A stretch of 32,000 nucleotides of DNA, from positions 60,001 to 92,000 of the forward strand of contig NZ_CP179200.1 of NCBI RefSeq assembly GCF_051201565.1, given 5' to 3'. A program made the translations under genes and the position numbers. The number at the start of each line of letters is the position of its first letter. Position 1 is the first letter of the stretch. Positions 1 through 32,000 of the stretch are shown here, one piece after another. The stretch is from Pseudothioglobus sp. nBUS_23 (GTDB taxonomy: Bacteria > Pseudomonadota > Gammaproteobacteria > PS1 > Pseudothioglobaceae). The notes beneath the pieces were generated by a model that did not search any database, was not told the origin of the DNA, and was given only the letters and a program-made list of their open reading frames with translations.

Positions 1-1
1 T

Positions 2-166
2 TTAGACAATACTCAGACAGCAGACATCAAGTGTGGCAGAAAAATACAATGCAGTGAGCTAAGTACCCCTCAAAAAGTTAAACTTTATGATGTACATAAA
101 AGATTTGTTGGTATCGGAGAGAGCAACACCTCCTCTGAGGTTTTGCCAAAGAGACTGTTTGTTTAA
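2..166 (+). CDS. 3' end of a gene entering from the left edge; tail resembles the PUA-type C-terminus of tRNA pseudouridine(55) synthase TruB (tentative)
   Basis: Frame 2 is open from the window edge to TAA at 164-166: ...LSTPQKVKLYDVHKRFVGIGESNTSSEVLPKRLFV*. The v.lYd....FvGIGE....l.PKRLf ending recalls TruB-like tails. Not in the ORF track because it has no start in the window. Confidence 0.3.
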   Translation, partial: LDNTQTADIKCGRKIQCSELSTPQKVKLYDVHKRFVGIGESNTSSEVLPKRLFV

Positions 167-196
167 CGTTTTTATTTTATTTTATTTAGGAAGATA

Positions 197-1462
197 ATGA
201 AAGTTTTAGTTATTGGTTCAGGCGGAAGAGAGCATGCGATTGCTTGGCAATGTGCTCAATTTGATGAGGTAGAGCATGTTTTTGTAGCTCCTGGTAATGC
301 AGGAACTGCTCTTGAAAGCAAAATATCTAATATTGGTGTTGAATCTGAAAATATTTCTGGGCTTATTTCTTTTGCTAAAGAAGAGATGATAGATATTACT
401 ATAGTGGGACCAGAGGCTCCACTAGTCCTTGGAATTGTTGACCAGTTTAAAGATGAAGGGCTTGCTATTTTTGGGCCTTCGAAGCTGGCTGCTCAACTTG
501 AGGGATCAAAAGCGTTCTGTAAAGATTTTTTAGAGAGAAACAATATACCTACTGCATTCTATAAGGTCTTTACTGAAACCAAGTCAGCGATAGAGTATGT
601 CAAAGAGAAAGGGACGCCTATTGTGATTAAAGCGGATGGCCTTGCCGCTGGAAAAGGCGTGATAATAGCCACTTCACTCGAAGTAGCAATAAATGCAATC
701 AATGATATGCTTGAGGGCAACAGGTTTGGCGAGGCGGGCTCAAGAGTTGTCATTGAAGAGTTTTTAGTGGGGGAAGAAGCAAGCTTTATAGTGATGGTTG
801 ATGGAAAAAACATACTGCCTATGGCAACATCACAGGATCATAAGGCTAGAGATAATGGAGATATGGGTCCAAATACAGGCGGCATGGGGGCTTATTCTCC
901 AGCTCCAGTCGTCAGCGATTTAGTTTATGAAAATGCCATGGAGAAGGTTATAAGGCCAACTGTTGACGCTATGAAAAATGAAGGGATGCCGTATACTGGG
1001 TTTTTGTATGCGGGCCTTATGATTGATCAGGATGAAGGCGTTAAGGTTCTTGAGTATAACTGCAGGTTCGGAGATCCAGAAACTCAACCTATTATGATGA
1101 GGCTTCAATCCAATTTAGCAAACTTATGTCTTCTAGGGGCTAGGGGATTTTTGGCTAATGTAACAGCTGAATGGGATAGTCGATCATCTTTAGGAGTGGT
1201 TATGTCAGCAAAGGGGTATCCAAATTCATATCAAAAGGGAGATTTAATTTCTTTGCCCGGATTATCATCGAACGCAAAAGTTTTTCATGCGGGCACAAAA
1301 CTTGATAACGAGAAAATACTCAGTAATGGGGGCAGGGTATTGTGCGCAACATCTCTTGGTAAAGATTTGAAAGATGCCCAAAACAGAGCGTATTCTCTTG
1401 TCAATGAGATCGATTGGGATGGAAGTTATTTTAGAACCGATATTGGCTTTAAGGGCCTCTAG
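197..1462 (+). CDS. purD: Phosphoribosylamine--glycine ligase (GAR synthetase)
   Basis: 421 aa. Has MKVLVIGSGGREHAIAW at the N-terminus, an ATP-grasp core, EYNCRFGDPETQ and SNGGRVL motifs. A purine-rich AGGAAG lies just upstream of the ATG. Confidence 0.95.
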   Translation: MKVLVIGSGGREHAIAWQCAQFDEVEHVFVAPGNAGTALESKISNIGVESENISGLISFAKEEMIDITIVGPEAPLVLGIVDQFKDEGLAIFGPSKLAAQLEGSKAFCKDFLERNNIPTAFYKVFTETKSAIEYVKEKGTPIVIKADGLAAGKGVIIATSLEVAINAINDMLEGNRFGEAGSRVVIEEFLVGEEASFIVMVDGKNILPMATSQDHKARDNGDMGPNTGGMGAYSPAPVVSDLVYENAMEKVIRPTVDAMKNEGMPYTGFLYAGLMIDQDEGVKVLEYNCRFGDPETQPIMMRLQSNLANLCLLGARGFLANVTAEWDSRSSLGVVMSAKGYPNSYQKGDLISLPGLSSNAKVFHAGTKLDNEKILSNGGRVLCATSLGKDLKDAQNRAYSLVNEIDWDGSYFRTDIGFKGL

Positions 1463-1474
1463 AGTGATTAAAGG

Positions 1475-2053
1475 ATGCTAGTTATTGGAGTAGATGAGGC
1501 AGGTAGAGGGTCTTTAGTTGGCAGTGTGGTGGCAGCTGCGGTTGCTTTTCCATCGGGGCTATTGATTGATGGACTGACCGACTCCAAAAAGCTATCTGAA
1601 AAAAAAAGGGAGGCGCTCTATGAGCAAATTACTAGTGAGTGCCTCTGGTCCATTGGTCAATCGAGTAGCTATGAAATTGACCAAATTAATATTTTAGAGG
1701 CCACAATGCTGGCCATGAAAAGAGCGGTAGATAAATTAAAGACAGAGCTAGCAAATAATAGTCAAATTACTAGTGTTCTTGTTGATGGGAACAGGTGCCC
1801 TGATATAGAAAACTGTAGGGCCATTGTGAAGGGCGACTTAACTGTGCCAGCCATTTCAGCTGCATCAGTCATTGCCAAGGTAACTAGAGATAGGCAGATG
1901 GTGAATCTCGATCAGGATTATCCAGGATATGGTTTTGCAAGGCATAAGGGCTATGGAACCAAGGCCCATCTTGAAGCACTTAAAAATTTGGGCCCAATTG
2001 AAGGGCAACATCGTTTTACTTTTGCACCAGTAAAAAAATTAATCAGATCCTAA
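1475..2053 (+). CDS. rnhB: Ribonuclease HII
   Basis: 192 aa. GVDEAGRGSLVGSVVAAAV (the DEAGRG catalytic motif), DSKKLSEKKRE and ASVIAKVTRD are typical of RNase HII. Confidence 0.92.
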   Translation: MLVIGVDEAGRGSLVGSVVAAAVAFPSGLLIDGLTDSKKLSEKKREALYEQITSECLWSIGQSSSYEIDQINILEATMLAMKRAVDKLKTELANNSQITSVLVDGNRCPDIENCRAIVKGDLTVPAISAASVIAKVTRDRQMVNLDQDYPGYGFARHKGYGTKAHLEALKNLGPIEGQHRFTFAPVKKLIRS

Positions 2054-2761
2054 CTCATAAAGCTGCTGGTTAAGCTCATTCTGTTTAGCCTCCAGTTCAG
2101 CTTTTTTAGCCTCCAGCTCAGCTCTTTTTTCAGCCTCAGCTTTTTTCTTGTTGTCGCGCTCAATTTCCTTAGCAGGCCTTGCCATTAGATAGTTAAAGAG
2201 CTTGACAACTTTTTTAACATTTTTTGCCTTGCTGGCTATATTTGTTGCGTGCTCAGCCTCTCTTTTTGTAACTGAGCCCATCAAATAAACAACGCCTCGT
2301 TCTGTAAGAACCGAGACATGGCTTGGGTGGAAGACTTCTTGGTCAAAGAATAAAGTTTCAATTTGAACAGTAATAACACCATCTTTTGCTCTATCTAAAT
2401 AACTACTATTTGGCATTACCTCAACTTCATTGATGAGCTGTTTAATTTTTGAAGATTTGCTTTTGACAATGCTTTCAAGGTACTCTTTTGCGTTTTCAGT
2501 TGGAGCTTCACCAGTAATTAAAACAGCTTGGTTATAAATATTAAAGTTAACATGCGCATCTTCTAGCATGGGATCTTTATTGACCATATTCCCTAAGTCC
2601 ATATATAGAGTTTTGTCATCTAATATTTCGCCCATAGTTCTGCGATCATTGTTCATTGTAGCGACCGTAGTTACTGCAGCAGCGCCTTGGACTATTGGTG
2701 AGCAAGAACTAAGGATTGAAGAAGAAATAATGATTGCACAAAGAAAGAGAATTTTTTTCAT
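2039..2761 (-). CDS. dolP: BON-domain outer-membrane lipoprotein (DolP/YraP-like) with an extra charged coiled-coil tail
   Basis: The start is moved to MKKILFLCAIIISSSILSSC, which gives a signal peptide plus LSSC lipobox. Two BON-like segments are present (VNFNIYNQAVLITGEAP; VSVLTERGVVYLMGSVTKREAE). It is divergent from rsmI, as the yraP region is in E. coli. The C-terminus is KKKAEAEKRAELEAKKAELEAKQNEL. Confidence 0.6.
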   Translation of the reverse strand: MKKILFLCAIIISSSILSSCSPIVQGAAAVTTVATMNNDRRTMGEILDDKTLYMDLGNMVNKDPMLEDAHVNFNIYNQAVLITGEAPTENAKEYLESIVKSKSSKIKQLINEVEVMPNSSYLDRAKDGVITVQIETLFFDQEVFHPSHVSVLTERGVVYLMGSVTKREAEHATNIASKAKNVKKVVKLFNYLMARPAKEIERDNKKKAEAEKRAELEAKKAELEAKQNELNQQLYELGSD

Positions 2762-2919
2762 ATTGGCCTCTAATTTATTGAACTGCAAGGAAACAATTAA
2801 GTTATATTTTAAATCAGATTCTATTAAGGCCCAAACAGAAATATTAATTTAGATTGTGCTTTCAATTTATAAAGCATAATATTAACACTCCTAGGATTTA
2901 AAAAAATTATGACTACTCT

Positions 2920-3750
2920 ATGATTGGATTGCTTTATATTGTTGCGACGCCCATTGGGAATTTAAGTGATATTACTTTTAGGGCGGTTGACATTCTTAAA
3001 AATGTTGACTTTGTTTTATCCGAAGACACAAGACATAGCAAAAAACTGTTTGATCATTATGAAATTAAATCTCCTTTAAAGGCATTCCATGAGCACAATG
3101 AAAATGAGAAGGTCAATGGGATTATTAGTGCGATTAATTCTGGCCAGTCAGTCGCACTAATTAGTGATGCAGGCACGCCTCTAATAAGTGATCCTGGTTA
3201 TCAACTCGTATCAGAAGCTAAAAAAATAGGAATTAATGTAGTGCCCATTCCAGGCCCTAATGCAGCAATCGCAGCACTATCCTCTTCTGGAATCGCGAGC
3301 AGTAGCTTTGCCTTTTTTGGGTTTCTGCCATCAAAACAAACATCAAGATTAAAATTTTTAAAATCTAAAAAAAATCTTGATGAGACTATTATTTATTATG
3401 AATCTCCTAAAAGGATATTATCAACACTCAAGGATATGATGGATGTCTTTGGAGAAGATCGAAGGGTTTGTCTAGCAAAAGAGCTTACAAAATCATTTGA
3501 AACAATTCTTAATGATAATTTACCAGCTTTAATTGATTATCTTGAAAGTGATTCAAATCATCAGAAAGGTGAATTTGTGATTTTAGTCTCACCTGCTGAT
3601 AAAATAGAACTTGACGAAGCCAATGTTGAGCTTGAAAAAATCTTGCCTATTTTATGTGAGGAGATGGGAGCTTCAAAAGCTGCCAAACTAGCATCTAAAA
3701 TTACTGGGCTAGATAAAAAATATTGTTATAAAAAAGCGATAATCCTATGA
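2920..3750 (+). CDS. rsmI: 16S rRNA (cytidine1402-2'-O)-methyltransferase
   Basis: 276 aa. LYIVATPIGNLSDITFRA, SEDTRHSKKL, ISDAGTPLISDPG and YESPKR motifs mark the tetrapyrrole-methylase-fold RsmI family. Confidence 0.9.
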   Translation: MIGLLYIVATPIGNLSDITFRAVDILKNVDFVLSEDTRHSKKLFDHYEIKSPLKAFHEHNENEKVNGIISAINSGQSVALISDAGTPLISDPGYQLVSEAKKIGINVVPIPGPNAAIAALSSSGIASSSFAFFGFLPSKQTSRLKFLKSKKNLDETIIYYESPKRILSTLKDMMDVFGEDRRVCLAKELTKSFETILNDNLPALIDYLESDSNHQKGEFVILVSPADKIELDEANVELEKILPILCEEMGASKAAKLASKITGLDKKYCYKKAIIL

Positions 3751-4061
3751 GTAATTTCTATAAACGCCATATTTTTTTCTGTAATAACATTCGAAATGAT
3801 GGCAAGCAGTGTTGTTCAGAGAATGGGGCAAAACAGATGTATCGTTATGCCAAAGATAAGTGTCGTGCTAATGGCTCATTGGGTGTTGGAAGGCTGGGGG
3901 TAAGTGAGTCAAGATGCCTGGGTCGATGTGAAAATGGTCCTGTGGCAGTGGTTTATCCTGATAATGTTTGGTATCAATATATTGATGAAGAGGACATTGA
4001 CGAGATATTTGAATCGCATATGGAGAGCGATAAGATTGTAAATCGTTTATTGATTAAATAA
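3747..4061 (+). CDS. Thioredoxin-like [2Fe-2S] ferredoxin-domain protein
   Basis: 104 aa. The start overlaps the rsmI stop (ATGA). Cys pattern FFCNN...QCCSENG...CLGRCENGPVAVVYPDNVWY is typical of (2Fe-2S) ferredoxin-domain proteins. Confidence 0.65.
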   Translation: MSNFYKRHIFFCNNIRNDGKQCCSENGAKQMYRYAKDKCRANGSLGVGRLGVSESRCLGRCENGPVAVVYPDNVWYQYIDEEDIDEIFESHMESDKIVNRLLIK

Positions 4062-4070
4062 ACGAGCTCT

Positions 4071-4712
4071 CTAATCCAGTTTTTTAATTGCCTCAAGAAT
4101 ATAAGGCTTTAAATTGCTCGCCATCACTTTTATGCCTTTGGCGTTTGGATGCTTGTAATCAGCTAGAAGCATATCTTTCTCTAGCGCAACTCCCTCTAAT
4201 AGAAACGGCATCATGATTAGGCTATATTTTTTTGAAAGCTCTGGATAAATGCTATCAAATTCTAATTGGTATTTAGCCCCCATACTCTCAGGCGACTTCA
4301 TGCCAGCCAGAACAACAACTGACTTATTCTCGACAAATTTATTAATGATCTGTTCAAGATTATTACCTGTCAGTGATGGGTCAAGGCCTCTCAGCATGTC
4401 ATTTGCACCAAGACAAAGGATTACAATGCTAGGCTTATCGCCAAGTGACCAGTCAACTCTGGACAACCCATTTTTAGAGGTGTTTCCTGAGATGCTTGCG
4501 TTGATAAACTGGATTGGAGGCTCATTGTTTTTAAAATTCCTTGTTAATTCGGAGGTCAAATTTTCTGTTTGAGACAAACCGTAGCCTGCCATCAGGCTAT
4601 CGCCATAAAGCATAATTTTTATAGGGTCTTGTGCATAAACATTAGTGAATAATAATGTCATTATTAGCCCCATAAATAATGATTTAAACGCGTGCTTTTT
4701 TGAGATAATCAT
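4071..4712 (-). CDS. tesA: SGNH/GDSL arylesterase / acyl-CoA thioesterase I-like, secreted
   Basis: Signal peptide, then YGDSLMAGYGL (GDS block), GNTS, LGANDMLRG and a C-terminal DYKHPN block. Divergent from the ybbA-ybbP pair, as in E. coli. Confidence 0.82.
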   Translation of the reverse strand: MIISKKHAFKSLFMGLIMTLLFTNVYAQDPIKIMLYGDSLMAGYGLSQTENLTSELTRNFKNNEPPIQFINASISGNTSKNGLSRVDWSLGDKPSIVILCLGANDMLRGLDPSLTGNNLEQIINKFVENKSVVVLAGMKSPESMGAKYQLEFDSIYPELSKKYSLIMMPFLLEGVALEKDMLLADYKHPNAKGIKVMASNLKPYILEAIKKLD

Positions 4713-4739
4713 GCGCTGAATTTTATATTAGAATTTGAA

Positions 4740-5405
4740 ATGAATGCATCAATACAGTTCAATAATGTTTCACTCAGTTACGGTGATATTGCCGAGGAAG
4801 TTGAAGTTTTAAAGGACATTAGTTTTTCAATTGATAGCACTGAGGTTGTTTCAATTGTTGGCCCTAGCGGATCAGGCAAAACTTCAATTATTATGCTCGC
4901 ATCTGGTCTTGAGAGTGCAAGCAAAGGCTCAATTCAAATTAATGGCAAAGAAATTGTCGGCCTAAAAGAAAAAGAATTGTCAGAGGTAAGAAGGAAAAAC
5001 ATTGGCATTGTTTTTCAATCCTTTTATTTGATTCCTAACCTGACTGCTGTGGAGAATGTTTTGTTATCTCTTGAAGCGAATCAACAATACAGCTTAGAAA
5101 AAGATGCCGAGAATCTTTTGGGAGAATTTGGCCTCTCACATCGAATGCACCATCTGCCAAGTGAACTTTCTGGGGGAGAGCAGCAGAGGGTTGCAATAGC
5201 CAGAGCACTCATAAACAAACCCAAAATCATTTTGGCTGATGAGCCAACAGGTAATCTTGATAGCGTTAATTCAGAGAGTATGATCGACTTGCTTTTTGAG
5301 TACACCAAAAAAAGTCATACCTCTCTTATCATGGTGACTCACGATAGTTCAATTGCAAAAAGATGTGATCGAATTATAGAAATTAGGGATGGCCAGATTG
5401 TTTGA
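4740..5405 (+). CDS. ybbA: ABC transporter ATP-binding protein (YbbA/LolD-like)
   Basis: Walker A GPSGSGKTS, signature LSGGEQQRVAIARAL, Walker B ILADEPTGNLD and H-loop VTHD. Confidence 0.85.
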   Translation: MNASIQFNNVSLSYGDIAEEVEVLKDISFSIDSTEVVSIVGPSGSGKTSIIMLASGLESASKGSIQINGKEIVGLKEKELSEVRRKNIGIVFQSFYLIPNLTAVENVLLSLEANQQYSLEKDAENLLGEFGLSHRMHHLPSELSGGEQQRVAIARALINKPKIILADEPTGNLDSVNSESMIDLLFEYTKKSHTSLIMVTHDSSIAKRCDRIIEIRDGQIV

Positions 5406-7923
5406 TATTCAGCAATTCAAATTAATCAATAAATACGCCTTAAGGGATTTCTCAAGAAGCTATAAAAAGCTATGGGTAGTTACCTCAACTCTATTTGTCA
5501 GTCTGCTACTTCTTTCACTAACGTTTTCAATTAAAGAGGCGCTCAATAGCGAGATAGAAAATAATTCTAAGGAGCTTTTAGGTGGTGATATTCAAGTAGA
5601 TAGTGATATAGATCCACTTCCTGACGCAGTTATTGAGCAGTTTAATGAGCTTGGAAGGGTCAGCGCAACCATTGAGTTTGCCACCATGCTATCCAAGGAA
5701 GGCGAGTCGCCGGTATTCACTGAGCTTAGGGCAGTTGATAATAATTATCCACTCTATGGAGAGATTGAAACAACCACCCAGGGAGCTTCCAAAAAAATAT
5801 TTTCTAGTACTAAAAATCCAGCCGTCTTAATTAATGAGAGCATCCAGAAACTGCTCAAAGTCAATGCTGGTGATGACATTATTATTATGGGCCAAAAATT
5901 TGAAGTTGCCGGGCTTGTCTCATCTGTTCCAGACCTTGCTGAGAGCGCTGTTTTTGGTGAATTTGCAATTATCAGCATGGACAGCTATAAAAAATTCGGG
6001 CTGAGCTCGGGGGGCAGCTTTCTTGACCATAAGTACAGAATTAAGTTTAATAATTTAAATGATATTCAAGAGCAAGAGAATACAATTAAGACTATTGTTG
6101 CCTATGATGATAGAATCCAGACCCGCCTTCCAGGCCAGAGTGGGCGAAGTCTAAGTAGGGTTATAGATAACTTTTCAAATTTTTTAAATTTAGTTTCTGT
6201 GAGTGCTATGGTCATAGCAGGAATTGGTATTAGTAATACACTCTTGTCATTTATAAACCAAAACAATACTAGCATAGCAGTCAAAAAGTCTATTGGTTTT
6301 CCTTCCAGCTTTATTCAAACCATGTATTTTTATGAAATCATGTTGATTTTGATTATGACCTCAGTTATCGCATATCTGATAGGTGTTTTTAGTCCATTAT
6401 TGGCGAATGAGTTTTTGCCGGAGGCTCTGGGAATCGATTTGCAGCCTTCATTTAGTGTTTTGGGCTACCTAAACATTTTCTTTATTGGCCTTCTGGTGGT
6501 ATTAATTTTTTCTATTCCATCTTTATATTCGATTAGTGAGATTAAAGCAGCCTCCTTGTTCCGAAATACATTTAATCCTGTCAGCTTAAATTTCTCATTG
6601 AAGAATATTCTATTGTTAACTATTTTGGTATTGGTCCTGACCACGTATTTTGTTTCTCAAACCAATCAGAAGCTTTATACAGTTTTTTACTTCGTCTCTT
6701 TTTTTGGCACCATGCTTATTTTTTATGGAGTGTCGCGATTGTTAATTGCTTTGATCAAGCGCATTTATAAATTTTCAAATAATAGTTACAGGATAGCCTA
6801 CAGAAATATTGTAGCAAAAAAATCACTTGCACCAATCATGACAATTTCTCTAGGAATTGGGTTAACTCTTCTACTCACGCTTAGTTTTGTCGCAAACAAT
6901 TTGAAAAAAGAAATATCAGATAGCATTCCATCTTTGGCTCCAGATTTATTTTTTGTCAGTATTGACAGAGATGTTAAAGGCGATCTTGAGTCCTATATAA
7001 AAGAAGTTGACCCAAGCGCTGAGATTGAATTTAGTCCAATGGCAAGTGCATCCTTTATTTCACTTAATGGAACCCCCATTGAAGAGATTGTCTCTAATAA
7101 CAATAGATCAGCATGGGTAGTTAGGGGTGATAGACGAATTTCTTGGTCAGAGAAACCAAAGCCCGATAATCCAATAGTGGAAGGCCAGTGGTGGGAGCCG
7201 GGTATTGAGGATGAGCTTTTCATTTCAATGGATAGCAGGGCTGCCTATGATCTTGGTATGAAAATTAATGACAAGATAGTTCTGAATATATTAGGTCGAG
7301 ATGTCACTGGAACAATTAAGAATTTCAGAGAGGTAGACTATAGGGATATCTCAATTAACTTTGCTATCATCATCAATAAAGCCTTTGCAAATAAACTGCC
7401 ATATGAGTATGTTGGAACTCTAAAGTCTGGACTACCTTCAAGTGAGATTTTGGCTATGGTGGTTGAAAAATTTCCAAATGTTTCAGCAATCAAGATTGAT
7501 AGAATTCTGAAACAGGTCAGTGAAGTTTTAAATAAAGTATTCATAGCTGTTACAGCTATATCGCTGATTGTTATTATCGTTGGTTTAATAGTTATTGTGA
7601 GTGCAGTGTTGGTGCAGACCACATTCAGGAGATATAACAACCTTATCTATAAGATACTAGGAGTTGACTTTCCAACCATACTGAAGGCTATGACAATGGA
7701 GTTTGCTGTTATCTATGGCACTTTAATATTTTTTGCACTTTCAGTAGCAACAATTAGCTCTTACCTAGTGGTAGAGAACGCACTGCAACTTACTTGGTAC
7801 TTTGACTTTGGTCTTGCCTTGTGGATACTTGTTTCAACAGCAGCAGTTTCGTTTTTGCTCATAATGCTTGCAAATCGTAGCATTTTTAGCCCAAAGGTCT
7901 ATCCACTCATCCGGAATGAGTAA
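5389..7923 (+). CDS. ybbP: FtsX-like ABC transporter permease, duplicated (YbbP-like)
   Basis: 844 aa. Two FtsX-type 4-TM bundles are separated by large soluble loops. It overlaps the preceding ATPase gene by 17 nt. Confidence 0.8.
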   Translation: MARLFDIQQFKLINKYALRDFSRSYKKLWVVTSTLFVSLLLLSLTFSIKEALNSEIENNSKELLGGDIQVDSDIDPLPDAVIEQFNELGRVSATIEFATMLSKEGESPVFTELRAVDNNYPLYGEIETTTQGASKKIFSSTKNPAVLINESIQKLLKVNAGDDIIIMGQKFEVAGLVSSVPDLAESAVFGEFAIISMDSYKKFGLSSGGSFLDHKYRIKFNNLNDIQEQENTIKTIVAYDDRIQTRLPGQSGRSLSRVIDNFSNFLNLVSVSAMVIAGIGISNTLLSFINQNNTSIAVKKSIGFPSSFIQTMYFYEIMLILIMTSVIAYLIGVFSPLLANEFLPEALGIDLQPSFSVLGYLNIFFIGLLVVLIFSIPSLYSISEIKAASLFRNTFNPVSLNFSLKNILLLTILVLVLTTYFVSQTNQKLYTVFYFVSFFGTMLIFYGVSRLLIALIKRIYKFSNNSYRIAYRNIVAKKSLAPIMTISLGIGLTLLLTLSFVANNLKKEISDSIPSLAPDLFFVSIDRDVKGDLESYIKEVDPSAEIEFSPMASASFISLNGTPIEEIVSNNNRSAWVVRGDRRISWSEKPKPDNPIVEGQWWEPGIEDELFISMDSRAAYDLGMKINDKIVLNILGRDVTGTIKNFREVDYRDISINFAIIINKAFANKLPYEYVGTLKSGLPSSEILAMVVEKFPNVSAIKIDRILKQVSEVLNKVFIAVTAISLIVIIVGLIVIVSAVLVQTTFRRYNNLIYKILGVDFPTILKAMTMEFAVIYGTLIFFALSVATISSYLVVENALQLTWYFDFGLALWILVSTAAVSFLLIMLANRSIFSPKVYPLIRNE

Positions 7924-7946
7924 TACTTTTTAATGTTTAATTAAGC

Positions 7947-8561
7947 CTAGAGAAATGCAAGTAGTTTTTGATTAAGCGCCTGAACTTTTTCTTTAAGGTC
8001 GCTCACTCTCGAATTATTCTCAATGATATCGGTTGGAACATGTTCATTGAGTTTAAGGCGCTGCTCTCGACTTGCTTGAGCAAGCAACATCGTTTTTGCT
8101 TTTGCTGAGTCAATATCATCTCTTTCCATGAGGCGCTTAATTTGTGTTTCATTTTCACAGTCAACTAAGATAGCTCTATCAAATGGTCCCCAAAGTTCTT
8201 TCTCAACAAGAAGAGGTATCACAACTATCATTACTCCCTCATGACAGTCATCCATCATTGCTTTCATTTTATGAAGAATCCTTGGGTGAAGGATCTGTTC
8301 AATTAATGCTCTATTTCTTCCTTTTTTATAGAGGACATCTCTTAAGTTTTTGCGATCAAGCGAGCCATCACTCAATAGAATTGATTTACCAAAAGTATCA
8401 ACTAATTCCTGGAGGCCCTCGGTGCCTGGCATCACAACTTCACGTGAAATGATATCAAGATCAATAATTTTGCATCCATGAATTTCAAGTAAGTCGCTGA
8501 CTAAACTTTTGCCTGATGCAATGCCTCCAGTTAGAGCTACTTTTAGAACTTTGCTCGTCAT
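7947..8561 (-). CDS. coaE: Dephospho-CoA kinase
   Basis: The start is moved to MTSKVLKVALTGGIASGKS (P-loop at the N-terminus). The upstream 19 codons of the ORF-track call are probably not translated. Confidence 0.88.
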   Translation of the reverse strand: MTSKVLKVALTGGIASGKSLVSDLLEIHGCKIIDLDIISREVVMPGTEGLQELVDTFGKSILLSDGSLDRKNLRDVLYKKGRNRALIEQILHPRILHKMKAMMDDCHEGVMIVVIPLLVEKELWGPFDRAILVDCENETQIKRLMERDDIDSAKAKTMLLAQASREQRLKLNEHVPTDIIENNSRVSDLKEKVQALNQKLLAFL

Positions 8562-8701
8562 ATAATTCTGAATTATTGATACTAATATCCAAATTTTATA
8601 ACGAAATGAGGCTGACACAGTCCCAATGATATTTTTATTGCTCTATTTTGCTAATTAGCTTGACTTTTGGAGCAAATATTTCGATAATAAGCGCTCTTTT
8701 T

Positions 8702-8778
8702 GGTTATGTAGCTCAGCTGGTTAGAGCACAGCATTCATAATGCTGGGGTCGGTGGTTCAAGTCCACCCATAACCACCA
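8702..8778 (+). tRNA. tRNA-Met (anticodon CAU), elongator type, with encoded CCA
   Basis: GGTTATGTAGCTCAGCTGGTTAGAGCACAGCATTCATAATGCTGGGGTCGGTGGTTCAAGTCCACCCATAACCACCA. It folds as a cloverleaf: a 7-bp acceptor stem GGTTATG/CATAACC, anticodon stem CAGCA/TGCTG and loop TTCATAA. It closely resembles E. coli metT-type tRNA. A lysidine-modified tRNA-Ile2 cannot be excluded from sequence alone. Confidence 0.85.
8733..8778 (+). repeat. attL core: the 3' 46 nt of the tRNA, repeated perfectly at 18604-18649
   Basis: attcataatgctggggtcggtggttcaagtccacccataaccacca is identical base for base at both positions. Confidence 0.85.
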
Positions 8779-8824
8779 TATCCCATAAGGCTTTCAGCCA
8801 TTTCACTTAAATCAAAATAATGCT

Positions 8825-8845
8825 CCAGTACACACTCAGTACACA
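8825..8845 (+). promoter_or_regulatory. Tandem CCAGTACACA / CTCAGTACACA repeat in the tRNA-proximal arm (candidate arm-type recombinase site)
   Basis: The same tandem motif, in the same orientation, lies immediately upstream of the integrase start at 18451-18471. Confidence 0.4.
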
Positions 8846-8990
8846 ATAGGACTAAAAAACACCCCTTTTCTACACCTCGCTTAAGTCCAAATAATTAGAT
8901 AAATAATAATAGTTAAATAAATAGAGACTAGTAACCGTTGGTTTGAAGTGTATATAACCGATGGTTTAGATAAATACTATGAAAAAAGTA

Positions 8991-9120
8991 CCATCCCTCG
9001 CATATATATACTGACTTTGAGGTACGGGGGGGGAGCCCCTCTCGACATCGGAGATAGATATATACACCCTCCCTCACACATCAAACGAAATTTGGACTTT
9101 AGTTCTAATTGACATATAAT
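8991..9120 (+). repeat. Intergenic cassette copy 1 (orphan; no + strand gene follows)
   Basis: ccatccctcgcatatatatactgactttgaggtacGGGGGGGGagcccctctcgacatcggagatagatatatacaccctccctcacacatcaaacgaaatttggactttagttctaattgacatata. It matches the copies at 11844, 18862, 20925, 22952 and 30654. Confidence 0.9.
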
Positions 9121-9161
9121 TTTAGTATGAATTTGACACCAGAAATGCTCTTTGTTATTTT

Positions 9162-9626
9162 TTAGCCGCGCATAATTTTTTGAATACGTGGTTTAATGGT
9201 GGTAGCCATAATTAGCCCAACAGTCAAGCCCAATGGCAGGGCTGCGGTAAAGGCAGATTTCCAAGCACTGAAGTAGACTGTCATATCAGCAATTCCAACG
9301 TTACTTAAGGTGGTCATAGTTACCATGACTGATTCCATCACAATACCCATCATGACACCAATTAACAAATTAGTTTGCAGCTTGGATAGATTCGGCCAAA
9401 GGCTGGTAACTAACTTTTCGAACAGAGTCATCATAATGATACCAACGGGTGCCATCACTAGCATAGATAGGGCAAAACTCTTTAACCATGCCAAGGCGAA
9501 ACTATCGCTCAAGCCAATATTCATGTAGGTCATTACCCCAGTTAGTGGACCACCAATAAACGTCATCATTGTTGCGATGATTGCTACTTTCTTCCATATT
9601 AGCGTTTTATTTGCACTTGTGTTCAT
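9162..9626 (-). CDS. Small integral membrane protein, DUF2798-like (two internal repeats)
   Basis: 154 aa with four predicted TM segments. The internal duplication (…NIGLSDSFALAWLKSF… / …NVGIADMTVYFSAWKSAF…) fits my memory of DUF2798. Confidence 0.5.
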   Translation of the reverse strand: MNTSANKTLIWKKVAIIATMMTFIGGPLTGVMTYMNIGLSDSFALAWLKSFALSMLVMAPVGIIMMTLFEKLVTSLWPNLSKLQTNLLIGVMMGIVMESVMVTMTTLSNVGIADMTVYFSAWKSAFTAALPLGLTVGLIMATTIKPRIQKIMRG

Positions 9627-9673
9627 AGTAAATCCTTAGATATTTAACGACTTATTTGATAAAAGACTTAGAT

Positions 9674-9705
9674 TGAAAAAGCCTTCCTTAAAGTAATGGA
9701 AGGCT
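9674..9705 (-). terminator. Rho-independent terminator of the DoxX gene
   Basis: On the minus strand: AGCCTTCC-attactttaa-GGAAGGCT followed by TTTTTC, about 15 nt after the DoxX stop. Confidence 0.6.
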
Positions 9706-9720
9706 AATAAAAAAAACTAA

Positions 9721-10086
9721 TTAAATCTTTGCAAAATCGCCTAACTGATCTCTATAAAAATATAGAATATAGGCAGCTAAAACCCCAAGCATGACAGGTG
9801 CAAATGCTCCAGGCATGCTTAACGCAATGTGAGTAATAAAACCTCCTATCATGGTGCATACAAGAAGTGCCGCTCCAAAAACTTGTTTATTTGGTAGCCA
9901 TATCAATACAACTGCAGTAACTTCGATTAAACCTGTTACATACCTGAACCATTGACCCCACCCGATCAGCTCATACATACCAACCATTTGCTCAGCACCT
10001 ATAATTTTGAAAGCGCCCGCACTTAAAAAAGCCAGTGACAAAAGAATTTTTACAAGCGGTATTAAATATTGATTTAGTTTATTCAT
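9721..10086 (-). CDS. DoxX-family membrane protein
   Basis: 121 aa with four TM segments. LSLAFLSAGAFKIIG...GWGQWFRYVTGLIEV is the typical DoxX layout. Confidence 0.7.
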   Translation of the reverse strand: MNKLNQYLIPLVKILLSLAFLSAGAFKIIGAEQMVGMYELIGWGQWFRYVTGLIEVTAVVLIWLPNKQVFGAALLVCTMIGGFITHIALSMPGAFAPVMLGVLAAYILYFYRDQLGDFAKI

Positions 10087-10153
10087 AATTTACTCCTATG
10101 ATTTATAGAAAAAACTCCCTAAAAAAAAGTCGTTTTATTTTTAATTAGCGCCT

Positions 10154-10417
10154 TTATTCAGCCAGTGATGTGATTTTTAATGAAGCGTGATTAACGCCAG
10201 CATTCTCTCTACTTTCAATCATATTAGGCTCTTTTAATTTCTTATCCTCGATTGAATTCATTTCGACAACTGTATATACATTACTTTCGTTGCCCTTTTC
10301 ATGGCCATAGGCTAAAACTTTAACGTTATTTTTTTGTCTCATAGCCTCATTAGATTCGAATGCTTTCTTCCAGACCTTGTAACCTTTAGTAACTTCAAAA
10401 TTTGATATTACTATCAT
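10154..10417 (-). CDS. Small cytoplasmic protein of unknown function (possibly DUF3764-like)
   Basis: 87 aa with an AAGGAG SD upstream. Its composition is consistent with a small alpha/beta protein. The family assignment is only a recollection. Confidence 0.45.
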   Translation of the reverse strand: MIVISNFEVTKGYKVWKKAFESNEAMRQKNNVKVLAYGHEKGNESNVYTVVEMNSIEDKKLKEPNMIESRENAGVNHASLKITSLAE

Positions 10418-10438
10418 TTTTCTCCTTTATTTTGAATA

Positions 10439-10461
10439 GCAGCTCCTTGAACAGGAGCTGC
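10439..10461 (-). other. Intercistronic 9-bp stem-loop (GCAGCTCCT-5 nt-AGGAGCTGC)
   Basis: A perfect inverted repeat between the small Cys-rich ORF and the 10154-10417 gene. No U-run follows it on the transcribed strand. Confidence 0.5.
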
Positions 10462-10474
10462 CTGTGAAAAGACT

Positions 10475-10624
10475 TTAATTTTCACTTTTTTCAAACATCG
10501 CCGCTTTGTCAGCATCAGTTTTTGCCGCATACTCTTCTTCAGTTAACATATGCCATCCAATACAATCTCCAGTAGGTGATCTACCGCAACCACATGTACC
10601 ATTTTCTTTTTTAACGTTATCCAT
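10475..10624 (-). CDS. 49-aa Cys-rich peptide (hypothetical)
   Basis: MDNVKKENGTCGCGRSPTGDCIGWHMLTEEEYAAKTDADKAAMFEKSEN*. It is below the ORF-track size cut-off and co-oriented with the neighbouring genes. The opposite-strand track ORF 10506-10688 looks spurious. Confidence 0.35.
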   Translation of the reverse strand: MDNVKKENGTCGCGRSPTGDCIGWHMLTEEEYAAKTDADKAAMFEKSEN

Positions 10625-10729
10625 CATTTTTTCCTTTGAATTGTTAGATTATTGCCAGCTTTTGACTTCAGTGCTGGCGACTGATTAAATAACGCCTCTG
10701 CAGATTATTAGCGTTTAGTCATTGAAATA

Positions 10730-10751
10730 AAATTATAATCATTTATAATTT
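10730..10751. promoter_or_regulatory. Perfect 9-bp inverted repeat AAATTATAA-TCAT-TTATAATTT in the divergent LysR promoter region (candidate LysR box)
   Basis: It lies about 40 nt upstream of the LysR start. LysR regulators bind T-N11-A-type dyads in their own divergent promoters. AT-rich DNA makes chance palindromes more likely. Confidence 0.35.
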
Positions 10752-10790
10752 GCAATAAAGTCACTATTAAACAAATTACTATTACATATT

Positions 10791-11666
10791 ATGAAACAAT
10801 ACTCTTTAATCGAATTAGAAACTTATCAGGCTGTTGTTGAAGCCGGAAGCTTTAACCTAGCTGCCGACAGATTGAGCACAAGCGCTGCAACTGTGAGTCG
10901 TCGCATAAGCACCCTAGAATCAGCTTTAGGTGTTAGATTACTGAATCGTACGACTAGAAATATAAATCTAACAGAAGCTGGTGAGCAATATCTTGATGAT
11001 GTTAAAAATATCTTAGAAAGCGTAGAGATCTCAGAAGAAAGGATTGGGGAAGGTAAAGCAGAAGCAAAGGGTGAATTACGAATTGCTGCTCCACTTAGTT
11101 TTGGCATAAAACACTTATCTCCAGTACTACCATCATTCATGAAGAGCCATCCAAATATAATCATCAACTTGAAACTAGAAGACAGCCAGACTGATCTTCA
11201 AGCTGAAGGAATAGATATAGCGCTTCGAGTTACTCAAAATATTAAGGATTCATCCCTTATTGCAACTCCCTTATGCTCAATTCCCATAGTAATTTGCGCC
11301 TCACCAGACTATATCAATAAACATGGCAAACCTAAATCTATAAATGATATTCAAAAGTATAATTTTCTTGGATATAGCTTAGCATCGAATAACCTTAAAA
11401 CTCGACTTGGTTCAAATTCTGATCCTCGAATTGGCTTTGTGGCAAATAATGGTGATGTCATAAGGGAGGCTGCAATTAATGGTTTTGGCATTACTGCACT
11501 TCCATTATTCTTGATTGAAGACGATTTAAAAAATGGAAAATTAGTAACAATAATCGACAATCAAGTTAAACCTGAAACACTATATGCCGTTAGATTGTCT
11601 CGAAGGTTTACCCCAACAAAGGTCAAAGTGATGGTTGATTATTTAAGAGATACCTTTAAAGACTAA
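10791..11666 (+). CDS. LysR-family transcriptional regulator
   Basis: 291 aa. N-terminal wHTH (FNLAADRLSTSAATVSRRISTLESALGVRLLNRTTRNINLTEAG) plus a LysR substrate-binding domain. Confidence 0.9.
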   Translation: MKQYSLIELETYQAVVEAGSFNLAADRLSTSAATVSRRISTLESALGVRLLNRTTRNINLTEAGEQYLDDVKNILESVEISEERIGEGKAEAKGELRIAAPLSFGIKHLSPVLPSFMKSHPNIIINLKLEDSQTDLQAEGIDIALRVTQNIKDSSLIATPLCSIPIVICASPDYINKHGKPKSINDIQKYNFLGYSLASNNLKTRLGSNSDPRIGFVANNGDVIREAAINGFGITALPLFLIEDDLKNGKLVTIIDNQVKPETLYAVRLSRRFTPTKVKVMVDYLRDTFKD

Positions 11667-11843
11667 AAAACATTCAAAAAATAAACTTCTCGAGCAATTA
11701 ATCGATAAATTATGGCATTACTAAACTGAGTAATTTCTTTGACTTGTTTGAGATTTAAATATGACACTTTTCGTACTCCTTTGATGATTAAAAAAAGGAT
11801 ATTACCAACCTGGGTAAATTCTATTTTGGTTCAATGCTTTTTT

Positions 11844-11953
11844 ATCCCTCGCATATATATACTGACTTTGAAGGTACAGGGGAGCCCCTCTCGACATCGG
11901 AGATAGATATATACACCCTCCCTCACACATCAAACGAAATTTGGACTTATAAT
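11844..11953 (+). repeat. Intergenic cassette copy 2, ending in TATAAT (11948-11953) 6 nt before the CoiA-like ATG
   Basis: atccctcgcatatatatactgactttgaaggtacaGGGGagcccctctcgacatcggagatagatatatacaccctccctcacacatcaaacgaaatttggactTATAAT. Confidence 0.9.
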
Positions 11954-11959
11954 CCTTTT

Positions 11960-13039
11960 ATGAGATTCGCACTTTCAAATAATGAGCGTATTGAACCTAC
12001 CAAAGGAGCAAAGGGGGTCTGTCCTAGTTGTGGTTCTGAACTAGTTGCTAAGTGTGGCGAAATCAAAAGACATTATTGGTCGCATAAGAAGAAGTGTGAT
12101 GACCATTGGTGGGAGAATGAAACAGAGTGGCATCGCAATTGGAAGAATAACTTTCCTAAAGAATGGCAAGAGATAATCCAAAGAGATGAGAGTGGTGAGA
12201 AACATATTGCCGATGTTAAAACGAGTTCGGGTTGGACAATTGAATTTCAACATTCACCAATTTCTAAAGAAGAGCGCGACTCAAGAGATTACTTTTACAA
12301 TAAGCTGATATGGGTGGTTGATGGAACAAGACGCAAGACTGATATTAAGCAGTTTGAAAGTTTAGTTCATCACGCACATCCCCTCATTTATCCTGAATTT
12401 CCCAAAGATTACAGGTTAATTAGAGAATGGGGCTCTAGTCAGTCATTAGTATTTGTTGATTTTGGAGCTGATGAGCTATGGTTAATTAATAACAATGATT
12501 GTATTAGTGCTTTTTCAAGAAATTCTTTTGTTGAAATGATGAATGATTCTCGCTCAGATGAGGTTAATATAAAACTACTAGAGCCAATTCAAAAACAAAT
12601 TGATGAAATAAAGGCTGAACAAGAAAAGAATAGAAGAGAGCAAGAAGAAAAAGATAGGATTAGGGAGCAAGAACTCATTGAAGAAGATTTAAGAATAAGA
12701 AAAAAATATAACATGAAGGATGATGAAGAGTGGTTTGAAGGGTCGCTCGGAATTAAAATATTTAAGCGTTATGGAGAAAAGATTGTATATAGAAGACCTA
12801 AGCCAAAAATCCCATATGTCATAGGAATTTGTAGAAATAGATTTCATTATTTTGACACCAAGGTTGCCTCATCAATTCTAAATAACTATGAAGAGGTTAT
12901 GAAACAATTAGACTACACCGATGAACAAATTGAAGATGAGTTTGATATTAATGTGATACCCAAAACCATAGATGTAAAGAACTGGACTGAATGGAAAAAT
13001 CTAATGGAGCAATTGAAACAGAAAATTGGTAAAAAATAA
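11960..13039 (+). CDS. CoiA-like nuclease-family protein with a long charged / coiled-coil C-terminal extension
   Basis: The start is moved to MRFALSNNERIEP, because the track ORF reads through the cassette. CPSCGSELVAKCGEIKRHYWSHKK, EWHRNWKNNFP, HIADVKT and TIEFQHSPIS...LIWVVDG match the CoiA-like (competence protein CoiA) pattern. Confidence 0.6.
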   Translation: MRFALSNNERIEPTKGAKGVCPSCGSELVAKCGEIKRHYWSHKKKCDDHWWENETEWHRNWKNNFPKEWQEIIQRDESGEKHIADVKTSSGWTIEFQHSPISKEERDSRDYFYNKLIWVVDGTRRKTDIKQFESLVHHAHPLIYPEFPKDYRLIREWGSSQSLVFVDFGADELWLINNNDCISAFSRNSFVEMMNDSRSDEVNIKLLEPIQKQIDEIKAEQEKNRREQEEKDRIREQELIEEDLRIRKKYNMKDDEEWFEGSLGIKIFKRYGEKIVYRRPKPKIPYVIGICRNRFHYFDTKVASSILNNYEEVMKQLDYTDEQIEDEFDINVIPKTIDVKNWTEWKNLMEQLKQKIGKK

Positions 13040-13040
13040 A

Positions 13041-13078
13041 AAACGAAATTTGGACTTTAGTTCAAGTTGATATACAAT
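13041..13078 (+). repeat. Partial cassette (3' part only): aaacgaaatttggactttagttcaagttgatatacaat
   Basis: It matches the 3' end of cassette copies 1, 4 and 7 and sits directly upstream of the small secreted-protein gene. Confidence 0.75.
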
Positions 13079-13084
13079 CCTAGT

Positions 13085-13342
13085 ATGAAGAAACTTCTAT
13101 TAACAATACTACTAACTTTCTCATCATTATCATTCGGTGCTGATGAGTATCAATATGAAGCTGTTGTAAATCCAAATGAAATGGGTGTTTATCTCATAGA
13201 CCAAGTTAATGGCAAGGTGAAATTCTGCCAAGCAGTTTCAGGAGAAGCCCAAATGCTTACAGGTTGTACTCCTTGGAGTGGAGAATATGGACTAACTCCA
13301 AATCCACTTCAGCAAGAACTTCTTGAAATGATGAACCAATAG
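13085..13342 (+). CDS. Small secreted protein (hypothetical)
   Basis: The start is moved to MKKLLLTILLTFSSLSFGA (signal peptide). The mature part is about 65 aa with two Cys. Confidence 0.5.
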   Translation: MKKLLLTILLTFSSLSFGADEYQYEAVVNPNEMGVYLIDQVNGKVKFCQAVSGEAQMLTGCTPWSGEYGLTPNPLQQELLEMMNQ

Positions 13343-13343
13343 T

Positions 13344-13520
13344 ATGAAATTAATCGCACTAATTATTGCTGGTTTAGGTGGAATGCTAGTTTGGTATGGT
13401 GGAGGTGGATTTGAAAATACTCAAGTGCCTCATTCCATTGGCATACAATATATGACGCTTGGAGGCGGTTTCTTATTTGGCGGACTTTTTCTGTACGCCT
13501 ATATTGATAAAAAGAAATAG
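13344..13520 (+). CDS. 58-aa two-TM Gly-rich membrane peptide (hypothetical)
   Basis: MKLIALIIAGLGGMLVWYGGGGFENTQVPHSIGIQYMTLGGGFLFGGLFLYAYIDKKK*. It starts 1 nt after the previous stop and is below the ORF-track cut-off. Confidence 0.3.
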   Translation: MKLIALIIAGLGGMLVWYGGGGFENTQVPHSIGIQYMTLGGGFLFGGLFLYAYIDKKK

Positions 13521-13654
13521 ATAAATAAAGGGCTACTGCTTGGTTACTAAGGACACTTTCCTAGTCGAGTAATACCATCACCCCACTAGCCAAATACGAG
13601 CCCCGTATAGTGGCCTAATTAGACCACTTTCCACAGGTTTCCATACATAGCAAA

Positions 13655-13837
13655 TCATCTATTCCTATCGATCATTTTTTTAATAATGAATTCGATTATT
13701 TTGTTCTCAGACCAACGAGAAGTTCTTTCAGATAATTTAATCTGCTTTGGGAATTTATCCTCTTTCATAAGTCTATAAATCGTAGCAGTACTGAGTAGTG
13801 TTATTTCCTTTACTTGTTTCAATGTGAGTAGTCTCAT
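13655..13837 (-). CDS. alpA: AlpA-family phage/island transcriptional regulator (Xis-like HTH)
   Basis: The start is moved to MRLLTLKQVKEITLLSTATIYRLMKEDKFPKQIKLSERTSRWSENKIIEFI, with an AGGAGA SD. This is the classic AlpA/HTH_17 pattern. Confidence 0.8.
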   Translation of the reverse strand: MRLLTLKQVKEITLLSTATIYRLMKEDKFPKQIKLSERTSRWSENKIIEFIIKKMIDRNR

Positions 13838-13916
13838 AGTTCTCCTTTTTGTTATGGAAAAAAATGGAAGAGTGTAAAGTAATAATCCTTTCATATGGGC
13901 GTTTGACGGCAATTCA

Positions 13917-13963
13917 CAGTACACTTTTCCAATACACAATAAAGTGTGTATCGAGTGTGTATT
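13917..13963. promoter_or_regulatory. Cluster of (G/A)TACAC(A) motifs in both orientations upstream of alpA
   Basis: cagtacac..aatacacaa..gtgtgtat..gtgtgtatt. The core is the same as in the tandem repeats at 8825-8845 and 18451-18471. Confidence 0.35.
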
Positions 13964-14076
13964 GAGTGGGGTACGGAAAATTTCCATTCAGCGTATCTTT
14001 AGCACCATGTCTTTCCAATGGCGGAAAGATAGGCGCTTCAAAAGAAGCATTTTAAAATCCCTATAAAGGAGATTAG

Positions 14077-14292
14077 ATGGAAAGATTAAAGACGTTGTTA
14101 GATACACACCAAGTAGCTGAGAAGTTTGGTATTGAGTCAAAGACCTTGGCAAATGCGAGAAGTACAGGAGTTGGAATTGGTTCGATTCCTTTCGTGAAGT
14201 TTGGGCAAAACGGAGCAGTCCGTTATAGAGAGTCCGATGTATTAGATTACATTGAGGCCAATACTTTTAAACACACAGGAGAAGTAAAGTAA
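14077..14292 (+). CDS. Excisionase/MerR-type helix-turn-helix DNA-binding protein
   Basis: 71 aa with an AAGGAG SD. LLDTHQVAEKFGIESKTLANARSTG...AVRYRESDVLDYIE fits the HTH_17-type pattern. Confidence 0.6.
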   Translation: MERLKTLLDTHQVAEKFGIESKTLANARSTGVGIGSIPFVKFGQNGAVRYRESDVLDYIEANTFKHTGEVK

Positions 14293-14606
14293 TGAGTAGT
14301 AATACAAAAAAACCCCCTCAGTCGGCTAGGACTCAGGGGGCTTACAGTAAAACTTTCAGCAAGAATGATACCATACTCAACGCCCTTGTTGAAGGCTCTC
14401 TAACGAGGTTTGACGCAGAGCAGTTAGGTGACCATTGTCTACCATCAACTATATCGGCTCTTTCAAATCAGCATGGTTTGGAATTTCCTCGAAGATGGAT
14501 TAAAGTTCCAAATCGCTTTGGTGGTGAGACTCTTTGTAAGGAGTACACAACTAGCGATGAAGACAAAATTTACATCAACAAGTACTTGGAGGTGTTGGAT
14601 GGCTAG
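14292..14606 (+). CDS. Island-associated winged-helix protein (HTH_39-like)
   Basis: 104 aa. TAATG overlap with the upstream gene. ILNALVEGSLTRFDAEQLGDHCLPSTISALSNQHGLEFPRRWIKVPNRFGGETLCKEY resembles the helix-turn-helix proteins that precede primases in integrative islands. Confidence 0.5.
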   Translation: MSSNTKKPPQSARTQGAYSKTFSKNDTILNALVEGSLTRFDAEQLGDHCLPSTISALSNQHGLEFPRRWIKVPNRFGGETLCKEYTTSDEDKIYINKYLEVLDG

Positions 14607-15741
14607 TATGAGTAGAGCAATGTTGGAGCGTGGCATAACGCCACCTTCCGCTTTTGTTTATGATGGTAAGATTAAAAGGTTCAAGAATGAGGGCGATACC
14701 AAAGCTAATAGTTGGTATGTTGGCTTTCAGGATGGAGACTTTCAGTCAGGTGCTTTTGGCTGTTGGAAGTTAGATATTCACGAGGACTTTTGTAATCGTG
14801 ATACATCGTCTTTCACTCCTGAAGAAAAGAAAGCCTTTGCCATAAAGCAAGAGGAAGTAAGACAGCTTAAAGCCAAAGAGAAAGAAGATAAACATCAACA
14901 GGCTGAGAGAGATGTCAATGAAAGATGGGCAAAAATCGATCAAGTTGATTCACATCAATATCTTTCAGATAAAGGTGTCAAGTCTTATGGCTTAAAGGTT
15001 GAAAAGGACAATTTGGTTGTTCCTATCTTTAATGCCGATGGAGAGTTGGTCAATCTTCAAACCATTTCACCAAGTGGTGGTAAATATTTTGCTAAAGGTG
15101 GAAAGATAGAAGGCTGTTTCTACTTGATTGGTGATGTTGATGAACATCTTATTATCGTAGAAGGAATGTCAACTGGAGCCAGTATCCACGAGGCTACTAA
15201 GTTGGCTGTGGTTGTTTCATTTAATGCGGGTAATCTTTTGCCTGTAGCTAAAGAAATGACTTCCTTATACCCTCATGCTTCAATCATTGTTGCGGGTGAT
15301 GATGACCAGTTCAATGATGTCAATACAGGTCTTATAAAAGCCTCTGAGACAGCGAAGCATGTTGGCGGATTTGTTTGTTTTCCTCACTTTGAAGGGTTAA
15401 ACAAGAGTCAAAGATTGACAGACTTTAACGACCTTCATCAAGAGCAAGGTTTGATGGAAGTTAAGAAGCAAATCTATAAGGCAATTCATAGTAACGCTAG
15501 AACACCACAACATGAATCTGTAATTGTCTATGGTAGTTTTTTCAAAGCCATGAAACATCTTGATGGCTCTGAATTAAGACTTGTGTTTGACGCTATGATG
15601 AACTACGGCTTGTATGAAAAACAATCTAAGTTGCCTGACAAACTTCAATCTTTATTTGAATTAATAAAGCCTCAGATTGATGCCAATATTAAAAGGCGCA
15701 TCAATTCTAAGAAAGGTGGAAGAAAGCCAAATAAAGAATAG
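14599..15741 (+). CDS. Phage/plasmid-type DNA primase (COG4643-like N-domain + Toprim), no helicase domain
   Basis: The start is moved to MASMSRAMLERGITPP, with GGAGG 6 nt upstream and an 8-nt overlap with the previous ORF. YDGKIKRFKNEGDTKANSWY...GAFGCWK is followed by Toprim motifs LIIVEGMSTGASIHEAT and IIVAGDDD. Confidence 0.78.
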   Translation: MASMSRAMLERGITPPSAFVYDGKIKRFKNEGDTKANSWYVGFQDGDFQSGAFGCWKLDIHEDFCNRDTSSFTPEEKKAFAIKQEEVRQLKAKEKEDKHQQAERDVNERWAKIDQVDSHQYLSDKGVKSYGLKVEKDNLVVPIFNADGELVNLQTISPSGGKYFAKGGKIEGCFYLIGDVDEHLIIVEGMSTGASIHEATKLAVVVSFNAGNLLPVAKEMTSLYPHASIIVAGDDDQFNDVNTGLIKASETAKHVGGFVCFPHFEGLNKSQRLTDFNDLHQEQGLMEVKKQIYKAIHSNARTPQHESVIVYGSFFKAMKHLDGSELRLVFDAMMNYGLYEKQSKLPDKLQSLFELIKPQIDANIKRRINSKKGGRKPNKE

Positions 15742-15746
15742 TCTAT

Positions 15747-15796
15747 AACCAACGGTTAGCTAATTGTTAAACCAACGGTTAGCTAACTGTTAAACC
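15747..15796 (+). repeat. Two and a bit tandem 23-bp units AACCAACGGTTAGCTAA(T/C)TGTTA
   Basis: It starts 6 nt after the primase stop. The unit core AAACCAACGGTTA is the reverse complement of TAACCGTTGGTTT, which is found in both island arms (8932-8944, 18803-18815). Confidence 0.85.
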
Positions 15797-15797
15797 T

Positions 15798-15849
15798 AAA
15801 GTAAAGGTAAAGGTTAAAGCAAAAGTAAAAGTAAAAGTAAAAGATAAAG
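15798..15849 (+). repeat. A-rich hexamer microsatellite, (GTAAAA)n-like
   Basis: aaagtaaaggtaaaggttaaagcaaaagtaaaagtaaaagtaaaagataaag. Confidence 0.85.
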
Positions 15850-15914
15850 TTTAGTAAATACCATAAAGAAATATTTGGTGTTTTATCTTGTTGTAATCTT
15901 GGTGTTTTCGGAGT

Positions 15915-16005
15915 CCATAAAAAGGGAGTTTAGTGACACCATAAAAAGGGGTTTTCGTACGCCATAAAAAAGGGAGTTTTCGGAGACCATAAAAAAAGGC
16001 CTATG
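15915..16005 (+). repeat. Four iteron-like direct repeats CCATAAAAA(A)GGG(A)GTTT spaced 23-25 bp (candidate replication origin)
   Basis: Repeat starts are at 15915, 15939, 15962 and 15987. They lie between the primase and the int operon and next to the A-rich tract. Confidence 0.55.
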
Positions 16006-17205
16006 TCATGGATATTTAAGGTGTCTCCTGTCCGTATTATTGTAGCCTTCTAACAAGTAGGTAACGACTTCTTCAATCACAGCATCTTGTCTCGTTGTCC
16101 TGTAATCTTTTGGATGTCCTTTGTAGTCAACATGGATGTAATGTTCAAGGTTAGCCCATTTGATTTGGTTACTCGATTCCTCTGTGTGGTATTCAGTAGG
16201 AATTGTGTTGACATGAAGCATTCTTACTAAATGACTATATGCTCCAGTTTCTTTAAGCCAAATCCATTTACCTTCAAGGTCACCATTGATACAATCTTTT
16301 TCAATAAGTTGGTCATATAACATCTTGGAAAACTCAGCCTTAAAGGGTGCCTCTTCAACATCTCTCAAGGCAGTATTTTCTTTAATATATCCTAAGCCTT
16401 TTGCCCACCCAATAAACTGCTCCTTGTCTATGTCGATAGGTACAACAATGTGATTATGAAGTTCGTTTTCCGACATATTAGAACGCTCTTGACGGCTGAG
16501 TTGTCTTTTTTTGGTTTTGAACTCTCTTTCAACCCACTTCCATTCATCATAGTCTCTACCACTTTCGCCTAGCCCACCTTTTTCTATGAACCCATCTTCA
16601 TCTTTAAAATTAGTGGCATTCATATCCCATTGCGCAATATATCTTTTTTCAATATCAGGACAGAGACCTAGAAGAATATAAAAACCTTCATGTTGATATA
16701 GGGTTTGATGTCTATCAAGAAGACTTAAATCAAAAGAGGCCTCTTTGAAAACTTTTAATAATCTTTCAGAAGTGCTCGTTCTCCTATCCATCCTTTGCCA
16801 GTTATCGATGTTGTAAATGTCTTCGATATATAAGGCTCGTTTATCTTTCTTTGGATTGATAAAGTGAGGGTTCTTTTTCTTGTGCTCAAAATCCCTCAAT
16901 CTTTCAGCAAGGGATGTAAATGAAGGCATATCATCATTCTCAAATTCTCTTGGGTCTTTGATTATTAAATCTTCTTTGACCCAACCATGGCTAATATAAA
17001 CAACTTCCCATGATTCTTGAGTTAAGTCCTTATGGGGTTCTAACTCAGTATCTAATTCAAGCAACTGCTCAAATAGAGGAACTTCATCGACACATATTTT
17101 ATGAAGTCTTTTTCTCTCTTTACGAGAGGCTTTGACCTGTGCCTCAAACTCCTTAATGAGTTCTTGTTTTCTGTCCTTTGCTTTTTGGGTGAACTGATAC
17201 TTCAT
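16006..17205 (-). CDS. 399-aa protein of unknown function, translationally coupled to the integrase
   Basis: The start is moved to MKYQFTQKAKDRK, whose ATG overlaps the integrase TGA (ATGA). I recognise no motif. It has a charged N-terminal helix and is Trp/His-rich. Confidence 0.6.
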   Translation of the reverse strand: MKYQFTQKAKDRKQELIKEFEAQVKASRKERKRLHKICVDEVPLFEQLLELDTELEPHKDLTQESWEVVYISHGWVKEDLIIKDPREFENDDMPSFTSLAERLRDFEHKKKNPHFINPKKDKRALYIEDIYNIDNWQRMDRRTSTSERLLKVFKEASFDLSLLDRHQTLYQHEGFYILLGLCPDIEKRYIAQWDMNATNFKDEDGFIEKGGLGESGRDYDEWKWVEREFKTKKRQLSRQERSNMSENELHNHIVVPIDIDKEQFIGWAKGLGYIKENTALRDVEEAPFKAEFSKMLYDQLIEKDCINGDLEGKWIWLKETGAYSHLVRMLHVNTIPTEYHTEESSNQIKWANLEHYIHVDYKGHPKDYRTTRQDAVIEEVVTYLLEGYNNTDRRHLKYP

Positions 17206-18440
17206 TTGATGTGACTCCATAGTTCTGCCTCGATCAAATTCATAGGTTCCCTGAGGTCTTCTAATTGAATGATTATGTAGCGCCCTGTAATGTCTTTTGG
17301 GTCTTTGTGATTGATGAGTTTCTTTAGGTTGTATGTTGAGAAAACAACTCTACTTGCTGTAGTTTCAAAAGTCCTTCTAAGGTCGTGTAAGTTGAAATAA
17401 CAACCCGCTAAATCTCTTGCTCTAGCCATTTGTCTTTTTTGTGGCGGTGACAAATGAGTGTTTGGTTTCTGACCTTGGAATACATATGGATTGTCAGAGC
17501 CATCTTTACGCCTATCGAGTATCTCTAATAAAGTTTTAGTCAATGGAAGGGCGTGTGTTTCGTGGTTCTTGGTATCTTCAATAACAAAAGAATTGTCTCT
17601 AAAGTCTATGTCTTCCCACTTGAGTTCTAATGCTTCATTTCTTCTTAATCCTGTAAACAAAATAAAGATAAACAAGTCTCTAACAACCTCGGCACTATTC
17701 TTCTTAACTGAGTTCTTCTCATGCTCAGGTAGTGACATAATTCCTTCATACCATTGCTTTAATTCGTAGTTATTAACTAGGCCTTGTCTAACCTTTTCTC
17801 TATTCCAAGACTTGTTATGAGAGATTCTTTGAACAGGATTGTGAATAAAGAGGGGTTCTCCTTTGCTATCTTCATATTGACCATGAGCATAATTAAACAA
17901 AGCCCTTAGAACTCTCATTGTAGTGTTTGCTCTTGTTGGTGATTCTTTGAACTTACCAAGTCCATAGGTGATGTCTCTATGTCTTTGCTCCACCATGTTG
18001 CGTGTAATATCTGCTATCGGTTTATGTTTCCAATCACCTAGATATATATTTAGAGCAGACCTATAGTTTTCAACTGTACTTTCCTCTATCTTAGTTCCTC
18101 GGCTTCTAATGTAATCATTGAAGACTTGTTGAAGGGTAATGCTTTGCTTAGAAACTAAATCACCTTTAACTTTATTTGGGTCAATGCCTTTATCGATATT
18201 AGAGAATGTTCCCTGTGCTTGTGTCCTAGCCTGTGGAATTGTCATTGAAGGATAGTAGCCTAGAGTGACATAAGAAGCGTTTTTCTTTCCCTTTAGTCTT
18301 TTGCGAACTATAAAAGCCTTAACCCCTAGATGGGTGACTCTTAACGATAAGCCTTTAACTTGTGTGTCACCGTAAGCAACTTGCCCATTGCTAGGTATTT
18401 CAATGTTGTCTAGTGCTTTGCGTGTAAAGTTAATCTTCAT
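17202..18440 (-). CDS. int: Tyrosine site-specific integrase, P4-type (N-terminal DUF4102 arm-binding domain)
   Basis: The start is moved to MKINFTRKALDNIEIPSNGQVAYGDTQVKGLSLRVTHLGVKAFIVRKR, the DUF4102 pattern. The C-terminal catalytic region has TGLRRNEALELKWEDID, HALPL and HDLRRTF. It is adjacent to the partial tRNA copy. Confidence 0.92.
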   Translation of the reverse strand: MKINFTRKALDNIEIPSNGQVAYGDTQVKGLSLRVTHLGVKAFIVRKRLKGKKNASYVTLGYYPSMTIPQARTQAQGTFSNIDKGIDPNKVKGDLVSKQSITLQQVFNDYIRSRGTKIEESTVENYRSALNIYLGDWKHKPIADITRNMVEQRHRDITYGLGKFKESPTRANTTMRVLRALFNYAHGQYEDSKGEPLFIHNPVQRISHNKSWNREKVRQGLVNNYELKQWYEGIMSLPEHEKNSVKKNSAEVVRDLFIFILFTGLRRNEALELKWEDIDFRDNSFVIEDTKNHETHALPLTKTLLEILDRRKDGSDNPYVFQGQKPNTHLSPPQKRQMARARDLAGCYFNLHDLRRTFETTASRVVFSTYNLKKLINHKDPKDITGRYIIIQLEDLREPMNLIEAELWSHIK

Positions 18441-18450
18441 GATACTAACT

Positions 18451-18471
18451 CCAGTACACATCCAGTACACA
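18451..18471 (+). promoter_or_regulatory. Tandem CCAGTACACA / TCCAGTACACA repeat 11-31 nt upstream of the int start (candidate arm-type / autoregulatory site)
   Basis: It matches 8825-8845 in the opposite arm. Two further direct repeats GGATGTNTATGGA lie at 18502-18514 and 18546-18558. Confidence 0.4.
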
Positions 18472-18603
18472 GATGTGGGTTATATTGAGTTATACTAAAA
18501 TGGATGTCTATGGAAGTGTTCATCTCTTTAAACCTATGTATAATAGGATGTTTATGGACATACCAGTATTATATAGGAAATAAAGGATAATAAAGTAAAT
18601 TAA

Positions 18604-18649
18604 ATTCATAATGCTGGGGTCGGTGGTTCAAGTCCACCCATAACCACCA
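18604..18649 (+). repeat. attR core: displaced copy of the tRNA-Met 3' half
   Basis: 46/46 identity with 8733-8778. There is no 5' half of a tRNA upstream. Confidence 0.85.
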
Positions 18650-18861
18650 TATCCCATAAGGCTTTAAGCGATTTCACTTAAATCTAAATATTAGACTGGT
18701 ACTCAACTGGTACTCAAAGAAACGATTTTCGATACCTTTTCTACACCTCGCTTAAGTCCAAATAATTAGATAAATAATAATAGTTAAATAACTAGAGACT
18801 AGTAACCGTTGGTTTGAGGTGTATATAACCGATGGTTTAGATAAATACTATGAAAAAAGTA

Positions 18862-18984
18862 CCATCCCTCGCATATATATACTGACTTTGAAGGTACGGG
18901 GGGAGCCCCTCTCGACATCGGAGATAGATATATACACCCTCCCTCACACATCAAACGAAATTTGGACTCTTTTTGAGCTATAAT
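18862..18984 (+). repeat. Intergenic cassette copy 3, ending in TATAAT (18979-18984), upstream of gene A
   Basis: It is part of the 234-bp block 18735-18968, which is near-identical to 8864-9098. Confidence 0.9.
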
Positions 18985-19017
18985 TTAGCCTTTCTAAATT
19001 TCTATTCACACCCCCTA

Positions 19018-20922
19018 ATGAAGAAAATTTTATTTATTTTTGTGCTGTCTTTGTATTCAATTCAAGGATTTGCATCATCATGCCCTGATGGCAGTGAGCC
19101 AATCAAGAGTGTTTCTGATGATGGAAGTTATTATGTTTTTAACTGTGTAAATAATAACGTTCTCTCAGGCAAACCCTACACGAATTTATCTGAAAACGAT
19201 GGTCCTTGGTCAGGTCCTATGATTGAGATAACGGAGAATACATTAATTAATGGTCCAACTCCAGGCAGGTATTCACCATTTTTGAAAGATACTGGTCGTC
19301 AACGAGGTGGACCCCAACATTGGACTGGAGATTTCAATAATGATGGCTACGTTGATTTCATTTATGGTGGAGCCGTTGATGATGCGAAATATAATTTAAT
19401 ATACTCAAACAGAAAAGGAATCAACAATGCTACAGACATCGATGATAATGACCCAGTAGGGCAATTCTATTCGTGTGGCAAGAAGGCTTGTATTACTCCA
19501 AATATGATGCCTGAATTGTTTCTTGGGCATGCTGATGGAATTTGGAAAAGAAGTTCTTATCTTCTTATCGATAAGCGCAAAGATGCAGGCATACGTGGTG
19601 GCAAGCCCGCTGTTGCTGACTTTAATGGTGACGGTATCCAAGACTTCTGGTTTTATGATGATAAAGCAGACGAGAGCGGCCACGCATCTTCTAACAAAGT
19701 TCGTTGGAGAGGCTTTCGTGACAGTTACTACTTGTCTCAATCTAATGGTACCTGGTTAGAAAGTTCTGATACACATCTAAACAAAGTCATTAATGATTTT
19801 GGCCATGGCGGTCAAGCAGGGGATATCAATGGTGACGGTTGGATAGATATGTTATCTACAACAGGTGGTAAACATGTCGATTGTTGGATAAATATTGGCG
19901 GCGGTGTAATGAAATACCGCAAATGTATCGATGGTGCGGGGGCATATATTGTTGAACTTGCTGATTTCGACGGCGATGGTGATTTAGACATGTACACTCA
20001 GCAACAAGAAAACGCAAGTCAACCTGGACACCCAAAGATATCCTGTAACGATGGTAATGGTTGGTTCCGTGTATGTAAAGATATGTCAGTATTCACTGAT
20101 GGAGATTACGATTGGGTTGGCTCAGTCGGTGCACGTTCATGGGACTTTGACAATGATGGTGACCAAGATATCATACTTATGCGTTTTAGAAACTTGTATG
20201 TTGGGGTTGCAATGGAGATTAAAGAAAATCTCGGTAATATGAACTTCAAGTCAGATTTGACTATTCTTTGGGACCCTATGACAAAAGAAGAGCATGCTGA
20301 GTTAAAAACTGAGATTAATTGGGCAAATAAGTACTTTACATTGAAACTACATGATGTAAATGATGATGGCTTAATGGATGTTATATTTTATGATGGCAAA
20401 TCTGGCAAGTATGACAATGCAATCTGGTTAAACAAAGGAAATCTCAAGTTTGAACTGATTAACAAGAACCAGCCAGACAATCCTATGGTACAGATCAAAA
20501 CTCAACAGACAAACTATAAAGAAACTGCAGGTGAAGAAATAAAACAATTAATTGAAAATTATAATGGTGAAGTGGTTAGAGTTGGTGAAGTGGCTAATGA
20601 AGAACAACCAAAAGAATTATCTTTTCTTGAATCACAAATCAAATTATTAACCGACCAAAGAAGATTACAGGTCTGTAGCGCCGTCTTTAGTGAGTTGTTT
20701 GGAGGTGAATACTACAAAAGAACAAATAAGGACACTTACTTTTTTGTCTCTCTTGATAGTAATGGTAAGGATTGTCATTATGAGTGGTCTACTAATGAGA
20801 TGACAGCATTCGAACAATGCGAAGAGAATACAAAGGCTATTGGAAAATGTACTATCTATGCCATTGGCGATACTGCTGTTTGGGGGAATCCCAAACTGTA
20901 TGAAAATTTAAGAAGTCAATAA
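19018..20922 (+). CDS. Secreted FG-GAP/VCBS-type beta-propeller protein with N-terminal Cys-loop tag and C-terminal four-Cys module (array gene A)
   Basis: The start is moved to MKKILFIFVLSLYSIQGFASSCPDGSEPIKSVSDDGSYYVFNC. Repeated Ca-binding-like blades: DFNNDGYVDF, DFNGDGIQDF, DINGDGWIDM, DFDGDGDLDM, DFDNDGDQDI, DVNDDGLMDV. The shared C-terminal module is at about 20632-20919. Confidence 0.75.
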   Translation: MKKILFIFVLSLYSIQGFASSCPDGSEPIKSVSDDGSYYVFNCVNNNVLSGKPYTNLSENDGPWSGPMIEITENTLINGPTPGRYSPFLKDTGRQRGGPQHWTGDFNNDGYVDFIYGGAVDDAKYNLIYSNRKGINNATDIDDNDPVGQFYSCGKKACITPNMMPELFLGHADGIWKRSSYLLIDKRKDAGIRGGKPAVADFNGDGIQDFWFYDDKADESGHASSNKVRWRGFRDSYYLSQSNGTWLESSDTHLNKVINDFGHGGQAGDINGDGWIDMLSTTGGKHVDCWINIGGGVMKYRKCIDGAGAYIVELADFDGDGDLDMYTQQQENASQPGHPKISCNDGNGWFRVCKDMSVFTDGDYDWVGSVGARSWDFDNDGDQDIILMRFRNLYVGVAMEIKENLGNMNFKSDLTILWDPMTKEEHAELKTEINWANKYFTLKLHDVNDDGLMDVIFYDGKSGKYDNAIWLNKGNLKFELINKNQPDNPMVQIKTQQTNYKETAGEEIKQLIENYNGEVVRVGEVANEEQPKELSFLESQIKLLTDQRRLQVCSAVFSELFGGEYYKRTNKDTYFFVSLDSNGKDCHYEWSTNEMTAFEQCEENTKAIGKCTIYAIGDTAVWGNPKLYENLRSQ

Positions 20923-20924
20923 TT

Positions 20925-21046
20925 ATTCCTTCGCATATATATACTGACTTTGAGGCACGGGGGGAGCCCCTCTCGACATCGGAGATAGATATATACACCC
21001 TCACTCACACATCAAACGAAATTTGGACTTTAGTCCAAGTTGACAT
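20925..21046 (+). repeat. Intergenic cassette copy 4 (TTGGACTTTAGTCCAA-GTTGACA subtype)
   Basis: attccttcgcatatatatactgactttgaggcacGGGGGGagcccctctcgacatcggagatagatatatacaccctcactcacacatcaaacgaaatttggactttagtccaagttgaca. Confidence 0.9.
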
Positions 21047-21112
21047 ATATCTAATTATTTAAATTTAGCTATGGTATTCTAAATCTAATCCCATTTAAAC
21101 CTTAATACTTCT

Positions 21113-22948
21113 ATGAAGAACCTACTTCTGATTTTAGTTTTATCACTTTTCTCAATTCAGAGTTTTGCGGGCTCGTGTCCTGATGGCAGTGAACCAGTCA
21201 AGAGTATTTCTGCGGATGGCACTTATTTTGTTTTCAATTGTGGCGATGGAAATGATAATGCTAATAAAAAAACAGCTAATCAAATTAATGAAAATATAAT
21301 TTCACCAATATCGCAAGGCACTTATACCCACAACAACAAGTATCACTCTGAACCTCCATTTTATTTTGCTTATGCTAAATTACTTGATACAAGAATGCGA
21401 ATAGCAAAAATTCAAGGAAAAGGTGAGGCTTTTCAAATAAGTAAACTTGATGGAATTCCTGAATTAAATGAATTGTTTAAAAAGAACAAAGTTTCAGAGT
21501 TTCCAAATAAAAAAAGGTGGACCGCAGAGCTTTATGGGGATTTTATGGCAATTGATGAAAAGGTAAAGTGGATTGCTCAAATAAATCCATCAGCTTTGGT
21601 TGAAGATTTCATCAGTATAGATTTAGATAATGATGGCGATAAAGATTGGCTTGTTTTCTTGTTTGGTTTCACACAAGCCATAAAAGATTCTTCAAGTGGG
21701 ATTTATAAAAACTGTGGCAGAGAGGGCTGTGTAAGTGGAGACGTGGTATTCCCAGTTGTTGCTTTTCTGACTGATGAAAATGGCAAGGCTCAAGGACCAA
21801 AAGATGCGGGTCAATTTTTTGTAAGTGGAAACGCTCCATATGTAAAAAATGCTCGCATGATACGTATTGCCGATTTTAATGGTGACAGTATTGATGATTT
21901 TGTTATTGCAGATGGTGGTTGGGATAACCGCGGTTATAGCTATAGACCGTCTTATCAAAGTCATCTATTTATGAGCACAGGCGACAAATTTAAGCATGTC
22001 GAATTTGGCATATTAGATAAAGCCCATGGAATAACTGCTGGTGATATAGATAATGACGGTGACCAGGACTTTATCATTTCCTATGTCGATAGGTCAGTCA
22101 TTCATATTAATGATGGAAAAGGTAATTTTAAAAATCAAGGCATGATTCAGATGGGATATCACACAAATTATCTTGAGCTTATAGACTTTGACTCCGATGG
22201 TTATCTAGATTTATTTATTGGGACAAATGGTTGTAAAAATGCTTCAAGTGTTCTCAGAAATAATGGAAGAGGCTCATTCTCACCATGGGATCAAATTAAA
22301 ATTCCTATAAAAGCTAGTAAGTCATCACAGGATTGTCAGTCTCGTACATGGAGTGGTGACTTTGGGATGGTTCATCATATTGTTGAGTATGATGATAAAT
22401 TTCTACTACTTACAAGTAATAACCATGTGGGCTGGGGCTTTACAACGCTTCAAAAGAATGGCAAGAATGTGAAAATAATGAATTCAGGCAAGTTTAAAAA
22501 AGAAAATGTTTCCGATGGAACTTTTCCTTATAAGTTGATGGTAAATAAAGACCAGGTTGTTATTTTTGATTTTAATTTCCATCCTTATTATTTTGAATTT
22601 AATCATGAGACTGGAGAACTTATTCAGCAGCTAAAAGAATCATCTTTTCATAAATCACAAATCGAATTATTAACTAATCAAAAAAAATTACAAGTCTGTG
22701 ATGCGGTCTTTAGTGAGTTTTTTGGAGGTGAATACAACAAAAGAACAAACAAAGATACTTACTTTTTTGTCTCTCTTGATAGTAATGGTAAGGATTGTCA
22801 TTATGAATGGTCTACCAATGAGATGACAGCATTCCAACAATGCGAAGAGAATACAAAGTCTAATGGAAAATGCACTATCTATGCCATTGGCGATACTTCT
22901 GTTTGGGGAAATCCCAATCTTTATAAGGAATTAACTGGAACAAAATAA
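21113..22948 (+). CDS. Secreted FG-GAP-repeat protein with the same N-tag and C-terminal four-Cys module (array gene B)
   Basis: MKNLLLILVLSLFSIQSFAGSCPDGSEPVKSISADGTYFVFNC. Blades: DLDNDGDKDW, DFNGDSIDDF, DIDNDGDQDF, DFDSDGYLDL. The C-terminal ~95 aa are near-identical to gene A, even at nucleotide level. Confidence 0.75.
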   Translation: MKNLLLILVLSLFSIQSFAGSCPDGSEPVKSISADGTYFVFNCGDGNDNANKKTANQINENIISPISQGTYTHNNKYHSEPPFYFAYAKLLDTRMRIAKIQGKGEAFQISKLDGIPELNELFKKNKVSEFPNKKRWTAELYGDFMAIDEKVKWIAQINPSALVEDFISIDLDNDGDKDWLVFLFGFTQAIKDSSSGIYKNCGREGCVSGDVVFPVVAFLTDENGKAQGPKDAGQFFVSGNAPYVKNARMIRIADFNGDSIDDFVIADGGWDNRGYSYRPSYQSHLFMSTGDKFKHVEFGILDKAHGITAGDIDNDGDQDFIISYVDRSVIHINDGKGNFKNQGMIQMGYHTNYLELIDFDSDGYLDLFIGTNGCKNASSVLRNNGRGSFSPWDQIKIPIKASKSSQDCQSRTWSGDFGMVHHIVEYDDKFLLLTSNNHVGWGFTTLQKNGKNVKIMNSGKFKKENVSDGTFPYKLMVNKDQVVIFDFNFHPYYFEFNHETGELIQQLKESSFHKSQIELLTNQKKLQVCDAVFSEFFGGEYNKRTNKDTYFFVSLDSNGKDCHYEWSTNEMTAFQQCEENTKSNGKCTIYAIGDTSVWGNPNLYKELTGTK

Positions 22949-22951
22949 AGA

Positions 22952-23075
22952 CCATCCTTGGCATATTTATTTAGACTTTGAAGGTACGGGGGGAGCCCCT
23001 CTTGACATCGTGGATAGATATATACACCTTCCCTCACACATCAAACGAAATTTGGATTTCTATTTGAACTATAAT
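22952..23075 (+). repeat. Intergenic cassette copy 5, ending in TATAAT (23070-23075) 6 nt before the gene C ATG
   Basis: ccatccttggcatatttatttagactttgaaggtacGGGGGGagcccctcttgacatcgtggatagatatatacaccttccctcacacatcaaacgaaatttggatttctatttgaacTATAAT. Confidence 0.9.
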
Positions 23076-23081
23076 TCAATT

Positions 23082-25169
23082 ATGAAAAAACTATTCCTAC
23101 TTTTAATTCTATCCTTTTTCTCAGCTCAAAGTTATGCTGGGTCGTGCCCAGATGGCAGTGAGCCAGTCAAGAGTATTTCTGCGGATGGTACTTACTTTGT
23201 ATTTAACTGCGGCGGTGCTAATGAAGCACCTTCTTCTAATGCTAATTCATCTAATACCAAGTCAAACTCGAATCAAGCCTATCAATCTTTTCCAGTGCAT
23301 GAATTTGCAAAATCCCCACTTCGTGATTTGAAGGTTCCTGAAAACTGGAAACTATTCAAAGACCCCAGTGAGTTAGATCTTTTTCATGAGCGATTCAAAG
23401 GCCCAGTTCATGAAAATCAACCTATTAATTCGTGGAAGATGCAAAATTATGTGGATGATTGTGAACGCGGTATTTCTGAATTTGATCAAAACTTTCGTTT
23501 GCTTGAAGAGAATTTGGCCAGAAGTTTTATAAGATGCGCAAGAGTATTCACTCTTCGTCATTTTCGAGATCGAGCTGAAGGTATAAAGACCTTTGAAAGA
23601 ATACTTCTGTCCTGGGCAAAAACAAAGCCCGTCATCTATGCAGCAAACTCAAATGATGAAAATATATTTGGTAGTCAGGCGTATGCAGCGTCTATGCTTA
23701 TGGGAGATTTTGCATCTTTTTACGCTGTTTATTATGATGATTTTGATTTCACTCAAGAGCAGCGCCAATCTGTAGAGGAATACTTAAGTGATTGGCTAAT
23801 CAATCATGATCTTACCCTTCCTGGATTCCCAATCTGTAACCTCAAGGATATAAAGCAATTCGAAGTTGGTGGTGCCAATACAACTAGAGCTGCAAACTAT
23901 TGCGGAAGTAACCGCTGGCGTATGGGAATAGGTGCTGTCTATCTCGGTCTTAGAACGGGTAACCAAGAGCTATTTACAGCAGGTAATAGGCATATTGAAA
24001 TAAATTTAGCTACAATTGATAAAGATGGTATTAATGCAGTTTGGGCTGGAAAAGGAGTCTTGGCTCTGAGCTATTTAAGACAATTTCCAGAGGTCCTAAC
24101 GCTGCTTGCAGTGGCCTACGAATCGATCGGCTATGACTTTTATGAACACCAATTGCCTCGTGGAAAAAAAATTCATGAGGTCTATGAGGCATTATTTGAT
24201 TTTATTTATCATCCTGAGAAACTGAATAAGTATGCACATGGAACTCGTTACTATGGAGGCAAGGGAAATCCAGGGGTTATTGACGTCTATGAATTCGATA
24301 AACTTCCATTAAGTGAAAAATGGAACCGTGAAATGATTTCCCCAGAAATACTAGCAGCCGAGTCCAAGGGTTATGTTATTCGATATCGTCCTGATTTAAT
24401 GGACAAGATTGAATACAAAAAAACATGGGGGTATAACCCCAATAAGCAAGCAGAATGGAAATGGGGTGAGTATGAGCACTGGCAGGAACATGTTTCAAGA
24501 TTTGTTAATATTTCAGGTTTAGCAATTTATGAGGCGTTTAATCAAAATGTTTCAAAGTTAATCATCGAGGAACAAAAAAAATTAGAACAAGATCAAGAAA
24601 AAAACAGGCTTCGATTAAAGAACAATGCTGAATCATTAAAGGTTAAAAAGTCTCAAGAGCAAGAACAGCTTTTAGCAGAAATTCCAATTTATGATATGAA
24701 TGATGAGACTCTAATTTTAAATCTTGACCTAGCTGAATTTGTCGAAATAAGTCCGCCAAAAAAACAAAACAAAAATTCTGGATTGGAGACACACAAAGCA
24801 GAAATAAGTTGCGAGTTAAGTATGGGCAGTTTTCAAGTTCCTGAGTTTAGGCCATTGGCTTTTAAATATGTTTTATATAATGAGAATAGATTATCAATCA
24901 ATGTCGGTGATTTGAATGCGCCTGAGTTTAACCCGTTCAAAAGACATCGAGCCTCTCTTCAAAAGGAATGTGGCCTTGAGTTAATGAATGAATATGACTG
25001 GATGAGTTTTGTCAGCGAAACGACCAATATGAAGAGTGCTAAAAACCAACAATGTCATTATGATTATTTCAAGGATGCAAATGACGAAGAGGCTTGGAAG
25101 TTGTTTCAGGCTGTCTTAGGTGGGACGGCTTCTATACTGAATTATCTAGAAGAAAATGTTGAGCGATGA
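23082..25169 (+). CDS. Secreted protein: N-tag + Ser/Asn-rich linker + all-alpha AlgL/alginate-lyase-like core + coiled coil + C-terminal module 2 (array gene C)
   Basis: The start is moved to MKKLFLLLILSFFSAQSYAGSCPDGSEPVKSISADGTYFVFNC. The core motifs (YCGSNRWRMGIGAVYLGL...DKDGINAVWAGKGVLALSYLRQFPEVL) are spaced as in the PL5-type NNHSYW...R..RAL.YHNYALP. The catalytic-site equivalents are not all conserved. Confidence 0.6.
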   Translation: MKKLFLLLILSFFSAQSYAGSCPDGSEPVKSISADGTYFVFNCGGANEAPSSNANSSNTKSNSNQAYQSFPVHEFAKSPLRDLKVPENWKLFKDPSELDLFHERFKGPVHENQPINSWKMQNYVDDCERGISEFDQNFRLLEENLARSFIRCARVFTLRHFRDRAEGIKTFERILLSWAKTKPVIYAANSNDENIFGSQAYAASMLMGDFASFYAVYYDDFDFTQEQRQSVEEYLSDWLINHDLTLPGFPICNLKDIKQFEVGGANTTRAANYCGSNRWRMGIGAVYLGLRTGNQELFTAGNRHIEINLATIDKDGINAVWAGKGVLALSYLRQFPEVLTLLAVAYESIGYDFYEHQLPRGKKIHEVYEALFDFIYHPEKLNKYAHGTRYYGGKGNPGVIDVYEFDKLPLSEKWNREMISPEILAAESKGYVIRYRPDLMDKIEYKKTWGYNPNKQAEWKWGEYEHWQEHVSRFVNISGLAIYEAFNQNVSKLIIEEQKKLEQDQEKNRLRLKNNAESLKVKKSQEQEQLLAEIPIYDMNDETLILNLDLAEFVEISPPKKQNKNSGLETHKAEISCELSMGSFQVPEFRPLAFKYVLYNENRLSINVGDLNAPEFNPFKRHRASLQKECGLELMNEYDWMSFVSETTNMKSAKNQQCHYDYFKDANDEEAWKLFQAVLGGTASILNYLEENVER

Positions 25170-25200
25170 CTTGCTAGCTAGCATAGCTTCTCATTAAATC

Positions 25201-25255
25201 TATAAACCCTCCCTCACACATCAAACGAAATTTGGATTTCTATTTGAGCTATAAT
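25201..25255 (+). repeat. Intergenic cassette copy 6, short variant lacking the GC core, ending in TATAAT (25250-25255)
   Basis: tataaaccctccctcacacatcaaacgaaatttggatttctatttgagcTATAAT. Confidence 0.85.
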
Positions 25256-25289
25256 TAAATTTTTATCTACCAATCCTCCTTTTTGTCTA

Positions 25290-27236
25290 ATGAAAAAAAT
25301 ATTATTTATTTTTGTGCTGTCTTTGTATTCAATTCAAGGATTTGCTTCAAATACTTATGACTCTTTTCCAGTTCATGAGTTTGCAAAATCTCCACTTCGT
25401 GATTTAAAAGTAACTGAAAACTGGGAACTATTCAAAGACCCCAGTGAGTTAGATCTTCTTCATGAGAGATTCAAAGGTCCAGTTCACGAAAAATACTCTA
25501 TTGGGTGGTGGAATATGCACCCTTATGTAGATGATTGTGAACGAGCAATTTCTGAATGGGATAAAAGCTGGCTTTCTCATAAAGGTCAGGGGCTTTCAAA
25601 TGGAATTCAATCAAGCTTTATCAGGTGTGCTACTTTTTTTACGCACCAGCATTTCCGTAATCGTGATGAGGGGATTAAGGTATTTGAGAGAATCCTTTTG
25701 TCTTGGGCTAAAAATGAGCCAGTTGCTTATCCTACTTCTAATAATTTAAAGATGTGGGAACACGGCGCTTTAGGATATGCTTCTACCATGCTTGTTGGTG
25801 ATTTTGCATCGTTCTATGCTGTCTATTATGATGATTTTGATTTTACGCAAGATCAGCGTCAAGCAGTTGAGAGCTATCTGAGTGATTGGCTCATAAACCA
25901 TGATATTGATCCACCTAGAATGTATCAAAGATGTGACCTTGAAGATCTGACAAAGTTTGAATTTATAGGGAATAATTTTATGTCTATAGATTACTGCGGC
26001 AGTAATAGGTGGCGTTTAGCTCTAGGGGCAGTCTACCTTGGACTAAAGACTGGCAATCAAAAACTTTTTACTGCCGGAAATCGCCACCTTGAAATAGCCT
26101 TAGCAGTAATTGATAAAGATGGCATTTACGCCCCTTGGGCTAGAAAAGGCGCACTGGCTCTGAGTTATCAAAGGCAGTTACCAGAAGTATTAACCCTACT
26201 AGCAGTTGCATATGAATCTATTGGCTATGATTTTTATGAACATCAACTTCCTCATGGGAAAAAAATTCATGAGGTCTATGACGCTTTCTTTGATTTCATT
26301 TATCATCCTGAAAAGCTCAATAAATATGCTTTTGGAATCCCAGACTATGGGGATTTAGATGTTCACGAATTTGATAAGTTGCCACTTGAAGAAAAGTGGC
26401 ATCGTGAGTATATTAACCCTAAAGTATTGGCGGCGCAATCAAAAGGGTATGTCCTAAGGTATCGTCCTGATTTAATGAGTATGATCGACTACTCTAAAAA
26501 ATGGGGCAAGTTTTGGGACAATTATATATCGGTTTTTGTTAATATCAGTGGTGTAGCAGTATATGAGGCATTTAATCAAAATGTTAGTAATTTTCTCCAA
26601 GAACAGGATGAAAAACTGAAAGAGAAACAAGAAGAAAATAGGCTTCGATTAAAGAAAAATGCGGAAGCAATAAAGGCTAAAAAAGATCAAGAGCAAGAAC
26701 AACTAGAGACTAAAAAAGCTCAAGAGCAAGAACAACTTTTAGCAGAAATTCCAATTTATGACATGAATGATGAAGCCCTAATTTTAAACCTTGACCAAGC
26801 TGAATTTTTCGAAATAAGTCCGCCTAACCAACAAAATAAAAATGTTGGGTGGGAGACACACAAGGCAGAAATTTATGGTGAATTGAGACTTGAGAATTTT
26901 CACATTCCTAAATTTAGACCGCTGGCTTTTAAATTCGATGTCCTTAATGAGAGTAGATTGTCAATTAATGTAGGTGAACTCAATGCGCCTGAATTTAGAC
27001 CTTTTACAAGACATCAGGCTTCCCTTCAAAAGGAGTGTGGACTGGGACTAATGAACGAATATGATTGGATGAGTTTTGTCAGCGAAACGACCAATATGAA
27101 GAGTGCTAAAAACCAACAATGTCATTATGATTATTTCAAAGAAGCAAATGATGAAGAAGCTTGGAAATTATTCCAGGCTGTCCTAGGTGGTACGGATTCT
27201 ACACTGAATTATCTAGAAGAAAATGTTGAGCGATGA
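25290..27236 (+). CDS. Paralogue of gene C lacking the Cys-loop tag (array gene D)
   Basis: MKKILFIFVLSLYSIQGFASNTYDSFPVHEFAKSPLRDLKV. It is collinear with gene C from SFPVHEF onward. The leader nucleotides are nearly identical to those of gene A. Confidence 0.6.
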   Translation: MKKILFIFVLSLYSIQGFASNTYDSFPVHEFAKSPLRDLKVTENWELFKDPSELDLLHERFKGPVHEKYSIGWWNMHPYVDDCERAISEWDKSWLSHKGQGLSNGIQSSFIRCATFFTHQHFRNRDEGIKVFERILLSWAKNEPVAYPTSNNLKMWEHGALGYASTMLVGDFASFYAVYYDDFDFTQDQRQAVESYLSDWLINHDIDPPRMYQRCDLEDLTKFEFIGNNFMSIDYCGSNRWRLALGAVYLGLKTGNQKLFTAGNRHLEIALAVIDKDGIYAPWARKGALALSYQRQLPEVLTLLAVAYESIGYDFYEHQLPHGKKIHEVYDAFFDFIYHPEKLNKYAFGIPDYGDLDVHEFDKLPLEEKWHREYINPKVLAAQSKGYVLRYRPDLMSMIDYSKKWGKFWDNYISVFVNISGVAVYEAFNQNVSNFLQEQDEKLKEKQEENRLRLKKNAEAIKAKKDQEQEQLETKKAQEQEQLLAEIPIYDMNDEALILNLDQAEFFEISPPNQQNKNVGWETHKAEIYGELRLENFHIPKFRPLAFKFDVLNESRLSINVGELNAPEFRPFTRHQASLQKECGLGLMNEYDWMSFVSETTNMKSAKNQQCHYDYFKEANDEEAWKLFQAVLGGTDSTLNYLEENVER

Positions 27237-27248
27237 CTTGTTAGCTAG

Positions 27249-27320
27249 CATATCTATTCATTAAATTTATACACCCTCCATCACACATCAAACGAAATTT
27301 GGACTTTAGTCCAAGTTGAC
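27249..27320 (+). repeat. Intergenic cassette copy 7, short variant, TTGGACTTTAGTCCAA-GTTGACA subtype
   Basis: gcatatctattcattaaatttatacaccctccatcacacatcaaacgaaatttggactttagtccaagttgac. Confidence 0.85.
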
Positions 27321-27388
27321 ATATATCTGATTATTTGAATTTAACCATGGTATTCTGAACCTAATCCAATTTGAACCTTAATACTTTT

Positions 27389-28789
27389 ATGAAGAACCTA
27401 CTTCTGATTTTAGTTTTTTCACTTTTATCAATACAGAGTTTTGCTGGCGGATGTCCAGATGGAAGTGAGCCAGTTAAGAGTATTTCTGCTGACGGTACTT
27501 ACTTTGTATACAACTGTAGCGCGGGTAATGAAAAAGCGTCCTCATCAACTGCTAAAAGCCTTAAGTTTGAGCTAGATACAACAAATGGCAAGCTTGAGGA
27601 CTATTCTTATATAACTGACCCAACAGGAAAGTTTAACAAAGTTCATAAATTTACTACCGGAAGTGAATGTGGGTCAAAAACAAGAGATATTGATTGGGAT
27701 AATATGGTAGGTGAAATGGAAACCAGTGACTGTGGAGAAAATTCAGTAAGGTCGCAAATGGTTGAACAAGTGTGGGAAGATAATCGACCAGGAGATATTC
27801 AGCCAAATCAGCAGTGGTATAGCTGGGATGTATACTTACCAAATGATTTTCCTATACAAGATAGTGGTAAATTATTGCTTGGAGAGTTTCATAATAGTGA
27901 ATGTCCACATATAGCATTTACAAGTCAAGGAGGAGAAGACAATGGAGTTTTACATTTCACAACACAGAAACTATGGGATGGAGATTGTGCAGATTATGGT
28001 GAGGATACATCTAAGATACCAATAACACAAATCCAAGACATGCGAGGCAAGTGGACAAATTTTCATTTAGAAATGAAGTGGGAGAATAATGAAACTGGCT
28101 TGGCAAATCTTTGGCTAAATGGTAAACAAGTCTTAGCCTATAAAGGCAGAACTTTAACATTGCAAAAAGAAAATCTAAATTTTATGCTTTTCGGTCTTTA
28201 CCAATGCTGTAATGATAGAGATAAAGTTATAAAACCAGCTATGGCTTACTTCACAACTCCAAAGACCTCAATGAATCCAATTACACCTGTAGAGGTTACT
28301 CTTGATAATACAAAAACTTCAAGCTCTTTTAAAGTGAAGTCTAAGGCTGTAAAACCTCTCGAGCCTATTAAAAAAGTTGGTGAGGCAGCTAATAACTTCG
28401 ATGGGTCTTATGCACTCATAATAAGAACTGAACCGACAGATGGACAAAAAAATATTGGCACCGCACAATTTATAATTAAAGATGGGAAGATTAGTATTGC
28501 TAGAAAATACCGATATCTCAGTACGAGTGCAATCAGTAGTTATGATACTTTTGAAGGCGTAATTGATAAAGAAGGAAACATAAAAGCTTCAATTGAGCTC
28601 AATCCAATAATGGATATGGTAGAGCCTAAGACTATTAAGTTCTCGGGAAGTATGGACTCACTTCAGTTGAGAGGAAAGTTTGAGGATATTAAGTCTTGGG
28701 ATAACAATACTAAAGAGTATGTCCTTGATGAAAATTTTTATCCATCTTTTTTTGATGTGATTATCGACTTCAAAAAAGAAAATTATTAA
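27389..28789 (+). CDS. Secreted protein: N-tag + concanavalin-type jelly-roll polysaccharide-lyase-like domain (PL7 / PF14099-like) + unknown C-terminal domain (array gene E)
   Basis: The start is moved to MKNLLLILVFSLLSIQSFAGGCPDGSEPVKSISADGTYFVYNC. VRSQMVE, LLLGEFHNS, WTNFHLEMKW...LWLNGKQV and FMLFGLYQ recall the RSELRE / QIH / YFKAGxYxQ blocks of jelly-roll lyases. Confidence 0.55.
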   Translation: MKNLLLILVFSLLSIQSFAGGCPDGSEPVKSISADGTYFVYNCSAGNEKASSSTAKSLKFELDTTNGKLEDYSYITDPTGKFNKVHKFTTGSECGSKTRDIDWDNMVGEMETSDCGENSVRSQMVEQVWEDNRPGDIQPNQQWYSWDVYLPNDFPIQDSGKLLLGEFHNSECPHIAFTSQGGEDNGVLHFTTQKLWDGDCADYGEDTSKIPITQIQDMRGKWTNFHLEMKWENNETGLANLWLNGKQVLAYKGRTLTLQKENLNFMLFGLYQCCNDRDKVIKPAMAYFTTPKTSMNPITPVEVTLDNTKTSSSFKVKSKAVKPLEPIKKVGEAANNFDGSYALIIRTEPTDGQKNIGTAQFIIKDGKISIARKYRYLSTSAISSYDTFEGVIDKEGNIKASIELNPIMDMVEPKTIKFSGSMDSLQLRGKFEDIKSWDNNTKEYVLDENFYPSFFDVIIDFKKENY

Positions 28790-28826
28790 ACTTTTATTAG
28801 CATTTTTAGATAAGTTCAACAAGCCC

Positions 28827-30650
28827 ATGCGAAAGCTTCTAATACCGCTACTTTTAATTCTATCCTTTTTCTCAGCTCAAGGTTTTGCGGGGTCTTGTCC
28901 TGATGGTAGTGAACCAGCCAAGAGTATTTCTGCTGATGGCACTTATTTTGTATACAACTGTGGTGGTTCAAACACGGCAAACAGCAGTACTTCCTCACAA
29001 AAAGTAGCCAAGGCACTTGCTGGTATTAATATTGAAAATGACCCAAATTTAGATTTTTTCAGTTTGCCATTAGGTCTATACCCAACAAATAAAACGTTGC
29101 ATGGATCTGAGGGAAGAATTGCTGATTTTAATAATGATGGTTTATCCGATGTTATTTATATAGGAATGATGGATATGAATGCTTCTCCCTCATGTACTTA
29201 TTCAGATTGCAGTTATAGTCAAATAGATGATAATGATAAACCGCTACCGGCACTTTATTTGGGTAATGCTGATGGTAAATTACACTACTCGCCTGAGCTT
29301 TTTATAGATAATCGATCCAATAAAGGAATGTCGCTTGGAAGAAGACTTCTAATCGCGGACTTCAATAATGATAAATTGTTAGATATTTATATCAATGATA
29401 CTTCAGTTAGTGGGCCAGAAAAATGGGGGTATCGAGATAGCTATTTTTTAAGTCAGCCTAACGGAACTTGGCTTGAATCTAGTAAAACACATCTAAGTCA
29501 GCCTAACTTTAGGGTTTATGATCATGGCGGAGCAACGGGCGATATTGATAATGATGGAGATATGGATATTGTGATAACTGAATTGCATCCTCAATTCAAT
29601 AATGGGTTTTACTGTCTGATGAATAATGGAAGTGGGTTTTTGAAAATGCGCAAATGTGGCGGCACAAGTTCTGCGTCATCTGTTGAGCTATCTGATATCG
29701 ATAATGATGGCGACTTGGATGCAATAGTTGGTGGCATGAATAGAAACCAGTTTACAGGCATTGTTTGGAATGATGGTTCAGGAAATTTTCTATCTTATAT
29801 GGCGAGCCCTCTTAATGATCACAATGATGTATTTCATGGAATTCCTGATGTTACAGCTTCAGATTTAGATAATGATGGAGATATGGATATTGTGTTTAGT
29901 AAAGTGGGAACACAAATCTTCAACTCCAAGGCAGACTATAAAGGCTCTGCAATTCAATTTATAGAAAACTTAGGTAGTAAAAAGTTTAGAGAGTATGATC
30001 CAATCCCAATAGTTAAAGATTCAAGAATTGGTTGGATTAAGAATATTCTATTTAGAGATTTAGATAATGATGGGGACATAGATTTATATCTAAACTCCAT
30101 GGATCAAAGCACTAATGGTTCAGTTTTTGTAAATAATGGCGACTTTAACTTTTCATTAATAATGCCACCTGAGGCATACAAGTTATATGGGTCGCTAGCG
30201 CAAAATGGCATAATTGAGTCTCTCGTAGATAGAGAAGAAAAAGTAAGTCAGCTTGCTGAACTTAAAAAGAAACAAGAAGAGGAAAAAGCTAAAAGGCTTG
30301 CCAAGGATAGGGAAAATAAAAAAAATAATTTTAAATATTCGTCACGAAACTTTAAATCTCAGTTAAAACTATTACAGACTCAAGGTAATTTAGCGGTTTG
30401 TAAAGCTATTTTAAAAGAGTTCCATGCTGGTGATTACTACAGCCAAACTAATAAAGAAACTTATTTATTTATCTCCATTGATAGTAATGGCTTGGATTGT
30501 CATTATGAATGGTCTAGAAATGAAAACAATGCCCTTAGACGATGTAAGCAAAATAATAAAACAGATGGTAAATGCACAATCTATGCCCTAGGTGATAACA
30601 TTGTTTGGGGTGATCCTGAGCTTTATAAGGAATTAACTGGAAGAAAATAG
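28827..30650 (+). CDS. Secreted FG-GAP/VCBS beta-propeller protein with N-tag and C-terminal four-Cys module (array gene F)
   Basis: MRKLLIPLLLILSFFSAQGFAGSCPDGSEPAKSISADGTYFVYNC. Six blades of the type DFNNDGLSDV ... DLDNDGDIDL. It lies only 37 nt after gene E with no cassette between, so the two are probably co-transcribed. Confidence 0.75.
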   Translation: MRKLLIPLLLILSFFSAQGFAGSCPDGSEPAKSISADGTYFVYNCGGSNTANSSTSSQKVAKALAGINIENDPNLDFFSLPLGLYPTNKTLHGSEGRIADFNNDGLSDVIYIGMMDMNASPSCTYSDCSYSQIDDNDKPLPALYLGNADGKLHYSPELFIDNRSNKGMSLGRRLLIADFNNDKLLDIYINDTSVSGPEKWGYRDSYFLSQPNGTWLESSKTHLSQPNFRVYDHGGATGDIDNDGDMDIVITELHPQFNNGFYCLMNNGSGFLKMRKCGGTSSASSVELSDIDNDGDLDAIVGGMNRNQFTGIVWNDGSGNFLSYMASPLNDHNDVFHGIPDVTASDLDNDGDMDIVFSKVGTQIFNSKADYKGSAIQFIENLGSKKFREYDPIPIVKDSRIGWIKNILFRDLDNDGDIDLYLNSMDQSTNGSVFVNNGDFNFSLIMPPEAYKLYGSLAQNGIIESLVDREEKVSQLAELKKKQEEEKAKRLAKDRENKKNNFKYSSRNFKSQLKLLQTQGNLAVCKAILKEFHAGDYYSQTNKETYLFISIDSNGLDCHYEWSRNENNALRRCKQNNKTDGKCTIYALGDNIVWGDPELYKELTGRK

Positions 30651-30653
30651 GTG

Positions 30654-30776
30654 CCATCCTTCGCATATATATACTGACTTTGAAGGTACGGGGGAGCCCC
30701 TCTTGGCCTTTCGGATATATGTATACACCCTCCCTCACACATCAAACGAAATTTGGAATTCTATTTGAGCTATAAT
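30654..30776 (+). repeat. Intergenic cassette copy 8, ending in TATAAT (30771-30776)
   Basis: ccatccttcgcatatatatactgactttgaaggtacGGGGGagcccctcttggcctttcggatatatgtatacaccctccctcacacatcaaacgaaatttggaattctatttgagcTATAAT. Confidence 0.9.
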
Positions 30777-30805
30777 TTAACTTTCTATTTATCTCATTCT
30801 GCTTA

Positions 30806-32000
30806 ATGAAAAAAATATTATTTATATTTGTTTTGTCTTTGTACTCTATTCAAGGATTGGCCTCATCATGTCCTGATGGAAGCGAACCAGTTAAAAGTAT
30901 CTCTGATGATGGCACTTATTTTGTTTTCAATTGCCCTGATCAAGTATCTCCTGATACTGATACTAATAAAGGTCTTATTAAATCTAATGACATTAGCTTT
31001 CCAGGTAAATTTTATACAACAGAAATTAGCGCCTGTAATGCCTTAGTCCCCGTATCTTTTAGCTTGAATTCTTCTATTAATCTTGTTAAAGGTTTAGTTG
31101 GCTATGATTGGCATGCTGATTGGGAGGCAAACAGTAATTCCATGAATGTTTATCATCAAAAAATTACAGAACCAATGAATATGCTAATGGCAGCAACGCA
31201 TAACGCATTGGGAAACGATTATCAAGCTAATATTAGCATAGCTAAAAACTTGTTAATAGAACTGGCTAAAACAGATACCTTGTATGACAGTATTGGCTAT
31301 ATTGAAGTCAGAAAGAAACCTGGTTGCTATGCCGGTGGTGATATAAATGCACCCTGCTGGTACCATGAATATCAATTCGCCAGTAACGTATTTTCAAATT
31401 ACATGATTACTGCATTATGGTTGCGAGATGAACTCAACGAGCAGGAGTTTGAGATTGTAGATAAGTACATCAAAAAGATGTACAAAAAGTTTCTACAGCC
31501 AATAGAACTTCAGGAAGAGGAGCAGGGTTTTTATGCCATGGCTAATGGTGGCACATCAATTCTTGCATACGCATCTTGGACAAATGATAAAGAGCTTGCT
31601 GCAGAAGAAATAAATCACAGGTTTAAAGAAATGGATAGGCTATTCTATGATGATGGCTACATAAACAACAATTCATTCAGAGGATATAGAGGTCAATGGT
31701 ACCACTCTTATGGATTAGATATTGCACTTGGTTACGTCTATATTGCGGAATTATGGGGCGCAGAGATTCCAGACAAACTTCAAAACAAATTAGTTAAAGC
31801 ATCAGAAGTTGTAAACCTAGCTATAACTGATTGGGACAAGTTTAAAAGCAGAAAGTATGACGGCAATCAAAGTAATGCTATTAATGACCCAAATAATGCC
31901 ATAAAGCACACTCACCAAGTCGCAATTGCAATAGACACACTAATGAAAATTGTCACTGGTGTAGAACTCGAGTACGACCCTGTGTACCTTCAAAAAAGAA
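30806..32000 (+). CDS. Secreted AlgL/PL5-like alginate-lyase-family protein with N-tag (array gene G; 3' end outside the window)
   Basis: Not in the ORF track because no stop occurs in the window. My own translation from ATG 30806 is open to the edge: MKKILFIFVLSLYSIQGLASSCPDGSEPVKSISDDGTYFVFNC...YINNNSFRGYRGQWYHSYGLDIALGY. The last block matches the N..K/R..R....YHNYAL block of AlgL-type lyases in sequence and in spacing. Confidence 0.6.
   Translation, partial: MKKILFIFVLSLYSIQGLASSCPDGSEPVKSISDDGTYFVFNCPDQVSPDTDTNKGLIKSNDISFPGKFYTTEISACNALVPVSFSLNSSINLVKGLVGYDWHADWEANSNSMNVYHQKITEPMNMLMAATHNALGNDYQANISIAKNLLIELAKTDTLYDSIGYIEVRKKPGCYAGGDINAPCWYHEYQFASNVFSNYMITALWLRDELNEQEFEIVDKYIKKMYKKFLQPIELQEEEQGFYAMANGGTSILAYASWTNDKELAAEEINHRFKEMDRLFYDDGYINNNSFRGYRGQWYHSYGLDIALGYVYIAELWGAEIPDKLQNKLVKASEVVNLAITDWDKFKSRKYDGNQSNAINDPNNAIKHTHQVAIAIDTLMKIVTGVELEYDPVYLQKR

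Follow-up and report, generated by a model that had tools for sequence, protein, structure and literature searches.

Stacking at a tRNA gene is a known mode of genomic island growth, and the tandem arrangement considered here fits the existing picture. The tycheposons of Prochlorococcus are additive genomic islands formed by serial integration at a tRNA gene (bioRxiv 10.1101/2020.12.28.424599). As far as the passages of that paper considered here go, the locus in our window (the whole 32,000-nt stretch of DNA that was analysed) and its relatives resemble tycheposons in several respects: newcomers push older elements inward and degenerate remnants are present; the integrase is terminal and faces inward, next to a small replication module, and the cargo varies; the hosts are marine streamlined bacteria, and tRNA-Met is among the targets. 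The locus agrees with the definition of a tycheposon as worded there. It differs in its host, a SUP05/Thioglobus gammaproteobacterium, and in the P4-type architecture of the integrase (Arm-DNA-bind_3 plus Phage_integrase), which suggests a recombinase lineage other than the tycheposon-specific one. In the same passages (bioRxiv 10.1101/2020.12.28.424599) the term "arm-type" is absent and no co-oriented repeat at cargo boundaries is mentioned.

P4/CP4-57-type islands and satellites share with our locus the integrase domain architecture, an AlpA-type regulator/excisionase and the 3' part of a tRNA gene as the target. They also share a Toprim primase accompanied by adjacent iteron-like sites, with further such sites at another place, which resembles the ori/crr arrangement of P4. 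The difference is that the integrase gene here is tRNA-distal and next to a tRNA fragment; in the usual arrangement it adjoins the intact tRNA (the shapes are surveyed in PMC2951348). In KplE1/CPS-53, the arm-type sites of intS directly precede the integrase start codon, at the attL end, where the tRNA is intact (PMC2951348); the predicted sites here likewise abut the integrase start, at the tRNA-fragment end instead. Given this position, the integrase promoter probably overlaps its own predicted binding sites, and autoregulation would be expected. As for a phage satellite (PICI/P4-like), a PHROGs search revealed no capsid, packaging or helper-interference genes; the matches were limited to the integrase, the excisionase/DNA-binding protein and the primase. 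In the accretion of streptococcal ICEs and CIMEs, related elements stand in tandem with att sites in common, and some have lost the recombination module. Unlike them, our locus has no conjugation module and its stacked elements differ in arm specificity, so that one integrase would not be expected to excise them together.

The SUP05/Thioglobus bacteria are numerous in the sea, where they live as sulfur oxidisers and heterotrophs. The element family is very common in ocean metagenomes, and the tRNA-Met locus appears to be a main entry point for flexible genes, including transporters, regulators and large secreted proteins.

We believe that two members of one large family of integrative elements integrated site-specifically, one after the other, in a single tRNA-Met gene, the P' arm and array of the earlier element following the later one; we put the probability of this reading at about 0.8.

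Island 1 and its tRNA-Met target

ARAGORN and Rfam both place a tRNA-Met(CAT) gene at 8702-8778 (plus strand). Its last 46 nt (8733-8778), the attL copy of the crossover/identity segment, recur on the plus strand at 18604-18649 (attR) with 46 of 46 positions identical, which bears out the perfect duplication reported in the preliminary description; the 60 nt upstream of the two copies are unrelated (46% identity). The repeat begins one base ahead of the anticodon loop, at tRNA position 32 (anticodon at 35). Thus, a direct repeat formed by the 3' part of the tRNA encloses the element, as in tRNA-targeting elements of the anticodon-loop sublocation. Judging from the alignments, the attL half is probably element-supplied: identity rises to 100% from the tRNA onward versus 72-79% in the host flank. 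The attR copy is presumably the host's original half.

Island 1 (8733-18649, 9.9 kb from the tRNA 3' half to attR) carries as cargo a DUF2798 gene (9162-9626, minus strand), a DoxX-like gene (9721-10086, minus), an 87-aa ORF (10154-10417, minus) and a LysR regulator gene (10791-11666, plus), the three named genes being recognised by Pfam. In other copies of the island this place (9162-11666) holds MatE or other genes. An M1-core repeat (11844-11948, plus) lies ahead of a CoiA-like predicted nuclease gene (11960-13039, plus; weak CoiA_N match), and a second copy of the 17-nt core follows directly (13041-13057, plus). Next comes a conserved module with a 91-aa ORF (13067-13342, plus), an AlpA-type excisionase/regulator gene (13655-13837, minus), a 71-aa HTH_17 ORF (14077-14292, plus), a 104-aa ORF (14292-14606, plus) and a Toprim/DUF6291 primase gene (14599-15741, plus); the AlpA, HTH_17 and primase assignments come from Pfam and PHROGs, and the ORFs of the module (13067-15741) are also backed by gene calls on identical metagenome copies. 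An inverted iteron-like pair, AACCAACGGTT twice (15747-15781, minus), lies 6 nt past the primase stop and may be a replication origin. Such pairs occur family-wide at two places, in the block described below and beside the primase gene, where in many relatives they are inverted as here. A 404-aa ORF (16006-17220, minus) overlaps the end of the integrase gene and is swapped for an unrelated gene in otherwise near-identical elements. Searches with the 404-aa, 91-aa, 104-aa and CoiA-like proteins in Pfam, PHROGs, NCBIfam and PDB returned only the weak CoiA_N match.

The P4-type tyrosine integrase (412 aa; 17202-18440, minus) faces inward from the tRNA-distal end, a position already pointed out from the sequence of island 1 and found here to hold throughout the family. 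Its N-terminal Arm-DNA-bind_3 domain (DUF4102; PF13356, E=2.3e-12) covers residues 16-102 and is followed by the C-terminal catalytic domain (PF00589, E=1.2e-18); many Arg, His and Tyr residues are invariant in 17 family members, including R266, R267, H352, R355, H378 and Y388. We found 1756 relatives of the integrase, and the exact resident protein is indexed in 123 collection blocks. An alignment against IMG/VR gave one match, 23% identical, with no relatives among viral contigs, and thus no sign of virion packaging.

Island 1 moves between hosts. In six contigs of another host species, identity to the window is 72-79% in coaE and 76-79% in the intergenic spacer; it is 100% in the tRNA, 99.7-100% in the segment 8779-9099 and 99.6-100% in the cargo, which five of the six contigs reach. 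Since 8779-9099 is nearly invariant in hosts with such divergent flanks, it is element DNA that travels with island 1 into other species; the possibility of an ancestral chromosomal flank at 8779-9098, which the preliminary description had named as a reason to abandon its reading, was tested and did not hold. At another locus (L002), the island lies next to a tRNA half with an unrelated flank, and this attR half carries the other host's own acceptor-stem bases. In a metagenome contig (L252), 18300-18649 runs straight into 8779-9300, with 1 gap but no mismatch in 872 nt. The attP junction expected for island 1 has exactly this form; the contig could stem from a circle or from a head-to-tail tandem. 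We found no empty attB for this host. On these comparisons island 1 appears intact and recently mobile. One "circular" contig (L005) was rejected as a circle: we treat it as an assembly-graph cycle through the two near-identical blocks.

Probable arm-type repeats and integrase specificity

The homology following the two tRNA halves extends for about 320 bp. The preliminary description considered this unusual; in fact, it is the norm in this element family, where the order of leader, arm, block and M1-core is kept after tRNA-Met copies in many genomes. In island 1 the tRNA-proximal (P') arm opens with a leader (8779-8821, plus, 43 nt) that is conserved after almost every tRNA-Met copy in the clade. 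The first 16 nt are indeed identical between the copies, as described earlier, but the likeness runs on to 39 of 43 positions against 18650-18692. The dissimilar stretch that follows is real but shorter than the 50-60 nt originally estimated: it comprises 42 nt (8822-8863 versus 18693-18734; 50% identical). In the next block (8864-9098 versus 18735-18968) the only differences are 2 substitutions and 2 indels, the latter with 3 gap columns in all; this confirms the earlier count, and the homology stops at 9098/18968. The two blocks are thus 98% identical direct repeats. The unique part of the block (8864-8992, plus; 127 of 129 positions identical to 18735-18863) contains the iteron-like sites AACCGTTGGTT/AACCGATGGTT at 8933 and 8956, 23 nt apart.

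Each dissimilar stretch has its own tandem repeat, as had been noticed: CCAGTACACA/CTCAGTACACA at 8825-8845 (the P' arm-type sites of island 1, plus) and ACTGGTACTCA twice at 18695-18716. The first motif recurs upstream of the resident integrase gene as CCAGTACACA-T-CCAGTACACA (the P arm-type sites, 18451-18471, plus), 11-31 nt ahead of the ATG at 18440. The motif CAGTACACA occurs four times in the window, always at these sites (0.09 expected), and TGGTACTCA is confined within the window to 18697 and 18708.

The assignment of the repeats to arm-type sites, proposed initially from their position, agrees with a wider comparison: the repeats covary between both ends of complete elements and with the integrase N-terminal domain. 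The tandem repeat after the tRNA equals that upstream of the integrase gene in four independent complete elements, namely CAGTACACA in the window, TGTGCTACA in L022 (integrase 58% identical), GGGCTACC in L041 of Ca. Ruthia (49% identical) and GGGTACACA in L166. In a set of about 70 integrases the class of repeat goes with the N-terminal arm-binding domain: at matched C-terminal identity, residues 1-105 are 67-83% identical in same-class pairs and 44-47% in different-class pairs. The integrase of the window and that of L168, which belongs to the TGGTACTCA class, are 99% identical in the C-terminal part and 47% in the N-terminal part; across the family, catalytic domains that agree at 97-99% are combined with N-terminal domains of only 47-66% identity and with different 9-11-nt sites. 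The repeats 3' of tRNA-Met copies fall into at least 12 classes. All this supports the view that the island-specific tandem repeats behave as arm-type sites, the CAGTACACA and TGGTACTCA classes each being read, as we presume, by a different integrase N-terminal domain. The family appears to offer an unusually clear case of swapping of integrase specificity modules, and is a natural data set on integrase arm recognition that could help in working out a recognition code and in designing orthogonal integrases.

The layout of an integrated member of the family would be as follows: the tRNA 3' half, a conserved leader of about 43 nt, two tandem arm-type sites of 10-11 nt, an optional iteron block and the M1-core; then the cargo, the CoiA-like gene, the AlpA/HTH regulators, the primase with the adjacent iteron pair, and a variable ORF; finally, the inward-facing P4-type integrase, two arm-type sites, about 130 nt and the crossover segment.

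The second arm, the array and rival explanations

The preliminary description proposed two related elements in tandem, the second being served by a different integrase. One part of this proposal is upheld by the DNA directly after attR, which is a P' arm of its own arm-site class, as expected of an accreted element: it occupies 18650-18969 (plus) and consists of a leader (18650-18692), arm-type sites (ACTGGTACTCA twice, 18695-18716), an iteron block (18735-18863) and an M1-core (18864-18969). In all loci with enough readable flank (about 40), the attR tRNA half is followed by another P' arm, usually of another class; in L169 the classes are swapped, a TGGTACTCA element standing ahead of a CAGTACACA arm and block. 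Integrases of the TGGTACTCA class do exist in 11 loci (L168-171, L194, L205, L208, L211, L212, L215 and L216), with TGGTACTCA twice at their own promoter-proximal P arm. The other part of the proposal found no counterpart within the window: in 18650-32000 (13.4 kb) there is neither an integrase nor a TGGTACTCA P arm, and the tRNA half does not occur a third time. The same is true of a single amplified genome, SAG AG-319-D09, where a TGGTACTCA arm follows the full tRNA and no integrase, P arm or att copy lies within 14 kb, and of L013, L015 and L018, with no integrase, P arm or tRNA half within 10 kb. The integrase is lost in L023, and L191 is a hybrid with mismatched arms (a CAGTACACA P' arm with a GGGCTACC P arm and integrase); since such relatives exist, the second element may be a remnant. 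We somewhat favour an integrase-less or very long remnant; that the element is intact, with its integrase beyond 32000, has a smaller though appreciable chance. The TGGTACTCA pair proved too unspecific as an IMG/VR probe (120 unrelated phage contigs, no family proteins). Exact-protein look-ups matched CoaE with an ATG start to one 2.7-kb contig ending in the tRNA; no match came from CoaE with a GTG start or from the two array proteins tried (the first one and one of 607 aa).

The second arm precedes an array of at least seven co-oriented genes for secreted proteins (19018-32000, plus), located at 19018-20922, 21113-22948, 23082-25169, 25290-27236, 27371-28789, 28827-30650 and from 30806 onward, with core repeats between them at 21014, 23043, 25223, 27290 and 30744 (plus). 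The array is probably cargo of the second element, or else island material belonging to it. The secreted-protein genes had been suggested as cargo, and secreted genes of FG-GAP/lyase type are genuine cargo in L166, a complete element with matching arms that carries two intact genes of this kind. Homologues of the last gene in the window on long contigs were tried as guides to the end of the array and rejected as uninformative: one (P0145) has recJ and housekeeping genes as neighbours and neither core nor att, and the other (P0186) is in phage-like contigs.

According to the serial-integration reading, island 1 would have recombined in or next to the anticodon loop, given the left junction its own tRNA 3' half and P' arm (8779-9099), and displaced the host's original half to 18604. 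What begins at 18650 would by then have been in place as the P' arm of an older element belonging to this family, hence the match of about 320 bp; the two arms would differ only in the arm-type sites because the elements belong to different specificity classes (CAGTACACA versus TGGTACTCA). The array would be cargo of the earlier element, or island material that it left. The order of arrival is inferred.

A different history, which we regard as possible but doubtful, is that the TGGTACTCA arm at 18650-18734 is a scar: the body of a visitor was deleted by recombination between the blocks of about 235 bp or between M1-core copies, and the array is older island or chromosomal material that no TGGTACTCA-class element ever carried. 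The near-identity of the two direct-repeat blocks, the passage of the L005 assembly cycle through the two blocks and the hybrid L191 are consistent with such exchange, as is L018, where island-1-type arms plus block stand directly before a different secreted-protein array without island 1 and without an integrase in 10 kb; arms can thus be uncoupled from downstream DNA, for example by recombination between shared blocks. Secreted-protein homologues are also present at loci without any core or att (L243). However, such genes sit inside the complete element L166, and the array genes are parted by the same co-oriented core repeat that borders cargo inside elements. It is very improbable that 8779-9098 is an ancestral flank duplicated or captured once, as in specialised transduction, in which case the homology would say nothing about a second element. 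The left and block sequences do follow a full tRNA with no island 1 in view in L012 and L018, and the tycheposon paper, in the passages considered, proposes that excising elements capture flanking DNA (bioRxiv 10.1101/2020.12.28.424599); nevertheless, the step in identity at the tRNA largely refutes this explanation, and the arm repeats and iterons of the segment match those near the integrase and beside the primase gene, respectively. Nor do we give much credit to two chance copies of a dispersed intergenic repeat or promoter after both att copies. The last 105 nt or so are such a repeat, but neither the leader (8779-8821) nor the 129-nt iteron block occurs in the window beyond these two copies, and the order of parts after tRNA-Met is conserved in many genomes.

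The dispersed M1-core repeat

The dispersed part (8993-9099, plus) makes up about one third of the homology, which ends at its 3' edge; its invariant core AAACGAAATTTGGA (9083-9096 in this first copy) is found 9 times within the window and always on the plus strand (0.07 expected), and the repeat has 107 copies across the loci compared. A structured RNA is not indicated: there was no Rfam match and no covariation, and RNAalifold on 20 copies gave 5 pairs with no compensatory change (-2.45 kcal/mol). The core was rejected as a fixed -35 box, since 1, 12 or 17 nt separate it from the -10-like box, depending on the right-flank class. An integron-like cassette array is not indicated either (NCBIfam integron-integrase score 18.8 versus the cut-off of 265), and the RNAalifold and Rfam results give no folded cassette-bounding sites of the integron kind.

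We also considered a joint reading, which seems unlikely to us, in which the invariant CCTCCCTCACACATC-AAACGAAATTTGGA segment of about 30 nt is a dedicated cassette-exchange site for cargo and at least 12 orthogonal classes of arm sites and arm-binding domains arise by module swap. The site, bordering every cargo gene, would constitute a second, integron-like recombination system for shuffling cargo, and the swapped unit would be one contiguous module of integrase N-terminus, P arm, core and P' arm. If true, the orthogonal classes would allow the stacking of several elements at a single tRNA-Met with no cross-excision among them. The repeat itself is strictly co-oriented and borders cargo genes, and the CoiA-like gene is bracketed by a duplication of the 17-nt core.

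Integration site and mobility of island 1

The window holds a single tRNA gene, tRNA-Met(CAT) at 8702-8778 (ARAGORN and Rfam). Its last 46 nt (8733-8778, reading ATTCATAATGCTG...CCACCA and beginning one base before the anticodon loop) recur at 18604-18649; the duplication is perfect, as the preliminary description stated. The two stretches that follow these segments, 8779-9098 and 18650-18968, are identical at 39/43 positions of the first 43 nt, at 50% of the next 42 nt, at 127/129 positions of the third segment and at 104/107 of the fourth, and the homology ends at 9098/18968. The count of differences made earlier for the conserved block agrees with this segment comparison (2 substitutions and 3 gap columns).

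The genes upstream of the tRNA are housekeeping ones (purD, rnhB, rsmI, an ABC/FtsX pair and coaE), and the CoaE relatives (top match 92%, a single-cell genome) assign the host to the SUP05/Ca. Thioglobus clade. Between the att copies lie genes for DUF2798, DoxX, LysR, CoiA-like and AlpA proteins, two small HTH/unknown ORFs, a Toprim primase, a 404-aa unknown ORF and a P4-type integrase, whose ATG at 18440 faces the distal att copy. Downstream of that copy, genes for large secreted proteins (FG-GAP, lyase and unknown), all in one orientation, form an array that continues to the end of the window.

The 412-aa integrase is present unchanged in 123 blocks of our collection. Had 8779-9098 been ancestral chromosomal flank, as the preliminary description allowed, its conservation should resemble that of the neighboring chromosome. 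Six contigs from another host species indicate the opposite: coaE is 72-79% and the pre-tRNA spacer 76-79% identical, whereas the tRNA is 100% and 8779-9099 99.7-100% identical, with the cargo 99.6-100% identical in the five of the six contigs that reach it. Since the identity step is located at the tRNA, the left arm moves with the element and, judging by these alignments, 8779-9099 belongs to island 1 (the element at 8733-18649). Locus L002 (1-7759) carries island 1 in a different host. Its distal tRNA half differs at two acceptor-stem positions, bearing the bases of that other host, and is followed by an unrelated flank (TetR, molybdopterin oxidoreductase, ferredoxin and luciferase-like genes), which is expected if the distal half is the host's own. 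A junction of the kind that the preliminary description asked for is present in contig L252, where window 18300-18649 is fused directly to 8779-9300 (872 nt, 0 mismatches, 1 gap). This attP junction would arise from an excised circle, but equally from two copies arranged as a head-to-tail tandem.

Arm repeats and integrase specificity

The two tandem repeats reported after the tRNA segments are present, and the first motif is indeed found again at 18451-18471; CAGTACACA occurs 4 times in the window against 0.09 expected, and TGGTACTCA only at 18697 and 18708. A conserved leader, the first segment of the shared 320 bp, follows every fetched tRNA-Met copy of the Thioglobus clade and is conserved family-wide. 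It is succeeded in nearly all these copies (L015 is an exception) by a tandem 10-11-nt repeat of varying sequence, with at least 12 repeat classes in total. Four independent complete elements carry one and the same class at both places, behind the full tRNA and immediately upstream of the integrase gene: the window (CAGTACACA), L022 (TGTGCTACA, integrase 58% identical), L041 from Ca. Ruthia (GGGCTACC, 49%) and L166 (GGGTACACA, 90%).

Over about 70 integrases the class follows the N-terminal arm-binding domain at any divergence of the catalytic domain. For pairs with a C-terminal identity of 80-95%, N-terminal identity is 83% within a class and 47% between classes; at 45-60% the corresponding values are 67% and 44%. 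The resident integrase and that of L168 (TGGTACTCA class) are 99% identical over residues 106-412 and 47% over residues 1-105. The role of the N-terminal integrase domain in arm-site binding is known in general (PMC2951348), and from it we infer binding here. End-to-end matching and the tracking of the N-terminal domain bear out the arm-type interpretation offered from the sequence alone.

Once the element is a circle, the stretch encoding the integrase N terminus, the P arm (upstream of the integrase gene), the crossover segment and the P' arm (after the tRNA) form one unbroken run of about 0.6 kb, so that one recombination patch could swap the specificity. The arms of L191 (reverse-complemented, 122-141 and 7068-7087) are mismatched: CAGTACAC repeats follow the full tRNA, and GGGCTACC repeats with an integrase of the matching class lie at the opposite end. 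L191 is probably a recombinant incapable of normal excision.

The 129-nt block contains two AACCGWTGGTT sites 23 nt apart. Such a pair, inverted, is also found 6 nt past the primase stop in the window and likewise after the primase genes of many relatives; these pairs may represent a replication origin with a second iteron set.

The sequence from 18650 onward

The preliminary description proposed that a second element, served by another integrase, starts at 18650. The arm class, the stacking and the cargo support this; a second integrase, a TGGTACTCA P arm and a third att copy are all absent from the window's 13.4 kb past 18650. Integrases of the TGGTACTCA class with TGGTACTCA at their own P arm are present in 11 loci, and L169 has the reverse stacking (TGGTACTCA element, tRNA half, CAGTACACA arm and block). 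In all of the approximately 40 loci with enough readable flank, another P' arm comes after the distal tRNA half, in most cases one of a different class, which makes stacking the rule at this site. The 9.6-kb element L166 is complete, its two arms match, and its cargo, after the block and the M1-core (a dispersed repeat ending the homology), consists of two intact secreted-protein genes (599 and 783 aa). Taken together, these comparisons support the view that a second element, with another integrase, contributes its proximal arm and its cargo to the sequence from 18650 onward.

Whether that element is intact is a separate matter. An integrase, P arm and third att copy are also absent from 14 kb of the single-cell genome AG-319-D09, whose full tRNA is followed by an arm of the same class, and an integrase, P arm and further att copy from 10 kb of L013, L015 and L018. 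In L018 the CAGTACACA arm and block stand directly in front of a different secreted-protein array. In L023 (780-9857), 9 kb separate a full tRNA from a tRNA half; an arm repeat follows the full tRNA, no integrase homologue lies in the interval, and the element is a decayed one. Recombination between the shared blocks, 98% identical direct repeats in the window, would uncouple the arms, produce mismatched ones and remove the integrase; it would also leave arms as scars. Given the empty stretches and the states of L018, L191 and L023, we consider it somewhat likelier that the second element lacks an integrase or is very long than that it is intact and of ordinary size.

An OTCase-like (ornithine/aspartate carbamoyltransferase) gene lies between the repeats of the distal arm and the block in L003 (239-1152), L004, L005, L006, L008 and L009, at the place of window 18723/18737, and starts 11 nt past the arm repeat. 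The whole L005 contig (= L249) is a circular permutation whose ends overlap by 288 nt, in the order block, island 1, tRNA half, distal arm, OTCase, block. It is probably an assembly cycle through two near-identical blocks; the same shape is expected of block-block recombination.

The preliminary observation is real and its interpretation largely right. Tycheposons are described as integrating serially at tRNAs, with partial tRNAs between elements and degenerate remnants building an island (bioRxiv 10.1101/2020.12.28.424599); the likeness is in this serial arrangement. The integrase architecture is also that of P4-type islands. A phage satellite lifestyle is unsupported, since neither capsid or packaging genes in the island nor relatives in IMG/VR were found, and an integron fails on both the integrase and the site structure. 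Our full-text search on Thioglobus genomic islands and integrases found no description of such elements. The process seen at the locus is a known one, and the literature searched does not describe it in this host clade; what stands out beyond that process is the exchange of arm specificity as a module, together with the repeat of fixed orientation at cargo boundaries.

The dispersed core and the cargo

The last ~105 nt of the shared 320 bp are a dispersed repeat. Its core, AAACGAAATTTGGA, has 9 copies in the window against 0.07 expected (starts at 9083, 11932, 13041, 18953, 21014, 23043, 25223, 27290 and 30744), with 14 invariant nt and a conserved C-rich left flank (CCTCCCTCACACATC). All 9 are co-oriented, and all 107 copies over about 1 Mb of related loci point from the tRNA to the integrase. 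The core lies ahead of almost every cargo gene and sets each apart from the next, and the homology of the two arms stops at the repeat edge.

A structured RNA is unsupported (no Rfam match and no covariation support), and a simple -35 element was rejected because the distance to the -10-like box varies. The most economical reading of these patterns is that the core would be a conserved protein-binding or regulatory site and an anchor for homologous cargo exchange; a less likely alternative is a dedicated cassette-recombination site. The CoiA-like gene (region 11844-13057) lies between duplicated 17-nt cores (11932-11948 and 13041-13057). This predicted nuclease gene looks as if inserted into a repeat resembling 8993-9131, and many family members keep it where cargo and backbone meet. 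In L007 (reverse-complemented, 2527-4135) the DUF2798-LysR cargo has given way to a MatE transporter gene, bounded by direct repeats that consist of the M1-core and about the first 80 nt of the CoiA-like gene; in this exchange, at least, the break did not fall exactly at the core.

The slot adjoining the integrase is variable as well: the 404-aa ORF (16006-17220) is replaced by a protein just 23-25% identical in L162, L164 and L168-170, elements whose integrase and primase are 85-100% identical. Cargo genes begin 6-7 nt past a TATAAT/TACAAT-like box without a Shine-Dalgarno sequence (21040-21115, 23057-23085, 25237-25292, 30758-30808 and many related loci), an arrangement that suggests leaderless transcripts. 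The gene cut off by the window's end (30806-) is 76% identical to a 386-aa protein encoded at 10001-11161 of L244-L247, 57-62-kb contigs that look like phage genomes, with a 5'-3' exonuclease, many small co-oriented ORFs and radical-SAM genes.

Follow-up and report, generated by a model that had tools for sequence, protein, structure and literature searches.

Here we show that the conserved core of a composite intergenic cassette is a box of 27-34 bp which occurs in a single orientation and marks the exact borders of single-gene modules, and that these modules stand in different neighbourhoods across genomes of the SUP05/Arctic96BD-19 group. Judging from comparison of sequences, we give about an even chance to the box being a recombination joint between gene modules in cassette arrays of these Thioglobaceae; it looks like an integron-like cassette joint rather than a shared activator site. 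In the ocean, few sulfur-oxidising and heterotrophic gammaproteobacteria are as abundant as those of SUP05/Arctic96BD-19. Their gene content varies widely between strains, and we know of no established mechanism for this variation. A box that marks exact module borders would provide a concrete one for this flexible genome, and would serve as a sequence tag with which to harvest cassettes from metagenomes. A full-text literature search returned no description of this repeat.

The window, a stretch of 32,000 nucleotides, contains eight full boxes and one half box, every one on the + strand, where none is expected by chance (Table 1). The element is modular and consists of an optional upstream part (M1), the box, and an optional downstream part (M3). 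The full box reads CCCTCCCTCACACATCA-AACGAAA-TTTGGACTTT, and the 22-mer CACACATCAAACGAAATTTGGA has eight matches in the window, on the + strand only, with none in 100 shuffles. The initial annotation had described nine copies of a composite repeat ahead of unrelated genes, with a palindromic 5' half, G-runs of 8, 4, 6, 6, 6 and 5 nucleotides, and two alternative endings. All nine copies are present, at most a few bases away from the positions first reported; the repeat and both endings are real and the G-run counts are correct. The palindromic half was found in six copies, five with three mismatches or fewer and the one at 22952 more diverged. The invariant box as originally drawn is too long: only the 23-nt TCACACATCAAACGAAATTTGGA is invariant within the window, and the C-rich stretch 5' of it differs among copies (CCCTCACTC, CCTTCCCTC, CCCTCCATC). 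The copies at 25201 and 27249, described as partial, have complete boxes and simply no palindromic module, while the supposed orphan at 8991 is the left border of a four-gene module (9101-11915) that is also box-bounded in another genome. A link had been drawn between an integrated element and the array; the link is right, but for another reason, namely that the 9.1-13.0 kb region is made up of box-bounded modules.

Table 1. Box copies and associated features of the window. Gn, G-run of n nucleotides; positions are those of the window.
Feature	Coordinates	Strand	Details
tRNA-Met	8702-8778	+	Rfam match
Copy 1	8990-9129	+	M1 8990-9066 (G8), box 9067-9100
Copy 1, 3' end		+	M3: TATAAT 9115-9120, vestigial 12-codon ORF from ATG 9127
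Four-gene module	9101-11915		box-bounded; three - strand genes including DoxX_2, plus LysR
Copy 2	11844-11962	+	M1 11844-11915 (G4), box 11916-11949, TATAAT 11948-11953
Right-half box AACGAAATTTGGACTTT	13041-13057	+	fused directly to the CoiA-like stop codon
M3 after right-half box		+	TACAAT 13073-13078, ATG 13085
P4-type integrative module	13655-18649		within one box-to-box interval
AlpA	13655-13987	-	P4-type module
Toprim primase	14428-15741	+	P4-type module
Integrase	17202-18470	-	P4-type module
tRNA-Met 3' remnant, 46 nt	18604-18649		P4-type module
Focal copy, M1	18861-18936	+	optional imperfect palindrome, G6, no U-tract
Focal copy, core box	18937-18970	+	left arm CCCTCCCTCACACATCA, centre AACGAAA, right arm TTTGGACTCT
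Focal copy, type-1 ending	18971-19020	+	TATAAT 18979-18984, gene ATG 19018
Copy 4	20925-21051	+	M1 20925-20997 (G6), box 20998-21031
Copy 4, 3' end		+	M3-type: TATATC 21046-21051, 17 nt past TTGGAC; gene ATG 21113
Copy 5	22951-23084	+	M1 22951-23026 (G6), box 23027-23060
Copy 5, 3' end		+	TATAAT 23070-23075, ATG 23082, 6 nt beyond -10
Copy 6	25207-25292	+	box alone 25207-25240, TATAAT 25250-25255, ATG 25290
Copy 7	27274-27327	+	box alone 27274-27307, M3-type ending with TATATC 27322-27327
Copy 8	30653-30808	+	M1 30653-30727 (G5), box 30728-30761, TATAAT 30771-30776, ATG 30806

The genes next after copy 1 lie on the - strand. In copy 2 the ATG at 11960 opens the CoiA_N gene, and the ORF start listed at 11834 is a read-through artefact. 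M1 of the focal copy follows the tRNA-Met remnant and a spacer, and the box of copy 6 begins 38 nt past the upstream stop codon (ORF end 25169).

Beyond the window, the box recurs family-wide in Ca. Thioglobus and Pseudothioglobus. A 21-mer occurs in 99 genome blocks, nearly all from Ca. Thioglobus, Pseudothioglobus or SUP05 SAGs and MAGs, and 229 boxes (up to nine mismatches) were counted in 646 kb of related loci against none in shuffles, these loci having been selected for containing a box and deriving mostly from MAGs or SAGs, where repeats can upset assembly. One SAG scaffold carries an inverted duplicate (L020/L074). The one complete genome retrieved has a single block with the exact core. 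The box is C-rich and G-poor, its consensus is the same across genera, and it is nearly always intergenic (inside an ORF in 1 of 213 cases). Matches outside the clade (Dehalococcoidales, Hellea, Flavobacteriales, a euryarchaeote and similar) were taken as probable mis-binning because they lie on short MAG contigs with Thioglobaceae-like content, and a phage origin was rejected, viral contigs having given no box matches.

Neighbouring boxes are co-directional in 117 of 118 cases regardless of the strand of the flanking genes, and box orientation is uniform along contigs of up to 205 kb. Genes on the other strand make up about 35% of gene length, and no box is oriented with them. Boxes commonly begin 6-40 nt past a co-oriented stop codon and occupy 39 of 92 convergent, 74 of 226 tandem and 33 of 90 divergent gaps; expressed as occupancy by gap type, this is 42% for convergent, 37% for divergent, 33% for co-co and 7% for anti-anti gaps, with seven boxes lying antisense between opposite-strand genes. 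Polarity relative to the replicating strand (of the KOPS, Chi or IS200 kind) was considered as a source of this uniformity. GC skew at third codon positions is symmetric between co- and anti-oriented genes and gives no strand signal, tRNA genes are co-oriented with the boxes in five loci and anti-oriented in three, and the loci contain no rRNA, dnaA or ribosomal-protein markers.

The boxes delimit 128 box-to-box segments with a median length of 1.2 kb, 82 of which (64%) hold one ORF; 138 ORFs within segments are co-oriented with the boxes and 59 anti-oriented, and the genes downstream of boxes are ordinary metabolic genes of all kinds. Homology between different contigs or genomes was detected for 26 segments (72-99% identity). 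Where flanks could be tested, both neighbours were unrelated in 15 of 20 pairs, one was shared in four, and both were shared in one. In most pairs homology starts between -5 and +7 from the start of the left box and ends between -2 and +12 from the end of the right box. The 9101-11915 module of the window recurs among other neighbours, at 95.9% identity, in Ca. Pseudothioglobus singularis AH-700-L02. Where modules are shared, the sequence of their left box is linked to the module to the right of CATCA (115 mismatches) and is not linked to it to the left of CATCA (186 mismatches); several of these left arms have shrunk to TCACACATCA.

Movement of whole genes into unrelated surroundings is left unexplained by simple insertion, and we consider it decidedly improbable that the box is a selfish small mobile element (MITE- or REP-like, or a single-strand derivative of the HUH/IS200-IS605 type) inserting intergenically in one orientation relative to replication and with no host function. 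Such an element would fit the many, solely intergenic copies, an orientation as uniform as that of single-strand transposons, a palindromic module that is optional and has 5'-truncated forms, and the presence of CCNTCCCTC at both ends of that module. Set against it are box alignments with neither inverted termini nor target-site duplications, a 34-nt core with no hairpin or self-complementarity, the lack of strand signal described above, and searches that found no transposase and, among box-containing blocks, no empty site in which the flanks adjoin without a box. When the box is compared with REP, BIME and MITE repeats, its core is asymmetric, its orientation is the same at 117:1, and a palindrome is found only in the optional M1.

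The joint reading is further suggested by where modules break. Right-half boxes begin at AACGAAA (at 13041 in the window, where the break is at box position 17|18, and in L030) and left-half boxes stop at CACATCA (L064/L099), in a half-box search that was framed at position 17. A DMT-transporter module starts with a fragment resembling a tRNA 3' end, GAGAGGATTCAAATCCTCTCGTCCGACCA, and this fragment is joined to CACATCA in five contigs that differ in upstream neighbours and in M1 variants. A discrete centre variant, GAGAGGA, occupies 10 of 161 boxes with no intermediates, equals the first bases of the same fragment, and segregates independently of either arm. Finally, two palindromic box dimers are centred on AAA|TTT, that is, on 24|25. 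From the half boxes, the tRNA-like fusion, the swapped centre and the dimers we place the probable breakpoints at 17|18 and 24|25. In terms of a tyrosine-recombinase core site, the breakpoints cluster 7 nt apart and the 7-nt centre acts like a unit that can be swapped on its own.

Several observations speak against the joint reading. The box shows no dyad symmetry, which a simple core site for a tyrosine or serine recombinase would be expected to have, and its arms are not inverted repeats (inspection); truncations in L035 (at 29), L060 (at about 25) and L072 (at about 23) fall off the two preferred points; and the loci contain no recombinase beyond island integrases linked to tRNA or tmRNA genes. 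A phmmer search of all loci with the window integrase returned only five tyrosine recombinases, all beside such genes, leaving most arrays with none nearby, and no IntI-type integrase was seen among the matches to this query. These points, together with the CoiA-like competence gene in the window array, are in keeping with a passive homology anchor: a conserved intergenic repeat at which RecA and natural transformation shuffle genes with no dedicated enzyme or cleavage points, and which, along with M1 and M3, may be kept for some expression role. RecA acting on a 27-120 bp repeat after transformation could likewise yield the mosaic, the arm linkage and the direct orientation, all of which are expected when direct repeats recombine, and copies in the opposite orientation would be eliminated for inverting parts of the chromosome. 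We nevertheless consider this rather unlikely. The core is just 23-34 bp and the left arm shared in several joints about 10 nt, a short stretch for RecA to act on; one phosphodiester (17|18) would have to be the site of four or five independent illegitimate joints, and 24|25 that of two dimers; homology-driven crossovers would not readily swap in a discrete 7-nt centre that equals the first bases of the tRNA-like fragment; and the consensus stays the same across genera.

Returning to the recombination joint, exchange at the box would be the work of a putative site-specific enzyme that cuts in a staggered way, and not of RecA using short homology. An array would be a string of box, module, box, module, with every box in the same orientation and modules usually of a single gene, which may lie on either strand. 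Of each box, the left arm (...TCACACATCA) would belong to the upstream module and the right arm (TTTGGAC...) to the downstream one, with the 7-bp centre AACGAAA flanked by the two preferred exchange points. If two direct boxes recombined, the module between them would leave as a circle with one box, and a circle or other incoming DNA could then insert at any resident box, such that boxes stay direct while modules are shuffled among contexts and genomes. Circular intermediates would be part of this scheme; no circular junctions were seen in the box-containing loci. M1 and M3 would be accessories and not part of the conserved unit, M1 closing some upstream modules at the 3' end and M3 opening many downstream ones at the 5' end. 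In its most specific form, which we put forward tentatively as possible but short of probable, this would be an undescribed integron-analogous cassette system in which a putative clade-encoded recombinase acts with a 7-bp stagger on an asymmetric double-stranded site of ~27 bp (TCACACATCA | AACGAAA | TTTGGAC), single-gene modules, many bearing a leaderless promoter head, are excised, captured and exchanged across genera, and arrays seed at tRNA-linked islands and travel as cargo of P4-type elements. If a dedicated enzyme exists, the box would represent a second, structurally different integron-type solution for capturing, stockpiling and reshuffling genes, and could be developed into a new recombination tool whose 7-bp centre is programmable. 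Under the more modest reading, of a homology anchor with a portable leaderless promoter, it would still show how gene exchange is organised in a streamlined genome and why assemblies break at box sites.

M3, the part of the cassette that resembles a promoter and start, consists of a TAYAAT hexamer, 6 nt, and ATGAARAAACT. It had been proposed that the 3' end of the cassette supplies a -10 element, which is borne out by a good -10 hexamer, and that no -35 accompanies it, which does not hold for the CTTTAGTCCAAGTTGACATATA ending: there TTGGAC lies exactly 17 nt before TATAAT, TACAAT or TATATC, and a TTG-type -35 is therefore present. In terms of sigma-70 spacing, TTGGAC, 17 nt and TAYAAT are found in 53 of 78 M3-type copies, while the 16-18-nt spacing is not kept in the type-1 copies of the window, including the focal one (12 nt), or in the 11916 copy (0 nt). 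An ATG follows 6 nt past the -10 in 30 copies, many of which begin MKKLL, and because of this distance M3 looks like a leaderless promoter and start. Within the joint reading M3 would most likely be a promoter of sigma-70 type from which a leaderless mRNA encoding a signal-peptide protein is transcribed.

Extending a promoter role to the box itself is less successful. On that account the box (as an activator, UP-element or alternative-sigma site) and TATAAT together drive co-regulated genes, mostly for secreted proteins, and the 5' palindrome ends the upstream transcript, which we regard as unlikely. The M3 features above fit it, as do the enrichment of M3 before co-oriented genes (26 of 91, vs 3 of 30 before opposite-strand genes) and AAACGAAAT, which on inspection is A-rich where a proximal UP subsite would be. 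The distance from box to M3 is variable, however, with the -10 at about 0, 12, 17 or 22 nt and out of helical phase, and a fixed-distance activator site was rejected because of this variation. Convergent gaps, which need no promoter, are as rich in boxes as tandem and divergent ones, box orientation follows the array rather than the adjacent gene, other-strand genes never have a box oriented with them, and the genes downstream have ordinary metabolic functions of all kinds. About half of the M3 start codons open dead ORFs of 6-45 codons, and a generic promoter scan gave no enrichment at boxes. The earlier promoter interpretation is partly supported, for M3, and is not supported for the box as a regulon-wide activator or alternative-sigma site. 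On inspection, neither sigma-54, sigma-E, CRP/FNR and IHF sites nor a Tn3 inverted repeat, dif and loxP/FRT architecture provided a convincing match to the box.

M1 is an optional imperfect palindrome of about 75 nt with a G-run inside, and across the family the palindrome is conserved only in part. Its reading as a transcript-end or processing structure keeps weak support from this palindrome, and is opposed by the absence of a U-tract and of a consensus fold and by the roughly 75% of family members which have no M1. RNAalifold over 46 copies gave no consensus fold (-0.6 kcal/mol), single and full copies folded no better than shuffles (z -0.5 to -1.4), and the window hairpin imposed on the family paired at 70.8% vs 69.8% in shuffles with one covarying pair; a conserved RNA hairpin was rejected as the defining feature on these grounds. 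A scan for intrinsic terminators detected none at M1 on the + strand and, on the - strand, nothing more than a weak hairpin of 6 bp, followed by a T-rich tail, which two M3-type copies share. Within the joint reading, M1 may serve to stop transcripts.

That the box instead works at the RNA level, be it as a conserved 3'-UTR, an insulator, a C-rich site for loading Rho, or a small RNA co-transcribed with the upstream gene, carries very little probability. Its usual position shortly past a co-oriented stop codon, its C-rich, G-poor composition, and, on the - strand of M3-type copies, TTGGAC-TAAA-GTCCAA followed by a T-rich tail would agree with such a role. Boxes are equally frequent in divergent gaps, where there is no upstream co-oriented gene, their orientation is independent of the local direction of transcription, and neither a consensus fold nor convincing covariation was obtained. 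The Rfam search that the initial annotation had proposed returned tRNA-Met as the sole match in the window at gathering threshold and, in a permissive search of 18600-23200, chance-level matches away from the boxes; known RNA families were rejected accordingly.

Among described systems, integrons and CALINs (attC clusters lacking an integrase gene) are the closest in layout, with strings of mostly single-gene modules, a repeated co-directional site between them, genes that are mostly but not always co-oriented, sites of variable length with conserved ends, and modules in different contexts across genomes; as in CALINs, box arrays can occur with no integrase next to them. The sites themselves differ. 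An attC site is an imperfect palindrome (R''/L''-L'/R') that folds as single-stranded DNA, whereas the box is a non-palindromic 23-34 bp, has no RYYYAAC...GTTRRRY pair, and in about 75% of sites is accompanied by no hairpin at all. ATCAAAC and GTTGAYA resemble attC motifs only in box-plus-M3 copies (inspection), and shared-module homology ends at the box, before GTTGAYA, with breakpoints mid-box. Unlike integron cassettes, box modules have their border mid-site, and many bring their own promoter-like head.

The pdif (XerC/D-site) modules of Acinetobacter plasmids are similar in that gene modules lie between short sites (28 bp for pdif) in many contexts with no dedicated integrase gene adjacent, a host recombinase being presumed for pdif. 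A pdif site is, however, a dyad of XerC-arm, 6 bp and XerD-arm in alternating orientation; the box has no dyad, is always direct and is not similar to dif, and its arrays are chromosomal. Neisserial intergenic mosaic elements (dRS3/NIME), Correia elements, 'minimal mobile elements', REP/BIME and putative mobile promoters share with the cassette a clade-specific intergenic repeat that is built as a mosaic of optional modules, can carry outward promoters and marks hot spots of gene exchange between conserved flanks. Those repeats are palindromic or inverted-ended, occur in both orientations and are not spaced regularly at one per gene, in contrast to an asymmetric, strictly direct box within a few bases of module borders.

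Tycheposons and tRNA-island cargo arrays known from marine bacteria, and P4-type islands that integrate at tRNA genes, resemble the present locus in having a flexible island that starts at a tRNA gene (tRNA-Met here), a P4-type integrase, primase, AlpA and partial tRNA repeat, and cargo genes that vary between strains. The repeats of those islands are partial tRNA (att) copies, whereas the joint here is a separate box, dissimilar to the tRNA-Met core and also present in many arrays that lack a neighbouring tRNA or integrase gene. The hypervariable box array begins about 290 nt downstream of tRNA-Met in seven genomes, and in two related elements, those of the window and L008, the P'-arm, M1 and the box adjoin the att core.

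The stretch at 18862-18984 and the eight relatives claimed for it in the initial annotation are real; the 5' palindromic part was recovered in six window copies, the G-run lengths of 8, 4, 6, 6, 6 and 5 are correct, and both alternative endings exist in the form described. The 22-mer CACACATCAAACGAAATTTGGA occurs eight times in the window, always on the forward strand and never in shuffles, and a right half of the conserved intergenic repeat (hereafter the box) lies at 13041; the strictly invariant part among window copies is 23 nt only. Scanning of one genome per species with a 21-mer core yielded 99 blocks, nearly all from Ca. Thioglobus, Ca. Pseudothioglobus or SUP05/Arctic96BD-19 SAGs and MAGs, the few short contigs with other taxon labels probably being mis-binned. 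The 646 kb retrieved contain 229 boxes at ≤9 mismatches, compared with none in shuffled sequence, and since only 131 of these have the exact core, copies typically differ from one another at 0-3 bases. No match was obtained in the viral contigs searched or to any Rfam family at gathering or permissive threshold, and a literature search returned no description of the repeat. A box lies a few dozen bases or less from the end of many MAG and SAG contigs (e.g. blocks L002, L003, L010, L027, L029, L044, L073, L078). Short-read assemblies are evidently broken by the repeat, and the flexible arrays of this clade are therefore likely under-represented in MAGs.

Position-wise conservation delimits a 34-nt core, CCCTCCCTCACACATCAAACGAAATTTGGACTTT, flanked by two optional modules. 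The 5' module, M1, follows CCNTCCCTCGCA and consists of an imperfect palindrome of ~75 nt that includes the G-run; it accompanies about one quarter of copies, some of them 5'-truncated. The folding data do not support M1 as an RNA structure: individual copies have no better fold than shuffled sequence, RNAalifold over 46 copies gives -0.6 kcal/mol, and when the window hairpin is forced onto the alignment, 70.8% of cells are paired, as against 69.8% in shuffles, and a single pair clearly covaries. The 3' module, M3 (TTTAGTTCAAGTTGAYW-TAYAAT-N6-ATGAARAAACT), is present in ~36% of copies and corresponds to the second ending, where, contrary to the earlier statement that a -35 is absent, the box TTGGAC lies 17 nt upstream of a TATAAT-like hexamer. 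In 30 copies the M3 ATG stands 6 nt downstream of the -10 and opens an ORF beginning MKKLL..., a start that looks leaderless; the absence of a Shine-Dalgarno sequence at these starts suggests leaderless mRNAs for signal-peptide proteins. Because about half of these ORFs are dead, ending after 6-45 codons, the promoter-plus-start head outlives replacement of the gene behind it. M3 is commoner ahead of co-oriented genes (26/91 vs 3/30), and is plausibly a promoter with a leaderless start.

The box itself is no signal tied to individual genes. Runs of ordinary metabolic genes many kilobases long also have boxes, with one in each gap. When each locus was oriented by its boxes, a box was carried by 74/226 tandem co-oriented, 39/92 convergent and 33/90 divergent gaps, and by 7/101 gaps between two opposite-strand genes. 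Neighbouring boxes share orientation in 117/118 cases, the sole exception being an inverted dimer, while 211 of 567 ORFs, which make up 35% of coding length, are encoded on the strand opposite to the boxes, none with a box of its own orientation; these loci were picked for box presence, are mostly MAGs or SAGs, and carry ORF-based gene calls. Measured from the box, the closest strong -10 is 17 nt away in M3 copies; a sub-family with a 5-nt insertion has it at 22 nt, the window copies with the first type of ending at 12 nt, and the 11916 copy at about 0. Gap occupancy, array-wide orientation and this variable spacing argue against a shared activator site (suggested in the initial annotation) or UP site, and against a simple terminator. 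As a check on replication polarity, third-position GC skew was found to be symmetric in the loci; tRNA genes are co-oriented with the boxes in five loci and anti-oriented in three, and no replication or ribosomal markers occur within the loci.

Boxes do coincide with module borders. Merging of adjacent blocks gave 128 box-to-box segments of 166-8425 nt (median 1.2 kb), 82 with one ORF and 25 with two, and with 138 co-oriented and 59 anti-oriented ORFs. For 26 segments a counterpart of 72-99% identity exists in another contig; among the 20 pairs with both outer flanks comparable, 15 have unrelated neighbours on both sides, 4 share one neighbour and 1 shares both. Alignment with 500 nt of extra flank placed homology onset, in most pairs, at -5 to +7 nt relative to the start of the left box and its end at -2 to +12 nt relative to the end of the right box. 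The window segment containing three reverse-strand genes (including DoxX_2) and LysR has a 95.9% identical counterpart in Ca. P. singularis AH-700-L02, whose neighbours are a DMT-transporter and an FG-GAP module rather than tRNA-Met. The order coaE, tRNA-Met, ~290 nt, M1, box is kept in seven genomes, with gene content diverging from the first box on.

The best-supported reading, to which we give roughly even odds, makes the box the joint of gene-cassette arrays. Its left arm would go with the upstream module and its right arm with the downstream one, with the 7-bp centre between two preferred exchange points, M1 as tail and M3 as head of particular modules, and recombination between direct repeats giving uniform box orientation. 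Convergent and divergent gaps would be equally occupied because a reversed module yields one of each, and two opposite-strand genes would seldom have a box between them, being parts of one module.

Within the box, 23 pairs of left boxes of shared modules have 115 mismatches right of CACATCA vs 186 left of it, and the part to the right travels with the module. Several left arms are cut down to TCACACATCA; right-half boxes begin at AACGAAA (in block L030 and at 13041, where the half box is fused to the stop codon of the CoiA-like gene), and left-half boxes stop at CACATCA (L064/L099). A DMT/EamA transporter module opens with a tRNA-3'-end-like fragment, GAGAGGATTCAAATCCTCTCGTCCGACCA, joined directly to the ...CACATCA of a left arm in five contigs, four metagenomic and one from a SAG, that differ in upstream neighbours and M1 variants. 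The fragment comprises a T-arm-like hairpin followed by GTCCGACCA, and ARAGORN called no tRNA at it. Of 161 boxes, 151 have as centre AACGAAA or a sequence differing from it by 1-2 nt, and 10 have a discrete GAGAGGA-type block, without intermediates; this block is identical to the first bases of the tRNA-like fragment, and the swap is unlinked to the upstream or downstream module. In two palindromic box dimers the centre of symmetry falls at AAA|TTT, box positions 24|25; a third dimer owes a 19-bp stem to an extra inverted left arm. Since other truncations fall at positions about 23, 25 and 29 and the half-box search was framed at position 17, clustering of breakpoints at two box positions is only suggestive.

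Coordinates of features discussed (window positions unless a block is named)
Feature	Location	Remark
TAYAAT + 6 nt + ATG	9115-9129, 11948-11962, 13073-13087, 23070-23084	also at many loci
Recurring segment with DoxX_2 and LysR	9101-11915	
DMT/EamA fusion sites	L090 ~1800, L102 821, L103 384, L104 1779, L105 186	L090 on reverse strand
Palindromic dimers	L006 6446-6500, L087 7263-7310, L058 387-445	perfect or near-perfect
Direct repeat, ~365 bp	8733-9100 and 18604-18970	brackets 9.1-18.6 kb
Tandem AAAAAGGGAGTTTNNNGANACCATAAAAA units	15919-15995	three copies, 23-25 nt
Listed 401-aa ORF	11834-13039	reads through M1 and box
Tandem secreted-protein family	19018-20922, 21113-22948, 23082-25169, 25290-27236, 27389-28789, 28827-30650	

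Exchange may be site-specific or RecA-driven. Within the cassette-joint reading, a dedicated enzyme takes the larger share of the probability, and is taken singly a tentative proposal. That the box is a passive homology anchor with RecA-driven exchange strikes us as rather unlikely; in its favour, no recombinase was identified for box arrays in the loci, where the only tyrosine recombinases are tRNA- or tmRNA-island integrases, and the box arms are not inverted repeats. For the cassette joint, integron cassette arrays and CALINs are closest in behaviour, but the folded imperfect palindrome, the RYYYAAC/GTTRRRY pair and the core-site crossover of attC were each looked for in the box and not found, and no IntI was seen in the loci. 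Pdif modules, tycheposon and P4-type island cargo, and neisserial mosaic repeats share some traits with box arrays but differ in site symmetry, orientation or regularity.

Several further features of the arrays were observed. The ~365-bp direct repeat spans the tRNA-Met anticodon loop, tRNA 3' end, tandem 7-mers resembling integrase arm-type sites (GTACACA x2 left, GTACTCA x2 right), M1 and box, with identity ending just past TTTGGAC. It brackets box-bounded modules plus a P4-type module (AlpA, Toprim primase, integrase with Arm-DNA-bind_3), a layout also found in block L008; the tandem units between the primase gene and the next reverse-strand gene look iteron-like. The true start of the CoiA_N-domain gene is most likely ATG 11960, and in block L098 the same gene follows a Rieske-type oxygenase gene in the same module with no integrase nearby. 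One set of three boxes with their modules is present twice, in opposite orientation and 30 kb apart, on one single-cell scaffold (L020, KB889813.1 1-8000, and L074, 32001-40000); this inverted duplicate, probably an amplification chimera, is the one case within a contig that departs from uniform orientation. Most members of the tandem secreted family, but not 25290-27236, have in common an N-terminal motif, GSCPDGSEPVKSISADGTYFVFNC, behind the signal peptide; the rest of the protein varies (FG-GAP_3 repeats, confirmed by Pfam in 21113 and 28827; a polysaccharide-lyase domain; two without Pfam match), and the FG-GAP members have a C-terminal region of ~100 aa in common. The family also heads tRNA-Met arrays in other genomes.

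Follow-up and report, generated by a model that had tools for sequence, protein, structure and literature searches.

The PEP-CTERM/exosortase, GlyGly-CTERM/rhombosortase and LPXTG/sortase systems were discovered through a shared pattern, that of a tag present in many copies and restricted to certain taxa. These tags sit at the C-terminus and combine a transmembrane helix with a basic tail, and a co-distributed enzyme cleaves them. In the dockerin-cohesin system, a conserved module of ~70 residues with a duplicated calcium-binding segment, usually C-terminal and joined by flexible linkers, is borne by many unrelated enzymes, many of them polysaccharide-degrading, and follows a logic of holding these enzymes at the cell. 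Signals are also known at the other end of exported proteins. In the curli system, mature CsgA is directed to its outer-membrane channel, CsgG, by its first 22 residues (N22), and in Bacteroidota lipoproteins an acidic motif right behind the lipidated Cys acts as an export signal.

The SUP05/Arctic96BD-19 lineage (Thioglobaceae) is among the most abundant groups of ocean gammaproteobacteria, and its exported proteins are almost entirely unannotated. Here we describe a tag on such proteins, 22 residues long and bounded by two cysteines (C-x20-C). Like the sortase-type tags, it is short, occurs in multiple copies within a restricted set of taxa and is joined to secreted domains of unrelated kinds; unlike them, it is soluble, predicted to be folded, free of a hydrophobic helix and N-terminal (in nearly all of the best 150 of 260 clusters). 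With dockerins it shares a small size, strong conservation, a flexible linker and a range of unrelated enzymes, many acting on polysaccharides, but its host is a Gram-negative planktonic cell and we know of no cohesin-like partner. The likeness to N22 is a positional analogy: both are stretches of ~22 residues right behind a signal peptidase I site, separable from the cargo and acting, in the case of the tag putatively, after Sec. N22, however, is glycine-rich, unstructured, confined to one protein family and without sequence similarity to the tag, which is a predicted disulfide-closed hairpin on at least 200 clusters (50% identity) with many unrelated domain types; to our knowledge there is no CsgG-like partner. 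Lipoprotein tethers, including those with the Bacteroidota signal, resemble the tag in their order of N-terminal anchor, disordered linker and enzyme, and in the acidic residues behind the cysteine, but the first cysteine of the tag (Cys1) lies outside a lipobox and is apparently disulfide-bonded, and the lineage is gammaproteobacterial.

Results

The window, by which we mean the whole 32,000-nt stretch of Pseudothioglobus sp. nBUS_23 DNA analysed here, contains seven tandem genes, A to G, and the following associated features.

8702..8778, plus strand: tRNA-Met, with its 3' part within the 300-nt direct repeats
8733-9032 and 18604-18903: 300-nt direct repeats flanking a P4-like integrative element
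18943..18966, plus strand: intergenic 24-mer CTCACACATCAAACGAAATTTGGA, one of eight conserved copies, upstream of array genes
Starts 9073, 11922, 21004, 23033, 25213, 27280 and 30734: the other copies of this 24-mer
19018, plus strand: ATG start of gene A, which gives the leader MKKILFIFVLSLYSIQGFASS followed directly by Cys1
19018..20922, plus strand: gene A; leader 19018-19080, tag 19081-19146, FG-GAP-repeat protein with a four-Cys C-terminal module
21113..22948, plus strand: gene B; leader 21113-21175, tag 21176-21241, FG-GAP-repeat protein with a C-terminal module as in A
23082..25169, plus strand: gene C; leader 23082-23144, tag 23145-23210, Ser/Asn-rich linker, domain without a Pfam match, paralogous to D
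25290..27236, plus strand: gene D; A-type leader 25290-25349 fused straight to a C-type domain, without tag and linker
27389..28789, plus strand: gene E; leader 27389-27451, tag 27452-27517, disordered linker, PF14099 lyase, second linker, C-terminal beta domain
28827..30650, plus strand: gene F; leader 28827-28895, tag 28896-28961, FG-GAP-repeat protein with an A/B-type C-terminal module
30806..32000, plus strand, continuing beyond the window: gene G; leader 30806-30868, tag 30869-30934, weak match to an alginate-lyase family

The array begins just past the right-hand 300-nt repeat, which places it in a tRNA-linked variable island. Its cargo is mosaic, with N- and C-terminal modules shared between genes, and the lyase of gene E is a polysaccharide-lyase beta-jelly-roll (PF14099) with a PL20/PL7-like fold. 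The conserved 24-mer probably serves the array genes as a common promoter or operator element. A scan of the array for the sigma-70 consensus gave 53 sites against 46 expected, and the RNA of the long intergenic repeat was neither significantly stable in folding (z = -1.15) nor matched by Rfam.

The tag stands behind the leader in six of the seven genes, D being the exception. Each copy reads as 22 codons from TGY to TGY and begins two residues past the small-x-Ala site of the leader; 15 of the 22 residues are invariant among A, B, C, E, F and G, and the consensus of these copies is CPDGSEP[IVA]KS[IV]S[AD]DG[TS]Y[FY]V[FY]NC. Pairwise nucleotide identity among them averages 0.83 for the tag and 0.65 for the leader, and drops to 0.33 over the 66 nt that follow. 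As 0.33 is the level expected at random, the tag is conserved far above the sequence that follows it. A preliminary description of this DNA had reported a loop of 22 codons in six of seven array proteins, placed at 19081-19146 in A and 21176-21241 in B, situated directly after the signal-peptide cleavage site and better conserved than the adjoining mature domains; our analysis agrees on every one of these points.

The conservation acts on the peptide. The six window copies have a dS of 1.26 and a dN of 0.056, with the following 66 nt unalignable, and a set of 43 copies has a dS of ~1.0 and a dN of ~0.10. Thus dN/dS is 0.05-0.10 at saturated synonymous sites (pS 0.55-0.61, dS ~1.0-1.3), and identity at third codon positions is 0.63 versus 0.92 at first and 0.89 at second positions. 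Saturation of synonymous sites together with such low dN/dS indicates constraint on the peptide and rules out recent gene conversion as the cause of its conservation.

The leaders consist of MKK, a core rich in L, I and F, and the motif (S/G)-(F/Y/L)-A. Among 246 members, 211 have Cys1 as residue 22. Relative to Cys1, S or G occupies position -5 in 98% of the set, F, Y or L position -4, Ala position -3 in 94%, and S or G again position -1 in 97%. The features expected of a substrate of Sec and signal peptidase I are present, namely a basic n-region, a hydrophobic h-region and, at -3/-1 of the cleavage site, small residues; for a site two residues before Cys1, the -3/-1 rule of signal peptidase I holds in 252 of 264 leaders. 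A strict lipobox, [LVI][ASTVI][GAS]C, occurs in 1 of the 264, and cysteine parity, an indirect measure, likewise speaks against an acylated +1 Cys, which would be unavailable for a disulfide. These sequence features support a Sec/signal-peptidase-I signal, predicted to be cut behind (S/G)-(F/Y/L)-A to leave the mature N-terminus (G/S/A)(S/G)-Cys1. Of the two readings that had been proposed for the F-A-(G/S)-(S/G)-C context, a signal peptidase I site and a permissive lipobox, the first is thus upheld.

Cysteines past the tag are even in number in 94 of 102 proteins (binomial p ~1e-19, a value that is overstated as the set includes related sequences), which indicates that Cys1 pairs with Cys22. 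AlphaFold2, run on an alignment of 87 tag sequences, returned a beta-hairpin with a mean pLDDT of 80.5, rising to 92 in the central ten-residue block. Both strands recur in a model of full-length E, in which linker residues 44-53 fall below a pLDDT of 50 and the lyase domain lies mostly at 80-95. Parity and models together support a predicted 22-residue beta-hairpin closed by Cys1-Cys22, with strands V-K-S-I and F-V-Y-N and the turn S-x-D-G-T-Y. Behind it comes a disordered linker of 10-30 residues, rich in Ser, Asn, Gly and Thr (S 21%, N 13%, G 9%, T 7.5%), which leads into one of many periplasmic or extracellular domains unrelated to each other. The 22-residue hairpin is below the size of any characterised docking domain.

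Single-disulfide beta-hairpins can bind envelope proteins via beta-augmentation. One example is thanatin, a free, cationic peptide of insects whose disulfide closes a short loop at the C-terminus; it binds LptA/LptD through strand addition. As a predicted beta-hairpin of ~21-22 residues with one disulfide, the tag is structurally analogous; it differs in that it is acidic, that its disulfide joins both ends and that it is part of a larger protein, and a Foldseek search with the hairpin model found no neighbour below E = 5. The net negative charge of the tag argues against simple LPS binding.

Gene D shows that the tag can be lost. Its leader is 95% identical in DNA to that of A, and the protein runs from ...GFAS directly into NTYDSFPVHEF, with no cysteine there. 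Alignment with a tag-bearing orthologue (P0169) reveals an 81-nt in-frame deletion that comprises exactly the tag and its short linker and lies between direct repeats of 7-8 nt (ATGCTTCA/TGCTTCA). The earlier view of D as having a type 1 leader without the loop, and of the tag as separable, is confirmed by this deletion. D remains an intact ORF, and another protein (P0274) has a plain leader and yet is 88% identical to the E lyase domain over the aligned part; hence at least some cargo can do without the tag.

An exhaustive profile search of 1.84 billion proteins found the tag in 260 clusters at 50% identity (E <= 1e-3), 206 of them at E <= 1e-10. Recurrence of leader plus tag in 260 cluster representatives among so many proteins means that the tag is not a chance pattern. 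Matches in genomes fall in Thioglobaceae, several per genome, or on short contigs that are probably mis-binned. We counted 39 tag loci in Thioglobaceae genomes; the single-cell genome SAG AG-319-K19 has at least seven tag genes, compared with six copies in the window. Among 57 cargo proteins there are 27 Pfam families, which include FG-GAP_3 (10), Polysacc_lyase (9), Sel1 (6), Alginate_lyase (5), SHOCT (4) and SNase (2), with single cases of M60, Trypsin_2, GH5, GH113, PAE, DLH, beta-lactamase and S9. Tag proteins can be recognised by (S/G)x-A and, behind the predicted cut, xx-CPDGS[ED]P...DG[TS]Y...C.

Some members depart from this pattern. A core-genome family of ~245 aa keeps the tag where the leader diverges. 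Four members (L046-L048 and P0258) have a different leader, with the tag 8 residues behind it; variants of this type have a Cys further upstream whose surroundings resemble a lipobox, a canonical one in L047, so that signal peptidase I and II readings are both possible. Two proteins (P0244 and P0182) contain internal copies of the c-region plus tag, which may be assembly chimeras. Several candidate relatives were rejected. P0235, an 1816-aa repeat protein that lacks cysteines, gave 22 weak matches, each repeat scoring ~4 bits; its Pfam matches are spurious sums over repeats, and we take its similarity for a generic PDG...DGT.F.F hairpin resemblance and not homology. The Acidobacteriota and archaeal loci L040-L045 are chance matches of 16-20 residues (GSCPDGSEPVV within an unrelated ORF). 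A viral origin was considered for three IMG/VR contigs with diverged tag genes, but their flanks hold nucleotide-sugar, thymidylate-synthase and DegP-like genes, and the contigs are probably cellular.

The tag is unannotated. Full-length proteins had no Pfam or NCBIfam family covering it and no match to Dockerin (PF00404); the bare tag matched no Pfam family at E <= 1, and a sequence profile search of the PDB gave nothing at E <= 10. No paper in our literature search contained CPDGSEP, and those on Thioglobus and Pseudothioglobus offered nothing relevant. When 240 ORFs from 41 loci and the window, in neighbourhoods of up to 10 kb on each side, were clustered, no candidate receptor or sorting enzyme emerged beside the tag genes; the recurrent neighbours are ordinary chromosomal genes, encoding ABC transporter, DUF1800/DUF1501, RecJ-like and CoaE proteins. 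The preliminary description had taken the motif for a family-wide tag on unrelated domains, as the clusters and Pfam families bear out, and had counted confinement to this locus with no conserved partner as a refutation. Confinement is contradicted by the clusters found elsewhere; the point concerning a partner holds for the neighbourhoods of the tag genes.

Discussion

Sequence patterns and structural models present the tag as a small, autonomous part of the exported protein in its mature form that does not attach lipid. The reading we favour, tentatively, is that this separable module may serve in docking or targeting. Following Sec export, cleavage by signal peptidase I would leave the hairpin near the mature N-terminus, where it could serve as a common docking or targeting handle, a 'mini-dockerin', to be recognised by a putative envelope component (protein, peptidoglycan or surface glycan). 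Hydrolytic and binding domains would then be kept on a flexible leash at the envelope of small planktonic cells rather than diffusing off, although tagged proteins may stay periplasmic. Recombination within variable islands would have carried the module to new cargo, and its loss can leave the cargo intact, as gene D shows. Homologues of the E lyase have in the same N-terminal slot a lipobox plus short linker (14), PG_binding_1 (2), another Cys-loop module (3) or nothing (4), a tally that comes in part from phage-like contigs, whose biology may differ. These contents suggest that anchoring devices are the usual occupants of this position. Against the docking reading count the small size of the hairpin, the fact that some cargo does without the tag, and the lack of any candidate partner in the neighbourhoods of the tag genes. 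It is possible, though less likely than not, that the tag is in addition the substrate mark of a lineage-specific docking or sorting system in SUP05/Arctic96BD-19 not recognised before, in which a putative dedicated envelope receptor or enzyme reads the hairpin and tethers a variable set of island-encoded exoenzymes to the cell surface.

A function that needs no partner is rather unlikely but deserves attention. The disulfide-stapled hairpin might shield the N-terminus and the linker from aminopeptidases, or be a fast-folding unit that prevents back-sliding through Sec. A small, self-contained, disulfide-closed hairpin that is always followed by a protease-sensitive Ser/Asn-rich linker would suit such a cap, the loss of which is tolerated and for which no partner need be found beside the tag genes. 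This proposal leaves unexplained, however, why ~15 of 22 positions are nearly invariant over more than 200 families when dS is saturated, and homologues with plain leaders do without any cap.

We consider it unlikely that the tag guides periplasmic intermediates to a dedicated outer-membrane channel, in the way that N22 acts with CsgG, so that the proteins are released or surface-exposed. The extreme N-terminal position in the mature protein, the separability of the tag, the linker behind it and a cargo of typical exoenzymes (lyases, GH5, GH113, M60, nuclease and proteases) would all be expected of such a signal. But no gene for a channel or for secretion lies in the neighbourhoods of the tag genes, secretion systems are reportedly rarer in free-living members, and a folded, disulfide-closed hairpin, as predicted here, is unlike the unstructured, glycine-rich N22. 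The lipobox-like upstream Cys of the variants described above, despite their two possible readings, would also suit anchoring and not release.

Distinctly unlikely, in our judgement, is the idea that the hairpin is a tiny carbohydrate-binding module that sends enzymes to the polymer and not to the cell. Conserved aromatic residues (Y17, F18 and Y20) make the hairpin aromatic-rich, the order of module, linker and catalytic domain is typical of carbohydrate-binding modules, and much of the cargo acts on polysaccharides (PF14099, as in the PL20/PL7-like E, alginate-lyase families, GH5, GH113 and PAE). Glycan binding has no obvious rationale, however, for other carriers of the tag (proteases, a nuclease, Sel1/TPR and SHOCT proteins); the tag is far below the size of known carbohydrate-binding modules, has neither a Pfam family at the threshold used nor a structural neighbour, and substrate binding would need no strict N-terminal position.

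Lipid attachment at the tag is very improbable. The preliminary description had entertained Cys1 as the +1 residue of a permissive lipobox, with P-D-G-S-E (+2 to +6) as a sorting or export signal, and 179 of 264 leaders do match an old, permissive PROSITE-style pattern, and S or G prevails at -1. We reject this possibility. Besides the near absence of a strict lipobox, the conserved small residue at -5 and Ala at -3 form a signal peptidase I signature, and some conserved members have K, D, E, P, I or Y at -1. Gene D has the same leader and no cysteine, and in L046, L047 and P0258 the tag lies 8 residues past the hydrophobic region, with Lys at -4. A genuine lipobox of the window looks different (ILSSC, in a BON-domain protein at 2039-2788), and acylation of Cys1 would leave Cys22 unpaired, given the even cysteine count past the tag. 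Finally, that leader and tag are merely a recently spread or gene-converted 5' cassette, a cargo-swapping recombination handle with a functionless peptide, is hardly credible given the saturated synonymous sites, the low third-position identity and the low dN/dS, even though a conserved intergenic element precedes the module, N- and C-terminal modules are shared across a mosaic cargo, and P0244 and P0182 carry internal copies of c-region and tag, these last being possible chimeras.

In summary, the tag marks a large, fast-evolving and island-encoded share of the Thioglobaceae exported proteome, comprising lyases, glycosidases, proteases, a nuclease and FG-GAP propellers. Even as a mere structural cap it would merit a curated domain model, which would end the annotation of its proteins as featureless hypotheticals. 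The cultured strain PS1 and synthesisable 22-mer peptides open the docking idea to direct testing. If the lineage-specific system outlined above exists, it would give Gram-negative cells an N-terminal equivalent of the dockerin-cohesin or PEP-CTERM-type systems. Should the tag be a docking or sorting signal, it would point to a putative new envelope receptor and would show how cells with small genomes retain costly exoenzymes, a long-standing question in marine microbial ecology.

The tag array and its proteins

Seven genes on one strand occupy the window from 19.0 kb to its end (coordinates use the most plausible ATG starts):

19018-20922, gene A, FG-GAP protein, tag at 19081-19146
21113-22948, gene B, FG-GAP protein, tag at 21176-21241
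23082-25169, gene C, tag from 23145
25290-27236, gene D, leader present, tag and cysteine absent
27389-28789, gene E, PF14099 lyase, tag from 27452
28827-30650, gene F, FG-GAP protein, tag from 28896
30806 to window end, gene G, weakly alginate-lyase-like, tag from 30869

Six of the seven encode a leader of 21-23 residues followed by a loop of 22 codons, the tag, whose sequence in the window copies is CPDGSEP[IVA]KS[IV]S[AD]DG[TS]Y[FY]V[FY]NC. Pairwise nucleotide identity among these six copies averages 0.83 over the tag and 0.65 over the leader, and falls to 0.33 over the next 66 nt. The preliminary description, which had reported the loop in six genes and its absence from D, is confirmed in every detail, and its positions for the loops of A and B match ours exactly.

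The predicted model of E matches PL20 glucuronan lyase and PL7 alginate lyases. A C-terminal module of ~100 residues with four cysteines is common to A, B and F (20605-20904, 22628-22927 and 30330-30629; 89% DNA identity between A and B), and C and D have another in common (24501-24929 and 26535-26996); neither module has a Pfam match. The array proteins are mosaics, with variable cores between shared N- and C-terminal modules.

Conservation, selection and predicted fold

Among 246 members of the family, the first tag residue (Cys1) is residue 22 of the protein in 211. Within the tag, C1, D3, G4 and D14 never vary, Y17 and C22 (Cys22) are conserved at 99%, and P2, S5, P7, S12 and G15 at 98-99%. 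Conservation is unusually high in the leader too (S at -8, Q at -6, S/G at -5, F/Y/L at -4 and A at -3, counted back from Cys1), and a low-complexity stretch follows the tag (S 21%, N 13%, G 9%, T 7.5%). The domains behind it are unrelated to one another: 57 long members gave Pfam matches to FG-GAP_3 (10), Polysacc_lyase (9), Sel1 (6), Alginate_lyase (5), SHOCT (4) and SNase (2), and one each to M60, Trypsin_2, GH5, GH113, pectin acetylesterase, DLH, beta-lactamase and S9.

Over 43 copies of the tag, pS is 0.55 (dS about 1.0) and pN 0.09, a ratio of 0.10; for the six copies in the window, dS of 1.26 and dN of 0.056 give a ratio of 0.045. Identity at third codon positions is 0.63 versus 0.92 at first and 0.89 at second positions. 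By these values the copies are old, and selection on the amino acid sequence has maintained them; recent gene conversion is excluded, and conservation as DNA only, with no peptide function, is essentially excluded by the same ratios.

AlphaFold2 predicts that the mature tag (87-sequence alignment) forms a beta-hairpin, its strands being VKSI and FV(F/Y)N (mean pLDDT 80.5, centre 92). The strands recur at residues 29-32 and 39-42 of the full-length E model, followed by a linker (residues 44-53) with pLDDT below 50, a lyase domain mostly at 80-95, a second disordered linker and a C-terminal beta domain. No sequence or fold neighbour of the tag was found in the PDB, and no Pfam family matched it even at E <= 1.

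Cleavage of the leader

The preliminary description had left open whether Cys1 follows a signal peptidase I site or is itself the +1 cysteine of a lipobox. The latter is not borne out: a strict lipobox ([LVI][ASTVI][GAS]C) is present in 1 of 264 leaders, whereas 252 have small residues at -3 and -1 relative to a site two positions ahead of Cys1. Conserved members carry K, D, E, P, I or Y directly before Cys1, as in SHASKC (two SAGs), SFAGDC and GYAAPC (a close homologue of E); signal peptidase II would not accept these residues. The leader of D, nearly identical to that of A, must work without any cysteine. Cysteine counts downstream of the tag are even in 94 of 102 proteins (binomial p about 1e-19, overstated because the set contains related sequences), as would be expected if Cys1 paired with Cys22 and the other cysteines with one another in an oxidising compartment. 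In three diverged members (L046, L047 and P0258), 8 residues separate the hydrophobic core from the tag, which is preceded by ...GC(S/T)GVTKA(G/A)G and has Lys at -4; P0257 has Tyr in place of the upstream Cys and yet retains the A|xx-Cys context. A genuine lipobox does occur in the window, in a BON-domain protein (2039-2788), and differs in appearance (ILSSC). A lipoprotein is essentially excluded.

Distribution and loss of the tag

A leader-plus-tag profile retrieved 198 proteins from a word-indexed database, all from metagenome or MAG collections, the few named ones being marine. An exhaustive HMMER search of 1.84 billion cluster representatives gave 260 clusters at E <= 1e-3, of which 206 also reached E <= 1e-10, and the match was N-terminal in nearly all of the 150 best clusters listed of the 260. 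Among GTDB contigs (one genome per species) there were 39 genuine loci; the titles name Ca. Thioglobus, Ca. Pseudothioglobus, single-cell genomes of SUP05 and SAGs of "uncultured gamma proteobacterium", and a small number of short contigs fell into bins outside these groups. At least three of the latter (L009, L026 and L028) are probably mis-binned, because they carry the intergenic 24-mer typical of Thioglobaceae (the SUP05/Arctic96BD-19 clade), exactly or with <=3 mismatches. Six further loci, from Acidobacteriota and one archaeon, were rejected as chance matches of 16-20 residues. Genomes carry several tag genes each: SAG AG-319-K19 has at least seven, and the window has six within 13 kb.

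The left flank of the window recurs with each of its genes, purD through coaE, in locus L049, the corresponding chromosomal site of another strain. Because L049 shares this flank but holds another, partly fragmented set of tag genes, the island downstream of tRNA-Met in which the array lies is hypervariable. The L049 island (9950-15800; left flank syntenic with window 1-8800) contains several tag genes that are truncated or frameshifted (fragments of 58, 126 and 173 aa); since tag genes are broken there, many database entries for short "stand-alone" tag proteins probably represent fragments.

The leader of D has 95% DNA identity to that of A, and the database orthologue of D (P0169) keeps the tag: ...GYAS[SCPDG...KCSNAS]NTYDSFPVHEF. 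Aligned with the P0169 gene on L054, D lacks exactly 81 nt, flanked by ATGCTTCA/TGCTTCA direct repeats. The precise loss proposed earlier is thus borne out, and it arose by microhomology deletion.

Intergenic repeats and the neighbouring element

A 24-mer, CTCACACATCAAACGAAATTTGGA, occurs in eight window copies versus 0 expected, all on the + strand, with starts at 9073, 11922, 18943, 21004, 23033, 25213, 27280 and 30734. About 50 copies were found in the locus set (L001-L055), exact or nearly exact, intergenic and in other Thioglobaceae species. It is always oriented like the gene that follows it, often starts directly after the preceding stop codon, precedes both tag and non-tag genes, and is more conserved than the flanking genes; Rfam has no match to it. 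It resembles an operator or promoter element in shared use. At 21023-21038 and 27299-27314 it is followed by a perfect dyad (TTGGAC-TTTA-GTCCAA). Of the 44 tag genes in the loci, at least 20 have a -10-like hexamer (TACAAT, TATAAT or TATAGT) ending 6-8 nt before the ATG and lack a Shine-Dalgarno sequence; leaderless mRNAs are therefore suggested for many of these secreted-protein genes.

A long form, with an extension of about 110 nt 5' of the 24-mer, lies at:

8996-9130
11845-11979
18866-19000
20927-21061
22956-23090
30657-30791

The GC-rich palindrome of the extension varies between genomes (GGGGAGCCCC, CCCCTAGGGGG, GGGGGACCCCC), its symmetry kept and its sequence not. An imperfect stem-loop of about 60 nt is possible, but the fold as a whole lacks significance (z = -1.15). 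Two longer database proteins contain internal copies of the leader c-region and tag (...AQGLAGSCPDGSEP...; P0244 residues 298-329; P0182 residues about 228-245). These are either true recombination junctions at the conserved 5' module or metagenome assembly chimeras across the 130-nt repeat. An acidic amphipathic tail, ...EDEIAAFEAELAAELG(Q/E), ends several genes just upstream of the 24-mer in tag-gene loci (L004, L008, L011, L013, L026, L033 and L046). This second recurrent terminal motif is absent from the window's proteins, and only in L046 is the tailed gene shown to be a tag gene (a ~500-aa FG-GAP protein).

Direct repeats of 300 nt (8733-9032 and 18604-18903; 87-96% identical), containing the 3' part of tRNA-Met, enclose a 9.6-kb element (9033-18603) with:

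13655-13987, - strand, AlpA-like regulator
14428-15741, primase-like gene
17202-18470, - strand, tyrosine integrase

It resembles a P4-like integrative element or satellite that was inserted immediately upstream of the tag genes. The primase-like gene is closely followed, at 15919-15995, by three tandem repeats of 23-29 nt (AAAAAGGGAGTTT..ACCATAAAAA) that resemble iterons and may be the element's replication origin.

Possible function

The N-terminal slot was compared among homologues 48-88% identical to the lyase domain of E. It holds the tag plus linker in four alignment rows (E included), a lipobox cysteine with a short Ser/Thr linker in 14, a bare signal peptidase I leader in four, another small Cys-loop module in three and a PG_binding_1 domain in two. 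Anchoring devices thus usually occupy the slot, and mainly for this reason we favour a docking or tether role, with the caveat that lipobox homologues of the P0286 type come from phage-like contigs. The contigs carrying P0286 (L051-L053) place it beside DNA ligase, ClpP, PTPS and 2OG-Fe(II) oxygenase genes, which indicates that marine phages encode lipoprotein-type lyases.

Sequence statistics and structure prediction support a proposed mechanism in which the tagged protein is exported by Sec and cut by signal peptidase I two residues before Cys1, and a Cys1-Cys22 bond closes the hairpin, with a flexible linker and then modular cargo behind it. An envelope component may recognise the hairpin, so that cargo stays near the cell; alternatively, the hairpin may steer cargo across the outer membrane. 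No partner gene adjoining the tag genes was found in the neighbourhoods of the loci and the window, and one rival is a protective cap that acts without a partner. Others are an outer-membrane signal like CsgA N22 and a mini glycan-binding module.

The tag had no match in curated families or in the literature searched. It resembles known lineage-specific tags such as dockerin, PEP-CTERM or GlyGly-CTERM in its short length, multiple copies, restriction to one taxon and attachment to unrelated domains; however, it has none of their defining sequence or positional features. We regard the observation itself as robust and the tag as a putative tag-like targeting or docking module.
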